Part shown: in pieces, positions 1 through 57,929 of the stretch | Layout of the letters: every line of letters begins with the position of its first letter | How positions within the stretch are numbered: the stretch's first letter is position 1 | Virus record (IMG/VR): IMGVR_UViG_2698536610_000002 | Strand: one strand, 5' to 3' | DNA from: a virus | Taxonomy: Duplodnaviria; Heunggongvirae; Uroviricota; Caudoviricetes | Length of the DNA stretch: 57,929 bases | The notes under the pieces: generated by a model | The model's input: only the letters and a program-made list of their open reading frames with translations | What the model was told of the DNA's origin: nothing | Databases searched by the model: none | Program-made: the position numbers and the translations under genes

Positions 1-1143
1 CTATGCTGTTTTGATATCTACGATAACCCAGTCTTTACCACGATCATCATTGTATCGGTCGGTCATTTTTCTGGATTTATGGCCTAACAACTTTTGCGTA
101 TCCAGACCCTGTTCCCGATATAACCGTTCTGACAGAGATCGCTGCTCATGAAATGTGGGCGCAGTTCCTTGCTCCCATTTTATGCCACATTTTTCCCTGG
201 CCTTTTTAAAAGCCGTTGTCAGAGTATTTGCAGAAACCTGGTCTCCTCTGTTTGCTTGAGAGGTAGTGTGACGGTAATGGACCAGATATTTACTAACAAC
301 AGCATCCCTGCACTGAGATATAACTTCACGAAGGGTAATATTCAGAGCATCGCATTTCAGGTTAAGCGGAATAGCAAGTTTTGAACCGGTTTTTTCCTGA
401 GTAATGTGCAACATGTCGTCCCATATATCAGAGAATTTCAAATTGCAGATATCGCCTAAACGTTGTCCAGTAACAAGAGCAAGTAGCATGCCGCATTTTA
501 AATAGGGCTGCCGTCTGCTTACGCTTTCAAATATTGCCTGCCATTCGGGCAGTGACAATCTTTGGCGGTTTACTCGATTTCGCGGTTGTTTTGTTGCCTG
601 CGCTGGGTTAAATCCTGGCGGAACATGTCCTGCGTGTTGTGCTTCTTTGAAGACGTCGATCAACACCATTCTCACGACTTGCGCCATCCTGTTATGACCT
701 TCAGCCTTTACAGCATCAATTATTTCGGCAATATCAAGTGCGGTAATATCCTTGAGGTGTTGCATTCCACAATGCTCACGGAAAAGACGAATGGGTTTGC
801 CTTTTTGCCGATAGGAGTTGGGTCTTAGTTCATTATGTTGCAGCCTGTCCTCCTGGATAGAAATATATTTATCAAGCCATTCTGTCACCGTAATGTCTGA
901 GCGCCTGCCTTTCATTCTTTCCAGACGCTCATTGACGCTTAATATTTGTCTGGTACGTTGTTCAGCAATAATGGTATTTGCTTCAGTAGCAACTTGTTTT
1001 GCTTCATTCTCATCAGTTCCTAAGCTATGAAAACGACCGGATAGTGGATGTTTGTATTGCCAATATACCTTTCCGGTTCGCTTATCTAATTTGCAATATA
1101 AATTGGGTATAGAGATTTTGTGAGATCGGGGTCTAGCAGCCAT
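1..1143 (-). CDS. int: Phage tyrosine integrase (lambda Int family)
   Basis: 380-aa ORF; C-terminal FHEQRSLSERLY...LLGHKS...RYNDDRG aligns with the lambda Int catalytic region; overlaps the downstream xis-like gene. Confidence 0.9.
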   Translation of the reverse strand: MAARPRSHKISIPNLYCKLDKRTGKVYWQYKHPLSGRFHSLGTDENEAKQVATEANTIIAEQRTRQILSVNERLERMKGRRSDITVTEWLDKYISIQEDRLQHNELRPNSYRQKGKPIRLFREHCGMQHLKDITALDIAEIIDAVKAEGHNRMAQVVRMVLIDVFKEAQHAGHVPPGFNPAQATKQPRNRVNRQRLSLPEWQAIFESVSRRQPYLKCGMLLALVTGQRLGDICNLKFSDIWDDMLHITQEKTGSKLAIPLNLKCDALNITLREVISQCRDAVVSKYLVHYRHTTSQANRGDQVSANTLTTAFKKAREKCGIKWEQGTAPTFHEQRSLSERLYREQGLDTQKLLGHKSRKMTDRYNDDRGKDWVIVDIKTA

Positions 1144-1369
1144 CAGCGATTATCCGTTGGAGTTTTGGGTTTGCGTTTATTGGGAGTTGCGGTTCTGCCA
1201 GCGTTCCTACAAAACGGGAATTTCGGTCAATCATCCAGTAGCGACCAACTTTTATAGCGGGTGGGGCCATCATTTTCCCTTGCGCGTATTTTTTCAGAAC
1301 TCGCTCACTTGGTGCTAAGTCCCCAAATTCTTCTTTAGCCCAGTCCTGTAAAGTGATTAGTCGAGACAT
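1133..1369 (-). CDS. xis: Excisionase (Xis-like)
   Basis: 78-aa ORF, N-terminus MSRLITLQDW resembles lambda Xis MYLTLQEW; strong SD (gaggagg) upstream; 11-nt overlap with int. Confidence 0.7.
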   Translation of the reverse strand: MSRLITLQDWAKEEFGDLAPSERVLKKYAQGKMMAPPAIKVGRYWMIDRNSRFVGTLAEPQLPINANPKLQRIIADGC

Positions 1370-1508
1370 TTGTCCTCCTCTTAGCTGCTGAGGGAGTTTG
1401 TGACCGATATATCTGACATGATATTAAGCTCATGGCAGGTACATCTCTTGACTGGTCATAGAGATAAATTTAATGCTGAGAAATGCAGTATTGAATTTAT
1501 CAATTTTT

Positions 1509-1748
1509 CTATTTCCTGCGTATGGCACGTAACTTCTTAATGTGTTCTGCCGTTTCGATCTCTTCTGCTATCCGATCTGCATCAGCTTTATTCACAGGTT
1601 CAAAGTCATGATTAAAGCGGAACATGCTGGCGATACATGTTCTGCCTTTTCGGATGTAGTGAACTTTGTTGTGGGTAGAACGCAGGATTTTGCAGGGAGT
1701 GCCGTGGTGGTCGACGTACCAGGTGTTAGGAAAAATGATTCTGAACAT
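1509..1748 (-). CDS. Hypothetical early-region protein
   Basis: 79-aa ORF in the int-exo small-ORF block; no recognisable motif. Confidence 0.4.
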   Translation of the reverse strand: MFRIIFPNTWYVDHHGTPCKILRSTHNKVHYIRKGRTCIASMFRFNHDFEPVNKADADRIAEEIETAEHIKKLRAIRRK

Positions 1749-1795
1749 TTTTACACCTCAGTTGGACGATGTTGAAATTTGCTGCTTTGAGGCCA

Positions 1796-2014
1796 TCACA
1801 ATCCCCATTGTTTGTTCTTAAGTTCGATCTCCTCCTGGCAACTTGCACAAGTCCGACAACCCTGAACGGCCAGGCGTCTTCGTTCATCTATGGGATCGCC
1901 ACACTTACAACAATGAGTGGCAGATATAGCCTGGTGGTTCAGACGACGCATTTTTATTGCTGTATTGCGCTGTAATTCTTCGATTTCTGATGCTGAATCA
2001 ATGATGTCTGCCAT
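1796..2014 (-). CDS. TraR/DksA-family C4 zinc-finger protein
   Basis: 72 aa with CCKCGDPIDERRRLAVQGCRTCASC four-cysteine motif typical of phage TraR-like proteins. Confidence 0.7.
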   Translation of the reverse strand: MADIIDSASEIEELQRNTAIKMRRLNHQAISATHCCKCGDPIDERRRLAVQGCRTCASCQEEIELKNKQWGL

Positions 2015-2112
2015 CTTCCATTAATCCCTGAATTGTTGGTTAATACGCTTGAGGGTGAATGCGAATAATAAAAAAGGAGCCTGTAGCTCCCTGATGATTT
2101 TGCTTTTCATGT

Positions 2113-2328
2113 TCATCGCTCCTTAAAGAAGCCGTTTAACATGCCGATCGCCAGGCTTAAATGAGTCGGTGTGAATCCCATCAGCGTTACCGTTTCGCGG
2201 TGCTTCTTCAGTACGCTACGGCAAATGTCATCGACGTTTTTATCCGGAAACTGCTGTCTGGCTTTTTTGATTTCAGAATTAGCCTGACGGGCAATGCTGC
2301 GAAGGGCGTTTTCCTGCTGAGGTGTCAT
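2113..2328 (-). CDS. Hypothetical protein
   Basis: ORF track 2113-2394; start moved to the internal Met (MTPQQENAL...) because the upstream extension is Cys/His-rich and overlaps the neighbour. Confidence 0.4.
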   Translation of the reverse strand: MTPQQENALRSIARQANSEIKKARQQFPDKNVDDICRSVLKKHRETVTLMGFTPTHLSLAIGMLNGFFKER

Positions 2329-2404
2329 TGAACAAGTCCCATGTCGGCAAGCATAAGCACACAGAATATGAAGCCCGCTGCCAGAAAAATGCATTCAGTG
2401 GTTG

Positions 2405-2596
2405 TCATACCTGGTCTCTCTCATCTGCTTCTGCTTTCGCCACCATCATTTCCAGCTTTTGTGAAAGGGATGCGGCTAACGTATGAAATTCTTCGTCTGT
2501 TTCTACTGGTATTGGCACAAACCTGACTCCAATTTGAGCGAGGCTATGTGCCATCTCGATACTCGTTCTTAACTCAACGGGAGATGCTTTATGCAT
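2405..2596 (-). CDS. Hypothetical protein
   Basis: 63-aa ORF in the small-ORF block between exo and xis. Confidence 0.35.
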   Translation of the reverse strand: MHKASPVELRTSIEMAHSLAQIGVRFVPIPVETDEEFHTLAASLSQKLEMMVAKAEADERDQV

Positions 2597-2757
2597 ACAG
2601 CCCCCCGTTTATTATTTATCTTCTCAGCCAGCCGCTGTGCTTTCAGTGGATTTCTGATAACAGAAAGGCCGGGAAATACCCAGCCTCGCTTTGTAATGGA
2701 GTAGACGAAAGTGATCGCGCCTACCCGGATATTATCGTGAGGATGCGTCATCGCCAT
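2569..2757 (-). CDS. Hypothetical protein
   Basis: 62-aa ORF immediately downstream of exo; overlaps both neighbours, so the call is tentative. Confidence 0.25.
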
Positions 2758-3428
2758 TGCTCCCCAAATACAAAACCAATTTCAGCCAGTGCCTCGTCCA
2801 TTTTTTCGATGAACTCCGGCACCATCTCGTCAAAACTCGCTATGTACTTTTCATCCCGCTCAATCACGACATAATGCAGGCCTTCACGCTTCATGCGCGG
2901 GTCATAGTTGGCAAAGTACCAGGCATCTTTTCGCGTCACCCACATGCTGTACTGCACCTGGGCCATGTAAGCCGATTTTATTGCCTCAAAACCACCGAGC
3001 CGGAATTTCATGAAATCCCGGGAGGTAAACGGGCATTTCAGTTCAAGGCCGTTGCCGTCACTGCATAAACCATCTGGAGAGCAGGCGGTGCGCATACTTT
3101 CGTCGCGATAGATGATCGGGGATTCAGTAACATTCACGCCGGAAGTGAATTCAAACAGGGTTCTGGCGTCGTTCTCGTACTGTTTTCCCCAGGCCAGCGC
3201 CTTAGCATTAACTTCCGGAGCCACACCGGTGCAAACCTCAGCCAGCAGGGTGTGGAAGTAGGACATTTTCATGTCAGGCCACTTCTTTCCTGAGCGGGGC
3301 TTTGCTATCACGTTGTGAACTTCTGAAGCGGTGATGACGCCGAGCCGTAATTTGTGCCATGCATCATCCCCCTGTTCGACAGCTCTCACGTCGATCCCGG
3401 TACGCTGCAGGATAATGTCCGGTGTCAT
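2748..3428 (-). CDS. exo: Lambda-type 5'-3' exonuclease (Red alpha)
   Basis: 226 aa; [36 protein letters not shown]... matches lambda Exo essentially along its whole length (from memory). Confidence 0.95.
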
Positions 3429-4210
3429 GCTGCCACCTTCTGCTCAGTGGCTTTCTGTTTCAGGAATCCAAGAGCTTTCACTGCTTCGGCCTGTGTCAGT
3501 TCTGACGATGCGCGAATGTCGCGGCGAAATATCTGGGAACAGAGCGGCAATAAGTCGTCATCCCATGTTTTATCCAGGGCGATCAGCAGAGTGTTAATCT
3601 CCTGCATGGTTTCATCGTTAACCGGAGTGATGTCGCGTTCCGGCTGACGTTCTGCAGTGTATGCAGTATTTTCGACAATGCGCTCGGCTTCATCCTTGTC
3701 ATAGATACCAGCAAATCCGAAGGCCAGACGGGCACACTGAATCATGGCTTTATGCCGTAACATCCGTTTGGGATGCGACTGCCACGGTCCGGTGATTTCT
3801 CTGCCTTCGCGGGTTTTGAATGGTTCGCGGCGGCATTCATCCATCCACTCGGTAACGCAGATCGGATGATTACGGTCCTTGCGGTAAATCCGGCATGTAC
3901 AGGATTCATTGTCCTGCTCAAAGTCCATGCCATCAAACTGCTGGTTTTCATTGATGATGCGGGACCAGCCATCAACGCCCACCACCGGAACGATGCCGTT
4001 CTGCTTATCAGGGAAGGCGTAAATTTCTTTCGTCCACGGATTAAGGCCGTACTGGTTGGCGACGATCAACAATGCGATGAACTGCGCATCGCTGGCATCA
4101 CCTTTAAATGCCGTCTGGCGAAGAGTGGTGATCAGTTCCTGTGGGTCGACAGAATCCATGCCGACACGTTCAGCCAGCTTCCCTGCCAGCGTTGCGAGTG
4201 CTGTACTCAT
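3425..4210 (-). CDS. bet: Recombinase Bet (Red beta)
   Basis: 261 aa; [48 protein letters not shown]... matches lambda Bet. Confidence 0.95.
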
Positions 4211-4215
4211 CCGTT

Positions 4216-4512
4216 TTATACCTCTGAATCAATATCAACCTGGTGGTGGGCAATAGTTTCAACCATGTACCGGATGTGTTCTGCCATGCGTTCCTGAAAC
4301 TCAACATCGTCATCAAACGCACGGGTAATGGCTTTTTTGCTGGCCCCGTGGCGTTGCAAATGATCGATGCATAGCGATTCAAACAGGTGCTGAGGCAGGC
4401 CTTTTTCCATGTCGTCTGCCAGTTCTGCCTCTTTCTCTTCACGGGCGATCTGCTGGTAGTGACGCGCCCAGCTCTGAGCCTCAAGACGATCCTGAATGTA
4501 ATAAGCGTTCAT
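4216..4512 (-). CDS. gam: Gam, RecBCD inhibitor (short form)
   Basis: 98 aa, [56 protein letters not shown]... equals lambda GamS. Confidence 0.9.
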
Positions 4513-4587
4513 GGCTGAACTCCTGAAAATGGCTGTGAAAATATCGCCCGCGAAATGCCAGGCTGATTAGGAAAACAGGAAAGGGGA

Positions 4588-4998
4588 TTAGTGATTCAGG
4601 CCGTTACCGCGTCCGTCGAGAAAAACTTCCACGAGCAAATCACGGGTATAAGTGCGCTCGATGCCGCGATGCAGATATAGCCGTCCGCGTAAATTAGCTG
4701 ATGCAGTCCAGGTACCATCTTTGTGTTTGACCAGCATTCCTGGCATGACCGCACCTCGATTAACGGTCTGCGTTCCGTAATGTTGATGAACCATAAAAAC
4801 TCCTGCCCGTAAGCTGGGCTGCTGAACATATAGAGACTTCTGCGCGTATTCAGGCGGTGGATGGCCGCCGGTTGTCATAACTAAGCCGCCTCGTTGAAGC
4901 GACTGAGGTATGAGGTGTTGAGTTGATTTCAGCTGGTCACACCGACGTTCACACGTCCGTTTCACCCCTCGCACTCCCCGTAGCCTGCTGAAATTCAA
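4588..4998 (-). CDS. Hypothetical ORF in the N/kil/cIII position (unassigned)
   Basis: 136-aa ORF with Arg-rich N-terminus; no match to lambda N, kil, cIII or ral that I can recognise; may not be a real gene. Confidence 0.2.
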
Positions 4999-5087
4999 GC
5001 TGCAGATCTAAGCGGTCATCGCAACGGTGAAGCGGTAAATCAGAAGATTGCCGCATTCCTGTGCCGTTGTGATGGATTTATAATACC

Positions 5088-5117
5088 CATTGCTATTAAT
5101 CATATCAATACGTATTG
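5088..5117. promoter_or_regulatory. Candidate OL operator half-sites
   Basis: cattgctatta (5088-5098) and aatacgtattg (5107-5117) resemble the operator-like repeats in the cI-cro intergenic region; located in an AT-rich gap left of the immunity genes. Confidence 0.4.
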
Positions 5118-5352
5118 GTATCAATCGATAGCATTTGTTGTTATGCTGTTGATACTGAAAAGAATTTAATGTTGAGGTTTTTTGTGACATTCGACTCAAA
5201 ATGGATTTTGCAATTAAATAACCAATTGATAACAATGAAAACATCACGGAGAACTAGATAGGCCAAATTACTTGCCACGAAGATAGTTGTAAGCGTTGAT
5301 AACAATGGTATTGAGGAGGGATACCCCCGACAATTGCGTCAGGGGGGAGGGA

Positions 5353-5739
5353 TTATTGGGCTTTAATGTAATTTTTCAACTTTGCAGTTTGCTCTACAGC
5401 GCTAGGAATGCATCCAAACATATTTGCGCATGAGGTTTGAACAACAATTTCGTTCTTATCGTTTCCTAAAGGTGTTTTTACAACCTGATATCCAAGCACG
5501 GCACTATTTCCAATAGGAGTGTATGTGGAAATTACCGTTTCATCTGCCATCTGAATTTTCCAACCAGAATTCATTGCTATCCAAGCTTTGGCTCTCGACC
5601 AATATGTATCGCATTGCTCTTTACCTTGACAGTAAACTGGTTGTTGAGCTTGTGCGGCAATTTGGGGATCTATTTTCTGAGCACATCCAGAGATGCTAAT
5701 CAGAATAGCTGCTGTAACGAATAGTTTTCTCATTGACAT
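5353..5739 (-). CDS. Lipoprotein (signal peptide with lipobox ISGC), candidate exclusion/lysogenic-conversion protein
   Basis: 128 aa; MSMRKLFVTAAILISISGC at the N-terminus; AT-rich gene directly downstream of cI on the same strand (the position occupied by rexAB in lambda). Confidence 0.6.
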   Translation of the reverse strand: MSMRKLFVTAAILISISGCAQKIDPQIAAQAQQPVYCQGKEQCDTYWSRAKAWIAMNSGWKIQMADETVISTYTPIGNSAVLGYQVVKTPLGNDKNEIVVQTSCANMFGCIPSAVEQTAKLKNYIKAQ

Positions 5740-5781
5740 TTCCTTTGTTTTGAATATACAACAAATAAATTGGCAAAAAAA

Positions 5782-6474
5782 TTATCCGTGTTTTCTATAT
5801 GTCTGCGGCATGCTTCCAATGACTTTACCGAAGATGAACACCCGGTTCATCTCGTCTTTCTCGATCGGGTCCCACGGTGAGTAGCTCTTGTTATCAGAGA
5901 TAACCAGCAGCTTATCCTTCATCATTTGCAGGCGCTTTACATGGGCTGTGTCGTCGTACAGAAACGCATAGATACCATCACCGTCGAAAGATTTAACAGT
6001 GATATCAACGAACAAAAGATCACCTGGTTCGATCGTTCCTGACATGCTGTCACCGCGTACGTTAATGATGCGGATATTTTCTGCCTTCCTGCCATCGAAC
6101 ATGTGACGAGCATCGTCAAACGAGTACTCAACCGAGCGTAGAACTTCTACAAACTCACGATTGATGACACCCGGCCCGGCACTGACTTCTATATCAAGAA
6201 CGTCAATCTTGAAGTATTTGGAATGGCTGACAGCAGGCTTCCCTGATTGTTGACCGTCATTTCTCATCGGGCCTATGCCTGATGAGAGCCACTCTGTTCG
6301 AACACCCAATGCATTAGCTATTTCAACAATTTTTGTTGAGCCGCGCGCGTTGCCGCTTGTCAGTCTCCAGATTGTGGGTTGAGCTACGCCAGACGCCTTT
6401 GCAAGAGCGCCTTGAGACATTCCAGATTGTTCCATCGCTAGGTTTAAGCGATCAGCAAGAGTTTCTTTTTTCAT
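5782..6474 (-). CDS. cI: CI-type repressor (N-terminal HTH, C-terminal S24 LexA-like peptidase domain)
   Basis: Start set at MKKETLADRL; HTH region SQGALAKASGVAQPTIWRL; C-terminal domain with GDSM Ser motif and VKRL Lys motif typical of autocleaving repressors. Confidence 0.85.
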   Translation of the reverse strand: MKKETLADRLNLAMEQSGMSQGALAKASGVAQPTIWRLTSGNARGSTKIVEIANALGVRTEWLSSGIGPMRNDGQQSGKPAVSHSKYFKIDVLDIEVSAGPGVINREFVEVLRSVEYSFDDARHMFDGRKAENIRIINVRGDSMSGTIEPGDLLFVDITVKSFDGDGIYAFLYDDTAHVKRLQMMKDKLLVISDNKSYSPWDPIEKDEMNRVFIFGKVIGSMPQTYRKHG

Positions 6475-6485
6475 AAGTTTTAATT

Positions 6486-6568
6486 TATACGCTTGCGTAT
6501 TGATGGTCAAAACACGTTTTGCTATTGATTGGGTTAATACGCATTGCTATTATCTATTCATTGCAATA
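6486..6568. promoter_or_regulatory. Candidate OR operators and divergent PRM/PR region
   Basis: Imperfect palindrome tatacgcttgcgtat (6486-6500), taatacgcattgctatta (6535-6552) and cattgcaata (6559-6568) between divergent cI and cro. Confidence 0.5.
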
Positions 6569-6584
6569 CCAATAGGAATTGATA

Positions 6585-6812
6585 ATGACAAATCAAACCA
6601 TTCAACTCGCAATCAGTATTACAGGTAGTCAAAAACGACTGGCAGATCTCTGCGGTGTAGCCCAACCCACGGTTTGGCGTTGGCTACACGGTGGCGGAAT
6701 TGATGCCCGCTATGTAATGAAAATTGTCTCAGCCACTGGTGGAAAGATTAAACCAGCAGATATTCGTCCCGACCTCGCACCATTGTTTAACGTGAGTAAT
6801 TCTTCCGCCTAA
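6585..6812 (+). CDS. cro: Cro-like HTH regulator (YdaS-like)
   Basis: ATG at 6585 with SD aggaa 6 nt upstream; HTH QKRLADLCGVAQPTVWRWL; divergent from cI. Confidence 0.75.
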   Translation: MTNQTIQLAISITGSQKRLADLCGVAQPTVWRWLHGGGIDARYVMKIVSATGGKIKPADIRPDLAPLFNVSNSSA

Positions 6813-6842
6813 TCTGCGGAGTTAACTGATAAGGCAATTACT

Positions 6843-7382
6843 ATGCAACCAATTACATACCAACAGACTAGCGGATTTACCCCGGCTGCGGTGATAAATC
6901 GTTCTCAAACAAAACAGGCGCCAGGCCACGAAAAAATCCGTGATGCCGTTCGCGCCTGGTCGGCTGCAGATAATCAGGATGTTGTTGCCGCACTCATTGT
7001 GAATGAGTATCGGGAGCAGGGCGGCGGCACCATCGATTTCCCTGATGATGTCAGCCGTGCACGCCAGAAGCTGTTCCGCTTCCTCGATAACAAATTCGAT
7101 TCTGAAAAATACCGAAATAACGTGCGTGAACTGACCCCGGCAATTCTGGCGGTACTACCGCTGGAATATCGCGGTTACCTGGTTGAGCAGGATAGCTTCA
7201 TGGCTAGGTTGGCTGAAATGGAAAAGGAACTCAGTGAGGCAAAACAGGCTGTCATTCTCAACGCACCACGCCACCAGAAACTGAAGGAAATTAGTGAAGG
7301 TATTGTGTCGATGTTTCGTGTGGACCCAGATCTGGCTGGTCCATTGATGGCGATGGTTACTACCATGCTGGGGGCGATATGA
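6843..7382 (+). CDS. CII-like regulator (CP76/YdaT family)
   Basis: 179 aa in the cII position; segment LTPAILAVLPLEYR resembles my recollection of YdaT/CII-like prophage regulators; assignment by position and weak memory. Confidence 0.45.
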   Translation: MQPITYQQTSGFTPAAVINRSQTKQAPGHEKIRDAVRAWSAADNQDVVAALIVNEYREQGGGTIDFPDDVSRARQKLFRFLDNKFDSEKYRNNVRELTPAILAVLPLEYRGYLVEQDSFMARLAEMEKELSEAKQAVILNAPRHQKLKEISEGIVSMFRVDPDLAGPLMAMVTTMLGAI

Positions 7383-7468
7383 CAGGTTCAGAAATGGCGA
7401 AAGCCGGTCTGCTGGAACAGAACCGACTTTCAGGTGCAAATCGTAACACACTCATTGCGGGAGGAATT

Positions 7469-8398
7469 ATGGCAAACACTGCTGAGATATTCAATTTTCC
7501 TGTGCCGGATGTGGCACAAAAGGAGCCGCGCGTGGCAGATCTCGATGATGGTTATACGCGCATTGCAAATGAGTTGCTGGAAGCTGTGATGCTGGCCGGA
7601 TTAACACAGCACCAGCTTCTGGTCTTCCTGGCTGTCATGCGCAAAACATATGGCTTTAATAAAAAACTGGATTGGGTGAGCAACGAGCAACTTTCCGAGT
7701 TGACCGGGATATTGCCGCACAAGTGTTCTGCTGCAAAAAGTGTTCTGGTAAAGCGTGGGATTTTTATTCAGAGCGGGCGGAATATCGGCATTAATAATGT
7801 GATCAGTGAATGGTCAACATTACCCGAATCAGGTAAGAAAAATAAAGTTTACCTGAAAGAGGTAAATTTACCTGAATCAGGTAAGAAAAGTTTACCCAAA
7901 TCAGGTAAAGGCGTTTACCCGAATCAGGTAAACACAAAAGACAAACTAACAAAAGACAATATAAAACCTTTTTCGTCCGAGAATTCTGGCGAATCCTCTG
8001 ACCAGCCAGAAAACGATCTTCCTGTGGTGAAACCGGATGCTGCAATTCAGAGCGGCAGCAAGTGGGGGACAGCAGAAGACCTGACCGCCGCAGAGTGGAT
8101 GTTTGACATGGTGAAGACCATCGCGCCATCAGCCAGAAAACCGAATTTTGCAGGGTGGGCTAACGATATCCGCCTGATGCGTGAACGTGACGGACGTAAC
8201 CACCGCGACATGTGCGTGCTGTTCCGCTGGGCATGCCAGGACAACTTCTGGTCCGGTAACGTGCTAAGTCCGGCCAAACTCCGCGACAAGTGGACCCAAC
8301 TCGAAATCAACCGTAACAAGCAACAGGCTGGCGTGACAGCCGGAAAATCAAAACTCGACCTGACAAACACTGACTGGATTTATGGGGTGGATTTATGA
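7469..8398 (+). CDS. O: Replication initiator O
   Basis: Start set at MANTAEIFNF (lambda O starts MTNTAKILNF); N-terminal VADLDDGY...KTYGFNK conserved; iterons embedded in the coding sequence. Confidence 0.9.
   Translation: MANTAEIFNFPVPDVAQKEPRVADLDDGYTRIANELLEAVMLAGLTQHQLLVFLAVMRKTYGFNKKLDWVSNEQLSELTGILPHKCSAAKSVLVKRGIFIQSGRNIGINNVISEWSTLPESGKKNKVYLKEVNLPESGKKSLPKSGKGVYPNQVNTKDKLTKDNIKPFSSENSGESSDQPENDLPVVKPDAAIQSGSKWGTAEDLTAAEWMFDMVKTIAPSARKPNFAGWANDIRLMRERDGRNHRDMCVLFRWACQDNFWSGNVLSPAKLRDKWTQLEINRNKQQAGVTAGKSKLDLTNTDWIYGVDL
7820..7932 (+). repeat. ori iterons (four ~18-19 bp direct repeats) inside O, followed by an AT-rich tract
   Basis: ttacccgaatcaggtaag / tttacctgaaagaggtaaa / tttacctgaatcaggtaag / tttacccaaatcaggtaaa / tttacccgaatcaggtaaa, then aaaagacaaactaacaaaagacaatataaaa. 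Confidence 0.85.
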
Positions 8399-9081
8399 AA
8401 AACATCGCTGCACAGATGATTAACTTTGACCGTGAGCAGATGCGTCGAATCGCCAACAACATGCCGGAACAATACGACGAAAAGCCGCAGGTGCAGCAGG
8501 TGGCGCAGATCATCAACGGTGTGTTCAGCCAGTTACTGGCAACTTTCCCGGCGAGCCTGGCTAACCGCGACCAGAATGAGCTGAACGAAATCCGCCGTCA
8601 GTGGGTTATGGCTTTCCGTGAAAATGGAATTACCACTATGGAGCAGGTTAACGCCGGAATGCGCGTGGCCCGCCGACAGGAGCGACCATTCCTGCCGTCG
8701 CCCGGCCAGTTCGTAGCGTGGTGTAAGCAGAGTGGCGGGGCGTTAGGTATCACTGTTGACCAAGTCATAACCGAATACTGGGATTGGCGTAATCGTTCCT
8801 TCGAATTCACTTCCAGCGAGCATTTCCCGTGGTCACAGCCTGTCATGTACCACATCTGCGTCGAACTGCGCCACCGTAGCATTGAGCGCCAGTTAACGCA
8901 TGGCGAGCTGGCATGCGAGGCTGGTGACCTGCTGGACATGTGGGAGAAGCGCGTCAGTGAGGGCAAACCAATCCCTCCGGTCAGAAAACAAATCTCGGCT
9001 CCGCGCCACGTGCCCGGGCCGACTCCCGCTCAGCTTTTGCTTGAGCAATACAAAGCGCGTAAAGCAGTCGGATTTATTTAA
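8395..9081 (+). CDS. P: Replication protein P (helicase loader)
   Basis: 228 aa; MKNIAAQMINFDREQMRRIANNMPEQYDEKPQVQQVAQIINGVFSQLLATF matches lambda P N-terminus. Confidence 0.9.
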   Translation: MKNIAAQMINFDREQMRRIANNMPEQYDEKPQVQQVAQIINGVFSQLLATFPASLANRDQNELNEIRRQWVMAFRENGITTMEQVNAGMRVARRQERPFLPSPGQFVAWCKQSGGALGITVDQVITEYWDWRNRSFEFTSSEHFPWSQPVMYHICVELRHRSIERQLTHGELACEAGDLLDMWEKRVSEGKPIPPVRKQISAPRHVPGPTPAQLLLEQYKARKAVGFI

Positions 9082-9083
9082 CC

Positions 9084-9668
9084 ATGAACAAGAAATACAC
9101 GTTGATCTAAGCGGATCCGCCCTGGACGTACGAGGATAAATGCAATTCTGGTAAGCGTGGCACCGGGCATAAATACTTGGTTATGACGGTGCAGGATATC
9201 TGCTGGCTGCCAGTAAGGGAGCGGGTTGCAGAAAGCTGCCAGCTGGCGATGTGGTGGTTGCCAACTCAAACGTTCGAGGCGATGAAAGTCGTCGATGCCT
9301 GGGGATTTCGCCTGATCACAATGAAAGGTTTCACTTGGGATAAAACCTACCCGAAGCAAACTGACAAATCGGCGATGGGAATGGGACACCTGATCCGGGC
9401 GAACCGTGAAGATTGTCTTTTCGCGGTAAAGGGTAAGCGGGCACCACAGCAGGACGCCTCGATCATCCAGCACTACACCTCGCCGCGACATGAGCACTCA
9501 CGTAAACCAGACTGCGTGCGTGAAATGCTGGTTCGGTTGCTGGGTAATCTTCCACGTATTGAGCTCTTTGCGCGTAAATCCTCCCACGGTTTCGACGTAT
9601 GGGGAAACAAGTGTGATTCGCCAACCGTATCATTAAGCCCGGCCCGAGTTACTGATGTTTATTCTTAA
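9084..9668 (+). pseudogene. MT-A70-family DNA adenine methyltransferase interrupted by an in-frame TAA at codon 9
   Basis: ATG 9084 MNKKYTLI then TAA (9108-9110), then in-frame ADPPWTYEDK... (DPPW catalytic motif); the longest intact ORF starts only at 9177/9183, downstream of DPPW. Confidence 0.6.
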
Positions 9669-9879
9669 AAGAATTAACTGAAAAGAGGAAGGTTTGATGA
9701 GTTTTTTTACGTGAATTAACACGTAAGACTGCTGGTTATTAAACCATCACATTAGATATCTAAAAATTGTGATCGGTATCTCCCTACTATAAAAAAAAGT
9801 AGTTGAATATACGGTCTATACTTGAAATAAATAAAAGTATTCTTATTTTTTAGATTCTGTGTTGTGAAAAGGAATTTTT

Positions 9880-10911
9880 ATGTCCTCGAATATTTTATCT
9901 GGTGAAAAAGTAATCAATAAAATTGCTGAAAAGTTGAGCGATTATAAATATCCTCCGGCTGAAGGTATGAACTCTGAACATGTCAGCAAATGGATTAAGC
10001 AATTTGCAGTGGAGGATAGACGATTTATCTTAGATGAAACGCTTTATCTACTTAATGCAGGTTACCTATCCGAAAGTCAATATCAACGAAAAATAAAAGC
10101 CATTGCAAGAAGTGAAAAGAACGCGAAATTCTTCAGATATGCAGGTTTTTTAGATATTCAAAAAAAAGGTTCTAGTCAGAAGGAATTGCTTAAATCTCTT
10201 TATGAAACAGTAGGGATCAAATTTAACATCGTTACTGAATCATCAACTCAAGATGAAGTAAATAAATTTGATACATTTGTATATATTGATGATGTGTCGT
10301 TTTCAGGAGAAAAGGCCATCAAATCGATAAGTAATTTTGTTTTAAAATTTAATTTAAGAGATATTAAATTCAATGTATATTTTTTTTCATCTCATACGTT
10401 ATCTGACTATAATATAAAAAGACGATTAGAATATATTTTTAAGGATAGAAACATTTTTGTACACGTGAAGAATGGTGGTATGCGTGAGGTTGAAAACCGA
10501 AAAAGTCGTTCTGCTCAATCAGGTGTTTTCTGGCCAAGGAAATATAGTGTAGATACTCCCGAGAAATTCGAGGAGTGTGAGCTTTACAAAGGCGTATTCA
10601 GAGATGGATATGCCTCTTCTGATAGTTTTAGAAATGAAGCCTCAAGGGATCGTTTCGAATCTATCCTTACTAAAGTCGGCTTTAATATCTTGCTGCACAG
10701 GAAAACCCCTAGTGAGGTGCTCAAACCTCTAGGTTTTTCTACTTTTGACGGTTTGGGTTTTGGGGGAACAACATTTACTTATCGAAATTGCCCGAATAAT
10801 GTGCCGCTGGCTTTTTGGTGGGGAGATTATGAACCAACAGGTGCTCCCGCATTGGACTGCTGGTATCCACTAATGAAGCGGAATGGGTATAATGAGTGGT
10901 ATGAGCTATAG
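9880..10911 (+). CDS. Uncharacterised 343-aa protein, upstream partner of a NADAR gene
   Basis: AT-rich ORF with SD aagga 7 nt upstream; internal FVYIDDVSFSGEKA weakly resembles a PRPP-binding (PRTase) loop; no confident family assignment. Confidence 0.8.
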   Translation: MSSNILSGEKVINKIAEKLSDYKYPPAEGMNSEHVSKWIKQFAVEDRRFILDETLYLLNAGYLSESQYQRKIKAIARSEKNAKFFRYAGFLDIQKKGSSQKELLKSLYETVGIKFNIVTESSTQDEVNKFDTFVYIDDVSFSGEKAIKSISNFVLKFNLRDIKFNVYFFSSHTLSDYNIKRRLEYIFKDRNIFVHVKNGGMREVENRKSRSAQSGVFWPRKYSVDTPEKFEECELYKGVFRDGYASSDSFRNEASRDRFESILTKVGFNILLHRKTPSEVLKPLGFSTFDGLGFGGTTFTYRNCPNNVPLAFWWGDYEPTGAPALDCWYPLMKRNGYNEWYEL

Positions 10912-11512
10912 ATTATATCCGCTACAGAACACAGTTTCCTTCAGGAAAACCACCGAAAAATGGGGGGGGCTTTCCAACATGGCTAAAGGATATCCATTGT
11001 TAATCAATGGGTTGCCTATTCAATCAAGTGAAATCCTTTACCAAGCATGCCGATATCCAGACTATCCGGATATACAAAAGGCCATCATTACTCAAGGAAA
11101 CCCCTATGAAGCCAAGCAGACCGCAAGATCGTTTGAATCCAAAACTCGCGCAGGATGGGATAAGAATCGAGTTTCGATTATGAAGTGGTGTGTATGCGTA
11201 AAATTATGCCAGAACTGGGATACGTTCTTTGCGCTGTTAGACAGTACAGGCGACCATTTCATCGTGGAACACTCAGAGAAGGACCAATTCTGGGGTGCCA
11301 GTAAAGACCCAGAAGGTAACTATTATGGTATGAACGTATTAGGGCGAATTCTCATGGACGTGAGAGGGGTTGCTAGGAAAAAGGGGGCTGATGGGTTTGC
11401 AACAATACCATCGCTATCTTTGGACAAATTTTTTCTCCTAGGCGAAAGAATTAAAGATGTAACATTTGTAGAGCCAACGCCTGGAGCAGGGCAAAGTTTA
11501 TCCTTGTTTTAG
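10883..11512 (+). CDS. NADAR-domain protein (YbiA-like N-glycosidase/ADP-ribose-processing superfamily)
   Basis: 209 aa; N-terminal GGLSNM-type signature (WGGLSNMAKGYPL) and overall YbiA/DUF1768-like layout; overlaps the upstream gene by 29 nt. Confidence 0.7.
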   Translation: MGIMSGMSYRLYPLQNTVSFRKTTEKWGGLSNMAKGYPLLINGLPIQSSEILYQACRYPDYPDIQKAIITQGNPYEAKQTARSFESKTRAGWDKNRVSIMKWCVCVKLCQNWDTFFALLDSTGDHFIVEHSEKDQFWGASKDPEGNYYGMNVLGRILMDVRGVARKKGADGFATIPSLSLDKFFLLGERIKDVTFVEPTPGAGQSLSLF

Positions 11513-11772
11513 CGTTCCATCTGGGGCATTTTCTTCCATAAATTAACTGGCGTACCTCCCTCGGCGTTTTTTTGTTGCCATAAAAGGTTTTTGATTTTCT
11601 ATAATCAACCAGCCATAATCATGTCACCGGAGCCTGAACAACTCCGGTGACTTCTGCGCTAAACGGGGACGTTTATGCGCACATACAATCTAAACTCTCT
11701 TCTCCCGCCACAGATGCAGAAATGCACCTGCGATTTTTTGCATCCAGCGTTTGACCTCTGCGGAGGTGAAGC

Positions 11773-12228
11773 GTGAACCTCCCACAAGACGGCATCAAAC
11801 TTCATCGCGGTAACTTCACCGCTATCGGTCAGCAGCTCCAGCCTTATCTGGAGGACGGCAAGTGCTTCCGCATGGTACTGAAGCCATGGCGCGATAAGCG
11901 CAGCCTGTCTCAAAATAGCTTAAGCCACATGTGGTACACCGAAATCAGCGAATACCTCATCAGCCGGGGTAAGACTTTCGCTACGCCAGAGTGGGTGAAG
12001 GATGCTCTGAAACACACTTATCTCGGTTATGAAACCAAAGAACTGGTTGATGTCGTAACCGGTGATATCACCACTATCCAGTCGTTACGCCATACCTCCG
12101 ATCTTGATACCGGAGAGATGTATGTCTTCCTGTGTAAGGTTGAAGCCTGGGCGATGAATATTGGTTGCCACCTGACTATTCCGCAGCGCTGCGAGTTCCA
12201 GCTGCTGCGCGACAAGCAGGAGGCGTAA
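11773..12228 (+). CDS. ybcN: NinB/YbcN-family protein
   Basis: GTG start with ggagg SD; 151 aa in the ninB position; recalled as a DLP12 YbcN homologue. Confidence 0.7.
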
Positions 12229-12398
12229 TGGCTACACCGCTTATTCGTGTCATGAACGGACACATCTACAAAGTACCAAATCGTCGTAAGCGTAAACCTG
12301 AGCTGAAGCCATCCGAAATACCAACTCTGCTCGGATATACCGCCAGCCTGGTTGATAAAAAATGGTTGCGACTGGCAGCAAGGAGGAATCATGGCTGA
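12228..12398 (+). CDS. ninE: NinE-family protein
   Basis: 56 aa [28 protein letters not shown]...; TAATG overlap with the upstream gene. Confidence 0.65.
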   Translation: MATPLIRVMNGHIYKVPNRRKRKPELKPSEIPTLLGYTASLVDKKWLRLAARRNHG

Positions 12399-12681
12399 TT
12401 TGAGAAAAGCAGCGCGTGGTCGGGAATGCCAGGTAAGAATCCCTGGCGTATGTAATGGCAATTCTGAAACGTCTGTACTGGCACATATCCGGCTGGCTGG
12501 ATTGTGCGGTACCGGTATCAAACCGCCAGACCTGATTGCCACCATTGCATGTTCTGCCTGCCACGACGAAATCGACCGCCGCACACATTTTGTCGATGCT
12601 GCATATGCAAAAGAATGCGCGCTGGAAGGTATGGCGAGAACACAGGTTATCTGGCTGAAAGAGGGGGTTATTAAGGCGTGA
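12391..12681 (+). CDS. ybcO: YbcO-like protein (DUF1364)
   Basis: 96 aa [42 protein letters not shown]... matches DLP12 YbcO from memory. Confidence 0.8.
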
Positions 12682-13040
12682 ATACCTACAGCATCACATT
12701 ACCCTGGCCTCCGAGCAATAATCGCTATTACCGCCATAATCGCGGGCGCACGCACATCAGCGCAGAAGGGCAGGCATACCGCGATAACGTCACCCGAATC
12801 ATTAAAAACGCAATGCTGGATATCGGCCTGGCTATGCCAGTGAAAATCCGTATTGAGTGCCACATGCCGGATCGCCGTCGCCGTGACCTGGATAATCTGC
12901 AAAAAGCCGCTTTTGACGCACTCACCAAAGCAGGTTTCTGGCTGGATGATGCTCTGGTCGTTGATTACCGCGTTGTGAAGATGCCTGTTACCAAAGGTGG
13001 GAGGCTGGAACTGACCATCACCGAAATGGGGAATGAATGA
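12678..13040 (+). CDS. rusA: Holliday-junction resolvase RusA
   Basis: 120 aa [38 protein letters not shown]... with the RusA catalytic DLDN region. Confidence 0.9.
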
Positions 13041-13177
13041 TGTTTGAGTTTTATATGGCAGAACTTCTTCGCCACCGCTGGGGGCATCTGCGCTTATATC
13101 GTTTCCCCGGTTCTGTTTTGACCGATTACCGAATACTGAAGAATTACGCCAAAACCCTGACAGGAGCAGGAGTATGA
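13037..13177 (+). CDS. ylcG: YlcG-like small protein
   Basis: 46 aa [46 protein letters not shown]. Confidence 0.6.
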
Positions 13178-13262
13178 AGTCAGAGATAACAATCAACTAA
13201 TACTGTTTTGTTGATTTTTGCTTGTAATTGGCGTTCTGGTCTGATTTTTGTGGAGTAAGTTG

Positions 13263-13646
13263 ATGCGTGATATTCAGATGGTTCTTGAGCGTTGGGGAGC
13301 GTGGGCGGCTAATAATCATGAAGATGTGACCTGGTCGTCCATTGCCGCCGGTTTTAAGGGATTAATTACTTCAAAAGTAAAATCTCGCCCGCAATGTTGT
13401 GACGATGACGCGATGATTATTTGCGGGTGCATGGCCCGTCTGAAAAAGAACAACAGCGATTTGCACGATTTATTAGTAGATTATTATGTAGTCGGTATGA
13501 CATTCATGTCACTGGCAGGTAAGCATTGCTGCTCTGATGGTTATATCGGGAAAAGGTTACAGAAGGCTGAGGGCATAATTGAAGGGATGTTAATGGCATT
13601 AGATATCCGGTTAGAGATGGATATCGTTGTTAATAACTCTAATTAA
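13263..13646 (+). CDS. quuD: Late-gene antiterminator Q (QuuD-like)
   Basis: ATG 13263 with ggag SD; [24 protein letters not shown]...; sits upstream of the lysis cassette. Confidence 0.8.
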
Positions 13647-13765
13647 TATGCCAATTGTTTACTAAAAATTATTAAAAATGGGGCGTTGCAACGCCCCCAA
13701 AAATAAAGGGTAATATATAACAGAAGGTTTATATAGTTAGAAGCAAGGTTGTGCTCCTAAAGGAA

Positions 13766-13785
13766 GTGGCTTGAGGGAGCCACTT
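13766..13785 (-). terminator. Candidate rho-independent terminator downstream of the porin gene
   Basis: Hairpin agtggc-ttgaggga-gccact followed on the minus strand by uuccuuu; a second hairpin gggaggc-aaa-gcctccc lies at 13794-13810. Confidence 0.4.
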
Positions 13786-13834
13786 ATATGTTGGGGAGGC
13801 AAAGCCTCCCGCAACATATCTTTTAGTAATCAAA

Positions 13835-14917
13835 TTAGAACTGGTAAACCATACCTACAGCAACGATATCATCGGTAGCAACGCCAGATGCTTTCGTGAA
13901 ATCGCTCTTATCAATCAGGTTGATTTTGTAATCAACAAAAGTGGACATATTTTTGTTGAAGTAATAGGTTGCACCTACATCAATATATTCAACCAGGTCC
14001 TGATCACCCCACGCACCCAAGTCTTTTCCTTTAGATTGCAGGTAAGCAACGGACGGACGCAGACCGAAGTCGAACTGATATTGTGCAACTACTTCGAAGT
14101 TTTGTGCTTTGTTGGCAATATGGTTATTACCAAAAACAGTCATGTTCTGGGTTTCAGAATAGGTGGTAGCCAGATAGATGTTGTTCGCATCATATTTCAG
14201 ACCAGCTGCCCATACTTCAGCATTTTGACCAGATGCATTCAGGCTGTTGTTACCGTAGATAACCTGATTATTAGTGCGGTCAGATTTAGCATAGGTTGCA
14301 CCTACACCGAATCCTTCATACTCATAAGTAGTGGAGAAACCGAAACCATCACCATTAGCTTCAGTTACGTCAGTGCGGTCATTTTTACCCTGATACTGAG
14401 CAGCAAAGTTCAGACCATCAACCAGACCAAAGAAGTCGTTGTTACGATAAGTTGCAACACCAGTGGTGCGACCAGTCATGAACACATCTGTTTGGGTCCA
14501 GGTATCGCCACCGAATTCTGGCAGAACGTCAGTCCACGCACCGATGTCATATGCTACACCGTAGTTACGGCCGTAATCGATTGAGCCGTAGTCCCCGAAT
14601 TTCAGGCCTGCAAATGCAAGACGGGTTTTGTCTTTGGAGGAGCCTTGAGATTCAGCGCGGTTGCCTTTGAATTCATATTCCCACTGACCGAAACCAGTCA
14701 GTTGATCGTTGATTTGGGTTTCACCTTTGAAGCCAAGACGGGCATAAGTAGTATCACCATCATCTGCATCATTAGAGGAGAAGTAGTGCTTGGCATTAAC
14801 TTTCCCATATAGATCCAGCTTGTTACTGTCTTTATTATAAATTTCAGCTGCCTGAGCAGACATCGCCATCAGTACTGATGCAGCTACAGCAGAAATTGCC
14901 ACTGTTAATTTTTTCAT
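13835..14917 (-). CDS. nmpC: Outer-membrane porin (NmpC/OmpD-like), intact
   Basis: Start at [23 protein letters not shown] signal peptide; C-terminal ...VAVGMVYQF ending in Phe typical of porins. Confidence 0.9.
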
Positions 14918-15504
14918 CGTGAGCCCTTTTTTTGAACTATTATTAAAAAATGATGTCACTGCGCGATAAATATTCATCTAATCAATGTGATTATTTCAAG
15001 ATGTAAGTTTTAGTTTCTCATTTAATTTGTGAAGTAGATCTCTATTTTTATCTGAACTTTTTCTATCGAAACCTATTTATGGCTCTTATTTGAACAAAAA
15101 TAAACCTATTAGCTAATTTATATTAATGGTTGTTATTTATGGAGGTTCTATAATTCGGCAGTTTAATTTAAATCAACTAAAAATAACGCCTGAAATTATT
15201 TATTGGTTATTTGTTGAGGTTTTCTTATGTATTTGTGGTGGTGTTTTGAACACTCGGTAGCATTCTCATAAATATCATTCAGTGGTTTACGTACGTAAAA
15301 AATTGGTTATGCTGTTAAGAGTGGTTACTTCGTCACACAGCTTAAACCCGCCGTCGAGCTGGTTTTTCCATTTTCTGAGTCTCGATATTAGCTGATAACT
15401 CAATACCTGAGTTATTCACTGACTCCGAGTCTGTTACGTTTCTGCTTTTTTGCGATACGTTGTATTCCCTCAATTTACACCCGCTTTGTCTGCGAGGTGG
15501 GGTT

Positions 15505-15720
15505 ATGAAATCCATGGATAAGTTAACAACGGGTGTCGCCTATGGCACCTCAGCAGGTAGTGCCGGTTACTGGTTTTTACAGCTGCTCGATAAAGTCACG
15601 CCCTCACAGTGGGCAGCAATAGGTGTGCTGGGTAGCCTGGTATTTGGCCTGCTGACGTACCTGACAAACCTTTATTTCAAGATTAAAGAAGATAAGCGCA
15701 AGGCTGCGAGAGGTGAATAA
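15505..15720 (+). CDS. essD: Class I holin with dual-start motif (MKSM)
   Basis: atgaaatccatgg gives Met1-Lys-Ser-Met4; hydrophobic TM segments; 71 aa. Confidence 0.85.
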
Positions 15721-16217
15721 TGCCTCCATCATTACGAAAAGCCGTTGCTGCTGCTATTGGTGGCGGAGCAATTGCTATAGCATCAGTGTTAATCACTGGC
15801 CCAAGTGGTAACGATGGTCTGGAAGGTGTCAGCTACATACCATACAAAGATATTGTTGGTGTATGGACTGTATGTCACGGGCATACAGGAAAAGACATCA
15901 TGCTCGGTAAAACGTATACCAAAGCAGAATGCAAAGCCCTCCTGAATAAAGACCTTGCCACGGTCGCCAGACAAATTAACCCGTACATAAAAGTTGATAT
16001 ACCGGAAACAACGCGCGGCGCTCTTTACTCGTTCGTTTACAACGTGGGCGCTGGCAATTTCAGAACATCGACGCTTCTTCGCAAAATAAACCAGGGCGAT
16101 ATCAAAGGCGCATGTGATCAGCTACGTCGCTGGACATATGCTGGCGGTAAGCAATGGAAAGGTCTCATGACTCGTCGTGAGATTGAGCGTGAAATCTGTT
16201 TGTGGGGTCAGCAATGA
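15720..16217 (+). CDS. rrrD: Phage lysozyme (endolysin)
   Basis: 165 aa; start overlaps holin stop (TAATG); sequence matches DLP12/phage 21-type lysozyme from memory. Confidence 0.9.
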
Positions 16218-16675
16218 ACAGAGTAACCGCGATTATCTCCGCTCTGGTTATCTGCATCATCGTCTGCCTGTCATGGGCTGTTAATCATTACCGTGATAAC
16301 GCCATTACCTACAAAGCCCAGCGCGACAAAAATGCCAGAGAACTGAAGCTGGCGAACGCGGCAATTACTGACATGCAGATGCGCCAGCGTGATGTTGCTG
16401 CACTGGATGAAAAATACACGAAGGAGTTAGCTAATGCGAAAGCTGAAAATGATGCTCTGCGTGATGATGTTGCCGCTGGTCGTCGTCGGTTGCACATCAA
16501 AGCAGTCTGTCAGTCAGTGCGTGAAGCCACCACCGCCTCCGGCGTGGATAATGCAGCCTCCCCCCGACTGGCAGACACCGCTGAACGGGATTATTTCACC
16601 CTCAGAGAGAGGCTGATCACTATGCAAAAACAACTGGAAGGAACCCAGAAGTATATTAATGAGCAGTGCAGATAG
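16214..16675 (+). CDS. rzpD: Rz-like spanin (inner-membrane subunit)
   Basis: [20 protein letters not shown]-terminal TM, coiled-coil remainder; overlaps the lysozyme stop. Confidence 0.85.
16434..16616 (+). CDS. rzoD: Rz1-like spanin lipoprotein embedded in the +1 frame of Rz
   Basis: 60 aa [20 protein letters not shown] lipobox, Pro-rich [13 protein letters not shown]. Confidence 0.8.
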
Positions 16676-16706
16676 AGCTGCCCATGTCGATGGGCAACTC
16701 ATGCAA

Positions 16707-17000
16707 TTATTGTGAGCAATACACCCGCGCTTCCAGCGGAGTATAAATGCCTAAAGTAATAAAACCGAGCAATCCATTTACGAATGTTTGCTGGGTTTCT
16801 GTTTTAACAACATTTTCTGCGCCGCCACAAATTTTGGCTGCATCAACAGTTTTCTCCTGTCCAATTCCCGAAACGAAGAAATGATGGGTGATGGTTTCCT
16901 TTGGTGTTACTGCTGTCGGTTTGTTTCCAACAGTAAACGTCTGTTGAGCACATCCTGTAATAAGCATTGCCAGAGCGGCAGAAAACAACATTTTTTTCAT
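16707..17000 (-). CDS. bor: Bor lipoprotein (serum-resistance family)
   Basis: Start at MKKMLFSAALAMLITGC; 97 aa matching Bor/Iss family from memory. Confidence 0.9.
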   Translation of the reverse strand: MKKMLFSAALAMLITGCAQQTFTVGNKPTAVTPKETITHHFFVSGIGQEKTVDAAKICGGAENVVKTETQQTFVNGLLGFITLGIYTPLEARVYCSQ

Positions 17001-17365
17001 CTTATTATCCTGCATTGTTAAAAACGGCAGAATCCTATGTGACAACAATTAAACGATAGTTAAATGGATTGATGAAAATTAAAACTAAAACTATATAGGT
17101 GGATGCTCAGCCTATTGGATGAGGGGGGCACTCAGAATCCTGTGGAATGAAATAAACCGCTCTATCTGTCCATTACCCTTTTAGCTGCGCTGTATCGTCG
17201 CCGTATTCCCGCATTAACCATGACCGTAGCCCGACGGGGAATTCCTTCTGCGTGAGTGTGCGGGAATAATCAAAAACGATGCACACCGGGTTTTACTGTG
17301 CTGACAGACGCAGGGTTACCCTCATAGTCGCTTTTCCGGTGCGATGGTGGAAGAAACCGGGATGT

Positions 17366-17560
17366 TTATTCATCATCACTTTGGATTGATGTATATGCTC
17401 TCTTTTCTGACGTTAGTCTCCGACGGCAGGCTTCAATGACCCAGGCTGAGAAATTCCCAGCCCCTTTTTGCTCAAGAGCGATGTTAATTTGTTCAATCAT
17501 TTGGTTAGGAAAGCGGATGTTGCGGGTTGTTGTTCTGCGGGTTCTGTTCTTCGTTGACAT
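17366..17560 (-). CDS. Small hypothetical protein
   Basis: 64 aa; Arg-rich N-terminus; lies between bor and cos. Confidence 0.45.
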   Translation of the reverse strand: MSTKNRTRRTTTRNIRFPNQMIEQINIALEQKGAGNFSAWVIEACRRRLTSEKRAYTSIQSDDE

Positions 17561-17759
17561 GAGGTTGCCCCGTATTCAGTGTCGCTGATTTGTATTGTCT
17601 GAAGTTGTTTTTACGTTAAGTTGATGCAGATCAATTAATACGATACCTGCGTCATAATTGATTATTTGACGTGGTTTGATGGCGTAGATGCACGTTGTGA
17701 CATGTAGATGATAATTATTATCATTTTGCGGGTCCTTTCCGGCGATCCGACAGGTTACG

Positions 17760-17771
17760 GGGCGGCGACCT
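17760..17771. other. cosN cohesive-end site of the prophage (gggcggcgacct) with flanking cosQ/cosB
   Basis: ...cgatccgacaggttacg gggcggcgacct cgcgggttttcgctatttatgaaaattttccggtttaagg... identical in layout to the lambda cos region; Nu1 starts 178 nt downstream. Confidence 0.9.
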
Positions 17772-17948
17772 CGCGGGTTTTCGCTATTTATGAAAATTTT
17801 CCGGTTTAAGGCGTTTCCGTTCTTCTTCGTCGTAACTTAATGTTTTTATTTAAAATACCCCCTAAAAAGAAAGGAAACGACAGGTGCTGAAAACGAACTT
17901 TTGGGCCTCTGTCGTTTCCTTTCTCTGTTTTTGGCCGTGGAATGAACA

Positions 17949-18468
17949 ATGGAAGTCAACAAAAAGCAGCTGGCTGACATTTTCGGTGCGAGTATCCGTA
18001 CCATTCAGAACTGGCAGGAACAGGGAATGCCCGTTCTGCGAGGCGGTGGCAAGGGTAATGAGGTGCTTTATGACTCTGCCGCCGTTATAAGATGGTATGC
18101 CGAAAGGGATGCTGAAATTGAGAACGAAAAGCTGCGCCGGGAAGTTGAAGAACTGCGGCGGGCCAGCGAGACAGATCTCCAGCCAGGGACTATTGAGTAC
18201 GAACGCCATCGACTTACGCGTGCGCAGGCCGACGCACAGGAGCTGAAAAATGCCAGAGACTCCGCTGAAGTGGTGGAAACCGCATTCTGTACTTTCGTGC
18301 TGTCGCGGATCGCAGGTGAAATTGCCAGTATTCTCGACGGGATCCCCCTGTCGGTGCAGCGGCGTTTTCCGGAACTGGAAAACCGACATGTTGATTTCCT
18401 GAAACGGGATATCATCAAAGCCATGAACAAAGCAGCCGCGCTGGATGAACTGATATCGGGGTTGCTGA

Positions 18469-18494
<26 letters not shown>
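17949..18494 (+). CDS. Nu1: Terminase small subunit Nu1
   Basis: 181 aa MEVNKKQLADIFGASIRTIQNWQEQGMPVLRGGGKGNEV... matches lambda Nu1. Confidence 0.95.
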
Positions 18495-21475
<2,981 letters not shown>

Positions 21476-21552
21476 AACCCTTGCTGCGTCTGGAATGTCG
21501 TTTTCCATGCTTTTGATGACCGTTCATCACCCTTCCAGTTTTTCGCGGTTTT

Positions 21553-21604
21553 GTGTATTGCAATGTGTATTGCAAATTGGCGATCGGGATGGGTGTGTAT
21601 TGCA
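21553..21604 (+). repeat. Three direct copies of gtgtattgca next to the left junction (candidate integrase arm-type sites)
   Basis: gtgtattgca at 21553-21562, 21565-21574, 21595-21604, just upstream of the island int start (21624). Confidence 0.5.
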
Positions 21605-21623
21605 AATCTCTTGAGGGCTTTTA

Positions 21624-22865
21624 ATGGCTATTGAAAACAAACTCAGTGACAAACTGTTAAAGAGTCTTGTCGGAAAACGGCAGGACAAACAAAAAACAAT
21701 AGCGGATGGGCGCGGGTTGTCTGTGCGTGTAAGCATGGTTGGGGGGATCAGCTTTGTTTTTTACTATCGTCTTGGTGGCAGGGAATCCCCTCCGGTATGG
21801 CTTACACTTGGTCGCTATCCTGACATGTCTCTTGCAACGGCCAGGCGCATGCGTGATCAGTGCCGTGAATGGCTAGCTGAAAATCTGGACCCCCGCAGGC
21901 AAATAAAACTTGCTGCCGAAAAAACTATGCAACCAGTGACCGTAAGGGATGCGCTGTTTTACTGGTACGACAATCACGCCACAACAGCCAGAAAAGAGCA
22001 TGAATATTTAATAAAACGATTTGAAAAGCATATCTTCCCCTATATCGGTGATATGGCTATAGAACAGTGCAAATTACACACATGGCTTACCGTCTTTGAC
22101 AGGATCAAAAAAAATGCGCCTGTTATGTCTGGTGCAATTTTTCTTGATATCAAACAGGCGTTGCGTTTTTGTCGCGTCAGGCAATACATCGCGTGCGATC
22201 CCTTTGGAGATATTAACGTAAGTTATGTCGGGCGCTCATCCGGTATAAGGGATCGCGTTCTTAATATCAATGAAACCGCTGATGTATGGTCTTATGCTTA
22301 CGGTAATAATTTGCTAACTCTGTCATCAATATATAACCGAAGAATAATGGTTATCTGCCTGGTGTTTGGTTGCCGACAGCAGGAGGCGAGGCTATCCACC
22401 TGGGACGAATGGGATTTAAAAAACTGGGTATGGACAGTCCCAAAAGAGCACAGCAAAAACAAGGAGGCTATAGTAAGGCCTGTTCCTGACGGAATAAAAC
22501 AATGGATCGTTAATCTTTACGCAGAAACAAAAAATCGCGGTTATGTTGTCGGTTGTGCTTTGCAAAGGGCGACAATAACAGGGGCTGCAAACAGAATATG
22601 CAGGCGTCTTGGTCATGATACTAATGGCTTGTGGTGCATACATGATTTCAGGCGCACATTTTCCACTACGCTTAATGATATGGGGGCGGATCCTTATATT
22701 GTCGAACTTCTTTTAGGTCATAAAGTGAAAGGGGTTGCTGGTGTTTACAATAAAAGCAGGCATATAAAGAAAAAACTTGAGGTGCTTAATATGTGGGTTA
22801 ATTACCTTAATACGATAGCAGGATTTAACAACAACGTTATCGAGCTTAATAAAGAGGTGGTGTGA
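21624..22865 (+). CDS. int: P4-type tyrosine integrase
   Basis: 413 aa; N-terminal arm-binding-like region GRGLSVRVSMVGGISFVFYYR; C-terminal HDFRRTF...LLGHK...GVYNKS catalytic motifs. Confidence 0.9.
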   Translation: MAIENKLSDKLLKSLVGKRQDKQKTIADGRGLSVRVSMVGGISFVFYYRLGGRESPPVWLTLGRYPDMSLATARRMRDQCREWLAENLDPRRQIKLAAEKTMQPVTVRDALFYWYDNHATTARKEHEYLIKRFEKHIFPYIGDMAIEQCKLHTWLTVFDRIKKNAPVMSGAIFLDIKQALRFCRVRQYIACDPFGDINVSYVGRSSGIRDRVLNINETADVWSYAYGNNLLTLSSIYNRRIMVICLVFGCRQQEARLSTWDEWDLKNWVWTVPKEHSKNKEAIVRPVPDGIKQWIVNLYAETKNRGYVVGCALQRATITGAANRICRRLGHDTNGLWCIHDFRRTFSTTLNDMGADPYIVELLLGHKVKGVAGVYNKSRHIKKKLEVLNMWVNYLNTIAGFNNNVIELNKEVV

Positions 22866-22866
22866 T

Positions 22867-23124
22867 ATGGCAATTTATTCTCTTGTTGATGAAAACGATT
22901 TGCGCACAATGAAGGACATTGATCGGTTCATTCGTGAAAAAGAGTGCATAGCACTTACCACGCTGGCAAACTCAACACGCTGGAAAATGGAGCAGGCAGG
23001 TAAATTCCCGCGACGTATCAAGATCGGTGAACGTGCTGCAGGGTATCGACTTTCAGAGGTTCAGGCATGGATCCGTGGTGAGTGGCATCCTGGATGGAAA
23101 CCTGGAAAAACAAAACAGCAATAA
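22867..23124 (+). CDS. alpA: AlpA-family transcriptional regulator/excisionase-like protein
   Basis: 85 aa; KFPRRIKIGERAAGYRLSEVQAWIRGEW pattern typical of AlpA. Confidence 0.7.
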   Translation: MAIYSLVDENDLRTMKDIDRFIREKECIALTTLANSTRWKMEQAGKFPRRIKIGERAAGYRLSEVQAWIRGEWHPGWKPGKTKQQ

Positions 23125-23180
23125 CCAGTAAATAATGCCCCTCATCACGAGGGGTTTTTTGTCTATAAGGTAAAAACGCG

Positions 23181-23759
23181 ATGAATAAAAATATTGCCGT
23201 GACGGGCAAGGGGTACGCTCGTCCAGTGAAAAAATTCTGCGATATTCGTGATCTCGTCGTTCTGCGCTTTGATAGTGTGAACGTTCGTGTGGTGTATCTG
23301 AACGGCGATCCGTGGTTTGTTGCAAAAGATGTTTGTGCTGCGCTGGAACTAACCAATTCGCGTACGGCGTTGCAGATGCTTGATGATGATGAAAAGGGAG
23401 TAAATTTAACTTACACCCCAGGAGGAAATCAGAATATGAGAATTATCTCTGAGTCAGGTTTCTACAAACTAATAGCCCGCAGCCGCAAAGCAACGACGCC
23501 TGGCACATTTGCTCATCGTTTCAGTAACTGGGTATTCAGAAATGTGATACCAGGTATCAGAAAAACGGGGACTTATGGTATCCCGTGGGGTGCATTACAG
23601 GATTTTTCCCGCCGTAAAGAGCAATATCAAATAAGTGCCAGCGAGAAGGGGAGGGAGCTACAGGCATGTAAGCGCAAAAAGCGTGAGCTGGAGGAAGAAG
23701 AAAAAACGCTGATACGTGAATATCAGCCTGAGTTTTACTTTGGTAACCGCATTCAGTGA
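23181..23759 (+). CDS. Bro-N domain protein (antirepressor-like)
   Basis: VRVVYLNGDPWFVAKDVCAALELTNSRTALQMLDDDEKG is a canonical Bro-N signature. Confidence 0.7.
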   Translation: MNKNIAVTGKGYARPVKKFCDIRDLVVLRFDSVNVRVVYLNGDPWFVAKDVCAALELTNSRTALQMLDDDEKGVNLTYTPGGNQNMRIISESGFYKLIARSRKATTPGTFAHRFSNWVFRNVIPGIRKTGTYGIPWGALQDFSRRKEQYQISASEKGRELQACKRKKRELEEEEKTLIREYQPEFYFGNRIQ

Positions 23760-24092
23760 CAAAACAAAGGCGACCGCAAAAGGGTCGCCAGTGGGAACAA
23801 GGGAAAACAAAAGCATCACCAACAATGCCACATTTGCGGCTGGTGGGCAATGTGATCAGTCAGATTTGGTTCGTTCCAAGGTTTGCAACGAGAGCTTTTT
23901 CCTGTGCTCTTTAAGGAATTTCTCAAGAGCAAACGAACAAGGTGCGAATCTTTCTGATTCATGTTCATGCGCTATATTTTTGCGTCGTCTCTTACGAGTT
24001 GGTGATGGTGTTTTGGTTGATTCTGTGTCGCTCATGGTGCTGTCCTGTAAAGCAATGCGCCTGCGTTCCTCAAACTATGGCGCTGATATTGG

Positions 24093-24398
24093 CTATTCAT
24101 GCTCTTTGACCTTGCGTCGCTGGAGTTCTTCACGCGCGACGGTGACGAGTTGCCCGATCTCCTCGGCTGCTTTGATGCCGATTTGTTCGACCTTAGCCAG
24201 GGCATCCAGTGACGACACAAGGGGATTTTCTCCGCTGCCTTCTGCTTGGCGGCGGGCTATTTCTCCGCGCATGGCGGTTACGATAAATCCGGCATTGCTT
24301 TCACCGTCCAGCTTAACGGATTCCATCCCTTGCATAACATCTAGTGGGACTCTGACAGTTGTCAGTTGTGATTTTGCGTTTTTGTTAGCCGTTGCCAT
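24093..24398 (-). CDS. Hypothetical protein divergent from the small-ORF operon (possible regulator)
   Basis: 101-aa ORF; start codon confirmed at 24396-24398; lies opposite a promoter/operator region. Confidence 0.45.
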   Translation of the reverse strand: MATANKNAKSQLTTVRVPLDVMQGMESVKLDGESNAGFIVTAMRGEIARRQAEGSGENPLVSSLDALAKVEQIGIKAAEEIGQLVTVAREELQRRKVKEHE

Positions 24399-24459
24399 TT
24401 CTGAAACTCCTAATCATCGGTGTGTTTCAGTATACACAAAAAAAGAAATACAAAAAGCC

Positions 24460-24497
24460 TTGACGTGTGTTTCATGCGCTCATAACATGAAACACAC
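24460..24497 (+). promoter_or_regulatory. Sigma70-like promoter overlapped by an inverted repeat (candidate operator)
   Basis: ttgacg (24460-24465), 17-nt spacer, taacat (24483-24488); inverted repeat gtgtgtttcatg ... catgaaacacac spans the -10 element. Confidence 0.5.
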
Positions 24498-24588
24498 CGA
24501 AAGGATTGTTGAAATACAAAGAGCAACGCCCCGCAGTGCTGGGAACACATACGGGGCGTCTAACCAACAACGTAAACTAGGAGCCGTT

Positions 24589-24786
24589 ATGGTTGCTGTA
24601 AATCATATACCACACCTTGTACACACACAAACGGCCTTTGTGTGGCGTTTTCTGGCACTGAGTGCCGGAGAATCTCAAATCATCCACGTAACCGCCTGGA
24701 CGGAACGCGAAGCGCGTAGCCGTTGCCCGTCCGGTTGTGTTGCTGTATTCGCTGCAAAAATCCGCCAGGGAGTGAGTCATGCTTAA
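24589..24786 (+). CDS. Small hypothetical protein (first gene of the island operon)
   Basis: 65-aa ORF with SD aggag 7 nt upstream; stop overlaps next ORF start. Confidence 0.45.
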   Translation: MVAVNHIPHLVHTQTAFVWRFLALSAGESQIIHVTAWTEREARSRCPSGCVAVFAAKIRQGVSHA

Positions 24787-24964
24787 AACCTTCCGTGTAT
24801 TTGCCCGAGCTGTTAACCCAATAGGCCACGCAATTGGTATCGCTCAGAATGTGAAGGCTGTTAATGTTCAGACGGCTATTGCTGCGGTGAGAAGCGAATC
24901 ATCAGAATATGGCTTATCACAAGTCATTATTTCAGCAGTGTATGAATTAAAAGAGGTGCATTAA
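24779..24964 (+). CDS. Small hypothetical protein
   Basis: 61-aa ORF; start/stop overlap neighbours (translationally coupled chain). Confidence 0.4.
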   Translation: MLKTFRVFARAVNPIGHAIGIAQNVKAVNVQTAIAAVRSESSEYGLSQVIISAVYELKEVH

Positions 24965-25155
24965 TGCAGGAAATTACATTACACGAAGCCGCTGAACGTG
25001 CGCACCAGACAGAAATTATTTGCCGCCTTCTTGAGGTATACCCGAACAAAATTACAGATGCTGATATATCCGCACTGGCGAGCCTACTGGCGCGTCTTTC
25101 GGGAAGTGTCGCTAGTTTTTTGATTGAGGAAGAAAGTAAGCTGGTGGGGGATTAA
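24964..25155 (+). CDS. Small hypothetical protein
   Basis: 63-aa ORF in the coupled chain. Confidence 0.4.
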   Translation: MQEITLHEAAERAHQTEIICRLLEVYPNKITDADISALASLLARLSGSVASFLIEEESKLVGD

Positions 25156-25377
25156 ATGAATACAGAACGGGAAGTCTTTTTTAAATTGTTAGCATGTGCA
25201 GAAAGTTCATTAACTTTAAATAATTCAGCAAAAGCAATATTAAATATGTGGCTTGATTGCATAAATGACAATGAAGATGCAAATATTGCTTATGGCCTGT
25301 TGTCACTTATTGATGAATCAGCAGAAAAACTCAATGACGCAATAAATAGTGCCCTGCTATCAAATAAGTCGAGTTAA
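25156..25377 (+). CDS. Small hypothetical protein
   Basis: 73-aa AT-rich ORF in the coupled chain. Confidence 0.4.
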   Translation: MNTEREVFFKLLACAESSLTLNNSAKAILNMWLDCINDNEDANIAYGLLSLIDESAEKLNDAINSALLSNKSS

Positions 25378-25394
25378 GTCGAGGAATAAATAAT

Positions 25395-25694
25395 ATGGAA
25401 ATGAAAAATTCTGGCTTTATTGCCAGCGGCCCCGCTCGAACTGAATTTATGAACGGCGATATTTACCGCGATAAATACGGCGGCACGGTAACGATTAAAG
25501 GCGTGGCAGAACGGCGCATCACTTACCGCCGTGAGGGGTATAGCTATGACTGCGTGATGCCTGTTTATCAGTTCCGGCGTGATTTTTCCCTGGTATATGC
25601 CACACCCCGCAGTAAGCCCATCAGCAGGGAAAAAGCGTGGGGAAATATCCAGAAAATGAAAACCATGATTAACGGATTCAGAGGTAAAAAATGA
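25395..25694 (+). CDS. Hypothetical protein
   Basis: 99-aa ORF; stop overlaps the primase start. Confidence 0.45.
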   Translation: MEMKNSGFIASGPARTEFMNGDIYRDKYGGTVTIKGVAERRITYRREGYSYDCVMPVYQFRRDFSLVYATPRSKPISREKAWGNIQKMKTMINGFRGKK

Positions 25695-27445
25695 AACTGG
25701 CACCGAACGTAAAACAGCAGTCACGCGGCATAAAACACAAAGGAACAGAAGTCATTATTTTTGCGGGTAGTGATGCCTGGGCACACGCGAAACAATGGCA
25801 GGAACATGATGCGCGTATGGCCGGAGATAATGAGCCTCCTGTGTGGCTTGGGGAGCAGCAGCTATCCGAACTGGATAATCTGCAAATTGTGCCGGAAGGC
25901 CGAAAATCAGCACGCATATACAGGGCCGGATATCTTGCGCCTGTAATGATAAAGGCGATTGGTCAGAAGCTGGCGGCAGCAGGCGTACAGGATGCAAATT
26001 TTTATCCTGAGGGTATGCACGGCCAGGAGGTGCAGAACTGGCGCGAATATCTGGCCCGTGAACGCCAGAATCTTTCTGATGGTCTGGTCATTGAGCTTCC
26101 GGTAAAGCAAAAGGCGCAACTTTCGCAGATGGCGGACAGTGAGCGCGCGCAGTTGCTTGCCGATCGCTTTGATGGCGTTTGCGTACATCCTGAAAGTGAA
26201 ATCGTTCACGTATGGCGCGGCGGGGTATGGTGTCCGGTCAGCACAATGGAACTTAGCCGCGAAATGGTGGCGATCTATTCAGAGCACAGGGCCACTTTCA
26301 GCAAGCGCGTAATCAATAACGCCGTGGAAGCGTTAAAAGTTATTGCCGAACCAATGGGCGAGCCGTCTGGCGATTTGCTGCCGTTCGCCAATGGTGCGCT
26401 TGACCTGAAAACGGGGGAATTTTCCCCGCACACGCCGGAGGACTGGATCACCACGCACAACGGCATTGAGTACACGCCACCAGCACCAGGGGAGAACATC
26501 CGCGATAACGCGCCAAACTTTCATAAATGGCTTGAGCACGCAGCCGGAAAAGACCCGCGCAAGATGATGCGTATATGTGCCGCGCTGTACATGATTATGG
26601 CGAACCGGTACGACTGGCAGATGTTTATTGAGGCCACCGGAGACGGCGGGAGCGGTAAAAGTACATTCACACACATAGCCAGCCTTCTGGCAGGGAAACA
26701 GAACACGGTAAGCGCTGAAATGACATCGCTTGATGATGCTGGTGGACGTGCGCAGGTTGTCGGGAGTCGTCTTATCGTCCTGGCTGACCAGCCGAAATAT
26801 ACAGGCGAAGGAACGGGCATCAAGAAAATCACAGGCGGCGACCCCGTGGAAATTAACCCGAAATATGAAAAGCGTTTCACGGCGGTAATCAGGGCGGTGG
26901 TGCTGGCGACCAACAACAACCCGATGATATTCACCGAACGGGCCGGAGGTGTGGCACGTCGTCGCGTGATTTTCCGTTTCGACAATATCGTCAGTGAGGC
27001 CGAAAAAGACAGGGAGCTACCGGAAAAGATTGCGGCTGAAATCCCCGTTATTATCCGCCGATTGCTGGCGAACTTTACCGACCCTGAGAAGGCACGGGCT
27101 TTACTACTGGAACAGCGTGACGGTGATGAAGCACTGGCAATAAAGCAACAGACGGATCCGGTTATTGAGTTTTGCCAGTTCCTGAATTTTCTGGAGGAAG
27201 CGCGCGGCCTGATGATGGGTGGCGGTGGTGATTCAGTGAAGTACACGACCAGGAACAGCCTTTACCGCGTCTATCTGGCGTTTATGGCATACGCGGGCAG
27301 GAGCAAACCGCTAAACGTGGCTGAGTTCAGCAAGGCCATGAAGCCAGCGGCGAAAGTTTACGGGCATGAATATATTACGCGAAAAGTTAAGGGAGTAACG
27401 CAGACCAACGCAATTACAACAGACGATTGCGACGCGTTTTTATAA
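25691..27445 (+). CDS. P4-alpha-like primase-helicase (D5/P4-family C-terminal NTPase)
   Basis: 584 aa; Walker A TGDGGSGKST and Walker B-like RLIVLAD; size and position typical of satellite replication proteins. Confidence 0.85.
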   Translation: MKLAPNVKQQSRGIKHKGTEVIIFAGSDAWAHAKQWQEHDARMAGDNEPPVWLGEQQLSELDNLQIVPEGRKSARIYRAGYLAPVMIKAIGQKLAAAGVQDANFYPEGMHGQEVQNWREYLARERQNLSDGLVIELPVKQKAQLSQMADSERAQLLADRFDGVCVHPESEIVHVWRGGVWCPVSTMELSREMVAIYSEHRATFSKRVINNAVEALKVIAEPMGEPSGDLLPFANGALDLKTGEFSPHTPEDWITTHNGIEYTPPAPGENIRDNAPNFHKWLEHAAGKDPRKMMRICAALYMIMANRYDWQMFIEATGDGGSGKSTFTHIASLLAGKQNTVSAEMTSLDDAGGRAQVVGSRLIVLADQPKYTGEGTGIKKITGGDPVEINPKYEKRFTAVIRAVVLATNNNPMIFTERAGGVARRRVIFRFDNIVSEAEKDRELPEKIAAEIPVIIRRLLANFTDPEKARALLLEQRDGDEALAIKQQTDPVIEFCQFLNFLEEARGLMMGGGGDSVKYTTRNSLYRVYLAFMAYAGRSKPLNVAEFSKAMKPAAKVYGHEYITRKVKGVTQTNAITTDDCDAFL

Positions 27446-27454
27446 TTTTTTGTA

Positions 27455-27700
27455 AAAGCCATCTACCCCATCTACCTGAACAAAATAAACTCATATTATT
27501 CAACATGATAAGTGGGTATAGGGCTAGGTAGAAGGCTAATAAAAGCTCTCTACCTCTTCTACCTGATTTTATCAGTTTCAGGTAGCAGGGTAGACGGCAG
27601 GTAGAGGAGTCAAAAAGCTATCTACCCGCTGAAAGCCGCGCCATTACTGACATGATGAGCATTCGGGTAGATGGGTAGAGGGGGGGAGGCACAACTAAAA
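27455..27700. repeat. Iteron cluster (repeated ctacc/ggtag-containing motifs) downstream of the primase: candidate island ori
   Basis: catctaccccatctacctg, gctaggtagaagg, ctctacctcttctacctg, caggtagcagggtagacggcaggtagagg, ctatctacccg, cgggtagatgggtagaggg. Confidence 0.6.
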
Positions 27701-27731
27701 ACTTTTTAAACGAGGGGGGGGGTGAAAATAA

Positions 27732-28046
27732 ATGCGCATACATAAAAATCACTTAACAAACATGCCAGCCGAAAACATGAATCAGGGGCGACAAATGACC
27801 AAAATTCGCAGAGACAGAACACAGGCAAAATATAAAGCGTTAGACATGACAGAGCTTTCCTTAAAGGTGGCAATCAAAGCGATAGACCACCACACACGGG
27901 CAGGATACGCGAAGGAACATCCCGACCTGATAAGCGCATTCATGACCACAGCAGCGGCAAACTTTGCCACGCTGACAGAACGGGAGATTGCCGAAGCGGA
28001 ACAGGTGACAACCATCAATGTTAAAACCGGAGAGCAGACAGCATGA
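27732..28046 (+). CDS. Hypothetical protein
   Basis: 104-aa ORF preceded by a G9 homopolymer (27714-27722). Confidence 0.4.
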   Translation: MRIHKNHLTNMPAENMNQGRQMTKIRRDRTQAKYKALDMTELSLKVAIKAIDHHTRAGYAKEHPDLISAFMTTAAANFATLTEREIAEAEQVTTINVKTGEQTA

Positions 28047-28465
28047 CAGCACAGATAGCGGCTTACGGGCGGCTGGTGGCTGACCCGCAGTTAAAGACCA
28101 CCAGCAAAGGGACACAAATGGCGATGGCGAGTATGGCGGTTCCCCTGCCGTGCAGCCAGGCAGATGACGGAACGGCGACGATGTGGTTATCCGTCCTGGC
28201 GTTTGGCAGACAGGCCGACGCACTGGCAAAACACCACAAAGGCGAACTGGTGAGCGTGGCGGGTAACATGCAGGTAAGCCAGTGGACAGGCCAGAACGGC
28301 GAAACGCGGCGGGGCTGGCAGGTTATCGCAGACAGCGTAATCAGTGCGCGAACGGCGCGACCGGGCGGCAAAAAAGGCCAGCAGGGGCAGGCCACTGACG
28401 CACTGAACAGGGCAAAACAACAGTCGGGGAATGATGATCCGTACGGCGATAATATACCGTTTTAA
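28043..28465 (+). CDS. SSB-like single-stranded DNA-binding protein
   Basis: 140 aa; Gly/Gln-rich tail ending in the acidic DDPYGDNIPF motif characteristic of SSB C-termini. Confidence 0.55.
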   Translation: MTAQIAAYGRLVADPQLKTTSKGTQMAMASMAVPLPCSQADDGTATMWLSVLAFGRQADALAKHHKGELVSVAGNMQVSQWTGQNGETRRGWQVIADSVISARTARPGGKKGQQGQATDALNRAKQQSGNDDPYGDNIPF

Positions 28466-28676
28466 ATTCTACAAACAAAAAGATGCCGGAAAAAAATAGA
28501 TTTTCCGGCATGCTACATAAATCCCGACCAAAGGAAGTAAATACATTAACACGAATTATCAGCACTGAAGTTGTTACGGCATATTTTATACAACATTGCA
28601 CTTGGTTGCATGTATTCGCATAGCAGACATCGGTAATAGAATATATTCACAATTATTTGTAATGAATGTAAAGAGG

Positions 28677-29723
28677 ATGAGTATGGTTGATTTATATTCG
28701 CCTACACAGCTTGTGCAGGTGGCTAATGCTGAAGATGTGCAAAAAAAATTAAATGCGTTGTTTACCAGTTTGTTTTTCACTCGCTCGGTAATGTTTGAAT
28801 CGAGAGACATTATTCTTGATACGATCGACGATCCAAATATCCCGATCGCGGCGTTTTGCTCTCCTATGGTGGGCAGTAAAGTTTCACGAGATGAGGGATA
28901 CGAATCAAAAACAATTCGTCCAGGTTATATGAAGCCGAAAAGCAGCATTGATCCAAATAAGTTAGCTGTGCGCCCTGCTGGTGTGTCACCTGAGCAATAC
29001 AATGCTTTTGGGGCGCGTAATATTAAAGTTAAACAGGCGATTGTAAATCAGGCTAAAGCTATTCGTGCACGTATTGAATGGCTTGCTGTTCAGGCAATCA
29101 CAACGGGGAAAAATATCATTGAGGGCGATGGTATTGAACGTTATGAGCTGGACTGGAATATAAAACCACAAAATATCATCACTCAGTCTGGCGGTACTGA
29201 GTGGTCAGGTAAGGATAAAGAAACTTTTGATCCAAATGATGATATTGAGAGCTACGCAGAATTTAGTGAGGGCGTCACTAATATCATCATTATGGGTGGT
29301 AATGTATGGAAGAAATACCGTTCATTCAGAGCGATAAAAGAGGCTTTGGATACCCGTCGTGGTTCTAATTCCGAACTGGAAACGGCCCTTAAAGACCTTG
29401 GTGATTCGGTGAGTTTTAAAGGGTATATGGGCGATGTTGCGATTGTTGTTTACAGCGGGCGTTATACCGACGAGGACGGAACAGAAAAACATTTCCTTGA
29501 TCCTGATTTGATGGTGCTTGGCAATACGGCTCTTCAGGGGATTGTCGCCTATGGCGGTATTCAGGATCCGGAGCTAATCCGAATGGGGCTGACTAAAGCC
29601 GAACTTGCACCGAAAAACTATATTGTGCCTGGTGATCCGGCTATTGAATATGTGCAGACACATTCAGCACCACAGCCAATACCGGCCCGCATCAATCGTT
29701 TTGTTACCGTTCGCATTGGCTAA
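28677..29723 (+). CDS. Major capsid protein E homologue (island copy)
   Basis: Starts MSM like lambda gpE; blocks ITQSGGTEWS, LDTRRGSNSELETALKDLG and YMGDVAIVVYSG align with the helper gpE at 34793-35818. Confidence 0.8.
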   Translation: MSMVDLYSPTQLVQVANAEDVQKKLNALFTSLFFTRSVMFESRDIILDTIDDPNIPIAAFCSPMVGSKVSRDEGYESKTIRPGYMKPKSSIDPNKLAVRPAGVSPEQYNAFGARNIKVKQAIVNQAKAIRARIEWLAVQAITTGKNIIEGDGIERYELDWNIKPQNIITQSGGTEWSGKDKETFDPNDDIESYAEFSEGVTNIIIMGGNVWKKYRSFRAIKEALDTRRGSNSELETALKDLGDSVSFKGYMGDVAIVVYSGRYTDEDGTEKHFLDPDLMVLGNTALQGIVAYGGIQDPELIRMGLTKAELAPKNYIVPGDPAIEYVQTHSAPQPIPARINRFVTVRIG

Positions 29724-29732
29724 GGGGGAGCA

Positions 29733-30074
29733 ATGCCTACTCATTACACTGAACTCATGGCTGGCACTGAAGCACTGGTGACTACGCTGGGGATATTTTC
29801 AGCTAATAAAGGGGTAATTCCTGCATTTACGCCACTGATGCAGGAAGATGCAACAGGTGCACTGGTGGTATGGGATGGTTCGAGCGTAGGTAAAGCGGTT
29901 TATGTTTCCGCTGTACAAATCGACACAGCGAAAAAAACACAGGCACAGGTTTATAAGACAGGTGTTTTAAATGTTGATGCTCTGAACTGGCCTGAGTCTG
30001 TAAAAGAACTGTCGGCAAAGGTTGCCGCGTTTGTTGGCTCAGGTATTTCTGTTCAGCCGCTGGCTCGTGTGTAA
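29733..30074 (+). CDS. Head decoration protein D homologue (island copy)
   Basis: 113 aa; FTPLMQEDATGALVVWDGSSVGKAVYVSAV and AAFVGSGISV align with lambda gpD ([30 protein letters not shown] ... AFAGTAISI). Confidence 0.8.
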   Translation: MPTHYTELMAGTEALVTTLGIFSANKGVIPAFTPLMQEDATGALVVWDGSSVGKAVYVSAVQIDTAKKTQAQVYKTGVLNVDALNWPESVKELSAKVAAFVGSGISVQPLARV

Positions 30075-30085
30075 AGGGGGATACA

Positions 30086-30469
30086 ATGCAGAATCATTAC
30101 AATGACCTTAAGCCAATTGCCGAAATGATGTATCCGGATCCAGCAGTAGAGGAATTAAAGGCTATTGCTGACAAAATGCGTTTAAGTGAACGCCTTGTTG
30201 ATATGAATCAGGTGATGGAACTTACTACCCTTAGCCGTCGCACATTGCTAAACCTTGAGGCTCGCGGAGAGTTCCCCGAACGCGTACAGGTTACGGAAGG
30301 GCGTAAGGCCTGGTATTTAAGTGAAGTGATCGACTGGATAAACAATATTCCTCGATCTTCTGAATATTGCCGCGTATCTGTCCCAAAAAAGCCAGATGCG
30401 GCGCTATGCCTCAAGATTGAGCGTGTACGTCGCAATGCACGGGATGGTCGCTATAAGTTGATTGGTTGA
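30086..30469 (+). CDS. HTH protein (AlpA/MerR-like) upstream of the island cos
   Basis: 127 aa; LTTLSRRTLLNLEARGEFPERVQV...WYLSEVIDWINN resembles an AlpA-type HTH. Confidence 0.45.
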   Translation: MQNHYNDLKPIAEMMYPDPAVEELKAIADKMRLSERLVDMNQVMELTTLSRRTLLNLEARGEFPERVQVTEGRKAWYLSEVIDWINNIPRSSEYCRVSVPKKPDAALCLKIERVRRNARDGRYKLIG

Positions 30470-30525
30470 TGAAATTAGGGCCCGTTCTGGCTGGCGGGTC
30501 CTTTCCGGCGATCCGGTAGGCTACG

Positions 30526-30537
30526 GGGCGGCGACCT
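30526..30537. other. Second cosN (gggcggcgacct) belonging to the island
   Basis: gggtcctttccggcgatccggtaggctacg gggcggcgacct cgcgggttttcgctatttatga: near-identical to the helper cos for ~75 nt, then diverges in the cosB region. Confidence 0.8.
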
Positions 30538-30685
30538 CGCGGGTTTTCGCTATTTATGAGCCTTTTTCGGGTGCTGGTGGTGGTTTTGTTGTTCGCTCTA
30601 TCTCTATGAATAAAAAGGAAAAGATAAAGCCAATACACCAACCTGAAACATTACTTAAGTGGGGATATTGATGAAATCGCACCTG

Positions 30686-31213
30686 ATGAACAAAAAAAAC
30701 ATGGCGCAAAGCTGCCGTGTAAGTGCGACAGCGTTCGACAAGTGGGGAGTGACTCCCGTTGAACGTAAAGGCCGCGAGGCGTTTTATGATGTTGCCAGCG
30801 TAATAGACAATCGGGTTAGCAATGCAATTAACCAGATTACAGACGACAAAGGCGAGATTGATGATGATGAACTCCTACGAGTCAGGATCAGATTGCTGAC
30901 AGCACAGGCAGAGGCGCAGGAGCTTAAAAACGAGCGCGAACGCGGCGACGTTATTGATACAGCGTTTTGTATATACGTGCTTTCAAAATTGGCGAGTCAG
31001 ATTTCTTCAATCATGGACAGCCTGCCGCTTGCCATGACAAGGAAGTTTCCCGACATGAAGCCGTCTATGCTGGATGGACTGAAAAAAGAAGTTATCAGAG
31101 CCTGTAACGCATGCGCAAAACTTGACGAAAACATACCGCTGATGCTGTCCGATTATCTGATGGAAACTGCCGGAAACGTACCGGATAAGTTGCAGCCGAA
31201 TAAAGATAAGTAA
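30686..31213 (+). CDS. Nu1-like small terminase subunit (island copy, divergent N-terminal DNA-binding domain)
   Basis: Start set at MNKKNMAQ (Nu1 MEVNKKQLA); C-terminal ELKNERERGDVIDTAFCIYVLSKLASQISSIMDSLPLAMTRKFP aligns with Nu1 ELKNARDSAEVVETAFCTFVLSRIAGEIASILDGIPLSVQRRFP. Confidence 0.8.
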   Translation: MNKKNMAQSCRVSATAFDKWGVTPVERKGREAFYDVASVIDNRVSNAINQITDDKGEIDDDELLRVRIRLLTAQAEAQELKNERERGDVIDTAFCIYVLSKLASQISSIMDSLPLAMTRKFPDMKPSMLDGLKKEVIRACNACAKLDENIPLMLSDYLMETAGNVPDKLQPNKDK

Positions 31214-31224
31214 CGTAGTACGCT

Positions 31225-31506
31225 ATGACTGAATCCGAAATACTGCGATTAATCCGCCGTGCTTGTGGAATCAGCAAGCAGCATGACGAACAGGCCACGC
31301 AGCCGGACAGCGTGACCGCAGATAATTATGTGCGTGTAGTGGCTGAGGTGATGCGCCGTGACGGTATTGAGCTTAACGGCGTGGATATGCGCAACATACG
31401 AACAAGAGTCCTTGAGTTGCTGGCATATCGTCGCCGTTCTCAACAACGGAGGGAGAGCGCGAAAAATACTTACCAGTGGAAGAAGCCGGAACGATTGCGG
31501 CGGTAA
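31225..31506 (+). CDS. Hypothetical protein
   Basis: 93-aa ORF, Arg-rich C-terminus. Confidence 0.4.
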   Translation: MTESEILRLIRRACGISKQHDEQATQPDSVTADNYVRVVAEVMRRDGIELNGVDMRNIRTRVLELLAYRRRSQQRRESAKNTYQWKKPERLRR

Positions 31507-31521
31507 CTTGCTGATATTCCC

Positions 31522-31879
31522 GATAACGCAAAATTGCGCTGGCTGACTTGTTGCATTGCAAAAAGTTAAGCAGGAAGGCACGGCCTGTAAGATGGGATGC
31601 AGTAAGTAGTTCAAGGCTACCTTGTGCTGGCACGCACAGTTAAGCCGTCGGTGCTGGATATCCCCCACTGGGGGAAAAGCTGGCTACATCCCTCACATCT
31701 GAGGACTGATAACGCGACATTGCGCTGGCTGGCAAAGTGCAAAATTGCACGATGGCCTAACCCATTGATTATTTCGAAAACCTGCAATGCAGGAAATCGG
31801 GGAAGTAAGCCTAAGCTATTAATTGTTTCGAAAACCCCCATTGGGGGATGTCGGGAAAGTAAGACTAACCCATTGATTC
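31522..31879. repeat. Non-coding array of repeated hairpin-containing modules
   Basis: gataacgc(a/g)a(a/c)attgcgctggctg twice (31522, 31708); tandem ~55-bp units tt(a/g)tttcgaaaacc[hairpin]g(a/g)tcggg(g/a)aagtaag(c/a)ctaa at 31770 and 31825; cccattgatt flanks at 31761 and 31870. Confidence 0.55.
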
Positions 31880-32220
31880 TTCCACAATCCTCAATTTGAG
31901 GAGGCCGGAACGTCTACATAGCTGCATCGCCGTAATGATGATTCAGCCCACCAGCCAAATCAGCACAGCAACGACAGAATAGCCCGACACAGAAAAACCA
32001 CGAATATGGGGTTTTTGTTATGACATGGTCATGATGACCACTCATACAAAACAGGTAAAGCCCACCAGCCTGATTAAAGGTTAACCGGAAAAAAGCCAGG
32101 TATCCAATCTCGATATGGGGATCCCTATATCGACATTAACGCCCACTAAAACTGTGCATATATGCATAGAAAAAGCATCCACCAGCTTTATGACGGATGC
32201 CGCTCATCTTATAAATAATC

Positions 32221-32242
32221 GTGTATTGCAGTGTGTATTGCG
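32221..32242 (+). repeat. Two copies of gtgtattgc(a/g) next to the right junction
   Basis: gtgtattgca 32221-32230 and gtgtattgcg 32233-32242, same motif as at the left end. Confidence 0.5.
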
Positions 32243-32321
32243 ACTCCTTTAAACGATAGGTCTGAGCATTCGTAATGTACTGTTTTTAAATTTTATTTTT
32301 TCCTGTCTTTTCATAAAGGCG

Positions 32322-33095
32322 ATGTATGCCGCCACCATTGAGAGTGAGCTGGATACGCAGTCAGCGATGGATTTTATTCTGGGCGCGAACAGTCAGGAGC
32401 AGCGGGAAAGGCTGACCGGCTGGATTGGTGAAATTGCCGCGTATTACGCCGCAGCACCGGTCCGTCTGGGAGGCGCAAAAGTGCCGCACCTGATGCCGGG
32501 GGACTCACTGAACCTGCAGACGGCTCAGGACACGGATAACGGCTACTCCGTGTTTGAGCAGTCACTGTTGCGGTATATCGCTGCCGGGCTGGGTGTCTCG
32601 TATGAGCAGCTTTCCCGGAATTACGCCCAGATGAGCTACTCCACGGCACGGGCCAGTGCGAACGAGTCGTGGGCGTACTTTATGGGGCGGCGAAAATTCG
32701 TCGCATCCCGTCAGGCGAGCCAGATGTTTCTGTGCTGGCTGGAAGAGGCCATCGCTCGCCGCGTGGTGACGTTACCTTCAAAAGCGCGCTTCAGTTTTCA
32801 GGAAGCCCGAAGTGCCTGGGGGAACTGCGACTGGATAGGCTCCGGTCGTATGGCCATCGATGGTCTGAAAGAAGTACAGGAAGCGGTGATGCTGATAGAA
32901 GCCGGACTGAGTACCTACGAGAAAGAGTGCGCAAAACGCGGTGACGACTATCAGGAAATTTTTGCCCAGCAGGTCCGTGAAACGATGGAGCGCCGTGCAG
33001 CCGGTCTTAAACCGCCCGCCTGGGCGGCTGCGGCATTTGAATCCGGACTGCGACAATCAACAGAGGAGGAGAAGAGTGACAGCAGAGCTGCGTAA
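32322..33095 (+). pseudogene. B: Portal protein B, C-terminal 257 codons, separated from the N-terminal part by the island
   Basis: MYAATIESELDTQSAMDFILGANSQEQRERLTGW... continues lambda gpB exactly from the residue after ...SAIVKA. Confidence 0.85.
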
Positions 33096-34395
33096 TCTCC
33101 CGCATATTGCCAGCATGGCTTTTAATGAGCCGCTGATGCTTGAACCCGCCTATGCGCGGGTTTTCTTTTGTGCGCTTGCAGGCCAGCTTGGGATCAGCCG
33201 CCTGACGGATGCAGTATCCGGCGACAGCCTGACTGCCGGAGAGGCACCCGCGGCGCTGGCGTTATCCGGTGATGATGACGGACCACGACAGGCCCGCAGT
33301 TATCAGGTCATGAACGGCATCGCCGTGCTGCCAGTGTCCGGTACGCTGGTCAGCCGGACGCGGGCGCTGCAGCCGTATTCGGGAATGACCGGTTACAACG
33401 GCATTATCGCCCGTCTGCAACAGGCTGCCAGCGATCCGATGGTGGACGGCATTCTGCTGGATATGGACACACCGGGCGGGATGGTGGCGGGAGCATTTGA
33501 CTGTGCTGACATCATCGCCCGTGTGCGTGACATAAAACCGGTATGGGCGCTGGCCAACGACATGAACTGCAGTGCAGGTCAGCTGCTTGCCAGCGCCGCC
33601 TCCCGGCGTCTGGTCACGCAGACCGCCCGGACAGGCTCCATCGGCGTCATGATGGCTCACAGTAATTACGGTGCTGCGCTGGAGAAACAGGGCGTGGAAA
33701 TCACGCTGATTTACAGCGGCAGCCATAAGGTGGATGGCAACCCCTACAGCCATCTTCCGGATGACGTCCGGGAGACACTGCAGTCCCGGATGGATGCAAC
33801 CCGCCGGATGTTTGCGCAGAAGGTGTCGGCATATACCGGCCTGTCCGTGCAGGCTGTGCTGGATACCGAGGCTGCAGTGTACAGCGGTCAGGAGGCCATT
33901 GATGCCGGACTGGCTGATGAACTTGTTAACAGTACCGATGCGATCACCGTTATGTGTGATGCACTGGATGCACGTAAATCCCGTCTCTCAGGAGGGCGAA
34001 TGACCAAAGAGACTCAATCAACAACTGTTTCAGCCACTGCTTCGCAGGCTGACGTTACTGACGTGGTGCCAGCGACGGAGGGCGAAAACGCCAGCGCGGC
34101 GCAGCCGGACGTGAACGCGCAGATCACCGCTGCGGTTGCGGCAGAAAACAGCCGCATTATGGGGATCCTCAACTGTGAGGAGGCTCACGGACGCGAAGAA
34201 CAGGCCCGCGTGCTGGCAGAAACCCCCGGTATGACCGTGGAAACGGCCCGCCGCATTCTGGCCGCAGCACCACAGAGTGCACAGGCGCGCAGTGACACTG
34301 CGCTGGATCGTCTGATGCAGGGGGCACCGGCACCGCTGGCTGCAGGTAACCCGGCATCTGATGCCGTTAACGATTTGCTGAACACACCAGTGTAA
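33076..34395 (+). CDS. C: Head protease/minor capsid protein C (scaffold Nu3 nested in frame)
   Basis: GTG start at 33076 giving (M)TAELRNLPHIASMAFNEPLMLEP... as in lambda C; the upstream ATG at 32941 lies inside B. Confidence 0.9.
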   Translation: MTAELRNLPHIASMAFNEPLMLEPAYARVFFCALAGQLGISRLTDAVSGDSLTAGEAPAALALSGDDDGPRQARSYQVMNGIAVLPVSGTLVSRTRALQPYSGMTGYNGIIARLQQAASDPMVDGILLDMDTPGGMVAGAFDCADIIARVRDIKPVWALANDMNCSAGQLLASAASRRLVTQTARTGSIGVMMAHSNYGAALEKQGVEITLIYSGSHKVDGNPYSHLPDDVRETLQSRMDATRRMFAQKVSAYTGLSVQAVLDTEAAVYSGQEAIDAGLADELVNSTDAITVMCDALDARKSRLSGGRMTKETQSTTVSATASQADVTDVVPATEGENASAAQPDVNAQITAAVAAENSRIMGILNCEEAHGREEQARVLAETPGMTVETARRILAAAPQSAQARSDTALDRLMQGAPAPLAAGNPASDAVNDLLNTPV

Positions 34396-34404
34396 GGGAT
34401 GTTT

Positions 34405-34737
34405 ATGACGAGCAAAGAAACCTTTACCCATTACCAGCCGCTGGGCAACAGTGACCCGGCTCATACCGCAACCGCGCCCGGCGGATTGAGTGCGAAAGCG
34501 CCTGCAATGACCCCGCTGATGCTGGACACCTCCACCCGTAAGCTGGTTGCGTGGGATGGCACCACCGACGGTGCTGCCGTTGGCATTCTTGCAGTTGCTG
34601 CTGACCAGACCAGCACCACACTGACGTTCTACAAGTCCGGCACGTTCCGTTATGAGGATGTGCTCTGGCCGGAGGCTGCCAGCGACGAGACGAAAAAACG
34701 GACCGCGTTTGCCGGAACGGCAATCAGCATCGTTTAA
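34405..34737 (+). CDS. D: Head decoration protein D
   Basis: [43 protein letters not shown]... matches lambda gpD. Confidence 0.95.
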
Positions 34738-34792
34738 CCTGACCCTTCATCACTAAAGGCCGCCTGTGCGGCTTTTTTTACGGGATTTTTTT

Positions 34793-35818
34793 ATGTCGAT
34801 GTACACAACCGCCCAGCTGCTGGCGGCAAATGAGCAGAAATTTAAGTTTGATCCGCTGTTTCTGCGTCTCTTTTTCCGTGAGAGCTATCCCTTCACCACG
34901 GAGAAAGTCTATCTCTCACAAATTCCGGGACTGGTAAACATGGCGCTGTACGTTTCGCCGATTGTTTCCGGTGAGGTTATCCGTTCCCGTGGCGGCTCCA
35001 CCTCTGAATTTACGCCGGGATATGTCAAGCCGAAGCATGAAGTGAATCCGCAGATGACCCTGCGTCGCCTGCCGGATGAAGATCCGCAGAATCTGGCGGA
35101 CCCGGCTTACCGCCGCCGTCGCATCATCATGCAGAACATGCGTGACGAAGAGCTGGCCATTGCTCAGGTCGAAGAGATGCAGGCAGTTTCTGCCGTGCTT
35201 AAGGGCAAATACACCATGACCGGTGAAGCCTTCGATCCGGTTGAGGTGGATATGGGCCGCAGTGAGGAGAATAACATCACGCAGTCCGGCGGCACGGAGT
35301 GGAGCAAGCGTGACAAGTCCACGTATGACCCGACCGACGATATCGAAGCCTACGCGCTGAACGCCAGCGGTGTGGTGAATATCATCGTGTTTGATCCGAA
35401 AGGCTGGGCGCTGTTCCGTTCCTTCAAAGCCGTCAGGGAGAAGCTGGATACCCGTCGTGGCTCTCATTCCGAGCTGGAGACAGCGGTGAAAGACCTGGGT
35501 AAAGCGGTGTCCTATAAGGGGATGTATGGCGATGTGGCCATCGTCGTGTATTCCGGACAGTACGTGGAAAACGGCGTCAAAAAGAACTTCCTGCCGGACA
35601 ACACGATGGTGCTGGGTAACACTCATGCACGCGGTCTGCGCACCTATGGCTGTATTCAGGATGCGGATGCATTGAGTGAGGGTATTAATGCGTCTCCCCG
35701 TTATCCGAAAAACTGGAAGACATCCGGCGATCCGGCGCGAGAGTTCACCATGATTCAGTCAGCACCGCTGATGCTGCTGGCTGATCCTGATGAGTTCGTG
35801 GCCGTTCAACTGGCGTAA
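34793..35818 (+). CDS. E: Major capsid protein E
   Basis: MSMYTTAQLLAANEQKFKFDPLFLRLFFRESYPF... matches lambda gpE. Confidence 0.95.
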   Translation: MSMYTTAQLLAANEQKFKFDPLFLRLFFRESYPFTTEKVYLSQIPGLVNMALYVSPIVSGEVIRSRGGSTSEFTPGYVKPKHEVNPQMTLRRLPDEDPQNLADPAYRRRRIIMQNMRDEELAIAQVEEMQAVSAVLKGKYTMTGEAFDPVEVDMGRSEENNITQSGGTEWSKRDKSTYDPTDDIEAYALNASGVVNIIVFDPKGWALFRSFKAVREKLDTRRGSHSELETAVKDLGKAVSYKGMYGDVAIVVYSGQYVENGVKKNFLPDNTMVLGNTHARGLRTYGCIQDADALSEGINASPRYPKNWKTSGDPAREFTMIQSAPLMLLADPDEFVAVQLA

Positions 35819-35859
35819 TCATGGCCCTTCGGGGCCATTTTCTCTCTGTGGAGGAGTCC

Positions 35860-36258
35860 ATGACGAAAGATGAACTGATTGCCCGTCTCCGCTCGCTGGG
35901 TGAACAACTGAACCGTGATGTCAGCCTGACGGGGACGAAAGAAGAACTGGCGCTCCGTGTGGCAGAGCTGGAAGAGGAGCTTGATGACACGGATGAAACT
36001 GCCGGTCAGGACACCCCTCTCAGCCGGGAAAATGTGCTGACCGGACATGAAAATGAGGTGGGATCAGCGCAGCCGGATACCGTGATTCTGGATACGTCTG
36101 AACTGGTCACGGTCGTGGCACTGGTGAAGCTGCATACTGATGCACTTCACGCCACGCGGGATGAACCTGTGGCATTTGTGCTGCCGGGAACGGCGTTTCG
36201 TGTCTCTGCCGGTGTGGCAGCCGAAATGACAGAGCGCGGCCTGGCCAGAATGCAATAA
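35860..36258 (+). CDS. FI: DNA-packaging protein FI
   Basis: MTKDELIARLRSLGEQLNRDVSLTGTKEELALRVAELEEELDD... matches lambda gpFI. Confidence 0.9.
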   Translation: MTKDELIARLRSLGEQLNRDVSLTGTKEELALRVAELEEELDDTDETAGQDTPLSRENVLTGHENEVGSAQPDTVILDTSELVTVVALVKLHTDALHATRDEPVAFVLPGTAFRVSAGVAAEMTERGLARMQ

Positions 36259-36269
36259 CGGGAGGCGCT

Positions 36270-36623
36270 GTGGCTGATTTCGATAACCTGTTCGATGCTG
36301 CCATTGCCCGCGCCGATGAAACGATACGCGGGTACATGGGAACGTCAGCCACCATGACATCCGGTGAGCAGTCAGGTGCGGTGATACGTGGTGTTTTTGA
36401 TGACCCTGAAAATATCAGCTATGCCGGACAGGGCGTGCGCGTTGAAGGCTCCAGCCCGTCCCTGTTTGTCCGGACTGATGATGCGCGGCAGCTGCGGCGT
36501 GGAGACACGCTGACCATCGGTGAGGAAAATTTCTGGGTAGATCGGGTTTCGCCGGATGATGGCGGAAGTTGTCATCTCTGGCTTGGACGGGGCGTACCGC
36601 CTGCCGTTAACCGTCGCCGCTGA
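36270..36623 (+). CDS. FII: Head-tail connector FII
   Basis: MADFDNLFDAAIARADETIRGYMGTSA... matches lambda gpFII. Confidence 0.9.
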   Translation: MADFDNLFDAAIARADETIRGYMGTSATMTSGEQSGAVIRGVFDDPENISYAGQGVRVEGSSPSLFVRTDDARQLRRGDTLTIGEENFWVDRVSPDDGGSCHLWLGRGVPPAVNRRR

Positions 36624-36634
36624 AAGGGGGATGT

Positions 36635-37213
36635 ATGGTCATAAAAGGTCTTGAGCAGGCCGTTGAAAACCTCAGCCGTATCAGCAAAACGGCGGTGCCT
36701 GGTGCCGCCGCAATGGCCATTAACCGCGTTGCTTCATCCGCGATATCGCAGTCGGCGTCACAGGTTGCCCGTGAGACAAAGGTACGCCGGAAACTGGTAA
36801 AGGAAAGGGCCAGGCTGAAAAGGGCCACGGTCAAAAATCCGCAGGCCAGAATCAGGGTTAACCGGGGGGATTTGCCCGTAATAAAGCTGGGTAACGCGCG
36901 GATTGTCCTGTCCCGACGCAGGCATCGTAAAAAGGGGCAGCGTTCAGCCCTGAAAGGTGGCGGCAGCGTGCTTGTGGTGGGAAACCGTCGTATTCCCGGC
37001 GCGTTTATTCAGCAACTGAAAAATGGCCGCTGGCATGTCATGCAGCGTGTGGCCGGGAAAAACCGTTACCCCATTGATGTGGTGAAAATCCCGATGGCGG
37101 TGCCGCTGACCACGGCGTTTAAACAGAATATTGAACGGATACGGCGTGAACGTCTTCCGAAAGAGCTGGGCTATGCGCTGCAGCATCAACTGAGAATGGT
37201 AATAAAGCGATGA
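36635..37213 (+). CDS. Z: Tail completion protein Z
   Basis: 192 aa in lambda order; sequence consistent with gpZ. Confidence 0.85.
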   Translation: MVIKGLEQAVENLSRISKTAVPGAAAMAINRVASSAISQSASQVARETKVRRKLVKERARLKRATVKNPQARIRVNRGDLPVIKLGNARIVLSRRRHRKKGQRSALKGGGSVLVVGNRRIPGAFIQQLKNGRWHVMQRVAGKNRYPIDVVKIPMAVPLTTAFKQNIERIRRERLPKELGYALQHQLRMVIKR

Positions 37214-37605
37214 AACATACTGAACTCCGTGCAGCCGTACTGGATGCACTGGAGAAGCATGACACCGGGGCGACGCTTTTTGATGGTCGCCCCGCTGTTT
37301 TTGATGAGGCGGATTTTCCGGCAATTGCCGTTTATCTCACCGGCGCTGAATACACGGGCGAAGAGCTGGACAGCGATACCTGGCAGGCGGAGCTGCATAT
37401 TGAAGTTTTCCTGCCTGCTCAGGTGCCGGATTCAGAGCTGGATTCGTGGATGGAGTCCCGGATTTATCCGGTGATGAGCGATATCCCGGCACTGTCAGAT
37501 TTGATCACCAGTATGGTGGCCAGCGGCTATGACTACCGGCGCGACGATGATGCGGGCCTGTGGAGTTCAGCCGATCTGACTTATGTCATTACCTATGAAA
37601 TGTGA
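37210..37605 (+). CDS. U: Tail terminator U
   Basis: 131 aa [48 protein letters not shown]... matches lambda gpU. Confidence 0.9.
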
Positions 37606-37612
37606 GGACGCT

Positions 37613-38353
37613 ATGCCTGTACCAAATCCTGTAATGCCGGTGAAAGGTGCCGGGACCACCCTGTGGGTTTATAAGGGAAGCGGTGACCCTTATGCGAATC
37701 CGCTTTCAGACGTTGACTGGTCGCGTCTGGCAAAAGTTAAAGACCTGACGCCCGGCGAACTGACCGCTGAGTCCTATGACGACAGCTATCTCGATGATGA
37801 AGATGCAGACTGGACTGCGACCGGGCAGGGGCAGAAATCTGCCGGAGATACCAGCTTCACGCTGGCGTGGATGCCCGGAGAGCAGGGGCAGCAGGCGCTG
37901 CTGGCGTGGTTTAATGAAGGTGATACCCGTGCTTATAAAATCCGCTTCCCGAACGGCACGGTCGATGTGTTCCGTGGCTGGGTCAGCAGTATCGGTAAGG
38001 CGGTGACGGCGAAGGAAGTGATTACCCGCACGGTGAAGGTCACCAATGTGGGACGTCCGTCGATGGCAGAAGATCGCAGCACGGTGACGGCGACAACCGG
38101 CATGACTGTGACGCCTGCCAGCACCTCGGTGGTGAAAGGGCAGAGCACCACGCTGACCGTGGCATTCCAGCCGGAAGGCGCAACCGACAAGAGCTTCCGT
38201 GCGGTGTCAGCGGATAAAACAAAAGCCACCGTGTCGGTCAGTGGTATGACCATCACCGTGAAAGGTGTTGCTGCAGGCAAGGTCAACATTCCGGTCGTAT
38301 CCGGTAATGGTGAACTTGCTGCGGTTGCAGAAATCACCGTCACCGCCAGTTAA
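37613..38353 (+). CDS. V: Major tail protein V
   Basis: Start at [31 protein letters not shown]...; C-terminal Ig-like domain region present. Confidence 0.9.
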
Positions 38354-38368
38354 TCCGGGGAGTCAGAG

Positions 38369-38791
38369 ATGTTCCTGAAAACCGAATCATTTGAACATAA
38401 CGGTGTGACCGTCACGCTTTCTGAACTGTCAGCCCTGCAGCGTATTGAGCATCTTGCCTGGTTGAAAGAGCAGGAAAAAAAGGCTGAATCCAGTGGCAAC
38501 CTGCAGGTGTCTGTAGAGGAGCTTATCAGAGGCGGGGCGTTTCTGGTGGCGATGTCTCTGTGGCATAACCATCCACAGAAGACAAAGCTGCCGTCCATGA
38601 ATGAAGCCATTACGCAGATTGAGCAGGAAGTGCTTACCACCTGGCCCACGGAGGCAATTGCTCAGGCTGAAAACGTGGTGTTACGTCTGTCCGGAATGTC
38701 TGAGTTTGTGGTGAATAATGCCCCTGAACAGACAGAGGACGCCGGGCCTGCAGAGCCTGTTTCTGCGGGAAAGTTTTCGACGGTGAGCTGA
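38369..38791 (+). CDS. G: Tail assembly chaperone G
   Basis: MFLKTESFEHNGVTVTLSELSALQRIEHLAW...; slippery heptamer gggaaag at 38767-38773 near the 3' end. Confidence 0.9.
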   Translation: MFLKTESFEHNGVTVTLSELSALQRIEHLAWLKEQEKKAESSGNLQVSVEELIRGGAFLVAMSLWHNHPQKTKLPSMNEAITQIEQEVLTTWPTEAIAQAENVVLRLSGMSEFVVNNAPEQTEDAGPAEPVSAGKFSTVS

Positions 38792-39207
38792 GTTTTGCCC
38801 TGAAACTGGCGCGTGAGATGGGGCGACCCGACTGGCGTGCCATGCTTGCCGGGATGTCATCCACGGAGTATGCCGACTGGCACCGCTTTTACAGTACCCA
38901 TTATTTTCATGATGTTCTGCTGGATATGCACTTTTCCGGGCTGACGTACACCGTGCTCAGCCTGTTTTTCAGCGATCCGGATATGCATCCGCTGGATTTC
39001 AGTTTGCTGAACCGGCGTGAGGCTGACGAAGAGCCTGAAGATGATGTGTTGATGCAGAAAGCGGCAGGGCTTGCCGGAGGTGTCCGCTTTGGCCCGGACG
39101 GGAATGAAGTTATCCCTACTTCCCCGGATGTGGCGGACATGACGGAGGATGACGTAATGCTGATGACAGTATCAGAAGGGATCGCAGGAGGAGTCCGGTA
39201 TGGCTGA
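38773..39207 (+). CDS. T: T segment of the G-T tail assembly chaperone, expressed by -1 frameshift from G
   Basis: The -1 frame is open from the gggaaag slip site and reads GKVFDGELSFALKLAREMGRPDWRAML... Confidence 0.8.
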   Translation, partial: VFDGELSFALKLAREMGRPDWRAMLAGMSSTEYADWHRFYSTHYFHDVLLDMHFSGLTYTVLSLFFSDPDMHPLDFSLLNRREADEEPEDDVLMQKAAGLAGGVRFGPDGNEVIPTSPDVADMTEDDVMLMTVSEGIAGGVRYG

Positions 39208-41761
39208 ACCGGTAGGCGATCTGGTCGTTGATTTGAGTCTGGATGCGGCCAGATTTGACGAGCAGATGGCCAGAGTCAGGCGTCATTTTTCCGGTACGGA
39301 AAGTGATGCGAAAAAAACAGCGGCAGTCGTTGAACAGTCGATGAACCGGCAGGCGCTGGCTGCACAGAAAGCGGGAATTTCCGTCGGGCAGTATAAAGCC
39401 GCCATGCGTATGCTGCCTGCGCAGTTCACTGACGTGGCCACGCAGCTTGCAGGCGGGCAAAGTCCGTGGCTGATCCTGCTGCAACAGGGGGGTCAGGTGA
39501 AGGACTCCTTCGGCGGGATGATCCCCATGTTCCGGGGGCTTGCCGGTGCGATCACCCTGCCGATGGTGGGGGCCACCTCGCTGGCGGTGGCGACCGGTGC
39601 GCTGGCGTATGCCTGGTATCAGGGCAACTCAACCCTGTCCGATTTCAACAAAACGCTGGTCCTTTCCGGCAATCAGTCGGGGCTGACGGCAGATCGCATG
39701 CTGGTCCTGTCCAGAGCCGGGCAGGCGGCAGGGCTGACGTTTAACCAGACCAGCGAGTCACTCAGTGCACTGGTTAAGGCGGGGGTAAGCGGTAAGGCTC
39801 AGATTGCGTCCATCAGCCAGAGTGTGGCGCGTTTCTCCTCTGCATCCGGTGTGGAGGTGGACAAGGTCGCTGAAGCCTTCGGGAAGCTGACCACTGACCC
39901 GACGTCGGGGCTGACGGCGATGGCACGCCAGTTCCATAACGTGACGGCGGAGCAGATTGCGTATGTTGCTCAGTTGCAGCGTTCCGGCGATGAAGCCGGG
40001 GCATTGCAGGCGGCGAACGAGGCCGCAACGAAAGGGTTTGATGACCAGACCCGCCGCCTGAAAGAGAACATGGGCACGCTGGAGACCTGGGCAGACAGGA
40101 CAGCGCGGGCATTCAAATCCATGTGGGATGCGGTGCTGGATATTGGTCGTCCTGATACCGCGCAGGAGATGCTGATTAAGGCAGAGGCTGCGTTTAAGAA
40201 AGCAGACGACATCTGGAATCTGCGCAAGGATGATTATTTTGTTAACGATGAAGCGCGGGCGCGTTACTGGGATGATCGTGAAAAGGCCCGTCTTGCGCTT
40301 GAAGCCGCCCGAAAGAAGGCTGAGCAGCAGACTCAACAGGACAAAAATGCGCAGCAGCAGAGCGATACCGAAGCGTCACGGCTGAAATATACCGAAGAGG
40401 CGCAGAAGGCTTACGAACGGCTGCAGACGCCGCTGGAGAAATATACCGCCCGTCAGGAAGAACTGAACAAGGCACTGAAAGACGGGAAAATCCTGCAGGC
40501 GGATTACAACACGCTGATGGCGGCGGCGAAAAAGGATTATGAAGCGACGCTGAAAAAGCCGAAACAGTCCGGCGTGAAGGTGTCTGCGGGCGATCGTCAG
40601 GAAGACAGTGCTCATGCTGCCCTGCTGACGCTTCAGGCAGAACTCCGGACGCTGGAGAAGCATGCCGGAGCGAATGAGAAAATCAGCCAGCAGCGCCGGG
40701 ATTTGTGGAAGGTAGAAAGTCAGTTCGCGGTACTGGAGGAGGCGGCACAACGTCGCCAGCTGTCCGCACAGGAGAAATCCCTGCTGGCGCATAAAGATGA
40801 GACGCTGGAGTACAAACGCCAGCTGGCTGCACTTGGCGACAAGGTTACGTATCAGGAGCGCCTGAACGCGCTGGCGCAGCAGGCGGATAAATTCGCACAG
40901 CAGCAACGGGCAAAACGGGCCGCCATTGATGCGAAAAGCCGGGGGCTGACTGACCGGCAGGCAGAACGGGAAGCCACGGAACAGCGCCTGAAGGAACAGT
41001 ATGGCGATAATCCGCTGGCGCTGAATAACGTCATGTCAGAGCAGAAAAAGACCTGGGCGGCCGAAGACCAGCTTCGCGGGAGCTGGATGGCAGGCCTGAA
41101 GTCCGGCTGGAGTGAGTGGGAAGAGAGCGCCACGGACAGTATGTCGCAGGTTAAAAGTGCAGCCACGCAGACCTTTGATGGTATTGCACAGAATATGGCG
41201 GCGATGCTGACCGGCAGTGAGCAGAACTGGCGCAGCTTCACCCGTTCCGTGCTGTCCATGATGACAGAAATTCTGCTTAAGCAGGCAATGGTGGGGATTG
41301 TCGGGAGTATCGGCAGCGCCATTGGCGGTGCTGCCAGTGGTGGAGCATCCGCGTCAGGCGGTACAGCCATTCAGGCCGCTGCGGCGAAATTCCATTTTGC
41401 GACCGGGGGATTTACGGGAACCGGCGGCAAATATGAGCCAGCGGGGATTGTTCACCGTGGTGAATTTGTCTTCACGAAGGAGGCAACCAGCCGGATTGGT
41501 GTCGGCAACCTGTACCGCCTGATGCGGGGCTATGCGGAAGGTGGTTATGTGGGCGGTGCCGGAAGTCCGGCGCAGATGCGGCGGGCTGAAGGCATTAATT
41601 TTAATCAGAACAATCACGTGGTGATTCAGAACGACGGTACGAATGGTCTGCCAGGTCCACAGATGATGAAGGCAGTGTATGACATGGCCCGCAAGGGTGC
41701 CCGTGATGAAATTCAGACACAGATGCGTGATGGTGGCCTGTTCTCCGGAGGTGGACGATGA
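39200..41761 (+). CDS. H: Tail tape measure protein H
   Basis: 853 aa, same length and position as lambda gpH; coiled-coil rich with Gly-rich C-terminal segment. Confidence 0.95.
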   Translation: MAEPVGDLVVDLSLDAARFDEQMARVRRHFSGTESDAKKTAAVVEQSMNRQALAAQKAGISVGQYKAAMRMLPAQFTDVATQLAGGQSPWLILLQQGGQVKDSFGGMIPMFRGLAGAITLPMVGATSLAVATGALAYAWYQGNSTLSDFNKTLVLSGNQSGLTADRMLVLSRAGQAAGLTFNQTSESLSALVKAGVSGKAQIASISQSVARFSSASGVEVDKVAEAFGKLTTDPTSGLTAMARQFHNVTAEQIAYVAQLQRSGDEAGALQAANEAATKGFDDQTRRLKENMGTLETWADRTARAFKSMWDAVLDIGRPDTAQEMLIKAEAAFKKADDIWNLRKDDYFVNDEARARYWDDREKARLALEAARKKAEQQTQQDKNAQQQSDTEASRLKYTEEAQKAYERLQTPLEKYTARQEELNKALKDGKILQADYNTLMAAAKKDYEATLKKPKQSGVKVSAGDRQEDSAHAALLTLQAELRTLEKHAGANEKISQQRRDLWKVESQFAVLEEAAQRRQLSAQEKSLLAHKDETLEYKRQLAALGDKVTYQERLNALAQQADKFAQQQRAKRAAIDAKSRGLTDRQAEREATEQRLKEQYGDNPLALNNVMSEQKKTWAAEDQLRGSWMAGLKSGWSEWEESATDSMSQVKSAATQTFDGIAQNMAAMLTGSEQNWRSFTRSVLSMMTEILLKQAMVGIVGSIGSAIGGAASGGASASGGTAIQAAAAKFHFATGGFTGTGGKYEPAGIVHRGEFVFTKEATSRIGVGNLYRLMRGYAEGGYVGGAGSPAQMRRAEGINFNQNNHVVIQNDGTNGLPGPQMMKAVYDMARKGARDEIQTQMRDGGLFSGGGR

Positions 41762-42087
41762 AAACCTTCCGCTGGAAAGTGAAACCCGGTATGGATGTGG
41801 CTTCGGCCCCTTCTGTAAGAAAGGTGCGCTTTGGTGATGGCTATTCCCAGCGAGCGCCTGCCGGGCTGAATGCCAACCTGAAAACGTACAGCGTGACGCT
41901 TTCTGTCCCCCGTGAGGAGGCCACGGTACTGGAGTCGTTTCTGGAAGAGCACGGGGGCTGGAAAGCCTTTCTGTGGACGCCGCCTTATGAGTGGTGGCAG
42001 ATAAAGGTGACCTGCGCAAAATGGTCGTCGCGGGTCAGTATGCTGCGTGTTGAGTTCAGCGCAGAGTTTGAACAGGTGGTGAACTGA
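41758..42087 (+). CDS. M: Tail tip protein M
   Basis: 109 aa in lambda gene order. Confidence 0.9.
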   Translation: MKTFRWKVKPGMDVASAPSVRKVRFGDGYSQRAPAGLNANLKTYSVTLSVPREEATVLESFLEEHGGWKAFLWTPPYEWWQIKVTCAKWSSRVSMLRVEFSAEFEQVVN

Positions 42088-42785
42088 TGCAGGATATCCG
42101 GCAGGAAACACTGAATGAATGCACCCGTGCGGAGCAGTCGGCCAGCGTGGTGCTCTGGGAAATCGACCTGACAGAGGTCGGTGGAGAACGTTATTTTTTC
42201 TGTAATGAGCAGAACGAAAAAGGTGAGCCGGTCACCTGGCAGGGGCGACAGTATCAGCCGTATCCCATTCAGGGGAGTGGTTTTGAACTGAATGGCAAAG
42301 GCACCAGTACGCGCCCCACGCTGACGGTTTCTAACCTGTACGGTATGGTCACCGGGATGGCGGAAGATCTGCAGAGTCTGGTCGGCGGAACGGTGGTCCG
42401 GCGTAAGGTTTACGCCCGTTTTCTGGATGCGGTGAACTTCGTCAACGGAAACAGTGACGCCGATCCGGAGCAGGAGGTGATCAGCCGCTGGCGCATCGAG
42501 CAGTGCAGCGAACTGAGCGCGGTGAGTGCCTCCTTTGTACTGTCCACGCCGACGGAAACAGATGGCGCTGTTTTTCCGGGACGTATCATGCTGGCCAACA
42601 CCTGCACCTGGACCTATCGCGGCGATGAGTGCGGTTATCACGGTCCGGCGGTCGCGGATGAATATGACCAGCCAACGTCCGATATCACGAAGGATAAATG
42701 CAGCAAATGCCTGAGTGGCTGTAAGTTTCGCAATAACGTCGGCAACTTTGGCGGCTTCCTTTCCATTAACAAACTTTCGCAGTAA
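42087..42785 (+). CDS. L: Tail tip protein L
   Basis: 232 aa in lambda gene order. Confidence 0.9.
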   Translation: MQDIRQETLNECTRAEQSASVVLWEIDLTEVGGERYFFCNEQNEKGEPVTWQGRQYQPYPIQGSGFELNGKGTSTRPTLTVSNLYGMVTGMAEDLQSLVGGTVVRRKVYARFLDAVNFVNGNSDADPEQEVISRWRIEQCSELSAVSASFVLSTPTETDGAVFPGRIMLANTCTWTYRGDECGYHGPAVADEYDQPTSDITKDKCSKCLSGCKFRNNVGNFGGFLSINKLSQ

Positions 42786-42790
42786 ATCCC

Positions 42791-43534
42791 ATGACACAGA
42801 CAGAATCAGCGATTCTGGCGCACGCCCGGCGATGTGCGCCAGCGGAGTCGTGCGGCTTCGTGGTAAGCACGCCGGAGGGGGAAAGATATTTCCCCTGCGT
42901 GAATATCTCCGGTGAGCCGGAGGCGTATTTCCGTATGTCGCCGGAGGACTGGCTGCAGGCAGAAATGCAGGGTGAGATTGTGGCACTGGTCCACAGCCAC
43001 CCCGGTGGTCTGCCCTGGCTGAGTGAGGCCGACCGGCGGCTGCAGGTGCAGAGTGATTTGCCGTGGTGGCTGGTCTGCCGGGGGACGATTCATAAGTTCC
43101 GCTGTGTGCCGCATCTCACCGGGCGGCGCTTTGAGCACGGGGTGACGGACTGTTACACGCTGTTCCGGGATGCTTATCATCTGGCGGGGATTGAGATGCC
43201 GGATTTTCATCGCGGGGATGACTGGTGGCGTCACGGTCAGAATCTCTATCTTGACAATATGGAGGCGACTGGTTTTTACCGTGTCGCACTGACAGAGGCG
43301 CAGCCTGGCGACGTGCTGCTGTGCTGCTTTGGTTCATCGGTGCCGAATCATGCCGCCATTTACTGTGGTGACGGCGAGCTGCTGCACCATATTCCTGGAC
43401 AACTGAGTAAACGAGAGAGGTATACCGACAAATGGCAGCGACGCACACACTCACTCTGGCGTCACCGGGCATGGCGCGCATCTGCCTTTACGGGAATTTG
43501 CAACGATTTGGCCGCCGCATCGACCTTCGTGTGA
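42791..43534 (+). CDS. K: Tail tip assembly protein K (JAMM/MPN plus NlpC/P60-like); start uncertain
   Basis: HSHPGGLPWLSEAD is a JAMM HxHx7Sx2D motif; the ORF as tracked is 247 aa; an internal Met at about 42935 is an alternative start. Confidence 0.8.
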   Translation: MTQTESAILAHARRCAPAESCGFVVSTPEGERYFPCVNISGEPEAYFRMSPEDWLQAEMQGEIVALVHSHPGGLPWLSEADRRLQVQSDLPWWLVCRGTIHKFRCVPHLTGRRFEHGVTDCYTLFRDAYHLAGIEMPDFHRGDDWWRHGQNLYLDNMEATGFYRVALTEAQPGDVLLCCFGSSVPNHAAIYCGDGELLHHIPGQLSKRERYTDKWQRRTHSLWRHRAWRASAFTGICNDLAAASTFV

Positions 43535-44103
43535 AAACGGGGGCTGAAGCCATCCGCGCACTGGCCACACAGCTCCCGGCGTTTCGTCAGAAACTGAGCG
43601 ACGGCTGGTATCAGGTACGGATTGCCGGGCGGGACGTCAGCACGTCCGGGTTAACGGCGCAGTTACATGAGACTCTGCCTGACGGCGCTGTGATTCATAT
43701 TGTTCCCAGAGTCGCCGGGGCCAAGTCAGGTGGCGTATTCCAGATTGTCCTGGGGGCTGCCGCCATTGCCGGATCATTCTTTACCGCCGGAGCCACCCTT
43801 GCAGCATGGGGGGCAGCCATTGGGGCCGGTGGTATGACCGGCATCCTGTTTTCTCTCGGTGCCAGTATGGTGCTCGGTGGTGTGGCGCAGATGCTGGCAC
43901 CGAAAGCCAGAACTCCCCGTACACAGACAACGGATAACGGCAAACAGAACACCTATTTCTCCTCACTGGATAACATGGTTGCCCAGGGCAATGTTCTGCC
44001 TGTTCTGTACGGTGAAATGCGCGTGGGGTCACGTGTGGTTTCTCAGGAGATCAGCACGGCAGACGAAGGGGATGGTGGTCAGGTTGTGGTGATTGGTCGC
44101 TGA
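43432..44103 (+). CDS. I: Tail tip assembly protein I
   Basis: 223 aa MAATHTLTLASPGMARICLYGNLQRFGRRIDLRVKTG... matches lambda gpI; overlaps the end of K. Confidence 0.9.
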   Translation: MAATHTLTLASPGMARICLYGNLQRFGRRIDLRVKTGAEAIRALATQLPAFRQKLSDGWYQVRIAGRDVSTSGLTAQLHETLPDGAVIHIVPRVAGAKSGGVFQIVLGAAAIAGSFFTAGATLAAWGAAIGAGGMTGILFSLGASMVLGGVAQMLAPKARTPRTQTTDNGKQNTYFSSLDNMVAQGNVLPVLYGEMRVGSRVVSQEISTADEGDGGQVVVIGR

Positions 44104-44160
44104 TGCAAAACATTTTATGTGAAACCGCCTCCGGGCGGTTTTATCGTTTATGGAGCATGA

Positions 44161-47562
<3,402 letters not shown>

Positions 47563-47628
47563 ATTTTATAACCCAGAACGGGCGTCAGAAATGACGCCTT
47601 TTTTATTGCAGAAAAGCGAGAGGTAATT

Positions 47629-48228
47629 ATGCGTAAACTTTATGCCGCCATTTTGTCCGCAGCCATTTGTCTGGCCGTATCCGGTGCGCCTGCATGGGCG
47701 TCTGAACATCAGTCCACGCTGAGCGCGGGGTATCTTCATGCCCGGACGAACGTTCCCGGCAGTGATGATCTGAACGGGATTAACGTGAAATACCGTTATG
47801 AGTTTACGGACACACTGGGGATGGTGACGTCATTCAGCTATGCAGGAGACAAGAATCGTCAGCTGACCCGTTACAGCGATACCCGCTGGCATGAAGATTC
47901 CGTTCGTAACCGCTGGTTCAGCGTGATGGCGGGGCCGTCTGTGCGCGTGAATGAATGGTTCAGCGCGTATGCGATGGCGGGTGTGGCTTACAGCCGTGTG
48001 TCGACTTTTTCCGGGGATTATCTCCGCGTAACTGACAATAAGGGGAAAACGCACGATGTGCTGACCGGAAGTGATGACGGTCGCCACAGCAACACGTCTC
48101 TGGCGTGGGGGGCTGGCGTGCAGTTTAACCCGACCGAATCCGTGGCCATTGATATTGCTTATGAAGGCTCCGGCAGTGGTGACTGGCGCACTGACGGTTT
48201 CATCGTGGGTGTCGGTTATAAATTCTGA
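47629..48228 (+). CDS. lom: Outer-membrane protein Lom (Ail/OmpX family)
   Basis: 199 aa with signal peptide MRKLYAAILSAAICLAVSGAPAWA and C-terminal ...GVGYKF. Confidence 0.9.
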   Translation: MRKLYAAILSAAICLAVSGAPAWASEHQSTLSAGYLHARTNVPGSDDLNGINVKYRYEFTDTLGMVTSFSYAGDKNRQLTRYSDTRWHEDSVRNRWFSVMAGPSVRVNEWFSAYAMAGVAYSRVSTFSGDYLRVTDNKGKTHDVLTGSDDGRHSNTSLAWGAGVQFNPTESVAIDIAYEGSGSGDWRTDGFIVGVGYKF

Positions 48229-48286
48229 TTAGCCAGGTAACACAGTGTTATGACAGCCCGCCGGTTCAGGCGGGCTTTTTTGTGGG

Positions 48287-51200
48287 GTGAATATGGCAGT
48301 AAAGATTTCAGGTGTACTGAAAGACGGCACAGGAAAACCGGTACAGAACTGCACAATCCAGCTGAAAGCAAAACGTAACAGCACCACGGTGGTGGTGAAC
48401 ACGCTGGCCTCAGAAAATCCGGATGAAGCCGGGCGTTACAGCATGGACGTTGAGTACGGGCAGTACAGCGTTATTCTGTTGGTGGAGGGATTCCCGCCGT
48501 CACATGCCGGGACCATCACCGTGTATGAAGATTCCCGACCCGGTACGCTGAATGATTTTCTCGGTGCCATGACGGAGGATGATGCCCGTCCTGAGGCACT
48601 GCGCCGTTTTGAACTGATGGTGGAAGAGGTGGCGCGTAACGCGTCCGCGGTGGCACAGAACACGGCAGCCGCGAAGAAGTCAGCCAGCGATGCCAGCACA
48701 TCAGCCCGTGAGGCGGCAACCCATGCGACTGATGCTGCAGGCTCAGCACGCGCAGCCAGCACGTCAGCCGGACAGGCCGCGTCGTCGGCTCAGTCAGCAT
48801 CTTCCAGCGCAGGAACGGCATCAACAAAGGCCAGTGAAGCATCGAAAAGTGCTGCTGCTGCAGAGTCCTCAAAAAGCGCGGCAGCTACCAGTGCCGCTAC
48901 GGCGAAAACGTCAGAAACGAATGCGGCAGCGTCACAACAATCAGCAGCCACTTCTGCATCCGCCGCGACCACGAAGGCGTCAGAAGCAGCCACCTCAGCC
49001 CGGGATGCGGCGGCCTCAAAAGAGGCAGCGAAATCATCAGAAACGAACGCATCATCAAGCGCCAGTAGTGCCGCTTCCTCGGCAACGGCAGCAGGCAATT
49101 CCGCGAAGGCGGCAAAGACGTCCGAGACAAACGCCAGGTCTTCTGAAACGGCAGCGGGACAGAGCGCCTCGGCTGCGGCAGGCTCAAAAACAGCGGCTGC
49201 GTCGTCTGCCAGTGCAGCGTCAACAAGTGCCGGGCAGGCCTCAGCCAGTGCTAGCGCCGCCGGAAAATCGGCAGAAAGCGCCGCATCGTCCGCTTCAACA
49301 GCCACAACGAAGGCTGGCGAAGCCACTGAACAGGCCAGCGCAGCAGCGAGGTCAGCTTCCGCAGCGAAGACATCCGAAACGAACGCGAAAGCGTCGGAAA
49401 CCAGCGCAGAATCCTCAAAAACGGCTGCCGCATCGTCCGCCAGTTCGGCGGCGTCATCGGCCTCATCGGCGTCTGCTTCAAAAGATGAGGCGACCAGACA
49501 AGCGTCAGCAGCGAAGGGCAGCGCCACGACGGCATCCACGAAGGCAACAGAGGCTGCTGGCAGTGCGACGGCGGCATCTCAGAGCAAAACTACTGCTGAA
49601 TCCGCTGCGACCCGTGCGGAAGCTGCTGCTGATCGTGCTGAAGAGATTGCCGGTGCAGTTGCGATGGAAGACGCAAGCCTTACAACTAAAGGTGTTGTGA
49701 AACTTAGCAGTGCTGTTGATAGCACCAGTGAATCGCTGGCCGCAACGCCAAAAGCAGTTAAAGCAGCCAATGACAATGCGAATAGCAGGGTGCCATCTAA
49801 CCGAAAAGTTAACGGAAAAGCACTGACTGCGGATATAACATTAACGCCGAAAGATATTGGTACTTTAAATTCAGTAACGATGTCTTTCTCTGGCGGGGCT
49901 GGGTGGTTCAAACTGGCTACGGTTACCATGCCACAAGCGAGTTCCATCGTTTACATCGCATTGATTGGTGGCGCTGGTTACAACGTCGGTTCCCCACATC
50001 AGGCAGGCATTTCAGAACTGGTTCTACGAGCAGGCAATGGAAACCCCAAAGGAATTACCGGGGCTTTGTGGAAGCGTACAGCCGTCGGATTAACGAATTT
50101 CGCCTGGATCAACACATCCGGCGATACATATGATATTTACGTTGAGATTGGCAATTATGCGACGAGTGTAAATATCCATTGGGATTGTACTGCAAATGCG
50201 TCAGTTTCTGTTTATACCTCGCCAACATATTCAGCGAGTAAGCCTTCCAGCGTTACCTATGGTGTTGTTTATACGATGTATAGCTCACATCAGAAACCTA
50301 CACCATCAGATATTGGAGCACTGCCAACAACCGGAGGAACAGTTTCAGGTCCGTTGTCTGTTACAGGTGGATTAACTGGTTCATTGAATGGTAATGCAAG
50401 TACAGCCACGAAATTGCAGACGGCAAGATCTATCGGTGGAGTTGTTTTCGACGGTTCTGCAAATATTAACCTTCCAGGTGTAAACACTACGGGTAATCAG
50501 AACACCACTGGTAATGCTGCAACTGCTACAAAACTTCAGACTGCAAGAAAAATATCCGGTGTTCCATTTGATGGTTCTACTGATATCACTTTAACCGCCG
50601 CGCATGTGGCTGCTTTTGCCAGAAGGGCAACGGATACATATGCCGATGCGGATGGTGGCGTTCCCTGGAATGCCGAATCAGGCGCTTACAATGTCACCCG
50701 CTCTGGCGACACCTATATTCTGGTTAACTTCTATACCGGAGTCGGAAGTTGCCGGACCCTGCAGATGAAGGCGCATTACAGAAATGGAGGTCTGTTCTAC
50801 CGTTCCTCAAGAGATGGCTATGGTTTTGAGGAAGGCTGGGCAGAAGTTTATACCTCGAAAAATCTTCCACCAGAAAGCTACCCAGTTGGCGCACCAATCC
50901 CGTGGCCATCAGATACCGTTCCGTCTGGTTATGCCCTGATGCAGGGGCAGACTTTTGACAAATCTGCTTACCCGAAACTTGCAGCCGCTTATCCGTCAGG
51001 CGTGATCCCTGATATGCGTGGCTGGACGATTAAGGGCAAACCTGCCAGTGGTCGGGCCGTATTGTCTCAGGAACAGGACGGCATTAAATCGCATACCCAC
51101 AGCGCCAGCGCATCCAATACAGATTTGGGGACGAAAACCACATCGTCGTTTGATTACGGCACTAAATCCACGAATAACACCGGGGCACATACACACAGTG

Positions 51201-51520
51201 TTAGCGGTACGGCTGCTTCAGCCGGTGCACATACCCATTCGATGACATTTGTTTCAGGTGGTTCCAGTGGTGCTCCGGGAAGTGGATCACCTGATTATTC
51301 TAAATACAGTGTTAACACTTCTTCTGCAGGCGCTCATACGCACTCTGTATCGGGTACTGCTGCAAGCGCAGGTGCACATGCACATACTGTCGGTATTGGT
51401 GCTCATACGCACTCTGTTGCGATTGGCTCACATGGACACACTATCACCGTTAACGCTGCTGGTAACGCGGAAAACACCGTCAAAAACATCGCATTTAACT
51501 ACATTGTGAGGCTTGCATAA
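48287..51520 (+). CDS. stf: Side tail fibre Stf with expanded Ala/Ser-rich repeat region and His-rich C-terminal repeats
   Basis: 1077 aa; repeated AKTSETNA-type units; C-terminal GAHTHS/GSHGHT repeats typical of tail-fibre receptor-binding tips. Confidence 0.85.
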
Positions 51521-52104
51521 TGGCATTCAGAATGAGTGAACAACCACGGACCATAAAAATTTATAATCTGCTGGCCGGAACTAATGAATTTATTGGTGAA
51601 GGTGACGCATATATTCCGCCTCATACAGGTCTGCCTGCAAACAGTACCTATATTGCACCGCCAGATATTCCGGCTGGTTTCGTGGCTGTTTTCAACAGTG
51701 ATGAGGCATCGTGGCATCTCGTTGAAGATCATCGGGGTAAAACGGTTTATGACGTGGCTTCCGGCGACGCGTTATTTATTTCTGAACTCGGCTCATTACC
51801 GGAAAATGTCACTTGGTTATCCCCGGAAGGGGAGTTTCAGAAGTGGAACGGCACAGCCTGGGTGAAGGATACGGAAGCAGAAAAACTGTTCCGGATCCGG
51901 GAGGCGGAAGAAACAAAAAACAGCCTGATGCAGGTAGCCAGTGAGCATATTGCGCCGCTTCAGGATGCTGCAGATCTGGAAATCGCAACGGAGGAAGAAA
52001 CCTCGTTGCTTGAAGCCTGGAAGAAGTATCGGGTGTTGCTGAATCGTGTTGATACATCAACTGCACCTGATATTGAGTGGCCCGCAATCCCTGTTATGGA
52101 ATAA
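51520..52104 (+). CDS. tfa: Tail fibre assembly chaperone Tfa
   Basis: 194 aa [48 protein letters not shown]... matches lambda Tfa. Confidence 0.9.
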
Positions 52105-52437
52105 TAGTTTTGTGATATGCCGCAGAAACGTTATATGCAATAACGTGCTGCGGTTGGCTGATGTACTTTCGAGAGTGTATTGAATAATTTCCAACCGTCA
52201 TTAATTTTATTTATTTTTTGTATGAGAGGATTTGAACCTCCGAGCCTCGACACCTTATGACAACGCGATATTGCCTTGATGACCGCCATGTGCCAAAATA
52301 ACCAATTGATAAATAAGTTGATTTTAATTGGTTGGAAGCAAGTCAGGTCAAATTCAGCATTCCGCTCTCTGTATCGGATAGTTAAATTTTTCTATAACTG
52401 ATAGTAATATGTTAAAACTCACACAGATAAATTATCA

Positions 52438-54420
52438 TTGCTCAACAAGTATAATGGAGTTCCCGTGGATACAGCAGAACATGATGGCAAGTTTGCTTGG
52501 GCTAGTTTTTATGAGGCTTTTGCCAACGCGTTACTGACTTGGCGAAATCGTAGAGATGAATTAGTCAAAGGTATTCATCTAATTGCCTCGGGTGTGGAAG
52601 GAATGTCCCATCTGCAGGACAAATCTATTATGGGAGAGATCTTTCCCTTAAAAGACATTTGTCCGTTTACTACTATGGGCTTGTTCAATCGTAACTTGAC
52701 CGACAGCAATCGCAAAATTATTGCTGCCAAGCTAGCGAATTTGTTGGGCGTGAACGAACCGATTCCTGACTCCTTTGCCGGAATCCCTCTGTTGAATAAC
52801 CAAAAATCTTGGTTCTTTGGTTATGAAAAGTCACGCGACCCTAATGACATTGAATGCTTGTGGGAAATGTTCTCACAGGCAATGACCTTTGCGGATAACC
52901 AGAATACTAACTCTGCAGACTTCACTGCCGCATATGACATCGCTTCTACAGTAATGAATGTCGGTTGGAATCTCACCATGGGGTTGTACTGGACCCGTCC
53001 TTGGTTCTACCCCACTTTAGATAGCCAGTCGCAGTATTACATTCAGACAGTGTTAAACATTAAGATCATTAAAAACGGGGCAAAAGGTCGCTGTAGTGGA
53101 CAAAGTTACCTGAGTCTTATGCGGGCGCTGAACGAGGTCTTTACCCAACCAAACTATCCGGTTCATTCTTTCCCAGAACTTTCCTTATCAGCGTGGAATA
53201 CAGATCTTAGCCAGTCTAAAGATGAGGTGGCAAATAGAACGTGGAAAGCCTCTTTACTGAATAAAATTAAGGCGTTATGCCTGAAAAAAAATGGCCCTTA
53301 TTTCACTGCTTCGGAGTTGGAAGAAAACTACTTGGACGTTTTCAAGGTAGAGCATCCTGAGAGCAAAACTGTTACAAGCTCAATCTACTTTTATCTACAG
53401 AAACTATGCAATGATGATGAGTTAAAGTCCCTCGAGTCCGGAAATTATGAATACCTGAATTTTGAGAAAAACGAATCCCAGACGATAACTGAGGAAACTG
53501 TCGAAGAGAGTGCGCTGTCGCCAAAACTCACCCACGTTCCTTATGACATCAGTCATCTGGTGCAGGATGGCTGTTTCTTGGAAGAGGCTAAGATCCAACT
53601 CACACTTCAGCGCCTGATCGACAAGAAAAACCTGATATTACAAGGACCACCCGGAACTGGAAAAACTTGGTTAGCGCGACGTCTGGCGTACTGCTTGATG
53701 GGAGAAAAAGCACCTGAGCGTATTAGCGCGGTGCAATTTCACCCGAACCTCTCTTACGAAGACTTTATTCGCGGCTGGCGTCCAGGTAAAGAAGGGCAAT
53801 TGACGCTAATTGATGGACCTTTTGTAAATGCAATCAAAACTGCAGTCAATAATCCTACCTCGAAATATGTGGTGATAATTGAAGAGATTAATCGTGGCAA
53901 TCCGGCGCAAATCTTCGGTGAAACACTCACGTTGATGGAAGCAGATAAACGCACGCCGACTGAGGCATTATCTCTTTCCTATCCTAAAAATGCTGATGAA
54001 AAAATATACATTCCTGAGAATCTATATATCATCGGTACGATGAATATTGCAGACCGCTCACTCGCACTACTTGACCTAGCGCTGCGCCGTCGTTTCGCGT
54101 TTATCGATCTAAAGCCAGCTTTTAATGACGCGTGGAGAAACTGGGTAAATTATAATTACGCAATTGATTTTGACATGTTAGCATTCATCAAATCTCGACT
54201 GACGGTATTAAACGATATGCTGGCAAAAGATGTTACCTTAGGACCACAGTTTTGTATCGGTCACAGCTATGTCACCCCAGCTATCGGCCAAAAAATCAAC
54301 GATGCCCAGGCTTGGTATGAACAAGTCGTTGATACAGAGATCTGCCCTTTGCTCGCCGAATATTGGTTCGATGCTCCAAATAAAGTCGATGAAGCCAGAA
54401 AAGTGTTATTAGCAAAATGA
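52438..54420 (+). CDS. McrB-like AAA+ GTPase with a long (~400 aa) N-terminal domain; start codon uncertain (TTG 52438 or GTG 52465)
   Basis: C-terminal half aligns with E. coli McrB: LILQGPPGTGKTWLARRLAY, VVIIEEINRGNPAQIFGE, YIIGTMNIADRSLALLDLALRRRFAFIDL. Confidence 0.8.
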   Translation: MLNKYNGVPVDTAEHDGKFAWASFYEAFANALLTWRNRRDELVKGIHLIASGVEGMSHLQDKSIMGEIFPLKDICPFTTMGLFNRNLTDSNRKIIAAKLANLLGVNEPIPDSFAGIPLLNNQKSWFFGYEKSRDPNDIECLWEMFSQAMTFADNQNTNSADFTAAYDIASTVMNVGWNLTMGLYWTRPWFYPTLDSQSQYYIQTVLNIKIIKNGAKGRCSGQSYLSLMRALNEVFTQPNYPVHSFPELSLSAWNTDLSQSKDEVANRTWKASLLNKIKALCLKKNGPYFTASELEENYLDVFKVEHPESKTVTSSIYFYLQKLCNDDELKSLESGNYEYLNFEKNESQTITEETVEESALSPKLTHVPYDISHLVQDGCFLEEAKIQLTLQRLIDKKNLILQGPPGTGKTWLARRLAYCLMGEKAPERISAVQFHPNLSYEDFIRGWRPGKEGQLTLIDGPFVNAIKTAVNNPTSKYVVIIEEINRGNPAQIFGETLTLMEADKRTPTEALSLSYPKNADEKIYIPENLYIIGTMNIADRSLALLDLALRRRFAFIDLKPAFNDAWRNWVNYNYAIDFDMLAFIKSRLTVLNDMLAKDVTLGPQFCIGHSYVTPAIGQKINDAQAWYEQVVDTEICPLLAEYWFDAPNKVDEARKVLLAK

Positions 54421-55538
54421 CGACAATAACCGGGAGTGAGCAACATACAGCATCACGTATTCCCATGCGAAATATCTGGATGCTGATGCTGTACGCTTCA
54501 GATCTGTTTCGCCAGTTAGGGCGCAATCAGATCGCAGTAGAAGATAACCCAGCAGAAATCCCCGACCTGGTGGCGACAATCCTCCTTCATGAGATTACGC
54601 TGCGCCGACGTCGCAATTTAAATATGGGATACCAAACTTGTCATGCGGCCCTGAACCGGGTGAGAGGGCGCATTGACATACTGTATACTGCCAGTCATCA
54701 ACTGCTGGAACGGGGACAGGTTGCCTGCCATTTTCAAGACATAACCCTCAACACCCCCCGAAATCGCTATGTTCGCTGTGCGTTAGAACGTCTGGCCTCA
54801 ATCATAGTGAAACCGTCTTTGGCGGCAGATTGCCATTTTATGGCAATATCACTTCGCCGTGAGGGGATAAATGGAGGATATCCTGCCCCCCACGAATTAC
54901 CCTCAGTGTGGCGTTTTGGACGCCATGATGCCGCAGATAAACCGATGGTCGATGCCGCACGATTAGCTTTTGAACTGCTGATGCCGACCGAAGATCAAGG
55001 CCAATATCTTTTACCTGCGCCCTCAAATAACCTTTACTGGATGAGAAGACTATTTGAAAAAGGTATCGCTGGCTTATATCGTGTACACCTTGACAAAACA
55101 ACTTGGCAGGTCTCTGCAGGGAAAGAGCTGAAATGGGCGTTGAGCGATCAAAGTGCAGGTAGTGCAGAGATTTTCCCGACAATGAAGTCAGACATTATTC
55201 TGGAACACAAGACTGCCCAGCGGCGTATTATTATCGATACCAAATTTAATTCGATTCTGACAAAGGGTTGGCATCGGGAGCAATCACTACGTAATGGCTA
55301 TATTTATCAGCTATATACCTACCTTAGAACACAGGAGAACAAGACGGATCCGCTTTCGCTCAATGCCGCTGGTCTTCTACTTCATCCAGCTGTTGGCTAT
55401 ATGCTTAATGAGTATGTTGTCACTCAGGGACATAAGATCCATTTTGCTACAGTAGATATGACGGTAGATGCTAAAGCAATTAAAAAACAATTGCTGGCAA
55501 TAGCCCATGATTGTGCAGGAGTCGCGGTTGATGACTAA
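54417..55538 (+). CDS. McrC-like nuclease subunit
   Basis: 373 aa; ATGA start/stop overlap with the McrB-like gene; PD-(D/E)xK-like IIIDTKFN and QLYTYL motifs in the C-terminal half. Confidence 0.75.
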   Translation: MTTITGSEQHTASRIPMRNIWMLMLYASDLFRQLGRNQIAVEDNPAEIPDLVATILLHEITLRRRRNLNMGYQTCHAALNRVRGRIDILYTASHQLLERGQVACHFQDITLNTPRNRYVRCALERLASIIVKPSLAADCHFMAISLRREGINGGYPAPHELPSVWRFGRHDAADKPMVDAARLAFELLMPTEDQGQYLLPAPSNNLYWMRRLFEKGIAGLYRVHLDKTTWQVSAGKELKWALSDQSAGSAEIFPTMKSDIILEHKTAQRRIIIDTKFNSILTKGWHREQSLRNGYIYQLYTYLRTQENKTDPLSLNAAGLLLHPAVGYMLNEYVVTQGHKIHFATVDMTVDAKAIKKQLLAIAHDCAGVAVDD

Positions 55539-56238
55539 CCATCCTATAGGGCACTGGCTGTAATATAATCAATAGTTTCAATTAAGTAGCTGTTATCCGT
55601 GCTTAGTCATCATATGACGCACCACGGTCTAATTTTCCTGCTCATACATTGATATATCCTTGTCGTGCCCGGAAAGTCGCAGTCCACTATGAGGTATACC
55701 GATTGCCAGCACCAAAAGCTTCTTTGTGATTATTATATCGGGGAATGCCTATTTTTTTAGTGACAATATCAGATAGCAATTAATAAGCGGTGCCGGTAAT
55801 GGATGTTATGTTTAATGTATAGACACAGCCATCATAAACTAAACGTCTGTTGTTCGCTCATAACCGACATTTATCTCAGTTATGGAGGATAATTATGTAT
55901 GCAGATAATGGGGCAGACAGTCGTGGAGTAAACAAGGTTTTGCACTGCTTGGCGGCATCGTTATCTTATTTTTAATTATGTGCCTCTTAACATAAGTTGG
56001 GACAAAACAGAGACACATAAGGTCTCACAAAGGTCTGCAAGGCCTCACATGTATTGAGATGTTAATAAAATGTAGACTTGTAATTTGGATATAAATGGTA
56101 GAGAAAACCTTTCCCCAAAATAAAAACGAACGTCAATGAAATCAAACGGTTGAATAAAGTTAATTTTGGCTAATAAAAAGACAATAAAATAATTTTTATC
56201 ATTAAATATCAATGACTTGAATTCATGGTTTTTATATA

Positions 56239-56403
56239 CTGCTGCGCCATATGGGCTGGACTGAAGCCGCAGACCTGATTGTTAAAGGTATGGAAGGCGC
56301 AATCAATGCGAAGACCGTAACCTATGACTTCGAGCGTCTGATGGAAGGCGCTAAACTGCTGAAATGTTCAGAATTTGGTGATGCGATCATCAAGAACATG
56401 TAA
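56239..56403 (+). pseudogene. icd: 3' fragment of isocitrate dehydrogenase gene (icd'), displaced copy marking a phage attachment site
   Basis: Translates [54 protein letters not shown], the Icd C-terminus; in-frame stop 6 codons upstream shows it is only a fragment. Confidence 0.8.
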
Positions 56404-56426
56404 TCACTACATGTGTTTAATATTGC

Positions 56427-56449
56427 AACGGGCGTATAACACGCCCGTT
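56427..56449 (+). terminator. Rho-independent terminator after icd' (aacgggcgt-ataac-acgcccgtt then T-run)
   Basis: Perfect 9-bp stem followed by gttttatttat; a degenerate second copy occurs at 57287-57309. Confidence 0.75.
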
Positions 56450-56505
56450 GTTTTATTTATGTAGGTATTATTAATAGCATATCGAGCATATTTATATAAA
56501 ACCCT

Positions 56506-56829
56506 TTACTTGAGCCCATATGGGCATATTTTTATAATGCAACTATTATGCAAACATTTATTTGTTATTTTGCTTTCTCCTGGAGGACACTCTTGACTGC
56601 TTTTGAGTAGACTCCATAAATCCTTGTTGAATGGTGCGATGTTATAAATAGTAATAGGATATTCTTTATCTTTAAGGATAATTCCAGATTTAACCGGTGT
56701 AAATATACTGCCAGGAGGGAGAAATATAGTAGATTGATACCAGATGATCATTTTCATATTACCCCATATGGCTGAAAAAGATATGCCGCATGAAGGTTGA
56801 ATTATCGTGTCAATTACTATCCACTTCAT
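56506..56829 (-). CDS. Hypothetical ORF in an AT-rich islet between the two terminator copies
   Basis: 107-aa ORF, very AT-rich; no recognisable motif. Confidence 0.25.
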
Positions 56830-57524
56830 TTGTTATGTCTTATCCCACGGTATTTAATATAGTTCATTTGGATGTTCATTTCTTTATTTTGCATATGAGT
56901 ATATTACCCCTTCAAAAAATAAATTAATTAAAACGATTGCTTATATAAAACAAAATTTAAAGCAAGGAATCTCAATGGATGTTAAACAAAATGAGATTTA
57001 GTGAAAACAATAAATTATTCACTTCGTTTTAGATTTGTTTAGCTATAATGTTATACATTCAAATGACTGAACATCCTGTAATTAAAACATAGCCTTTATG
57101 CTACTTTGTGCCAATTTGCTAAACATTATGGTTGCCTTTTTATATAACGATAATAATGAATATAAGCATGACATGAGAATAAGGTTTCAATTTTTGAGTT
57201 ATATAGGAAAGGTTTAACCTGTTCCTGGCTAAAATACATATAACTGGATGATGACTAAACCAAAACACATGTGCGTTAAGTATTGAAACGGGCGTATGGC
57301 ACACCCGTTGTTTTTATAAATATATTAACCGTTATAAAATAACGTATAGAAAGTCAAGTGATCACATTTCAAATATCAATTTGATAGTATTGGCATGGTG
57401 ATTATTTATGGGTAGCAATAAAAGGACAGTATTTATCATCCATAGGTATAGTCTCTGTACTTTTATTCCCATTATGCTAATGCCTTACTGAATTATGAAG
57501 CATTTCTTAAGCATCCAACTTTAG

Positions 57525-57929
57525 CTAGATTAATGGTTTATTATTTTCTACATCTTCAATATATAAAAGCGTATTATCAATGGCGTAGTAACTGCGTTTG
57601 TTATGATTAACATCAGTAACCCACCGGAAAACGCCCGCGCCTGCTAGTGTTGAACAGTATTCCCGAAATGTAGATTTTCCGCAAATATGAAGCAATGCGG
57701 CCTCTTTTATTTTAGCAGGGTTCTTGGTCGTACTAACTTTTAACAGGTTCCTGGTTCCTCTTAATAACAAAACCGTGTCATCGTGAGTAATAATTCTGAT
57801 GTTATCCGTAGCCAGATAATAAATGTAATGTGCAATACGGTGATGTTTTAATTCTGAATAAAACCAGGAGAAGTTTTGCTCTTTTCTCACTTGCTCAAAC
57901 ATCTTTTGAAAAACAACGACCTGATCCAT
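57525..57929 (-). CDS. Hypothetical protein, possibly extending beyond the window end
   Basis: 134-aa ORF whose first Met is at the last codon of the window; 5' end may be truncated by the window. Confidence 0.4.
   Translation of the reverse strand: MDQVVVFQKMFEQVRKEQNFSWFYSELKHHRIAHYIYYLATDNIRIITHDDTVLLLRGTRNLLKVSTTKNPAKIKEAALLHICGKSTFREYCSTLAGAGVFRWVTDVNHNKRSYYAIDNTLLYIEDVENNKPLI

Follow-up and report, generated by a model that had tools for sequence, protein, structure and literature searches.

The window is the whole 57,929-nucleotide stretch of viral DNA that was analysed (IMG/VR record IMGVR_UViG_2698536610_000002). It contains a complete lambda-type prophage, the helper, whose portal gene B is interrupted by a co-oriented island of 10,900 bp. 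The key genes of the island all share the strand of the late operon, and its left junction passes into unrelated sequence. The features of the island and the relevant helper genes are listed below.

17760-17771, plus strand: helper cosN
17949-18494, plus strand: helper Nu1
18469-20394, plus strand: helper large terminase A
20594-21428, plus strand: helper portal gene B, 5' part, broken at codons 275-279
21416-21428, plus strand: attL core AAGGCGATTTATG within helper portal gene B
21554-21573, plus strand: doubled arm motif TGTATTGCnnTGTGTATTGC of helper-embedded PICIs (HE-PICIs), attP left arm, starting 132 bp after the attL core centre
21594-21607: further single copy of the arm motif
21624-22865, plus strand: tyrosine integrase, 413 aa (Pfam Arm-DNA-bind_3 and Phage_integrase)
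22867-23124, plus strand: AlpA regulator/excisionase (Pfam Phage_AlpA, 5e-14)
23181-23759, plus strand: Bro-N/anti-repressor-like protein, the Bro zone (Pfam Bro-N, 5e-20; PHROG 2593, anti-repressor)
24093-24398, minus strand: YlcI/YnfO family ORF (RefSeq annotation of a 99.8%-identical copy; no Pfam match)
24589-25694, plus strand: Icd-like ORF, three small ORFs and a DUF4222 protein
25691-27445, plus strand: primase/replication protein (D5_N, DUF5906, Pox_D5)
27794-28465, plus strand: hypothetical protein (PHROG 1231) and SSB
28683-29723, plus strand: gpE-like major capsid protein (Pfam Phage_cap_E)
29733-30074, plus strand: gpD/SHP-like head decoration protein (Pfam HDPD)
30086-30469, plus strand: AlpA-like HTH protein, 127 aa, next after E-D in this subfamily (Pfam Phage_AlpA, 1e-8; PHROG 2790)
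30494-30559, plus strand: island cos site, with cosN GGGCGGCGACCT at 30526-30537
30671-31213, plus strand: Nu1-like small terminase, 180 aa (Pfam Phage_Nu1, 3.5e-24; PHROG 57)
31225-31506, plus strand: PICI-conserved 93-aa ORF, function unassigned (PHROG 1561; 76% identical to the last EcCICFT073 ORF)
32222-32241, plus strand: doubled HE-PICI arm motif, right arm, ending 81 bp before the attR core centre
32316-32328, plus strand: attR core AAGGCGATGTATG
32316-33095, plus strand: helper portal gene B, 3' part
34405-34737 and 34793-35818, plus strand: helper gpD and gpE

The 13-bp attL and attR cores match at 12 of 13 bases. Joining 20594-21415 to 32316-33095 in silico gave an intact portal ORF of 533 amino acids with one continuous Phage_portal_2 match; exact excision at the 13-bp core restores the interrupted gene in silico, which is one of the criteria for an HE-PICI. 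The doubled motif (TGTATTGC) occurs exactly twice in the 57.9-kb window compared to zero occurrences expected by chance, and both the motif and the att core agree with the description in Tommasini et al. 2023 (PMC10111431). In that catalogue, copies of the doubled motif tgTGTATTGCantgTGTATTGCa flank the attP centre at distances of 81 ± 2 bp on the upstream side and 132 ± 2 bp on the downstream side, and the B_Phage_portal_2_241 HE-PICIs have the identity block 'aaggcgat', which is the same block found in the island. Copies in NZ_CP011416 and NZ_CP006834 match the island at 99.8% identity across its full length; they are Eco2613.11 and Eco4623.11.B_Phage_portal_2_241 in the supplement of Tommasini, Mageeney & Williams 2023 (PMC10111431). 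The island integrase shares 88% identity with its counterpart in an Edwardsiella HE-PICI that occupies this portal site, 54% with the enzyme from an E-site element and 38-46% with the enzymes from chromosomal PICIs. Pairwise identity and the catalogued near-identical islands at the portal site place it in the HE-PICI integrase subclade. The element is an HE-PICI of the already catalogued group B:Phage_portal_2:241. Among HE-PICIs, excision after helper induction has been demonstrated for 11capE only. The portal-gene location, the island's own small terminase and cos, and the catalogued status had been overlooked in the initial annotation. The island, its location and its capsid genes are all published; the satellite-only lineage of E and D, their order, the selection acting on them, and the presence of a Nu1-like small terminase and a cos site on the island are new.

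The gene content follows the Gram-negative PICI backbone of integrase, alpA and primase/replication genes, arranged in one direction within the 10-15 kb expected of such elements. The YlcI/YnfO ORF is the sole annotated minus-strand gene, and the island primase shares 97.6% identity with its counterpart in EcCICFT073. Pfam and PHROG scans found no match to portal, protease or large-terminase families in any island ORF examined. This agrees with the initial annotation in taking the element for a satellite that contributes shell proteins only and borrows its portal, protease/scaffold, large terminase and tails from the helper. The 127-aa HTH protein is 94% identical to its counterpart in the E-site HE-PICI L005 and 74% and 53% identical to those in the chromosomal PICIs L004 and L006; it resembles neither RppA nor the ORF that follows c1500 in EcCICFT073. 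Scanning the island against Rfam with a lenient cut-off gave zero matches, so there is no P4-type CI/C4/isrK RNA. Assignment to the P4-like satellites was rejected on the lack of CI RNA and of the Sid, Psu and Delta/Eps families in the Pfam and PHROG scans. PADLOC matched none of E, D and the Bro protein to a defence system. Promoter-like sites were fewer in the promoter/terminator scan than in shuffled sequence; one weak promoter-like site at 28615-42, just 5' of E, was not relied upon. Folding of the 54-nt tandem repeat at 31755-31916 as RNA gave a z-score of only -1.3, which is not a convincing structure.

Packaging functions are found downstream of the shell genes. The island cosN is identical to that of the helper and its flanks are nearly so, whereas the cosB side has diverged. 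The island Nu1-like protein is 37% identical to helper Nu1, with the highest identity in the C-terminal half, and has no similarity to RppA. Gram-negative PICIs are recognized by a helper cos or a packaging specificity factor of their own, and both kinds of feature are represented here. The initial annotation had assigned the terminase entirely to the helper; this holds for the large subunit but not for the small subunit, since the island has a Nu1-like protein and a cos site. Four island copies amount to 43.6 kb (4 x 10.9 kb) and fit a normal lambda head.

The two ORFs that follow the SSB gene belong to the families of the lambda shell proteins by both profile and fold. Island E matches Pfam Phage_cap_E (E=2.9e-41; 142 bits compared to a curated cut-off of 22.9) and is 41% identical to helper E over its full length (E=7e-85). 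Its AlphaFold model has a TM-score of 0.91 to PDB 3BQW, the structure of EcCICFT073 c1499, and of 0.86-0.89 to lambda gpE. The predicted HK97-type fold superposes on lambda gpE and has no added domain. Island D matches Pfam HDPD (E=4e-15; 56.4 bits compared to a curated cut-off of 29.1) and is 38% identical to helper D (E=9e-18); its model has a gpD-type fold (TM-score 0.82-0.91, rmsd 1.4 Å against phage 21 SHP and lambda gpD). These data bear out the gpE/gpD homology proposed in the initial annotation, along with its view that the pair is divergent rather than recently duplicated. Two of its details needed correction. The E ORF was started at 28677, but ATG 28683 is more likely because it has the proper spacing from an AAGAGG ribosome-binding site and is the start used by RefSeq. 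The helper copy was called lambda-identical, but the helper D-E DNA is 97.7-98.6% identical to lambda-family phages. Both helper genes are intact. The gene order in the island is E then D, and the lambda order is the opposite.

E and D form a satellite-only lineage. They are orthologues of c1499 and c1500 of the model PICI EcCICFT073, to which they are 55% and 54% identical, compared to at most 42% (E) and 41% (D) for any phage among 50,697 records. Recent capture of the pair from the helper or another sequenced phage was ruled out, as no phage record exceeds 42% identity. A protein search with E returned two groups, a clade at 50-100% identity and a phage-type group at no more than 44%. All seven contexts examined for the 50-100% clade are PICIs or HE-PICIs with the E-then-D order. 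One sequence, P0043, is 59% identical to island E, groups with the phage-type sequences, and is a possible recombinant. The E-then-D order is kept and both ORFs are intact across the satellites examined from five enterobacterial genera, and full-length homologues were found in additional genera. The pair in L005 is 98-99% identical to that of the island, and the chromosomal PICIs L004, L006, L008 and EcCICFT073 also carry the pair; L008 has an additional gpC-type protease. The divergences of E and D increase in step across elements. Unsaturated comparisons gave dN/dS values of 0.05-0.08 (E) and 0.09 (D). These ratios indicate that E and D are under strong purifying selection and hence functional. 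The allele is present at coverage of at least 80% in 395 of 5,426 complete E. coli genomes. The initial annotation had considered a satellite with only shell proteins an unusual intermediate; this does not fit the allele frequency, the orthologous pair in EcCICFT073, or the presence of a capsid gene in 21 members of a reference set of 29 Gram-negative PICIs (PMC10111431). Clade-specific substitutions in E concentrate in the E-loop region, the long spine helix and the C-terminus, a descriptive regional pattern, and positions 211-260 are the most conserved between the satellite and phage clades. The substitutions could change contacts with helper proteins.

A lambda T=7 head contains 415 gpE and about 405-420 gpD, and these two alone among its components are required at above 400 copies. 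In the life cycle that we propose, SOS induction would extend helper late transcription into the island, the island would excise and restore the portal gene, and replication would proceed from its own primase. A hybrid terminase of the island small subunit and helper gpA would cleave at the island cos, and about four island copies (43.6 kb) would enter lambda-type heads of the normal T=7 size, assembled with the portal, protease/scaffold and tails of the helper. Island E and D would act as working shell and cement proteins that supplement or replace helper gpE and gpD in those heads. They would raise the satellite yield modestly, would not set head size, and would not be strictly required. Co-assembly of island E with helper gpE at 41% identity is putative. 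The whole explanation, an HE-PICI packaged in normal-size heads with E and D as working shell proteins of modest benefit, is the most likely of those considered and has in our estimate about an even chance of being correct.

The model PICI EcCICFT073 provides the experimental background. Its virion DNA is all phage-sized, and deletion of c1499 or c1500 was scored by the authors as without effect on transfer or lambda interference (PMC6092414). The values in their Table 1 for the c1499 deletion compared to the intact element are 3.8e3 versus 8e3, 1.64e3 versus 3.4e3, 2.37e3 versus 4.07e3, and 2.5e3 versus 4.2e3, whereas the change in transfer upon c1500 deletion is not consistent (PMC6092414). 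Our reinterpretation of the table suggests that loss of c1499 cuts transfer about two-fold in all four recipients, where the authors scored no effect. The behaviour of EcCICFT073 may not carry over to the island because the E/D identity is only about 55% and EcCICFT073 has Rpp instead of its own small terminase.

Other roles for the pair were weighed against this proposal of normal heads with a modest benefit. It is possible, though unlikely, that in the presence of their natural helpers the satellite proteins build their own shell, pure or chimeric, on the helper portal and scaffold, and that this shell differs in size, stability or surface. The initial annotation had suggested that the divergent E sets a smaller capsid. 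Such redirection of size, with island E stabilised by island D assembling on the helper portal and scaffold into a smaller T=4 or T=3 shell with room for one or two island genomes but not for that of the helper, is rather doubtful. Precedents are the capsid homologue Ccm of SaPIbov5, which redirects size (PMC6092414, PMC8569155), and PmCI172, which has a capsid homologue and small heads (PMC6092414). The clade-diagnostic substitutions in the E-loop region and spine helix fit such a role, and geometric scaling suggests that a T=3 or T=4 shell would suit 10.9 kb or 21.8 kb. However, EcCICFT073 has the orthologous pair and packages phage-sized DNA only, the normal head accommodates four island copies, and the island E model matches lambda gpE without an extra domain. 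Lambda interference also stays in place after deletion of c1499 or c1500 (PMC6092414). The same deletions fail to restore lambda plaquing on EcCICFT073 carriers, which argues against E and D as poisons of head assembly in the helper or competing lambdoid phages that protect the host or favour the satellite. PICIs often interfere with helpers (PMC6092414), and a subunit that is 41% identical to the helper protein and keeps a conserved capsomer core (211-260) could co-assemble defectively. The EcCICFT073 interference is ascribed to RppA, however, PADLOC finds no match for E or D, and poisoning leaves the constant co-inheritance of a cement protein with E unexplained; we regard this role as improbable.

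One proposal by Tommasini et al., who noted that many helpers appeared truncated, is that capture of a late gene furnishes an intact spare copy (PMC10111431). Applied to the island, satellite E and D would substitute for interrupted or decayed helper shell genes and make crippled prophages usable. Gene E is the commonest HE-PICI site (201 of 491 elements), and the E-site element L005 carries nearly the same E and D. On the other side, the pair is also present in chromosomal PICIs (L004, L006, L008, EcCICFT073), helper E and D are intact beside this portal-site island, excision repairs the interrupted gene in any case, and the satellite lineage is old and not derived from current helpers. A spare-copy function is unlikely on balance. 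The purifying selection nearly refutes the reading that E and D are functionless remnants of a larger captured late-gene cluster undergoing loss. Cycles of large capture followed by gene loss have been proposed (Tommasini et al., PMC10111431), the published deletions have no reported phenotype (PMC6092414), and a few truncated variants are found in databases (P0013, P0035, P0052). However, dN/dS is 0.05-0.09, the ORFs are intact and constant in order in the satellites from five genera, and the allele occurs in hundreds of E. coli genomes (395, at the coverage given above). A remnant is very improbable.

The weight of these results as a discovery is limited because the island, its portal location and its capsid genes were already published. 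The puzzle is that a capsid/cement pair is under strong purifying selection in several enterobacterial genera, yet is without a reported phenotype. If the pair supplies or alters the shell, these satellites invest in the two head components of greatest abundance, and classical PICIs would be linked to capsid-forming PICIs (cf-PICIs). Should the satellite proteins build a shell of their own, the elements would be 'shell-only' capsid formers and, with L008-type relatives that carry a gpC-type protease, would represent a graded path to cf-PICIs.

The closest known system is the HE-PICI group B:Phage_portal_2:241, which is the same element. Site, identity block, motif spacing and four-zone layout are alike with no substantive difference, and the published catalogue is without analysis of E/D lineage, selection or structure (PMC10111431). 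11capE (Eco567.11capE), the founding HE-PICI in helper gene E, is the same kind of satellite. L005, its relative at that site, has E, D and HTH proteins 94-99% identical to those of the island, whereas its integrase (54%), primase (43%) and small terminase (39%) are less similar and its target is gene E rather than B. EcCICFT073 shares the orthologous E-then-D pair, the primase, the last ORF and a lambda-type helper (PMC6092414). It differs in being chromosomal and without a small terminase, with RppA redirecting the helper small terminase, whereas the island encodes a Nu1-like protein of its own and nothing RppA-like. Carrying E, D and a small terminase departs from one stated criterion for Gram-negative PICIs; the prototype EcCICFT073 and 21 of the 29 reference elements break the same criterion, which is not applied strictly (PMC6092414, PMC10111431). 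SaPIbov5 Ccm is likewise a satellite paralogue of the helper major capsid protein. With Ccm, capsids differ in size and shape and the phage is blocked; neither effect was seen for the orthologous PICI pair in the single system where it was tested, and Ccm has no cement-protein partner such as D. The cf-PICI EcCIEDL933 has a PICI backbone and its own capsid protein distant from phage homologues, as in the island (10.1101/2022.09.08.507074). A cf-PICI depends on its helper for tails alone and has, in addition, genes for a protease, a portal, head-tail connectors, HNH and the two terminase subunits. Membership in that class was rejected, as the island has only E, D and the small terminase of the module among the ORFs examined. 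Lambda gpE and gpD and phage 21 SHP have the same folds and belong to the same families; the island pair is 38-42% identical to them, reversed in order, and forms a separate satellite-only clade.

The two head genes of the island, a 10,900-bp satellite within the portal gene B of the surrounding prophage (the helper), are genuine gpE-like and gpD-like ORFs, as the initial annotation proposed. Their Pfam matches and coordinates are listed with those of helper D and E.

28683-29723, island E, gpE-like capsid protein; Phage_cap_E match, 2.9e-41
29733-30074, island D, gpD-like decoration protein; HDPD match, 4e-15
34405-34737, helper D
34793-35818, helper E

The E ORF had been placed at 28677; the ORF holds, and a start at 28683 is more likely. 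Island E is 41% identical to helper E over its full length, and island D is 38% identical to helper D. The helper D-E segment had been described as lambda-identical and is instead 97.7-98.6% identical to lambda-family phages. Structure prediction had been suggested as a check, and AlphaFold models confirm both folds. The island E model (pLDDT 79) has a TM of 0.91 to PDB 3BQW, the crystal structure of c1499 from the model PICI (a phage satellite class) EcCICFT073, and 0.86-0.89 to lambda gpE. By sequence as well, island E matches PDB 3BQW best (1e-121). The island D model (pLDDT 81) has a TM of 0.82-0.91 and an rmsd of 1.4 Å to phage 21 SHP and lambda gpD. The gene order in lambda is D then E, whereas the island has E then D.

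The insertion site and the island genes, left to right, are as follows.

20594-21428 and 32316-33095, two split parts of helper portal gene B
21416-21428, attL core AAGGCGATTTATG, left flank of the island
32316-32328, attR core AAGGCGATGTATG, right flank of the island
Left end: integrase, AlpA, Bro-N protein
Next: minus-strand YlcI-like ORF, several small ORFs
Mid part: DUF4222 protein, D5_N/DUF5906 primase, SSB
Head genes: E, D, AlpA-like HTH protein
Right part: cos site, Nu1-like small terminase, conserved 93-aa ORF

When the flanks are joined in silico, they encode a 533-aa portal without interruption, and this portal has one Phage_portal_2 match. Because the island splits this gene, there is no portal before excision, and the satellite gates helper head assembly. 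Such 'regulated gene integrity', in which a late gene is split until excision, was described earlier for helper-embedded PICIs (HE-PICIs). The island contains no portal, protease or large terminase gene, as first annotated, and no scaffold or tail genes. A second AlpA-like HTH gene (30086-30469) lies directly 3' of D and is also found in three relatives, L004, L005 and L006 (53-94% identity); it appears to be linked to the E-D module. Three tandem 54-nt units (31755-31916) are found within the island's non-coding right end of ~800 bp; the later two are 78% and 61% identical to the first, and each contains a short palindrome. They gave no Rfam match and an RNA fold z-score of only -1.3, and they may be protein-binding sites.

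The helper is a complete lambda-type prophage with an integrase (1-1143), S24 repressor, porin, lysis genes, Nu1, A, W, head and tail genes, and cargo. Its replication proteins are annotated as O and P in a 99.8%-identical copy.

9880-11512, adjoining PRTase-CE and NADAR-domain proteins, nin region
13835-14977, minus strand, full-length general porin gene (Porin_1, 3.7e-153), upstream of the lysis genes
52438-55538, McrBC-like pair (660-aa AAA_5 protein, 373-aa McrC-family protein), 3' of the tail-fibre genes

The PRTase-CE/NADAR pair has weak PADLOC matches (PRTase_III-A, PDC-M42C) and is a candidate for defence or counter-defence cargo. The McrBC-like pair is probably restriction-type cargo. 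Antiterminator Q (quuD) lies on the porin's other side in the 99.8%-identical copy, as in DLP12-type prophages.

Both the element and its E and D genes have been published before, including near-identical copies of the island. Tommasini, Mageeney and Williams (bioRxiv 2022; NAR Genom Bioinform 2023, PMC10111431) described HE-PICIs as PICI-type satellites that occupy a late gene (A, B, C, E, V, T, H, L or J) of a lambdoid prophage. A doubled motif, tgTGTATTGCantgTGTATTGCa, is diagnostic for them and is placed 81 +/- 2 bp upstream of the attP centre and 132 +/- 2 bp downstream of it (PMC10111431). This motif occurs exactly twice in the window, at 81 and 132 bp. Islands in NZ_CP011416 and NZ_CP006834 are 99.8% identical over 100% of the island length, and both split the portal gene at the same site. 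The supplement of PMC10111431 lists them as Eco2613.11 and Eco4623.11.B_Phage_portal_2_241, with identity block 'aaggcgat'. The island is present at >=80% coverage in 53 complete E. coli genomes, and its E-D allele in 395 of 5,426.

What is new here is that island E and D belong to a satellite-only lineage. In a search of 50,697 phage records, lambda gives the best match to island E (42%), and the top match to island D reaches 41%. Average-linkage clustering of protein database homologues separates a clade at 50-100% identity, with named members from Escherichia, Salmonella, Cedecea, Scandinavium, Serratia, Edwardsiella and Lelliottia, from a phage-type group at <=44%. One 342-aa capsid protein, P0043, shares 59% identity with island E but falls into the phage-type group, and may have arisen by recombination or be intermediate between the two lineages. 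All examined contexts of the 50-100% clade are PICIs or HE-PICIs.

L004, chromosomal PICI at cspD/clpS, E then D
L005, E-site HE-PICI, E then D
L006, Serratia fis-site PICI, E then D
L007, Edwardsiella portal-site HE-PICI, E then D
L008, Lelliottia fis-site PICI, E then D

Besides E and D, L008 has a 447-aa S49 (gpC-type) protease/scaffold gene (10409-11752) and a Phage_HCP head-closure gene near alpA, so its late-gene set is larger than the island's. The closest relative differs by module: L007 for the integrase (88%), EcCICFT073 for the primase (97.6%), L005 for E/D/HTH (94-99%) and L004 for the small terminase (82%). E and D divergence climbs in parallel across elements. These comparisons indicate that E and D are inherited together while other modules are shuffled. 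The dN/dS values in unsaturated comparisons, 0.05-0.08 for E and 0.09 for D, indicate strong purifying selection on both. They contradict a decaying remnant, as does the retention of both genes in all satellite contexts examined.

A satellite providing only shell proteins had been considered unusual. However, the most common late gene of the reference Gram-negative PICIs is a capsid gene, found in 21 of 29 (PMC10111431), and EcCICFT073 carries the orthologous pair, so the arrangement is not unusual. We located c1499 and c1500 in the CFT073 genome; c1499 shares 55% identity with island E, and c1500 shares 54% with island D. The proposal that island E sets a smaller capsid is contradicted in this nearest tested system, where packaged DNA was all phage-sized, ruling out capsid size redirection (PMC6092414). 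Island E also has an ordinary gpE-like fold, and size redirection with natural helpers is possible but disfavoured. E and D acting as poison subunits is likewise disfavoured, since deletion of c1499 or c1500 did not relieve lambda interference (PMC6092414), which is accounted for by RppA, the EcCICFT073 protein that redirects the helper small terminase. A backup for interrupted or decayed helper genes, a role put forward by Tommasini et al., fits the E-site HE-PICIs but leaves chromosomal PICIs unexplained, and the helper E and D of this island are intact. The initial observation is confirmed, and its interpretation is only partly supported.

The steps proposed for the island life cycle all come from its anatomy and the published behaviour of relatives. 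Upon helper induction, late transcription would read through into the co-oriented island. Excision would restore the portal gene, and the island would then replicate on its own. A terminase of the island small subunit and helper gpA would cut at the island cos, and island DNA would enter helper-built heads and tails. With four copies, the island DNA comes to 43.6 kb, ~90% of a lambda genome; this is consistent with reports that EcCICFT073 is packaged as concatemers in full-size heads.

E and D are exactly those head components required at >400 copies per particle (T=7 stoichiometry). The selection signal argues that they are not junk and, together with the intact folds and this copy number, favours a supply role in normal-size heads. 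Island E and D would add to or replace helper gpE and gpD and modestly raise satellite yield. In EcCICFT073, deletion of c1499 or c1500 was scored as 'did not affect' transfer, including c1499 in Table 1 (PMC6092414). Our own reading of that table, which is not an established result, is that c1499 deletion gives about half of wild-type transfer in 4/4 recipients, and c1500 deletion gives no consistent change. 

The initial annotation assigned the terminase to the helper, which stands for the large subunit only; it mentioned neither the island's own small terminase nor its cos site. The small terminase (30671-31213) is 37% identical to helper Nu1, most strongly in the C-terminal half. The island cosN, GGGCGGCGACCT (30526-30537), and its flanks are nearly identical to the helper cos at 17760-17771, whereas the cosB side of the island cos region (30494-30559) has diverged. 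This combination points to a hybrid terminase that includes helper gpA. In contrast, EcCICFT073 uses RppA, and it has an unrelated ORF at the position of the AlpA-like HTH gene. The founding HE-PICI in helper gene E, 11capE, was described as lacking terS (PMC10111431), whereas this island has a Nu1-like small terminase.

Follow-up and report, generated by a model that had tools for sequence, protein, structure and literature searches.

Organization of the locus

The window, i.e. the whole stretch of 57,929 nucleotides analysed here, contains a lambda-type prophage whose portal gene B is interrupted by a co-oriented island of 10,900 bp. The break carries a 13-bp core, AAGGCGATTTATG at 21416–21428 (attL, + strand), which recurs at the right end as AAGGCGATGTATG at 32316–32328 (attR, + strand), where the portal reading frame picks up again. 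An intact portal gene aligns to 20669–21428 and then from 32316 onward, and the frame is restored when both parts are connected at the core (...SAIVKAIYAATIESELD...). The same portal insertion was found in 52 complete genomes and also at IMG/VR loci. With a portal gene split at 21428/32316 and a repeated core, the island qualifies as a helper-embedded satellite.

The island encodes a tyrosine integrase of 413 aa (21624–22865, +), whose IMG/VR relatives all adjoin a split-portal context, and major-capsid (Phage_cap_E) and head-decoration (HDPD) homologues (28683–30074, +) that are syntenic with c1499/c1500 of EcCICFT073 (PMC6092414). Directly 5′ of the island cos site is the gene of an AlpA-like helix-turn-helix protein of 127 aa (30086–30469, +; Pfam Phage_AlpA, E 1.3e-8; PHROG 2790, excisionase/transcriptional regulator). 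Beyond cos lies the gene of a small terminase (TerS) of 180 aa (30671–31213, +), with no large terminase (TerL) gene of the island's own behind it; the next ORF is that of a conserved 93-aa protein with no assigned function (31225–31506, +; PHROG 1561, E 1e-55), after which the island ends. This 93-aa gene comes after the packaging gene in TerS-type and Rpp-type islands alike, and genes matching it in size and position are present in EcCICFT073 and in L009-13. The listed island genes are all on the + strand save one small YlcI/YnfO-family ORF, and the order int-alpA-primase-capsid-decoration-cos-terS is constant in E. coli, Citrobacter and Enterobacter.

As a Gram-negative PICI of the EcCICFT073 type we counted an element of about 10–15 kb with a unidirectional int-alpA-primase backbone and without tail or lysis genes. 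The island has this backbone, 10,900 bp in length and free of tail and lysis genes; it is an EcCICFT073-family PICI and also a helper-embedded satellite. Identity as a cf-PICI was considered and rejected, as no TerL, portal, protease or head-tail connectors of its own are encoded within 21429–32315.

The packaging region of the helper prophage is of the lambda type. Its cos core (17730–17793, +) consists of cosQ (GGGTCCT, 17730–17736), the cohesive-end sequence GGGCGGCGACCT (17760–17771) and a proximal segment ending in TTTATGA, and it is followed by a lambda-type cosB with the R-like sequences CGTTTCCGTTCT and GGAAACGACAG / CTGTCGTTTCC, which reaches to about 17945. The small terminase Nu1 (181 aa, 17949–18494, +) matches Pfam Phage_Nu1 with 335 bits over residues 1–164, and its homologue in E. 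coli L26 is annotated as nohD DNA-packaging protein. The large terminase gpA (641 aa, 18469–20394, +), annotated as terminase large subunit, is 86.5% identical to N15 gp2. It is the sole TerL in the window and presumably the motor and nuclease that the island hijacks.

A hybrid cos site in the island

An earlier note on this DNA had reported that the cos sequence occurs twice, in the prophage and in the island, and that the two copies diverge downstream, in cosB. Both observations hold. The island core (30496–30559, +) has the same elements as that of the helper, namely cosQ (GGGTCCT, 30496–30502), the cohesive-end sequence (30526–30537) and a proximal segment ending in TTTATGA. The cohesive-end sequence has exactly two copies in the window, starting at 17760 and 30526, and a gapless comparison of 17730–17793 with 30496–30559, which covers cosQ, cosN and the sequence just beyond, gives 61 identical bases out of 64. 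Within this core there is an exact block of 37 bp that is found at these two window sites only. The flanks 5′ of the cores are 26–28% identical, and on the 3′ side the identity is 56% over the next 50 bp, then 30% and then 16%, reaching background within about 100 bp. The island cos thus combines helper-like cosQ and cosN with a non-helper cosB. The presence of the lambda cohesive end means that the island is not of the pac (headful) type.

The location of the site, between a small post-decoration gene and the packaging gene, is the same as that of cos1 in EcCICFT073. Only one cos was found in the island, without an inverted cos2. Lambda-like cos cores are present in ca 86% of E. coli genomes.

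In the diverged region there is a conserved element, GGTGGTGGTTTTGTTGTT (30576–30593, +; bp 51–68 from the cohesive end), that occupies the place of R3 in lambda and N15 and is, by position and sequence, a candidate R3-like cosB element. The pattern GGTGGTGGT(T/G)TT at bp 51–62 followed by GTTGTT is shared by the window, L010-13, L002-5 and L014-15, and it is kept in these four island lineages despite diverged flanks. Their TerS proteins are 54–79% identical overall and 66–96% identical in the N-terminal domain. In the L009 lineage the element is displaced by 6 bp; in lambda, the spacing between cosN and R3 is critical (PMC9026076). The R3 of N15 is GAGGTTGTTGTT at bp 48–59 (PMC4669245), compared to GCTGGTGGTGGT at bp 48–59 of the island, which has GTTGTT at bp 63–68. 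The bp 48–68 arrays of the two are made up of related G(G/T)T triplets at the same place.

A further candidate is a distal inverted R-like element at 30631–30647 (− strand; top strand CAATACACCAACCTGAA, bottom strand CAGGTTGGTGTA), which agrees with N15 R3 at 9 of 12 positions. It is conserved in the window, L009-13 and L014-15 and absent from L002-5, and it is a weak candidate, with three mismatches and a location directly upstream of the terS ribosome-binding site. A scan of 700 bp that allowed two mismatches gave no second inverted R element and no N15-like rR2.

The island small terminase

The gene after the island cos had been taken for a Nu1 homologue, and the alignments confirm this. 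BLASTP gives 37% identity to the Nu1 of the window over the full length (E 2e-35), and PHROG 57 'terminase small subunit' matches residues 1–176 (E 5e-51). The Pfam model PF07471 (Phage_Nu1) scores 85.8 bits against a cut-off of 30, with the model alignment limited to residues 66–148.

The proposal that the C-terminal half is conserved and the N-terminus different holds only in part. The best-conserved segment is the Nu1-like central helix, with 51% identity, and not the divergent tail; the last ca 42 residues, which correspond to the TerL-binding region of lambda Nu1 (Nu1 141–181), are only 38% identical (33% to a second helper type, by hand count). The N-terminal domain, on the other hand, is 39–41% identical to that of Nu1, and the linker has 0% identity and a deletion of about 16 residues; the C-terminal tail also has a 13-residue extension. 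The N-terminal domain aligns with both Nu1 and N15 gp1, with the conserved pattern NKK..A...W..P..R.G.E..YD. The island and helper domains are homologous winged helix-turn-helix folds that differ in the recognition helix, not unrelated ones.

A structure prediction, which the earlier note had called for, agrees with this assignment as far as the topology goes. The AlphaFold2 (AF2) model of the N-terminus is winged-helix-turn-helix-like, with the arrangement strand-helix-helix-hairpin-helix (E5-7, H8-14, H21-25, E31-33, E36-40, H41-58), at a modest model quality (pLDDT 68), and a Foldseek search with the model returned only MerR-like winged helix-turn-helix matches that are non-significant (E ≥ 0.12). 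A single-sequence search of the PDB with the island TerS gave nothing relevant, and lambda TerS was reached by profile searches only. The first profile included lambda-like rows, and the search was redone with an island-only profile, which matches residues 1–98 of lambda TerS (6HN7_B) with E 7e-4. The homologue search with the mixed profile returned mostly the island family and revealed little of the phage Nu1 diversity.

The closest phage relative of the island TerS is N15 gp1, with 47.6% identity over 91% of the protein and 61% in the DNA-binding domain. The recognition helix of the island protein is ATAFDKWG, compared to VQAFDKWG in N15 and IRTIQNWQ in lambda, i.e. six of the eight positions are identical to those of N15/Monarch. 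Judged by its sequence, the DNA-binding domain is of the N15 gp1 type, which is newly recognised here, and its specificity belongs to the N15 family and is not unique to the island. The similarity to N15 includes the short wing and AFDKWGV recognition helix of TerS, the G(G/T)T triplets at the place of R3, ca bp 48–68, and lambda-like cosQ and cosN. The two differ in that the island has (GGT)3 where N15 has (GTT)3, with GTTGTT 9 bp further out, and in that the central helix and tail of N15 gp1 are 77–79% lambda-like, compared to 51% and 38% in the island; N15 is, moreover, a complete phage with its own TerL.

We also considered whether the island protein could be an Rpp. This was rejected, since it gives no BLASTP alignment to RppA and no PDB match to RppC, while RppA itself matches RppC at 111 bits.

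The gene is under purifying selection, with dN/dS 0.20 for the whole and 0.07 for the part that encodes the DNA-binding domain. An intact terS ORF is present in over 100 protein clusters and in 763 complete genomes. The TerS and cos module was found in these 763 of 5426 complete E. coli genomes, and the rppA type in 97, i.e. about eightfold fewer. In phoQ-att islands laid out like EcCICFT073, a terS of 79% identity takes exactly the locus that in EcCICFT073 belongs to rppA, which is a proven redirector of packaging.

Proposed packaging mechanism

The experiments on N15 provide a precedent for a cos site of this composition. DNA with the cosQ and cosN of lambda and the cosB of N15 is not packaged by lambda terminase, and the terminases of both lambda and 21 fail to use N15-type cosB, while a TerS with the N15 DNA-binding domain, in combination with lambda TerL, does package such DNA (PMC4669245). 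For the cosQ-lambda/cosN-lambda/cosB-N15 DNA, Feiss et al. (2015) measured packaging of 5e-4 when the helper was lambda and of 2.5 when it was N15-specific (PMC4669245).

On the basis of the sequence and comparative data, redirection of packaging is well supported as the most likely function of the island module, as the earlier note had suggested. In the mechanism that we favour, with a probability of roughly 0.6, the hybrid cos and the N15-like TerS would redirect helper gpA to the island DNA, which would then be packaged in helper capsids. The parts read by the large terminase in cutting and termination, cosQ and cosN, are retained almost identical to those of the helper, and the N15-related R3-like element stands in place of the helper-type cosB. 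The N15-gp1-type winged helix-turn-helix would bind this GGT/GTT element, and the Nu1-like central helix together with the C-terminal tail would bring in gpA, which would nick the island cosN so that island concatemers enter helper capsids. Four units of 10.9 kb would amount to 43.6 kb per head, which is within the packaging range of the lambda head.

The own cosB and TerS, the purifying selection on TerS, the N15-like domain, the conserved element, the position at the rppA locus and the presence in 763 genomes all speak for redirection. The binding of TerS to the GGT/GTT element and a productive interaction with gpA are steps that we infer. The former has to be set against two differences from N15, in two of the eight recognition-helix positions and in the GTTGTT core, which is at bp 63–68 and not at bp 54–59. 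For the latter, i.e. the recruitment of the helper TerL that the earlier note had also envisaged, the 38% identity of the tail is a point against, being near the level seen between lambda and a 21-like TerS (31%); for lambda and phage 21, different TerL-binding specificities have been reported (PMC9026076).

The match between tail and TerL was tested by a C-terminus-only search of the phage collection, in which the closest C-termini are 42–48% identical, and by means of IMG/VR helper/island pairs; the outcome leans against a tight match. The same TerS (100% identical) also occurs in prophages with a different TerL, which shows 65% identity overall and 54% in its first 50 residues. Among the island TerS proteins, conservation is highest in the DNA-binding domain (66–98%) and lowest in the tail (29–83%), and the synonymous divergence is likewise uneven, with pS 0.21 at the N-terminus and 0.75 in the tail. 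In some variants, such as P0139 and P0140, the N-terminus is of the island type, whereas the central helix (74–79%) and the tail (50–64%) are lambda/N15-like. This pattern is what would be expected if the tail were swapped to track helper TerL types.

Alternative explanations

A mode of action like that of Rpp would explain how a single TerS serves helpers with different TerL. Here the island TerS would not replace Nu1 but co-assemble with it, using either its N-terminal domain or the conserved central helix. The island cosB would be recognised by the mixed complex and gpA contacted by Nu1, and the helper's own packaging would thereby be poisoned too. Such an Rpp-TerS heterocomplex is established (PMC6739421, PMC9026076), and here the central oligomerisation segment is the best-conserved part (51%, and 74–79% in the mosaic proteins P0139, P0140 and P0142), while the TerL-binding tail is poorly conserved. 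The position of terS at the rppA locus fits this mode as well, and so does the GGTGGTGGTG core, which Rpp-type cos1 also bears, inverted, at bp 52–63. However, the island TerS has no detectable similarity to RppA or RppC, and unlike Rpp it has a full-length tail that can be aligned with Nu1 and is exchanged among variants. Furthermore, Rpp contacts the DNA-binding domain of TerS, which is N15-like here and not lambda-like. We give this mode a low but appreciable probability.

A role in interference, with the island TerS titrating or misdirecting the helper terminase and the island cos being packaged inefficiently by the unmodified enzyme, is rather improbable. Interference with helper packaging is common among satellites, and lambda does transfer EcCICFT073 cos plasmids without Rpp, only less efficiently (PMC6092414, PMC6739421). 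Lambda terminase, on the other hand, essentially cannot use an N15-type cosB (PMC4669245). The DNA-binding domain and the R3-like element are moreover conserved jointly across lineages, which argues for a specific protein-DNA partnership. An N15-like domain would also be a poor blocker, because a terminase of N15 specificity retains about half the packaging efficiency on lambda DNA. Finally, the near identity of the island cos core to that of the neighbouring prophage, and the wide occurrence of such cores in E. coli, could be taken to mean that the module is a functionless fragment of a prophage packaging region, duplicated or decaying. This is effectively refuted: the similarity ends where the cos core ends, and relative to Nu1 the synonymous sites are near saturation (pS 0.73), yet dN/dS is low. 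The island terS is for this reason not a recent duplicate of the helper gene, and a recent duplication of the helper packaging region, a duplication being one of the findings that, according to the earlier note, would overturn its reading, is rejected. The intact ORFs and the fixed gene order described above point in the same direction.

Relation to known satellite systems

The island belongs to the same family as EcCICFT073, the source of the Rpp system (Fillol-Salom 2018, 2019; Murialdo & Feiss 2022). The two share the order int, alpA, Icd-like, DUF4222, primase, SSB, capsid, decoration, small gene, cos, packaging gene and 93-aa gene, with lambda-like cosQ and cosN, a different cosB and cos directly 5′ of the packaging gene, and some TerS-type relatives share the phoQ att site. 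The difference is in the packaging gene, which in the window encodes a 180-aa full-length TerS of the Nu1/N15 type and in the EcCICFT073 type an Rpp of 144–153 aa. The window island furthermore has one cos, with the (GGT)3 core in the opposite orientation, and is predicted to be independent of the helper TerS.

With the SaPIs the island shares the principle of TerS-S, in which the satellite encodes a homologue of the helper TerS that would work with the large terminase of the helper and recognise a site in satellite DNA. SaPIs are, however, Gram-positive, use headful pac packaging and have a separate Ppi that blocks the phage TerS, whereas the island is cos-based and shares the TerL-read subsites with its helper; no Ppi-like gene is present among the annotated island genes. 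Like the helper-embedded satellites described by Tommasini, Mageeney & Williams (bioRxiv 10.1101/2022.07.18.500453), the island has a short att core and, close to its ends, a motif that is present twice, and relatives of the window island are located in capsid gene E. In the element studied by these authors, 11capE, terS is absent and the cos common to satellite and helper spans 258 bp at 90% identity, while the window island shares the 64-bp core only and brings its own TerS and cosB. The cf-PICIs also have capsid-related genes and TerS, but they additionally encode TerL, portal, protease and connectors and depend on the helper for tails alone, whereas the window island is limited to capsid and decoration homologues plus TerS.

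A small terminase is listed among the PICI core components that redirect packaging (PMC10085698), and terS homologues have been noted in Gram-negative PICIs (PMC6092414). The island module is a common, already catalogued variant of a known piracy strategy, and it involves no new principle, because redirection by a satellite TerS is established in SaPIs. What is new is the N15-type DNA-binding domain and the conserved R3-like element in cosB.

Conclusions

The PICIs of E. coli are high-frequency vehicles of virulence and defence genes, and to our knowledge Rpp is the only packaging mechanism that has been worked out for them; our literature search found no experiment on any TerS-type Gram-negative PICI. 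The present results join the literature on PICI piracy with the genetics of lambda, 21 and N15 specificity from the Feiss laboratory, and they lead to a number of predictions, namely that transfer is independent of Nu1, that 30576–30593 is needed, and that the helper range is set by tail swaps. The module is a natural system for the question of how one TerS tail handles divergent TerL N-termini, and it offers a design rule for engineered cos-packaged delivery vehicles.

More tentatively, and with clearly less than even confidence, we propose that the N15-like TerS together with the GGT/GTT cosB is the main packaging-hijack system of enterobacterial PICIs and helper-embedded satellites. If this is true, the module would work without the helper TerS, and its specificity would be orthogonal to that of helpers of the lambda and 21 types, with a margin of three to four orders of magnitude. 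The swaps of the C-terminal tail would then track different helper large terminases, and Rpp would be an alternative at the same locus, with the same (GGT)3 core read in the opposite orientation.

Results and Discussion

The lambda cohesive-end sequence GGGCGGCGACCT occurs exactly twice in the window, at 17760 in the helper prophage and at 30526 in the island, both times on the plus strand. In a gapless comparison, 17730-17793 (helper) and 30496-30559 (island) are identical at 61 of 64 bases, over a stretch that extends from cosQ (GGGTCCT) across cosN to ...CGCTATTTATGA and contains an exact 37-bp block unique to these two sites in the window. The upstream flanks are at background (26-28% identity), while downstream the identity falls from 56% over 50 bp to 30% and then to 16%, the divergence setting in at the start of lambda's cosB. 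The duplication is genuine, has sharp boundaries and far exceeds chance expectation, and the earlier note was right that the two cos copies are alike and that their cosB parts have diverged. In the cosQ-cosN spacer, the island (30496-30525) matches its helper (17730-17759) at 27 of 30 positions, and other islands of the family match this helper at only 19-24 of 30 (hand count), which suggests that island and helper have exchanged sequence.

The 180-residue open reading frame 110 bp downstream of the cos core (30671-31213) is, as had been proposed, a genuine Nu1 homologue. It aligns with helper Nu1 (17949-18494) over its full length (BLASTP E 2e-35, 37% identity), scores 85.8 bits with Pfam Phage_Nu1 (cut-off 30; the model fits residues 66-148 only) and matches PHROG 57, 'terminase small subunit', over residues 1-176 (E 5e-51). 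Nearly saturated synonymous sites (pS 0.73), against a dN/dS of about 0.25, show that it was not copied recently from the helper gene.

The further claim, that the C-terminal half is conserved and the N-terminal part different, has to be modified. Identity to helper Nu1 is 39-41% in the N-terminal domain (residues 1-47), 0% in the linker, where about 16 residues are deleted, 51% in the central helix (69-125) and 38% in the last ~42 residues, the TerL-binding region in lambda (PMC9026076). Judged by these values, it is the oligomerisation helix that has been kept, rather than the tail that contacts TerL. At the N-terminus lies a homologous winged helix-turn-helix domain, in which the wing is shorter and the recognition helix is a different one. 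An AF2 model of the island TerS has modest confidence.

The closest phage protein to the island TerS is N15 gp1 (47.6% identity, 91% of the protein). The N-terminal domain is 61% identical to that of N15 as against 39% for helper Nu1, the short wing is shared with N15, and the recognition helix reads ATAFDKWG in the island, VQAFDKWG in N15 and IRTIQNWQ in lambda. On the DNA side, the N15 left end reads ...TATATATGAAAAATTTGGACATGAGGTTGTTGTTTAA, and its R3, the single critical TerS site, reads GAGGTTGTTGTT and spans bp 48-59 (PMC4669245). In the island cosB, bp 48-68 read GCTGGTGGTGGTTTTGTTGTT. Four island lineages (the window, L010-L013, L002-L005 and L014-L015) share the 12-mer GGTGGTGGT(T/G)TT at bp 51-62, despite TerS proteins only 54-79% identical overall to that of the window and diverged flanking DNA; in lineage L009, two GGT units have been lost from the element. 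The DNA-binding domain is the most conserved TerS segment within the island family (66-98% identity), with a dN/dS of 0.07 between the window and L009. This agrees with a conserved DNA target, and by conservation and analogy with N15 we regard the cosB element as a candidate R3.

The (GGT)n array differs in length by 6 bp between nearly identical islands (L009 8862 versus L010-L013 8856), which moves the downstream TTTTGTTGTT relative to cosN, despite the cosN-R3 spacing sensitivity reported for lambda. An exact Chi sequence, GCTGGTGG, lies within the candidate R3 (30573-30580), its strand being that of the cohesive-end sequence; L014 and L015 have it too, but it is absent from L002-L005 and L009-L013, and may simply be a by-product of the array.

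Published genetics provides the specificity logic. In work of the Feiss laboratory, a chromosome that combines cosQ and cosN of lambda with N15 cosB gave packaging values of 5e-4 with a lambda-specific and 2e-4 with a 21-specific helper, and of 2.5 with an N15-specific helper (PMC4669245). The latter is a lambda-N15 hybrid, in which an N15-derived TerS anchors lambda TerL (PMC4669245). The island is a naturally occurring version of this construct: the subsites read by TerL are kept identical to those of the helper, and the TerS-read subsite, together with the TerS domain that reads it, comes from another specificity class.

The weak link of the proposed mechanism is TerL recruitment. The 38% tail identity cannot be read as preserved TerL binding, because lambda-type and 21-like tails are themselves 31% identical and TerL-binding specificity reportedly differs between lambda and phage 21 (PMC9026076). 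Among the phages in the collection, the nearest tail reaches 42-48%. A 100%-identical island TerS is also embedded in prophages with another TerS/TerL type, whose TerL shows 65% identity overall and 54% within the first 50 residues. Within the island family no TerS segment varies more than the tail (29-83%), and synonymous divergence between the window and L009 rises from 0.21 at the N-terminus to 0.75 in the tail, a difference that points to recombination. Three TerS variants (P0139, P0140 and P0142) combine an island-type N-terminus with a lambda/N15-like central helix (74-79%) and tail (50-64%). The variability, the uneven divergence and these mosaics speak in favour of a tail that tracks TerL.

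The TerS of helper prophages is also mosaic (L024 107-739, L026 503-1015, L033 6381-6893). That of L024 has an N15-type N-terminus with the same VQAFDKWG helix as N15 gp1 and is possibly the 'Monarch' type described by Feiss; those of L026 and L033 join an unrelated HTH N-terminus to a nearly identical C-terminal half. P0133, a lambda-type Nu1 from E. coli (211 aa), has a 30-residue internal tandem duplication in the central helix (SAEVVETAFCTFVLSRIAGEIASILDGIPL repeated).

Genomic context and relation to EcCICFT073

The window is a lambdoid prophage with a lambda-type integrase (1-1143, minus strand), CI-like repressor, O replication protein, RusA, porin gene, lysozyme, cos, Nu1, gpA, W, portal, protease, D, E and tail genes, and an McrBC-like pair at the right end. 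This pair (AAA_5 ATPase and McrC, 52438-55535) and a PRTase-CE domain protein in the early region (9880-10908) are likely prophage-borne defence cargo. The porin gene (OmpC-like, 510 bits; 13838-14977, minus strand) lies between the Q-region and the lysis genes, and a CFT073 prophage (L006) has a porin at the same place.

Portal gene B is interrupted: the alignment with an intact portal gene covers 20669-21428 and picks up again at 32316. Both junctions of the island (21429-32315) carry the 13-bp core AAGGCGAT(T/G)TATG (21416-21428 and 32316-32328), and on joining them the portal reading frame is regained. Doubled GTGTATTGCA motifs lie near both island ends (about 21560-21600 and 32215-32240). 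The 10,900-bp island, nearly all on the plus strand, encodes an integrase, an AlpA-like regulator, a BRO-N protein, an Icd-like protein, DUF4222, a P4-type primase, SSB, homologues of capsid E and of a decoration protein, and a 127-aa AlpA-like HTH protein, followed by cos, TerS and a 93-aa protein. The same island is present at the same portal position in 52 complete E. coli genomes and many IMG/VR prophage contigs; relatives with a 60%-identical TerS occupy capsid gene E of other enterobacterial prophages (L002-L005), and another adjoins rpoD-dnaG in Enterobacter hormaechei. Embedding in prophage late genes is already described under the name of helper-embedded satellites, of which 491 were mapped in cognates of lambda A, B, C, E, V, T, H, L and J (bioRxiv 10.1101/2022.07.18.500453), and the portal insertion and core repeat match this class.

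EcCICFT073, the one characterised system, was found in the CFT073 genome with the same gene order. Its cos1 has the same intergenic position as the island cos and is followed by a 144-aa gene, which we assign as rppA because the RppC crystal structure is matched at 111 bits. Similarity of the island TerS to RppA and RppC was undetectable; the RppA N-terminus resembles that of lambda-type Nu1 (E 1e-6). Islands with the TerS variant P0075 (79% identical, on 659 contigs) are located at the same phoQ att site as EcCICFT073 and share its layout, with terS exactly where rppA would be. Since terS there replaces rppA at the same site and in the same layout, terS and rpp represent alternative cassettes of a single locus. 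Of 5426 complete E. coli genomes, 763 carry the cos+terS module and 97 the cos1+rppA module (coverage at least 80%; the latter query would miss RppC-type genes).

The EcCICFT073 cos1 (Rpp type; L008 32558-32630) has ACCACCACC at bp 55-63 and shares a GGTGGTGGTG core with TerS-type islands (window 30576-30587), at equal distance from cosN and on the opposite strand. Some islands carry a second, inverted cos with helper-type cosB after the packaging gene (L008 33308, minus strand; L033 6189; L009-L013 about 9728; L032 20685); the window island has none. The cosB of EcCICFT073 cos2 (GGGATCCATGTCCGGTTTCTCTGCAAGTTAAC) is that of the L033 prophage, and that of L032 cos2 resembles cosB of the 21-like CFT073 prophage 4. 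In L009-L013 the cosQ-cosN spacer is identical in cos1 and cos2, which suggests gene conversion.

Proposed mechanism and alternatives

The most likely mechanism is that the island TerS redirects helper gpA (18469-20394) to the island cos. Excision would free the island and also mend the portal gene, and replication would yield concatemers with one cos per 10.9 kb. The TerS would bind the GGT/GTT element via its N15-like domain and bring in gpA via its Nu1-like remainder, upon which gpA would nick the island cosN and package the DNA. Four island units (43.6 kb) would, given lambda's packaging limits, fill a lambda-size head. Anatomy and homology are shown here, as are conservation, selection, synteny with rppA and prevalence; we infer the functions of the island TerS and cos, including TerS-DNA and TerS-gpA binding.

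It is also possible, although we consider it rather unlikely, that the island TerS acts in an Rpp-like mixed complex, co-assembling with helper Nu1 via the conserved central helix and leaving the gpA contact to Nu1. This would account for the tolerance of different helpers, and the GGTGGTGGTG core, which recurs in inverted form at bp 52-63 of the Rpp-type cos1, hints at it. A role in pure interference is improbable: it fits poorly with a conserved DNA-binding domain and DNA element, and with lambda DNA as substrate the N15-specific terminase still reaches about half efficiency in packaging (PMC4669245). That the packaging module is an inert relic is very hard to accept, being contradicted by selection, intactness and distribution.

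Redirection of helper TerL by a satellite TerS is an established concept from pac-type SaPIs; the island case is of the cos type. The small terminase has been called a core PICI component 'responsible for redirecting the packaging' (PMC10085698), and terS homologues were noted in Gram-negative PICIs in 2018 (PMC6092414). In the literature searched, with subscription journals mostly outside it, we found no paper on the Nu1/N15-type TerS of a cos-type PICI, on the accompanying cosB or on an allelic relation between this TerS and rpp; reviews of piracy strategies name the helper's own cos, SaPI TerS, Rpp and cf-PICI, and the Nu1/N15-type TerS strategy is absent from them. Redirection as such will be no surprise to the specialist, and it is the N15 connection that turns an annotation into specific, cheap experiments.

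What the first reader, a model, noticed from the sequence alone, without database searches (positions are those of the whole stretch)
31507..32250. Array of repeated hairpin modules in the island's non-coding right end
The ~800 bp between the last island ORF and the right junction has no ORF of 60 aa or more but is highly structured: two copies of gataacgc.a.attgcgctggctg with gcaaaattgc palindromes, and two tandem ~55-bp units each holding a perfect small hairpin (ctgcaatgcag, cccccattggggg) followed by g.tcggg.aagtaag.ctaa; a third hairpin cccccactggggg lies at 31662-31674. This looks like a set of RNA stem-loops or protein-binding sites, possibly an RNA-based immunity or regulatory element as in P4.
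Basis: seen in the sequence. Interest (0 to 1): 0.5.

Follow-up and report, generated by a model that had tools for sequence, protein, structure and literature searches.

The report
Borrowed Roi/IHF operator array in PICI
The non-coding right end of this phage satellite holds three evenly spaced copies of a 54-bp DNA module (an IHF-binding consensus next to a small palindrome), each copy matching a different version of a site that lies inside the roi regulator gene of lambda-like phages, so it is most likely a protein-docking array and not an RNA element.

Summary
The repeats and hairpins are real. There are three tandem 54-bp units (31755-31916), not two, plus degenerate copies upstream. The island is a helper-embedded PICI satellite inserted in the portal gene of a lambdoid prophage. 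Each unit is an exact or near-exact IHF consensus, a 12-nt spacer and a 13-bp palindrome. Each unit is homologous (37-41 of 46 nt) to a different allele of a roughly 50-nt patch inside roi, the Rha-HTH/KilAC antirepressor-like gene of lambdoid phages. From memory, HK022 Roi binds within its own gene next to an IHF site. Across 31 distinct modules the palindrome arms covary (0/500 shuffles reach the observed score), with almost no G-U pairs, and symmetry usually runs to a single central base. Related PICIs carry different mixes of five palindrome classes, and each class has a phage roi counterpart. No PICI encodes Roi. Rfam finds nothing, P4 shows no similarity, and the ori iterons are absent, so the P4-like RNA reading is not supported. 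Downstream lie three same-strand Chi sites, oriented to face the cos left end, followed by integrase arm sites. Best reading: a phased IHF plus Roi-type operator array that docks helper-phage regulators. What that docking achieves is unknown.

The parts
31497..31546 (+). Degenerate module overlapping the orf93 stop codon: GGTAACTTGCTGA (a near-IHF consensus, TATCAGCAAGTTA, on the minus strand), palindrome core GCAAAATTGC (31528-31537), and a Chi-like GCTGGCTG. First copy of the 24-nt repeat (31522-31545).
   Evidence: In related islands the same element ends in a true plus-strand Chi, GCGCTGGCTGGTGGG.
31551..31561 (.). Palindrome TTGCATTGCAA.
31640..31704 (+). Degenerate module remnants: palindromes CCCCCACTGGGGG (31662-31674) and CCCTCAcatcTGAGG (31690-31704). 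The IHF consensus is no longer intact.
   Evidence: The minus-strand translation reads FPQWGISSTDGL, which resembles the Roi wing segment.
31706..31750 (+). Second copy of the 24-nt repeat (31708-31731), followed by palindrome GTGCAAAATTGCAC (31737-31750).
31755..31808 (+). Unit 1: exact IHF consensus AATCAATGGGTTA on the minus strand (31758-31770), a 12-nt spacer, palindrome CCTGCAATGCAGG (31781-31793), then ATCGGGG. Corresponds to the roi alleles whose patch encodes 'PALQ' (HK022 and L228).
   Evidence: 37 of 46 nt match the L228 roi patch.
31809..31862 (+). Unit 2: near-IHF consensus with one mismatch (31812-31824), palindrome CCCCCATTGGGGG (31835-31847). Corresponds to the roi alleles whose patch encodes 'PPM(G/V)' (VT2-Sakai type).
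   Evidence: 88.7% identity over 53 nt to VT2-Sakai roi; 38 of 46 nt.
31863..31916 (+). Unit 3: exact IHF consensus (31866-31878), palindrome CCTCAATTTGAGG (31889-31901). Corresponds to the roi alleles whose patch encodes 'PQIE' (JLK-2012, H-19B and HK620 type).
   Evidence: 97.7% identity over 43 nt to JLK-2012 roi; 41 of 46 nt; 55 phage records match.
31948..31955 (-). Chi octamer GCTGGTGG, first of three.
31961..32039 (.). Block conserved at 92-94% in EcN/CFT073-type islands. Function not identified.
32062..32069 (-). Chi octamer, second of three. It lies inside a module (AAAGCCCACCAGCCTGATTAA..GGTTAACCGGAAAAAAGCCAGGTA) that is repeated in related islands.
32106..32137 (.). Inverted repeat AATCTCGATATGGGGA / TCCCTATATCGACATT with no gap between the arms. 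It recurs in related islands.
32174..32201 (-). Terminator-like hairpin followed by a T-run on the minus strand. It contains the third Chi octamer (32179-32186).
32222..32243 (+). Doubled integrase arm-type motif GTGTATTGCAgtGTGTATTGCG. Three further copies lie at the left end, 21554-21603.
   Evidence: The motif is described for helper-embedded PICIs in PMC10111431.
32315..32328 (.). attR identity block AAGGCGATGTATG. The attL copy is at 21417-21431. This is the junction with the C-terminal part of the portal gene.

Best explanation
The tandem units are double-stranded DNA protein-binding modules. Each pairs an IHF site with a 13-bp palindromic operator of the kind found inside the roi gene of lambdoid phages. 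Roi is a winged-helix (Rha-type) DNA-binding protein with a KilAC antirepressor-like domain.

The satellite has no roi gene. It displays three such modules, one for each of three Roi specificity classes, spaced 54 bp apart (about five helical turns). Proposed mechanism: when a roi-carrying phage grows in the cell, its Roi dimers bind the cognate palindrome, and IHF bends the DNA at the adjoining site. This builds a nucleoprotein complex at the 3' end of the satellite's late operon, just upstream of the Chi cluster and attP.

Shown here: homology to the roi patch, palindrome covariation, conservation of the IHF consensus, allele-by-allele correspondence, and absence of Roi in PICIs.

Inferred: that Roi and IHF actually bind the units, and what follows from binding. 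My preferred consequence is that the array docks or titrates the helper's regulator, acting as a sensor or decoy. A transcriptional roadblock or insulator in front of attP-int is the alternative.

The three minus-strand Chi sites downstream are a separate feature. I read them as protection against RecBCD entering from the cos left end.
For: 1. Homology to roi.
- Unit 3 is 97.7% identical over 43 nt to the roi gene of phage JLK-2012.
- Unit 2 is 88.7% identical over 53 nt to VT2-Sakai roi.
- Unit 1 shares its palindrome and IHF consensus with HK022 roi and matches 37 of 46 nt of another roi allele.
- The rest of the right end has no phage homologue.

2. Conserved layout in roi genes. In six of seven further roi alleles fetched as DNA, a palindrome of the form CC-N-N-(C/A)-A.T-(G/T)-N-N-GG lies at the same offset, with an exact IHF consensus 12 nt beyond. 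The one allele that lacks the IHF consensus also lacks the palindrome.

3. Palindrome covariation. Over 31 distinct modules, 85.5% of cells are paired, 5 of 6 pairs change on both sides, and 0 of 500 shuffles reach the observed score; slid controls give 35-55% paired. PICI copies show 103 of 110 core cells paired, no G-T pairs, and complementarity across the centre in 19 of 22. The PICI versions are more perfect palindromes than the coding versions in Sakai and HK022.

4. Protein and site vary together. Roi proteins are near-identical over residues 66-240 but hypervariable over 21-63 (entropy 2.0-2.6 bits against about 0.5). That stretch is the predicted recognition helix and wing of a winged helix (pLDDT 87-93). 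Recognition-helix classes track palindrome classes:
- KRT with CCTCAA.TTGAGG
- KQS with CCCCCA.TGGGGG
- K(I/V)S with CCTGCA.TGCAGG
- KRS with CGCCA.TGGCG

5. Panel-like arrays. In 19 distinct PICI arrays, units within an array almost never repeat a palindrome class, and the dominant spacing is 54 bp. All five PICI classes have phage roi counterparts.

6. No Roi in PICIs. tblastn finds no Roi homologue in the window or in any PICI locus.

7. Precedent, from memory. Clerget and Boccard 1996 (J Bacteriol 178:4077; cited in PMC3430580) reported that HK022 Roi binds a site within its own gene, closely linked to an IHF site, and that IHF stabilises the binding.
Against: - No binding data exist for any PICI unit.
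- I could not read the HK022 paper, so placing the Roi site on the palindrome is my inference.
- The resident helper prophage in this window has no roi.
- From my own knowledge, phage lambda lacks roi, yet lambda induces and mobilises EcCICFT073. Roi therefore cannot be a required helper signal.
- The link between recognition helix and palindrome could reflect physical linkage, since the two are 25-60 nt apart in one recombination patch. It is also not strictly one-to-one: KRS alleles carry two palindrome types.
- The modules are inverted relative to their orientation in roi.
- My module search anchored on part of the IHF consensus, so the count of 21 of 22 exact consensus matches is partly circular.
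- The fold search found only weak, non-significant matches to winged-helix regulators (best E = 0.024).
Confidence: 0.6

Rival explanations
1. The units are RNA stem-loops in a transcript. Examples would be a P4 CI/seqA-type immunity RNA, a type III antitoxin-like repeat RNA, or 3'-UTR stabilisers of the late operon.
For: The small GC-rich stems covary. The region lies downstream of the co-oriented late operon with no strong plus-strand terminator after orf93, so it is probably transcribed as a 3' UTR. Folding is somewhat better than shuffled sequence, with z = -2.1 on the plus strand and -2.8 on the minus strand.
Against: - Rfam gives no hit at E<=1.
- P4 shows no similarity.
- No toxin ORF lies nearby.
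- The same module sits in the opposite orientation inside a protein-coding gene.
- The arms show almost no G-U pairs, and the symmetry includes the bases next to a single central nucleotide, which a hairpin cannot pair.
- The conserved flanks match the IHF consensus, a DNA signal.
Confidence: 0.07
2. The units are functionless relics: fragments of roi genes acquired by recombination with helper phages, duplicated, and now decaying.
For: The units match roi coding sequence at 80-98% identity. In the roi reading frame the minus strand is open for 99 codons and reads as reiterated Roi-like peptides. PICIs are known to capture phage DNA (PMC10111431).
Against: - Homology stops at the edges of the roughly 50-nt IHF-plus-palindrome segment and never extends into flanking roi codons.
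- PICI palindromes are more perfect than those in the coding copies.
- Spacing is held at 54 bp across many islands.
- Arrays combine different classes instead of duplicating one.
- Positions that are codon-constrained in roi (TAA..TTGAT, CGG) stay conserved in non-coding PICI DNA.
Confidence: 0.14
3. The palindromes and IHF sites bind the satellite's own regulators, such as the two AlpA-family HTH proteins or Bro-zone proteins, and not helper Roi. They would serve, for example, as an architectural extension of attP or as a late-operon control region.
For: The island encodes two AlpA-family proteins, at 22867-23124 and 30086-30469. The array lies 400-560 bp from the att core, next to the integrase arm sites. 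The TCGCC..GGCGA class was found only in PICI-sized contigs as an exact sequence.
Against: One protein would not recognise five different half-sites. The classes mirror Roi allele classes, not PICI gene content. The Bro-N gene of this island is frameshifted. AlpA-family proteins have no known link to these palindromes.
Confidence: 0.1
4. The hairpins act as single-stranded or cruciform DNA structures, or as minus-strand intrinsic terminators (stem followed by TTTTCGAAA) that insulate the island from inward transcription.
For: On the minus strand, units 1 and 2 have a GC stem followed by TTTTCGAAA. A separate minus-strand terminator-like hairpin lies at 32174-32201.
Against: The T-run is missing in unit 3 and in many homologues, including HK022 and the JLK-type alleles. 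In the IHF reading it forms the AT-rich 5' part of the site. The stems are only 5 bp. The promoter/terminator scan did not call the units as terminators.
Confidence: 0.05
5. The region is a crr-like second replication site, as in P4, where crr lies between the alpha gene and attP.
For: Its position matches that of P4 crr: direct repeats between the last gene and attP.
Against: The ori iteron hexamer GGTAGA/TCTACC occurs 10 times in the 288-bp gap after the primase gene and not once in the 808-bp right end. The EcCICFT073 ori was mapped next to pri-rep (PMC6092414).
Confidence: 0.03

Closest known systems
Roi/IHF binding site inside the roi gene of phage HK022 and other lambdoid phages (Clerget and Boccard 1996, recalled from memory)
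   Same: Same layout: a palindrome, about 12 nt of spacer, then the IHF consensus. Direct sequence homology of 37-41 of 46 nt, allele by allele.
   Different: In phages there is one copy, inside the coding sequence, and it encodes the wing of Roi itself. Here there are three phased copies of different alleles, in non-coding DNA, in inverted orientation, in an element that has no roi.
P4 CI RNA with seqA/seqB/seqC (Rfam C4 and IsrK families)
   Same: It belongs to a satellite, and it consists of short repeated sequences capable of pairing.
   Different: No Rfam match. No similarity to P4. The element is not in the Bro zone, where PMC10111431 places CI-like RNAs. The repeats are self-complementary, not complementary to a distant partner.
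P4 late promoters Psid and PLL, which respond to P2 Ogr and P4 Delta (my own knowledge)
   Same: The concept of a satellite carrying cis sites that are read by a helper-encoded DNA-binding regulator.
   Different: Those are promoters with a known transcriptional output. Here no promoter is evident and the output is unknown.
Lambda cosB (R3-I1-R2-R1)
   Same: An IHF site interleaved with repeated protein-binding sites near the small terminase gene.
   Different: The island's cosN lies 1.2 kb upstream at 30526, and cosB must adjoin it. R sites are not palindromes.
BIME/RIP elements of E. coli (REP palindromes flanking an IHF site; my own knowledge)
   Same: Extragenic palindromes combined with an IHF consensus.
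   Different: Unrelated sequence. These modules are confined to PICI right ends and phage roi genes.
Chi recombination hotspots protecting linear DNA from RecBCD (my own knowledge: Chi is read from its 3' side)
   Same: Three exact octamers on one strand within 240 bp. They are oriented to be read by RecBCD entering at the cos left end.
   Different: The clustering is in the non-coding end of a satellite, whereas the surrounding lambdoid prophage has none. No experimental test exists.

Membership tests
IHF binding site | Consensus WATCAANNNNTTR | tested here: met
   Exact matches at 31758-31770 and 31866-31878 (minus strand); one mismatch in unit 2. There are 8 exact matches in the window against 2.7 expected. 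The NNNN positions vary among modules while the consensus positions stay fixed.
IHF binding site | A/T-rich tract on the 5' side of the core | tested here: met
   TTTTCGAAATA precedes the core on the minus strand in units 1 and 2. The tract is weaker in unit 3 (GATTGTGGAAG).
IHF binding site | IHF binds and bends the DNA | not testable with these tools
   Needs EMSA, footprinting or ChIP.
roi-internal Roi/IHF site | Sequence homology to the patch in roi genes | tested here: met
   Unit 3: 97.7% over 43 nt. Unit 2: 88.7% over 53 nt. Unit 1: 37 of 46 nt.
roi-internal Roi/IHF site | A palindrome at a fixed distance from the IHF core | tested here: met
   The 50-column alignment of 31 modules is gapless, and the palindrome occupies columns 27-41. 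The offset is the same in 6 further roi alleles.
roi-internal Roi/IHF site | Located inside a roi gene and bound by the Roi that gene encodes | tested here: not met
   The units lie in non-coding DNA, and neither the window nor any PICI locus has a Roi homologue. They are homologous copies of the site, not the autoregulatory site itself.
roi-internal Roi/IHF site | Roi protein binds the palindrome | not testable with these tools
   The HK022 paper is not held. Binding to PICI units has never been tested.
P4-type immunity RNA (CI/seqA; Rfam C4, IsrK) | Match to the covariance models | tested here: not met
   No family matches at E<=1 in 20000-34000 on either strand, apart from a chance miRNA hit outside the region.
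P4-type immunity RNA (CI/seqA; Rfam C4, IsrK) | Sequence similarity to P4 | tested here: not met
   The best blastn hit is 19 nt at E = 0.098.
Intrinsic terminator | GC-rich stem followed directly by a T-run, conserved in homologues | tested here: not met
   The scan does not call the units. The T-run is absent in unit 3 and in the HK022 and JLK-type alleles.
P4 crr / replication iterons | Shares iterons with the element's ori | tested here: not met
   GGTAGA/TCTACC occurs 10 times in the ori gap and 0 times in the right end.
Chi site cluster | Exact 5'-GCTGGTGG-3' octamers | tested here: met
   At 31948, 32062 and 32179, all on the minus strand. There are 10 in the window against 1.9 expected, all inside the island.
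Chi site cluster | Orientation such that RecBCD entering from a DNA end reads them | tested here: met
   They face the cos left end (cosN 30526), 1.4 kb away. The same arrangement is seen in most related PICIs for which cos was found. The orientation rule comes from my own knowledge.
Chi site cluster | Protection from RecBCD, or stimulation of recombination, in vivo | not testable with these tools
   Needs Chi point mutants and recBCD+/recD hosts.
Helper-embedded PICI (Tommasini et al. 2023) | Integrated in and co-oriented with a lambdoid late gene; doubled TGTATTGC motif in attP | tested here: met
   The portal gene is split at 21431 and 32315. The motif is at 21554-21603 and 32222-32243.

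The most novel reading that the evidence does not exclude
The satellite's right end is a multi-allele operator panel that captures the Roi regulator of whichever lambdoid phage is growing in the cell, together with IHF. This contest, or repeated gene conversion between PICI arrays and roi, is what keeps the 130-nt patch of roi hypervariable. That patch encodes the DNA-binding wing of Roi and is at the same time Roi's own operator. If so, this would be a new kind of satellite-helper interface: a decoy or sensor made of the helper's own autoregulatory sites.
Probability: 0.25. Interest if true: 0.75.

Novelty: new variant of a known kind. Interest (0 to 1): 0.6.

Why it matters
How E. coli PICIs sense and interfere with their helpers is only partly understood. 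The phage-encoded inducer of alpA was still unidentified in PMC6092414, and the roughly 800-bp non-coding right end found in these islands is not discussed in the PICI papers I could search.

This work shows that the end is built from phased copies of a helper-phage regulatory site, in several allelic specificities. It gives a concrete, testable link between satellites and the poorly understood Roi/Rha antirepressor-like family. It also offers an explanation for a hypervariable patch in roi.

The Chi cluster adds a second testable idea: cos-packaged satellites may protect their DNA from RecBCD with Chi sites, whereas the lambdoid helper carries none. Both features also matter to anyone engineering PICIs as delivery vehicles, because this 'empty' end is the obvious place to insert cargo.

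Tried and rejected
- Lambda O-type ori iterons. The palindromes resemble lambda ori iterons from memory. However, the resident phage's replication gene shows no such repeats, and the island's own ori lies after the primase gene.
- Second cos site or cosB. cosN is at 30526, not in this region.
- P4 CI RNA and P4 crr. Rejected on Rfam, BLAST and iteron counts.
- Sigma-54 promoter in GCTGGCTGGCAAAGTGCA. The spacing fits only loosely, and in relatives the motif is a Chi site.
- Hidden gene on the minus strand. There is an open frame of 99 codons, but no start context, no PHROG family, and the module spacings in relatives (99, 113 and 206 bp) do not all preserve the frame.
- Type III antitoxin-like repeat RNA. 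No toxin ORF and no Rfam hit.
- Genome-contig scan with the primase. It returned only 3 loci, none with strict modules.
- First viral contigs pattern, which included ATCGGRRAA. It found nothing because it was too strict.
- The search for related loci with Roi. It returned 80 loci, all of the KRT/CCTCAA class, so allele diversity had to come from the protein search plus contig look-ups.
- Fold search of the Roi N-domain model. It gave only weak matches to winged-helix regulators, none significant.
Full report
CONTEXT

The window is a DLP12/lambda-like prophage. Its small and large terminase genes lie at 17949-20394, and its cosN (GGGCGGCGACCT) lies at 17760.

A 10.9-kb island splits the portal gene. 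The N-terminal part of the portal gene ends near 21431 and the C-terminal part resumes at 32315. An identity block, AAGGCGAT(T/G)TATG, sits at both junctions.

The island's features, in order:
- a tyrosine integrase
- an AlpA-family regulator
- a frameshifted Bro-N gene
- Icd-like and DUF4222 genes
- a P4-alpha-type primase (25691-27445)
- GGTAGA-type ori iterons (27450-27690)
- SSB
- a capsid protein and a decoration protein
- a second AlpA-family protein
- its own cosN (30526-30537)
- a Nu1-type small terminase/Rpp-like gene (30659-31213)
- orf93 (31225-31506)

This is a helper-embedded PICI of the kind described by Tommasini et al. 2023 (PMC10111431). It carries their doubled TGTATTGC attP motif at 21554-21603 and 32222-32243. 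The finding covers the non-coding DNA between orf93 and attR.

OBSERVATION

The tandem array has three 54-bp units, not two: 31755-31808, 31809-31862 and 31863-31916. Additional palindromes and degenerate module copies lie upstream.

Mechanical ORFs of 74 and 91 aa cross the array. They have no PHROG family and no annotation in RefSeq.

Parts of the region occur in 1201 of 5426 complete E. coli genomes. The whole region occurs in only 48, so it is a mosaic of shared sub-modules.

ANATOMY OF A UNIT

Read on the plus strand, each unit has four parts:
- (G)CCTAACCCATTGAT, which is the IHF consensus WATCAANNNNTTR on the minus strand. It is exact in units 1 and 3 and has one mismatch in unit 2.
- A T-rich spacer of about 12 nt.
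- A 13-bp palindrome.
- A conserved (T/C)CGG.

The palindromes differ between units: CCTGCAaTGCAGG, CCCCCAtTGGGGG and CCTCAAtTTGAGG.

Related PICIs integrated at clpS, narP and other sites have the same module with the same or further palindromes, such as TTCGCCagcGGCGAA and CAGCCaacGGCTG.

I aligned 31 distinct modules in a gapless 50-column alignment. The arms covary strongly:
- 85.5% of cells are paired.
- 5 of 6 pairs show changes on both sides.
- 0 of 500 shuffles reach the observed score.
- Sliding the partner columns drops pairing to 35-55%.

G-U pairs are nearly absent. In most modules the complementarity runs up to a single central base. This fits a two-fold symmetric duplex site better than a hairpin.

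THE KEY LEAD: roi

A 66-nt module variant recovered from viral contigs hits 55 phage records. In every annotated case the hit lies inside roi, or a gene annotated as anti-repressor, KilA or DNA-binding protein, in the nin region. The match is on the strand opposite to the module's orientation in the PICI.

Roi has an N-terminal Phage_pRha domain and a C-terminal KilAC/ANT domain.

The units correspond to roi alleles as follows (46-nt figures):

| Unit | Closest roi allele | Identity |
|---|---|---|
| Window unit 3 | JLK-2012 | 97.7% over 43 nt; 41 of 46 |
| Window unit 2 | VT2-Sakai | 88.7% over 53 nt; 38 of 46 |
| Window unit 1 | HK022 (palindrome CTGCATTGCAG plus IHF consensus AATCAATGATTTA); metagenomic roi allele in a NinF-roi-RusA-NinH-Q context | 37 of 46 to the metagenomic allele |
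| EcN-type TCGCC unit | a further metagenomic allele | 35 of 46 |

The rest of the right end has no phage homologue.

From memory, Clerget and Boccard (1996) showed that HK022 Roi binds a site within its own gene, closely linked to an IHF site, and that IHF stabilises the binding. The paper is cited in PMC3430580 but is not held. That the palindrome is the Roi site is therefore my inference.

Roi AND ITS SITE VARY TOGETHER

Roi proteins are almost identical over residues 66-240 but very different over residues 21-63. In a 39-sequence alignment, entropy by segment is:
- 2.0 bits over residues 43-51
- 2.6 bits over residues 57-63
- about 0.5 bits in the flanks
- about 1.0 bit for the INNLG codons that form the IHF core

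An AlphaFold model (pLDDT 87-93 over residues 11-80) gives the topology strand, helix, helix (25-37), beta-hairpin (45-52 and 58-67), helix. This is a winged-helix topology in which the hypervariable stretch is the wing and the variable KxS/T positions lie in the second helix. The PDB fold search returned only weak, non-significant matches to MarR/PadR-type regulators.

Helix classes track palindrome classes across phage loci and database proteins:
- KRT with CCTCAA.TTGAGG (over 40 clusters, including a protein only 42% identical overall)
- KQS with CCCCCA.TGG(G/T)GG
- K(I/V)S with CCTGCA.TGCAGG
- KRS with (C)CGCCA.TGGCG(G) or CCTCCA.TGGAGG

The one fetched allele without an IHF core also has no palindrome.

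This fits allele-specific operator recognition. Linkage within one recombination patch could also produce the pattern.

ARRAYS AS PANELS

Among 19 distinct PICI arrays there are 1-3 strict modules each. The spacing is 54 bp in 14 of 23 intervals. Within an array, a palindrome class is almost never repeated.

All five PICI classes have phage roi counterparts. The exact TCGCCagcGGCGA version was found only in PICI-sized contigs.

No PICI locus and no part of this window encodes a Roi homologue. PICI palindromes are at least as perfect as the coding versions: 16 of 22 have perfect arms, compared with imperfect arms in Sakai and HK022. Homology stops at the module edges. These points argue against simple decay of captured gene fragments.

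ALTERNATIVES EXCLUDED

- Rfam gives nothing at E<=1 over the whole island.
- P4 has no similarity, no Chi site and no such module.
- The ori iteron hexamer is absent from the right end, 0 copies against 10 in the ori gap. A crr-like role is therefore unlikely, despite the position matching that of P4 crr.
- RNA folding is only modestly better than shuffled sequence on either strand.
- The minus-strand 'stem plus TTTT' is not conserved in homologues.

CHI CLUSTER

Downstream of the array lie three exact Chi octamers on the minus strand, at 31948, 32062 and 32179, spaced 114 and 117 bp apart.

All ten Chi sites in the 58-kb window are inside the island, against 1.9 expected. The surrounding 47 kb of prophage has none.

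By the known rule, Chi is recognised by RecBCD approaching from its 3' side. These three sites would therefore be read by an enzyme travelling rightwards from the cos left end (30538 onward), 1.4 kb away. Plus-strand Chi sites in the body of the island face the right end.

Related PICIs show the same arrangement. The Chi nearest attR is minus-strand in most of them. Some also carry a plus-strand Chi in the GCGCTGGCTGGTGGG element, which in this window has degenerated to GCTGGCTG.

I read this as RecBCD protection of cos-linearised or rolling-circle satellite DNA. It is untested.

WHAT REMAINS OPEN

Lambda, which from my own knowledge lacks roi, induces and mobilises EcCICFT073. The resident prophage here has no roi either. 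The array therefore cannot be an obligatory induction switch.

The options I can see for its role are:
- a decoy or sensor for roi-carrying phages
- a protein roadblock in front of attP-int
- an architectural IHF array

I found no paper in the searchable library that links PICIs with Roi or with Chi.

VERDICT

The P4-like RNA reading is not supported. The protein-binding reading is supported by homology and comparative evidence, and it is sharpened to a phased IHF plus Roi-type operator array. I rate this a new variant of a known kind of element, with moderate to high interest pending binding experiments.

Noticed in passing
window 21432-32314 versus the rest of the window: All 10 Chi octamers in the 58-kb window lie inside the 10.9-kb satellite (5 plus-strand and 5 minus-strand). 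The roughly 47 kb of lambdoid prophage has none, and P4 has none. Related PICIs carry 8-16 Chi per 11-13 kb.
   Followed up: partly
window 30526-30537 and 17760-17771: The satellite carries a cosN identical to the helper's, placed upstream of its own Nu1-type small terminase/Rpp-like gene. A plus-strand Chi sits 36 bp downstream, at 30573, inside the presumed cosB.
   Followed up: partly
window 26833-26844; L002 3380; L004 5576: A cosN-like sequence, AGGCGGCGACCC (2 mismatches), lies inside the primase gene. In EcN/CFT073-type and clpS-site PICIs the same position holds an exact cosN. This is probably the 'cos2' of Fillol-Salom et al. 2018.
   Followed up: no
window 27445-27732: The gap after the primase gene holds 10 copies of the hexamer GGTAGA/TCTACC in both orientations around an AT-rich centre. 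This is the expected PICI ori. The hexamer occurs nowhere else in the island.
   Followed up: yes
window 31617-31913, minus strand: The reading frame that corresponds to roi stays open for 99 codons across the whole module array. It reads as reiterated Roi-wing-like peptides (..PPQIEDCGRINGL.., ..HPPMGVFETINSLG.., ..FPALQVFEIINGLG.., ..FPQWGISSTDGL..). There is no start context and no PHROG hit.
   Followed up: partly
phage roi genes (L129-L132, L226-L232): The hypervariable residues 43-63 of Roi form the predicted wing of its winged-helix domain. The DNA encoding them is itself the palindrome-plus-IHF site, so the protein's variable DNA-binding part and its presumed operator are the same stretch of DNA.
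   Followed up: partly
window 31961-32039: This block is conserved at 92-94% in EcN/CFT073-type islands and is the most widely shared piece of the right end in E. coli. It contains an AAAAACC..GGTTTTT inverted repeat. Its function is unknown.
   Followed up: no
window 32174-32201, minus strand: A terminator-like hairpin with 11 pairs, followed by TTTTTC, faces into the island from the att side. The third Chi octamer is part of its stem.
   Followed up: no
window 23181-23759: The island's Bro-N gene is frameshifted (RefSeq marks it as a pseudogene in the near-identical strain). The island therefore has no intact Bro-zone DNA-binding protein.
   Followed up: no
window 30086-30469: A second AlpA-family HTH protein (127 aa) is encoded just upstream of the satellite's cos site, in addition to the AlpA next to int.
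   Followed up: no

Follow-up and report, generated by a model that had tools for sequence, protein, structure and literature searches.

Among the closest described systems, EcoKMcrBC of E. coli K-12 (mcrB/mcrC; PDB 6hz4, 6ut6) carries a DUF3578/SRA-like 5mC-binding N-domain and is encoded in the hsd-mrr immigration control region. The McrB homologues of T. gammatolerans (YTH-like), S. marinus (EVE/PUA-like) and LlaJI (B3) retain the conserved motor and McrC and have swapped the N-terminal reader (PMC12707154). A further class, 'NTD-wH-NTPase + McrC-like', was listed without characterisation by Helbrecht et al. 2024 (Front Microbiol 15:1286822; PMC11037411), where the winged helix (wH) family is described as a reader of the dsDNA major groove; the sole reported purification of an NTD-wH-NTPase/McrC complex failed (PMC11037411).

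Here we describe a member of this class in a 57,929-nucleotide stretch of viral DNA (the window; IMG/VR record IMGVR_UViG_2698536610_000002). On balance we think it likely that the two genes make up a McrBC-family restriction cassette that is complete in itself, moves horizontally and travels as prophage cargo, and in which a reader module takes the place of DUF3578 and is directed at a mark that the host does not make. Assignment to the class of Helbrecht et al. follows from domain order (AF2 models and searches), the NTD of that paper being matched by description rather than by sequence. Relative to that work, we place an E. coli prophage member in the class, find that its wH lacks the GATC/6mA motif, and show that its NTD defines a much wider, wH-less McrB family. 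Literature searches on the two RefSeq accessions, on prophage or icd McrBC and on FRG with McrB returned nothing on this cassette, and literature and database searches found no characterised NTD-type McrB member.

Gene structure, motor and nuclease

The first gene had initially been called as a 660-aa reading frame from a TTG. That frame exists, but the most likely start is the GTG at 52465, because a GGAG lying 6 nt upstream of it is invariant in six genera and the TTG at 52438 is replaced by AAA in Citrobacter and Erwinia. The RefSeq entry agrees with this start, giving a protein with the N- to C-terminal layout NTD, wH, linker and McrB GTPase, the stop codon of which overlaps the start of the McrC gene in the sequence ATGA (Table 1). 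The upstream leader of 108 bp has a mean column identity of 92% over the six genera and contains, in addition to the invariant GGAG Shine-Dalgarno sequence (52456-52459), an invariant TAATAT (52405-52410). It may act as a promoter; a scan for promoter consensus sequences called no site within it.

Table 1. Coordinates of the cassette, its domains and its flanks in the window
Feature	Coordinates	Strand	Remarks
McrB-like ORF of the two-gene cassette, as first called	52438..54420	+	660 aa from TTG
McrB-like gene, corrected	52465..54420	+	651 aa from GTG; RefSeq WP_000379041.1 'AAA family ATPase'
McrC-type PD-(D/E)xK nuclease subunit	54417..55538	+	373 aa; WP_000207932.1
Conserved leader/putative promoter region upstream of cassette	52357..52464	+	cross-genus DNA homology begins at 52357
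NTD, alpha-rich, aa 1-245	52465..53199	+	precomputed Pfam accession PF28527
DpnI-type winged helix, aa 252-332	53218..53460	+	DpnI_C family
wH recognition helix, aa ~303-316	53371-53412	+	DpnI methyl-pocket residues replaced except Q312
Acidic linker, aa 333-359	53461..53541	+	pI 4.5; low confidence in predicted model
McrB-type AAA+ GTPase including N-linker, aa 360-651	53542..54417	+	EcoK McrB match, PF07728
GTPase motifs	Walker A 53644-53667; Walker B 53875-53895; NxxD (MNIADR) 54040-54057	+
McrC catalytic codons	D259 55191-55193; D274 55236-55238; K276 55242-55244	+
AT-rich spacer, cassette to prophage/chromosome junction	55571..56236		low GC; outside the unit common to the genera
Right prophage junction (attR side) with duplicated icd 3' fragment (56251-56403)	56237..56403	+	K-12 homology; ORF translation is the icd C-terminus; RefSeq

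The initial annotation had recognized an McrB-type GTPase followed by an overlapping, McrC-like gene, and both identifications hold. All the quoted GTPase motifs could be located (GPPGTGKT 394-401, IIEEINR 471-477, MNIADR 526-531 and RRRF 541-544 in the 651-aa numbering), so that the protein displays Walker A and B, an NxxD replacing sensor I and Arg fingers, together with an N-linker alignable to that of EcoK McrB. The GTPase domain is 47% identical to EcoK McrB residues 178-457 over 282 aa (BLASTP), and profile searches match K-12 McrB to aa 378-654 of the 660-aa numbering (NCBIfam NF008457, E = 6e-78; PDB 6hz4_A, E = 6e-76), with PF07728 recovered at E = 8e-27. The protein is nevertheless no equivalog of EcoK McrB: its NF008457 score of 262.6 bits lies below the cutoff of 637, profile positions 176-452 alone being matched. 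The downstream product belongs to the McrC family by its profile scores (PF10117, 75.6 bits against a cutoff of 23.9; NF007277, 355.3 bits against 338), by the alignment of D259, D274 and K276 with the EcoK catalytic residues D244, D257 and K259, and by the position of its gene immediately downstream of mcrB; over its full length it shares 24% identity with EcoK McrC. PADLOC returned generic REase_II/AAA matches for the McrB-like protein and no match for the McrC. We take the cassette to be a real Type IV-like McrBC variant that is probably functional.

The N-terminal module

The region of about 400 residues ahead of the GTPase had been set apart from the EcoK McrB N-domain, and rightly so: Pfam and BLASTP detect no similarity to that domain in residues 1-~370, and Pfam yields no DUF3578 match in the protein at E<=1. 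It had also been treated as a single domain. Predicted models instead divide it into two domains and a linker (pLDDT <50 at aa 337-354 in the full-length predicted model); about 80 aa fall into a characterised reader family, forming a DpnI-type C-terminal winged helix that lacks the 6mA/GATC contact residues. None of the families proposed for it (MrcB_N/DUF3578, SRA, YTH and EVE) was recovered, nor was an ASCH or PUA-like fold, by profile or by predicted fold.

The NTD is predicted by AF2 to adopt an alpha-rich fold unlike the PUA-like barrel. No relative was found among solved structures, and a BFVD fold search returned wH-type matches only. Weak matches between the N-terminal model and two HhH-GPD glycosylases, MutY and OGG1, were rejected as not significant (Foldseek E 2.6-2.9, probability 0.08, TM ~0.2). 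Literature searches found no mention of PF28527, PF28529 or PF28530, all of which come from precomputed annotations. Many wH-less homologues carry an N-terminal extension of ~160 aa, suspected to be PUA-like, for which we found no sequence match in Pfam or PDB.

Across phyla, conservation of the NTD comes close to that of the GTPase (50-60% identity), which is unusual for a specificity domain engaged in an arms race and could point to a structural or regulatory role instead. Both NTD and wH are mildly acidic (pI 5.4-5.6), which is atypical for strong DNA binders. Speaking for a targeting role, the NTD is portable, being also fused to an FRG domain and found in tandem copies, as sensor modules are. 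Its motor-like conservation, its acidity, its transfer to a non-McrB effector in the FRG fusion and the lack of similarity to known base-flipping readers in profile and fold searches would all suit a system independent of modification, in which the NTD and/or the wH senses unmodified sequence or the DNA structure of replicating phages or plasmids, a phage protein or a nucleotide ligand, and thereby licenses McrC in the manner of abortive-infection systems or innate sensors. We hold this to be unlikely, given that modified DNA bases are what the characterised canonical two-gene McrBC systems with an N-terminal domain fusion recognise (PMC12707154; LlaI preprint), that a system without a methyltransferase would poison its own host by recognising unmodified host-like sequence, and that the wH family reads the dsDNA major groove. 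Under the preferred reading of a restriction cassette directed at a foreign mark, cleavage would be modification-dependent (Type IV), and the NTD would presumably specify the modification.

By profile and fold the wH falls within the DpnI_C family (PF17726), the window protein alone scoring 11.3 bits, below the gathering cutoff of 23. Within the NTD-type McrB family, the wH insert is characteristic of an enterobacterial clade. When aligned to DpnI, the residues that build the double-methyl pocket and read GATC (E228, K229, R231, Q232 and Q235) correspond to S305, S306, Y308, F309 and Q312, so that just one of the five is kept and the domain does not qualify as a DpnI-like reader of G6mATC. This fits a Dam+ host, and Enterobacterales members generally carry Dam. 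The altered recognition helix is conserved in five Enterobacterales genera, with dN/dS of 0.14-0.23.

A G6mATC-dependent McrBC that uses its wH as DpnI does, tolerated in Dam+ hosts only by tight silencing (e.g. by H-NS on AT-rich prophage DNA), might be considered on account of the family membership of the wH and the 39-48% GC content of the cassette; moreover, the characterised wH fusions are Dam-dependent and tight expression control has been raised as one way around the conflict with Dam (PMC11037411). We judge it quite improbable: the retention of Q312 alone, the conservation of the altered helix across genera and the intact state of the cassette in ~5.6% of complete E. coli genomes all argue against it, as does the presence of a GATC/6mA motif in only ~10% of wH fusions (PMC11037411).

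Distribution, selection and genomic slot

As a discrete unit of 3.2 kb, the cassette is found at >=99% identity in 305 of 5,426 complete E. coli genomes (about 1 in 18), with full-length ORFs in 289, and at ~87% identity in five other genera, where its flanks differ and include, for instance, genes of CP4-57-like islands. Cross-genus homology stops at ~55570-55599; the spacer beyond has a 55-aa minus-strand reading frame as its sole ORF of >=50 aa. No methyltransferase was found in the cassette or in its variable flanks, and the phage genome collection yielded no match by DNA or protein. Orthologues from five genera give a dN/dS of ~0.12 overall and of 0.10-0.23 across all domains; the cassette is thus under purifying selection. 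More widely, the NTD-GTPase-McrC combination constitutes a large family with members in many phyla, the NTD branch comprising at least 1,954 clusters at 50% identity. Of 80 loci from many phyla, gathered with a single-protein query, 73 retain the order NTD, GTPase, McrC; no McrC could be detected in the remaining seven, in most of which the gene lies close to the end of the contig or of the stored locus.

In E. coli the cassette sits at the prophage end, between tfa and the icd' fragment, and the equation of this slot with that of mcrA in e14, made in the initial annotation, is borne out. K-12 homology begins at window position 56237, the right end of e14, with 95.7% identity onward; iraM follows the icd' fragment on the minus strand, and in K-12 mcrA immediately precedes icdC/iraM. 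A pin-like recombinase remnant precedes the cassette in several strains, as in e14. A string at ~52220-52290 that by eye suggested a tRNA was called as such by neither ARAGORN nor Rfam; by megablast this stretch occurs in only ~300 genomes, roughly the number carrying the cassette.

Decay of the cassette to a non-functional prophage remnant might be suspected from its disrupted copies, namely an IS3 insertion in strain ML35 and fragments of 10-15% in H54 and H55, and from the degraded state of many host prophages at icd. We regard this as very improbable in view of the number of genomes with full-length ORFs, the intact catalytic motifs, the low dN/dS across genera and the conserved upstream region and Shine-Dalgarno sequence.

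Proposed mechanism and comparison with known systems

Returning to the restriction cassette as the favoured reading, we infer its GTP dependence and mode of cleavage from homology. The 651-aa subunit would assemble into GTP-bound hexameric rings via its McrB AAA+ domain, into which the McrC would insert, stimulating GTP hydrolysis and supplying the PD-(D/E)xK site. GTP-driven translocation from recognition sites would then lead to DNA cleavage, as in EcoKMcrBC. Targeting is expected to depend on the 245-aa NTD and the DpnI-type wH that replace the EcoK DUF3578, the recognition helix of the wH, TSSIYFYLQKL, probably reading the major groove. The target would most likely be a base modification of foreign phages or plasmids other than G6mATC or C5mCWGG, because the cassette has no methyltransferase partner and its hosts are Dam+/Dcm+.

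More tentatively, as a possibility that we ourselves regard as doubtful, the NTD may be a sensor of DNA modification or invader DNA with an unrecognised fold, which defines one of the largest uncharacterised McrBC branches, is also coupled to FRG effectors, and in Enterobacterales, together with a re-specified wH, detects bulky phage hypermodifications missed by EcoK McrA, McrBC and Mrr. Candidate marks of this kind are Mom-type adenine adducts, 7-deazaguanines and glucosylated or otherwise hypermodified pyrimidines. The wH recognition helix presents an aromatic Y-F-Y.

McrBC enzymes are both models for motor-nucleases and mapping tools for DNA modification; an additional recognition module could bring a new specificity, and perhaps a reagent for some modification that escapes the Type IV enzymes now available. 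Once defined, the target of the NTD type would indicate what is kept out by a prophage defence common in E. coli, with a bearing on host range in phage therapy and on the cloning of modified DNA. The cassette also adds to the evidence that restriction genes lacking a methyltransferase are exchanged at the attR-proximal slot of e14-like elements integrated at icd.

Targeting of RNA in the manner of the CoCoNuT systems, conceivable in that predicted RNA-targeting McrBC relatives exist (PMC10542128), is hardly credible here, as the cassette has only two genes, its GTPase is 47% identical to EcoK McrB and bears NxxD, the signature of the canonical DNA-targeting McrBC branch (PMC10542128), rather than NxD, Pfam finds no coiled-coil, CSD or HEPN domains in its proteins, and the PD-(D/E)xK site of its McrC is intact.

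Of the described systems, EcoKMcrBC shares with the cassette a two-gene operon in which the stop codon overlaps the next start, as well as Walker A/B, NxxD and Arg-finger motifs and the D...D-x-K triad of McrC; the two differ in the N-terminal module, which in the cassette consists of the NTD and winged helix instead of the 5mC-binding domain, and in their location, the cassette lying in a prophage at icd. The alternative-reader McrBs follow the same principle of a conserved McrB motor and McrC with an exchanged recognition module, but their readers have PUA-like or B3 folds to which the alpha-rich NTD bears no detectable relation, and LlaJI, unlike the cassette, is accompanied by methyltransferases. 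In R.DpnI the C-terminal winged helix (PDB 4esj/4kyw; PF17726) is joined to a PD-(D/E)xK domain and reads GATC through methyl pockets formed by E228, K229, R231 and Q232, whereas that of the cassette has S, S, Y and F at these positions and is joined to a GTPase motor. Finally, e14 McrA, although unrelated in sequence to the cassette proteins, is likewise a restriction function without a methyltransferase and occupies the final cargo position ahead of the icd' duplication, where an element integrated at icd has its right end; it is an HNH enzyme made of one chain, with NEco as its 5mC reader, whereas the cassette appears, by analogy, to be a two-subunit, GTP-dependent system of the McrBC type.

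A GTPase and nuclease pair of the McrBC type

The C-terminal 280 residues of the first protein constitute a McrB-type AAA+ GTPase, which is recovered by Pfam AAA_5 (E 8e-27), by the NCBIfam McrB model (E 6e-78, profile positions 176-452 only) and by EcoK McrB in the PDB (6hz4_A, E 6e-76), and shows 47% identity to K-12 McrB residues 178-457. It keeps the Walker A (GPPGTGKT), Walker B (IIEEINR), NxxD signature (MNIADR) and RRRF motifs. The second protein scores above the curated cutoffs for Pfam McrBC (75.6 bits; cutoff 23.9) and for the NCBIfam McrC equivalog (355 bits; cutoff 338) and can be aligned over its whole length with K-12 McrC (24% identity), the catalytic D244, D257 and K259 of the latter aligning with D259, D274 and K276. 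These sequence matches lie far above chance, and on every criterion testable in sequence the cassette belongs to the McrBC family. The first protein is no EcoK McrB equivalog, since it scores under the NCBIfam cutoff and lacks the DUF3578 domain. The McrB-type GTPase, the downstream McrC-like nuclease and the N-terminal region unlike that of K-12 McrB, all proposed in the initial annotation, are thus borne out, as is the ATGA overlap of the two co-directional genes.

Two of its details required revision. The N-terminal region of ~400 residues is real as a region, not as a single domain: AlphaFold2 models built with 58-70 homologues (mean pLDDT 87.9 for the full length, 91.1 for the N-terminal part) separate an N-terminal domain (NTD), a DpnI-type winged helix and a linker from the GTPase. 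The 660-residue start most likely gives way to the RefSeq GTG at 52465 (WP_000379041.1, 651 aa, whose numbering we use): an upstream DNA alignment of six genera conserves GTG or TTG there with GGAG six bases upstream, and TTG 52438 is replaced by AAA in Citrobacter and Erwinia. In the most frequent E. coli allele (99.2% identical; L086/L085, locus 6109-7182), RefSeq gives a 357-aa McrC from an internal Met17 start rather than the 373-aa ATGA-overlapping form. Public databases name the exact proteins "AAA family ATPase" or "McrB protein" and "McrC".

Features of the window and of the McrB-like protein
Feature	Position	Strand	Remarks
PRTase-CE (PF24390) gene, NADAR (PF08719) gene immediately after	9880-11512	+	just downstream of O/P
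Prophage general porin gene	13835-14977	-	Porin_1 E 4e-153; Lc/NmpC-type moron
Tail-fibre protein	48287-51520	+	1,077 aa; ~400-residue Ala/Ser/Thr-rich low-complexity stretch; His-rich HxH repeats close to C-terminus
IS009 match (Rfam), full length	51863-52061	+	221 bits, gathering score 117; within 3' end of tail-fibre assembly gene
Cassette proper	52357 to ~55570		
Upstream region	52357-52464		108 bp; likely promoter/operator
First ORF (McrB-like)	52438..54420	+	660 aa counted from TTG
Second ORF (McrC-type)	54417..55538	+	373 aa
Spacer before attR junction	55571-56236		~670 bp; 34-43% GC; without annotated gene
Start of K-12 homology	56237		exact right end of e14
NTD	aa 1-245		alpha-rich (AlphaFold2)
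Winged helix	aa 252-332		AlphaFold2
Disordered acidic linker	aa 333-359		AlphaFold2
GTPase	aa 360-651		AlphaFold2

A mobile cassette in the e14 mcrA slot

Homology to K-12 runs from the e14 right end on through icdC', iraM and ycgX, and in K-12 mcrA is the gene directly inside this junction, which confirms the position first proposed for the cassette. The left end of the window carries a lambda-type integrase, then exo/RecT, repressor, O and P genes; the element is a complete lambdoid prophage inserted at icd. Four further E. coli genomes were examined; in each of them the cassette likewise directly precedes the icd' fragment, and in two a pin-like recombinase pseudogene stands before the cassette, as in e14. 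Neither K-12 e14 nor the cassette of other genera shares the spacer that follows the window copy. Elsewhere in the prophage, the PRTase-CE and NADAR pair may form a further module for conflict or defence.

Cassette DNA of ~87% identity is also present in Buttiauxella, Serratia, Citrobacter, Erwinia and Lonsdalea, where the flanks are unrelated and include CP4-57-like island genes; the cassette is thus a discrete, mobile unit of two genes that carries a conserved upstream region of its own. Mean column identity in that region reaches 92% over six genera, against the above value for the whole cassette in the five closest, and within it TAATAT and GGAG are invariant, while most genera also have a small inverted repeat (CCGAT...ATCGG). 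The cassette occurs in 305 of 5,426 complete E. coli genomes, always at 99% identity or above (at least 80% of the query covered in 289); the phage genome collection has no copy. In E. coli ML35 (L002:3366-7775) the McrB-like gene is split by an IS3 insertion, and only 10-15% fragments are left in two strains (matches H54 and H55).

The putative targeting module and its possible marks

A phmmer search of 1.84 billion representative proteins recovered NTD relatives in 1,954 clusters at E<=1e-3 (291 of them at E<=1e-30), establishing a large family. AAA_5 follows the NTD in all nine long members scanned, and the order NTD-GTPase-McrC is kept in 73 of 80 genomic loci from many phyla; McrC was not detected in the other seven, and in most of these the contig or stored locus stops shortly past the gene. 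The NTD is the sole non-GTPase domain of many members (e.g. P0104); others also have a ~160-aa N-terminal extension, a Mrr_N winged helix, TPRs (a long array in front of one 1,368-aa homologue) or tandem NTDs (two or three copies in P0121, P0122, P0123 and others). On Bacteroidales plasmids the NTD is fused to FRG without AAA+ (hhalign probability 99.6%), as in a 494-aa protein of Parabacteroides distasonis plasmid NZ_OY725774.1 (L087:3998-5482; first ~180 NTD residues, FRG at Pfam E 2e-20), so the NTD is not confined to McrB. Plasmid MP1 of Deinococcus radiodurans R1 (L088:4277-8214) encodes an 869-aa "McrB family protein" with an NTD-like segment, then a McrC family gene, with a DNA methyltransferase and an IS upstream. 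The precomputed annotation of a public collection labels the NTD PF28527, an accession newer than our Pfam copy and mentioned in none of the searchable papers.

The DpnI-type winged-helix insert is limited to the enterobacterial clade and a few deltaproteobacterial relatives. The recognition helix of DpnI uses E228, K229, R231, Q232 and Q235 to build its double methyl pocket and to read GATC (PMC3424567). Profile alignment places S305, S306, Y308, F309 and Q312 at these positions, with only one of the five contacts kept, and the orthologues of Buttiauxella, Serratia, Citrobacter and Erwinia conserve the altered helix (TSSIYFYLQKL). E. coli is Dam+, so that a nuclease-coupled G6mATC reader would be self-toxic there. 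Together these features argue that this winged helix has a specificity other than G6mATC.

By homology with EcoKMcrBC (PMC12707154; LlaI preprint), the GTPase domain would form GTP-bound hexamers; McrC, once bound, would stimulate GTP hydrolysis and, after translocation, cut DNA with its PD-(D/E)xK site. The architecture suggests that NTD and winged helix act as the targeting module. As the cassette has no methyltransferase partner and its hosts are Dam+ and Dcm+, the target would be a mark not made by the host. On this view the NTD must be capable of targeting unaided, since relatives lacking the winged helix have it alone; in the enterobacterial clade the winged helix probably restricts the specificity or adds to it. 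We regard this GTP-driven cutter of foreign-marked DNA as the probable overall picture. The chief point against it is the NTD itself, which matches the motor in conservation and is mildly acidic, features that would also fit a structural or ligand-sensing role. We consider a sensor of something besides base modification unlikely. A silenced G6mATC-dependent enzyme is very improbable in view of the lost DpnI contacts. Nei-Gojobori dN/dS is 0.10-0.23 for each domain and McrC against the five other genera, and all parts are therefore under purifying selection; we give little credence to a decaying remnant. RNA targeting we consider scarcely credible.

Comparison with known systems

The cassette is not categorically new. 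Its architecture matches the "NTD-wH-NTPase paired with McrC-like" class of Helbrecht et al. 2024, who report an NTD "of unknown function" and one failed purification and explicitly leave the class uncharacterised (PMC11037411). They also find the GATC/6mA motif kept in only ~10% of winged-helix fusions and note that the others may read different marks (PMC11037411), with which our residue comparison agrees for the window protein. The initial observation was real and its interpretation essentially right: the cassette is a McrBC variant, common in E. coli, with an uncharacterised recognition module combining an NTD of unknown fold and a re-specified DpnI-type winged helix, and would gain in interest if the NTD were a new class of modification reader. 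Where EcoK McrB has its DUF3578/5mC-binding N-domain, the window protein has this module instead, and where e14 holds mcrA, the window prophage holds a McrBC-type cassette.

Follow-up and report, generated by a model that had tools for sequence, protein, structure and literature searches.

Likely scars of earlier insertions beside icd in Escherichia coli: a degenerate second terminator copy bounds the iraM islet to the right of a phage-21-type attR

At tRNA and tmRNA hot spots, where elements integrate one after another at a shared attB, remnants of older ones are moved outward, and each integration leaves a partial duplicate of the target 3′ end. The icd locus differs from these arrays of att fossils because its target is a protein-coding gene with a terminator, and the surviving fossil would be a terminator hairpin. 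The closest described systems are phage 21 and the e14 element of strain K-12. The phage 21 record (OL657228.1) presents, in this order, a 165-nt icd-3′ pseudogene, a terminator, three annotated arm-type sites (P1-P3), int, and xis. Phages of the phage-21 type bring along the final 165 nt of icd together with a terminator, so that icd stays intact in the lysogen. In K-12, the counterpart of the displaced icd end is named icdC (b4519), and the e14 attR region has the order icdC-iraM-ymgK-ymgL-ycgX-bluR, the same as that found to the right of the prophage described here. The icd attachment system is classical (references cited in PMC12803456), and the relationship between icd and icdC has been treated in PMC13626634. 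This first layer of the locus (icdC, phage-21-type attR, and iraM) is already known and annotated.

The window analysed here is the whole 57,929-nt stretch of Caudoviricetes DNA deposited as IMG/VR record IMGVR_UViG_2698536610_000002 (Table 1). Its integrase shares 377 of 380 residues with phage 21 Int, compared with only about 59-60% identity to IntE of e14, and contains the Pfam domains Arm-DNA-bind_1 and Phage_integrase. A first-pass annotation, made from the letters alone, had compared the locus with e14 and phage 21 as elements integrating into the 3′ end of icd, and the integrase identity and the corresponding layout of phage 21 agree with it. An intact icd gene is expected beyond the integrase end. 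In strain 65COLEC, the stretch that matches window 1-2500 with 100% identity begins 113 nt past the stop of an intact icd, and in three further loci intact icd likewise adjoins the integrase at attL. By this likeness, icd is placed just left of window position 1, beyond the integrase end.

At the other end, window 56201-56456 aligns with phage 21, namely with the left arm of its attP and its 165-nt icd surrogate. This interval is matched continuously by 28 Escherichia phage records (phage 21, ev017, 4A7, and others), which puts the junction between phage arm and icd homology at 56238/56239 and indicates that phage-carried homology stops at the T-run of T1, the first terminator copy. The full integration module is seen in phage 21, whereas the attR half alone is visible in the window. 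Judged from these alignments, the window end is the attR junction of a ~56-kb lambdoid prophage with a phage-21-type integrase, inserted in icd. The last prophage cargo at the right end, just before attR, consists of the McrB-like and McrC genes, which stand in the place of the sitA-like genes of phage 21. RefSeq annotates the same McrBC genes in strain 1943, where McrC is split into two ORFs. The icdC fragment of K-12 is displaced by the 15-kb e14, that of the window by a ~56-kb phage-21-type prophage with McrBC cargo.

Table 1. Features of the prophage and of the icd-derived region, numbered by position in the window.
Feature	Coordinates	Strand	Basis
Tyrosine integrase, phage-21 type, marker of the prophage left end	1..1143	-	Identity to phage 21 Int; Pfam
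McrB-like AAA+ protein (660 aa)	52438-54420	+	Pfam AAA_5 at 7.9e-27
McrC (373 aa)	54417-55538	+	Pfam McrBC at 4.5e-21
Final bases of the prophage right arm, attP-derived side of attR	56201..56238	+	Phage-record matches; direct alignment with phage 21
icdC, displaced icd 3′ end, pseudogene, 54 codons + stop	56239..56403	+	Nucleotide identity to icd 3′ ends; RefSeq; K-12 name
T1, intact icd terminator copy	56409..56454	+	Hairpin 56425-56451 + T-run
iraM islet, 812 nt, 29.6% G+C	56455..57266		Presence/absence unit in E. coli
iraM, RssB anti-adaptor	56506..56829	-	104/107 aa identical to K-12 b1160; RefSeq and cluster names
ymgK, 14-aa small protein MFSKLAQSSIKAMF, in the iraM upstream region	57082..57126	-	Identical to K-12 ymgK
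T2, degenerate terminator copy	57267..57315	+	Hairpin 57287-57309 with C-A mismatch
T2 3′ flank, e14-type attL arm-like, degenerate TTATCAAAA repeats	57316..57365	+	Alignments
ymgL, 36-aa small protein	57362..57472	-	Pfam YmgL at 2e-21; RefSeq
ycgX, DUF1398 protein	57525..57929	-	134/134 aa identical to K-12 YcgX; Pfam DUF1398 at 1.2e-47

The displaced fragment, taken in the first-pass annotation as the C-terminal 54 codons of icd, is borne out at the nucleotide level: 150-156 of its 165 nt (91-94.5%) are identical to the icd 3′ ends compared, namely K-12 icd, K-12 icdC (153/165), the phage 21 copy, and prophage-free icd. Its left boundary (56238/56239) falls where the phage arm gives way to icd in the attP of phage 21, and DNA identical to it is annotated in RefSeq as a 5′-truncated isocitrate dehydrogenase pseudogene. 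The C-terminus of the Pfam family Iso_dh matches this short fragment with a score below gathering. The hairpin described behind the fragment is also present, with an 11-bp stem, a loop of 5, and a TTTTATTT tail in the terminator scan, and folds at -22.3 kcal/mol (z = -4.6). By these features, a stable G+C-rich stem-loop followed by a U-tract, T1 is predicted to be an intrinsic (Rho-independent) terminator. The icdC fragment (+) and iraM (-) converge on T1, which would separate iraM from icdC and from any prophage read-through and is the predicted icd terminator in prophage-free strains.

A permissive Rfam search of 55500-57929 gave a sub-threshold match to the tpke11 RNA at T1 (26.4 bits, where the gathering score is 43) and a spurious sub-threshold snoRNA match; both were rejected as hairpin look-alikes. 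The 10-mer CCATATGGGC occurs close to the presumed attachment core where icdC starts (56247-56266), and again at 56504-56523, as part of the perfect 12-nt palindrome GCCCATATGGGC at the iraM 3′ end. The recurrence is perhaps meaningless, as about three common 10-mers are expected by chance in such a region.

The DNA between the two terminator copies had been described as AT-rich with one dubious ORF. The first part holds, the islet being far poorer in G+C than the whole window (49.6%); the second does not, since the ORF is iraM and ymgK is also located inside. The ORF is assigned as the IraM anti-adaptor on its identity to the K-12 protein, and window iraM shares locus and neighbours with the K-12 gene. 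The corresponding protein cluster is named IraM and has a precomputed PF11183 match; a Pfam scan of window IraM gave no match at E <= 0.001. IraM is known to protect RpoS from RssB/ClpXP (PMC4045071; bioRxiv 10.1101/2023.01.07.523045). Induced by low Mg2+, it binds RssB and stabilises RpoS under Mg2+ starvation (PMC4045071; PMC3877760; bioRxiv 10.1101/2023.01.07.523045). According to PMC4045071, iraM is missing from CFT073, is limited to Escherichia and Shigella, and is placed "on e14". The gene is not on e14; it sits beyond attR, no matter which prophage is inserted in icd, in what is probably a separate and older relic. Since iraM is outside attR, loss or gain of the current prophage leaves it in place.

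Among the neighbouring genes, YmgK and YmgL are small proteins which have been experimentally detected (PMC6001520). YmgK and YcgX are identical in K-12, where T1 and T2 are both present with the same spacing as in the window. The genes ymgL and ycgX follow T2, which lies downstream of them in the sense of their transcription (minus strand). DUF1398 is typical of lambdoid prophages, and the ycgX homologue ybcV is found inside a DLP12-like prophage. In lambdoid phages, among them Stx phages, relatives of IraM with 57-75% amino acid identity occupy the moron slot between Q and the holin, or the interval between stx2B and the SASA esterase, and further relatives are found in integrase-bearing islands. 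When the iraM-homologue locus of phage 1717 is compared with the window islet, the coding sequence alone matches (72%); the islet outside it has no similarity to that locus at the DNA level. No integrase or excisionase relics were detected to the right of icdC by tblastn with phage-21-type Int, IntE, and XisE in three genomes, and no structural phage genes survive in the islet or to its right. In Stx2 phages, IraM-family genes were also observed directly downstream of stx2B on the opposite strand (phage 1717, locus L019, 5001-5324; loci L026-L029). Stx2 phages with such genes may also influence host RpoS stability.

The second terminator copy, proposed from the letters at 57287-57309 as degenerate, is upheld by alignment. 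Positions 57272-57314 are identical to 56412-56454 at 36 of 43 positions, with a spacing of 860 nt, against a mean of 27/43 and a maximum of 31/43 for the best 43-mer match in 200 first-order Markov resamplings of the 2.4-kb region. The + strand of T2 folds at -11.4 kcal/mol (z = 0.09), a stability no better than that of shuffled sequence. With its C-A mismatch, T2 lacks the stable stem of an intrinsic terminator on this strand and is missed by the terminator scan; its U-tract is intact. The minus strand folds better (-16.0 kcal/mol, z = -2.5), as the C-A mismatch becomes a G-U pair there, and has a poor U-tract, UUUCAAUACUU. The T2 stem is perfect in strain 405, carries C-A in the window, and carries A-G in K-12, where it is mismatched on either strand. 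The stems of T1 and of the single-terminator copies described below stay perfect, unlike that of T2, and this variability among lineages fits relaxed constraint.

In the window, the repeat starts 6 nt past the icd stop codon, and no icd-like sequence was found upstream of T2 (blastn with word size 7; anchored alignment, p = 0.81). Among the species-representative genomes holding icd, the hairpin motif occurs only beside icd, icdC, or iraM, and the remaining matches are short contigs of the icd locus filed under Sutterella and Veillonella. The scan of genome contigs hit Citrobacter, E. albertii, and one further Escherichia species. In these two Escherichia species, the motif matched the prophage attL copy only, the pattern being too strict for diverged T2-type hairpins.

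Two further observations concern the terminator copies. In strain EC17CM6, IS200C is located after both T1 and T2 (locus L023, 767-1500 and 2345-3080) at the same position and in the same orientation (CCCGTTGTTTTT|GTGCACAG...), and in strain 2022H048 it lies likewise after the single terminator (locus L005, 6018-6760); IS200C thus seems to favour the hairpin with its T-run as a target. The icd terminator carried by e14 in K-12 (locus L002, 2375-2432) has the stem GGGAGCG/CGCTCCC instead of GGGCGT/ACGCCC. Pairing is preserved by two-sided changes (-18.1 kcal/mol, z = -3.6), a pattern consistent with selection in lysogens to keep icd termination functional.

The proposal that the locus records successive integrations or a decayed second element gains support from a divergent haplotype that lies outside the window and retains icd codons before its own copy of T2 (T2′). 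It was reached from the protein search for IraM relatives through an independent 2.9-kb Logan contig and is present in 19 complete E. coli genomes including R32_14_1F (NZ_CP074749.1, 2826059-2834271). The variant order is icd, an e14-type terminator and arm, a 455-aa ORF, an IS5 remnant, trkG, iraM′, a ymgB-like gene, T2′, ymgL′, ycgX′, and bluR. The locus of R32_14_1F is thus larger than that of the window, having an e14-type attL, the 455-aa protein, the IS5 remnant, trkG, and the ymgB-like gene in addition, and it differs in having neither icdC nor T1 beside iraM′. The segment of iraM′, its flanks, T2′, ymgL, and ycgX is orthologous to the standard locus at 73-80% nucleotide identity, in the same order and beside bluR (iraM′, 74% amino acid identity to iraM; ycgX′, 79-80% nucleotide identity). 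As for the additional genes, the 455-aa product is hypothetical, trkG is a Rac-prophage gene in K-12, the ymgB/ariR-family paralogue is directly upstream of iraM′, and the bluR product has an ordinary E. coli RefSeq protein id.

T2′ has the T2-specific variant TTAAGTATT. Upstream of it, at a colinear distance, lies ATCAAGAATATGT(T)AA, i.e., the final codons of icd with the stop, and the independent contig contains this sequence as well. In anchored alignment of the sequence before T2′ with the phage-21-type icd copy, none of 3,000 shuffles matched the observed score, over 30 and 45 nt alike. Relative to the variant, the standard allele is without about 220 nt between CCAAAAC and TTAAGTATT. A displaced icd piece adjoining the outer repeat is accordingly absent in the window and present in the variant haplotype. 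Since the variant keeps icd codons exactly where the standard allele has its gap, T2 most plausibly represents the terminator that once belonged to an earlier displaced icd end, and the window boundary upstream of T2 a deletion junction. The support for this reading of T2 is indirect and depends on the variant haplotype being orthologous.

The sequence on the other side of T2 adds a second resemblance. The 50 nt of AT-rich DNA after the T2 hairpin were aligned, starting right after the hairpin with the T-run included, to four e14-type attL flanks and scored z = 2.7-5.9 (p <= 0.007). This likeness is found in the window, in K-12, in single-terminator genomes, and in the variant haplotype. The T2 flank shows no similarity to the phage 21 arm, nor does the T1 flank to the e14-type arm. 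The e14-type attL arm contains three TTATCAAAA repeats, which are putative arm-type sites by analogy with the annotated P1-P3 of phage 21. More weakly, the T2 flank may be a decayed e14-type arm. Because of this likeness and of the occurrence of the ycgX family, DUF1398, in lambdoid prophages, ymgL-ycgX could be the cargo of a still older e14-like relic, to which perhaps slightly better than an even chance is given. A likeness of the T2 flank to C. amalonaticus was considered as proof that a single-terminator site is ancestral and was set aside, for it shows only that T2 and its flank have long been neighbours, and this flank is itself e14-arm-like. Arms of the e14 type also occur after icd in Citrobacter (Citrobacter sp. 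Cu233 and C. braakii), so that the icd attachment system extends beyond Escherichia. Elements with IntE and differing left-end cargo were observed in Shigella flexneri and in strain WP7, the latter with an AAA ATPase.

The islet is polymorphic in E. coli. In a survey of 5,426 complete genomes (at least 80% of the query covered), the islet with both repeats was found in 3,862, ymgL-ycgX in 5,004, and the icd end followed by one terminator and then by the ymgL flank in 1,037 (19%), the query for the last being the junction rebuilt from strain 2022H048. When strain 405 (islet-bearing and prophage-free), K-12, the window, and the single-terminator strain A21 were aligned, the difference was exactly one repeat unit plus the 812 nt. 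In single-terminator genomes, icd and ymgL-ycgX converge on one hairpin. In the ymgL-ycgX flank, five such genomes form a cluster with 0-1% divergence, which is 2.6-3.6% from three islet-bearing lineages, whose divergence from one another is 2.6-3.7%; from both kinds alike, the variant haplotype differs by 18-20%. With the variant as outgroup, three polarised sites nest the single-terminator group within the islet-bearing lineages and one puts it outside. All six single-terminator copies examined combine a T1-like hairpin with a T2-like 3′ flank, as a single crossover between T1 and T2 close to the 3′ arm would produce. Secondary loss of the islet by recombination between the terminator repeats is the favoured origin of the single-terminator state and is considered fairly likely.

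In the O157:H7 strain Z1811, a phage-21-type integrase beside icd and a long DLP12-like prophage were observed, and megablast gave no match to iraM, T2, or ymgL-ycgX. The right-hand junction region of this strain seems to be missing or replaced, and a loss of this kind probably explains many of the ~420 genomes without ymgL-ycgX. Among the islet and ycgX matches, ten to sixteen are on plasmid-labelled records.

Taken as a stacked scheme, in which a phage-21-type attR lies beside the scars of earlier icd insertions and the iraM islet is a decayed relic, the history of the locus can be proposed with good confidence. At least one insertion of this kind would have come before the present one: an earlier icd-integrating element would have brought iraM, a moron-type gene of lambdoid phages, and displaced the then-resident icd end and terminator, the latter being the present-day T2. 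This element would then have decayed through deletions to 812 bp comprising iraM, its regulatory region, and ymgK, and the standard allele would also have lost what remained of the displaced icd coding end. Since then, T1 would have terminated icd in strains free of a prophage, and stem mutations would have built up in T2. On arrival of the phage-21-type prophage, the resident icd 3′ end with its terminator was pushed to the far end of the prophage, as icdC and T1. A relic of this kind is indicated by target-derived direct repeats, T1 and T2, at which the presence/absence polymorphism breaks exactly, and by cargo of a mobile type, with homologues in lambdoid phages and islands and a low G+C content; mobility genes, as reported above for three genomes, are lacking to the right of icdC.

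A different history, in which no icd end ever lay by T2, was weighed against this scheme. A small element with a ~46-bp terminator as its attachment sequence could have inserted behind icd, T2 being the original terminator and the single-terminator site the ancestral state. The start of the window repeat just after the icd stop, the lack of icd likeness upstream of T2, and the clean single-terminator site in 1,037 genomes speak for such an element, and the icd-proximal spacer of the single site resembles those beside the icd hairpin in Citrobacter loci, one of which, in C. braakii, has an e14-type flank. However, the last icd codons kept before T2′, and the ~220-nt gap of the standard allele at exactly that place, run against it, and neither such an element nor an integrase for it was seen; this history is therefore regarded as unlikely.

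T2 might also owe its presence to selection as a working terminator that ends the minus-strand transcript of ymgL-ycgX and so shields the iraM promoter, with its likeness to T1 due to function or to local duplication. The better minus-strand fold and the single hairpin shared by converging icd and ymgL-ycgX in single-terminator genomes are in keeping with such a role, whereas the poor U-tract on that strand and the mismatch on both strands in K-12 are not, and function leaves unexplained an identity that includes loop and flank as well as the icd codons of the variant. This possibility is judged improbable as a replacement for a scar origin, with which a function of T2 is nevertheless compatible. 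Least probable of all, and rejected, is that the hairpins are members of a dispersed repeat family, whether REP-like or associated with an insertion sequence, or match by chance. IS200C does follow both copies at an identical position in one strain, but it arrived later, with the hairpin and T-run as its target; the motif is restricted to icd-linked positions in genomes holding icd, and the observed identity exceeds the null maximum.

The stacked scheme may be extended, tentatively and at somewhat less than even odds, to a more general statement. The regulatory gene set to the right of icd that is specific to E. coli, with iraM, ymgK, ymgL, ycgX, and perhaps further genes, would owe its presence to serial integration and decay of icd-targeting prophages, each event leaving one terminator fossil, with T-phage, T1, and T2 as fossils, T2 and its flank as an ancient e14-like attL, and recombination between fossils as the process that removes iraM. 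In a limited literature search, no earlier description was found of T2 as a fossil, of the terminator-bounded relic, or of the less-decayed haplotype. This second layer is a modest addition of a familiar kind, and the understanding of the systems involved is unchanged.

For the biology of E. coli, the icd locus offers a case in which a regulator linking PhoPQ to RpoS stability would have been captured from phage cargo, and in which terminator duplicates can serve as a record of past events at an integration hot spot. The terminator repeats also provide a simple route to the presence/absence polymorphism of iraM. If the extended reading is true, recombination between terminator fossils would have removed iraM, and with it the connection from PhoP to RpoS, in about a fifth of E. 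coli genomes.
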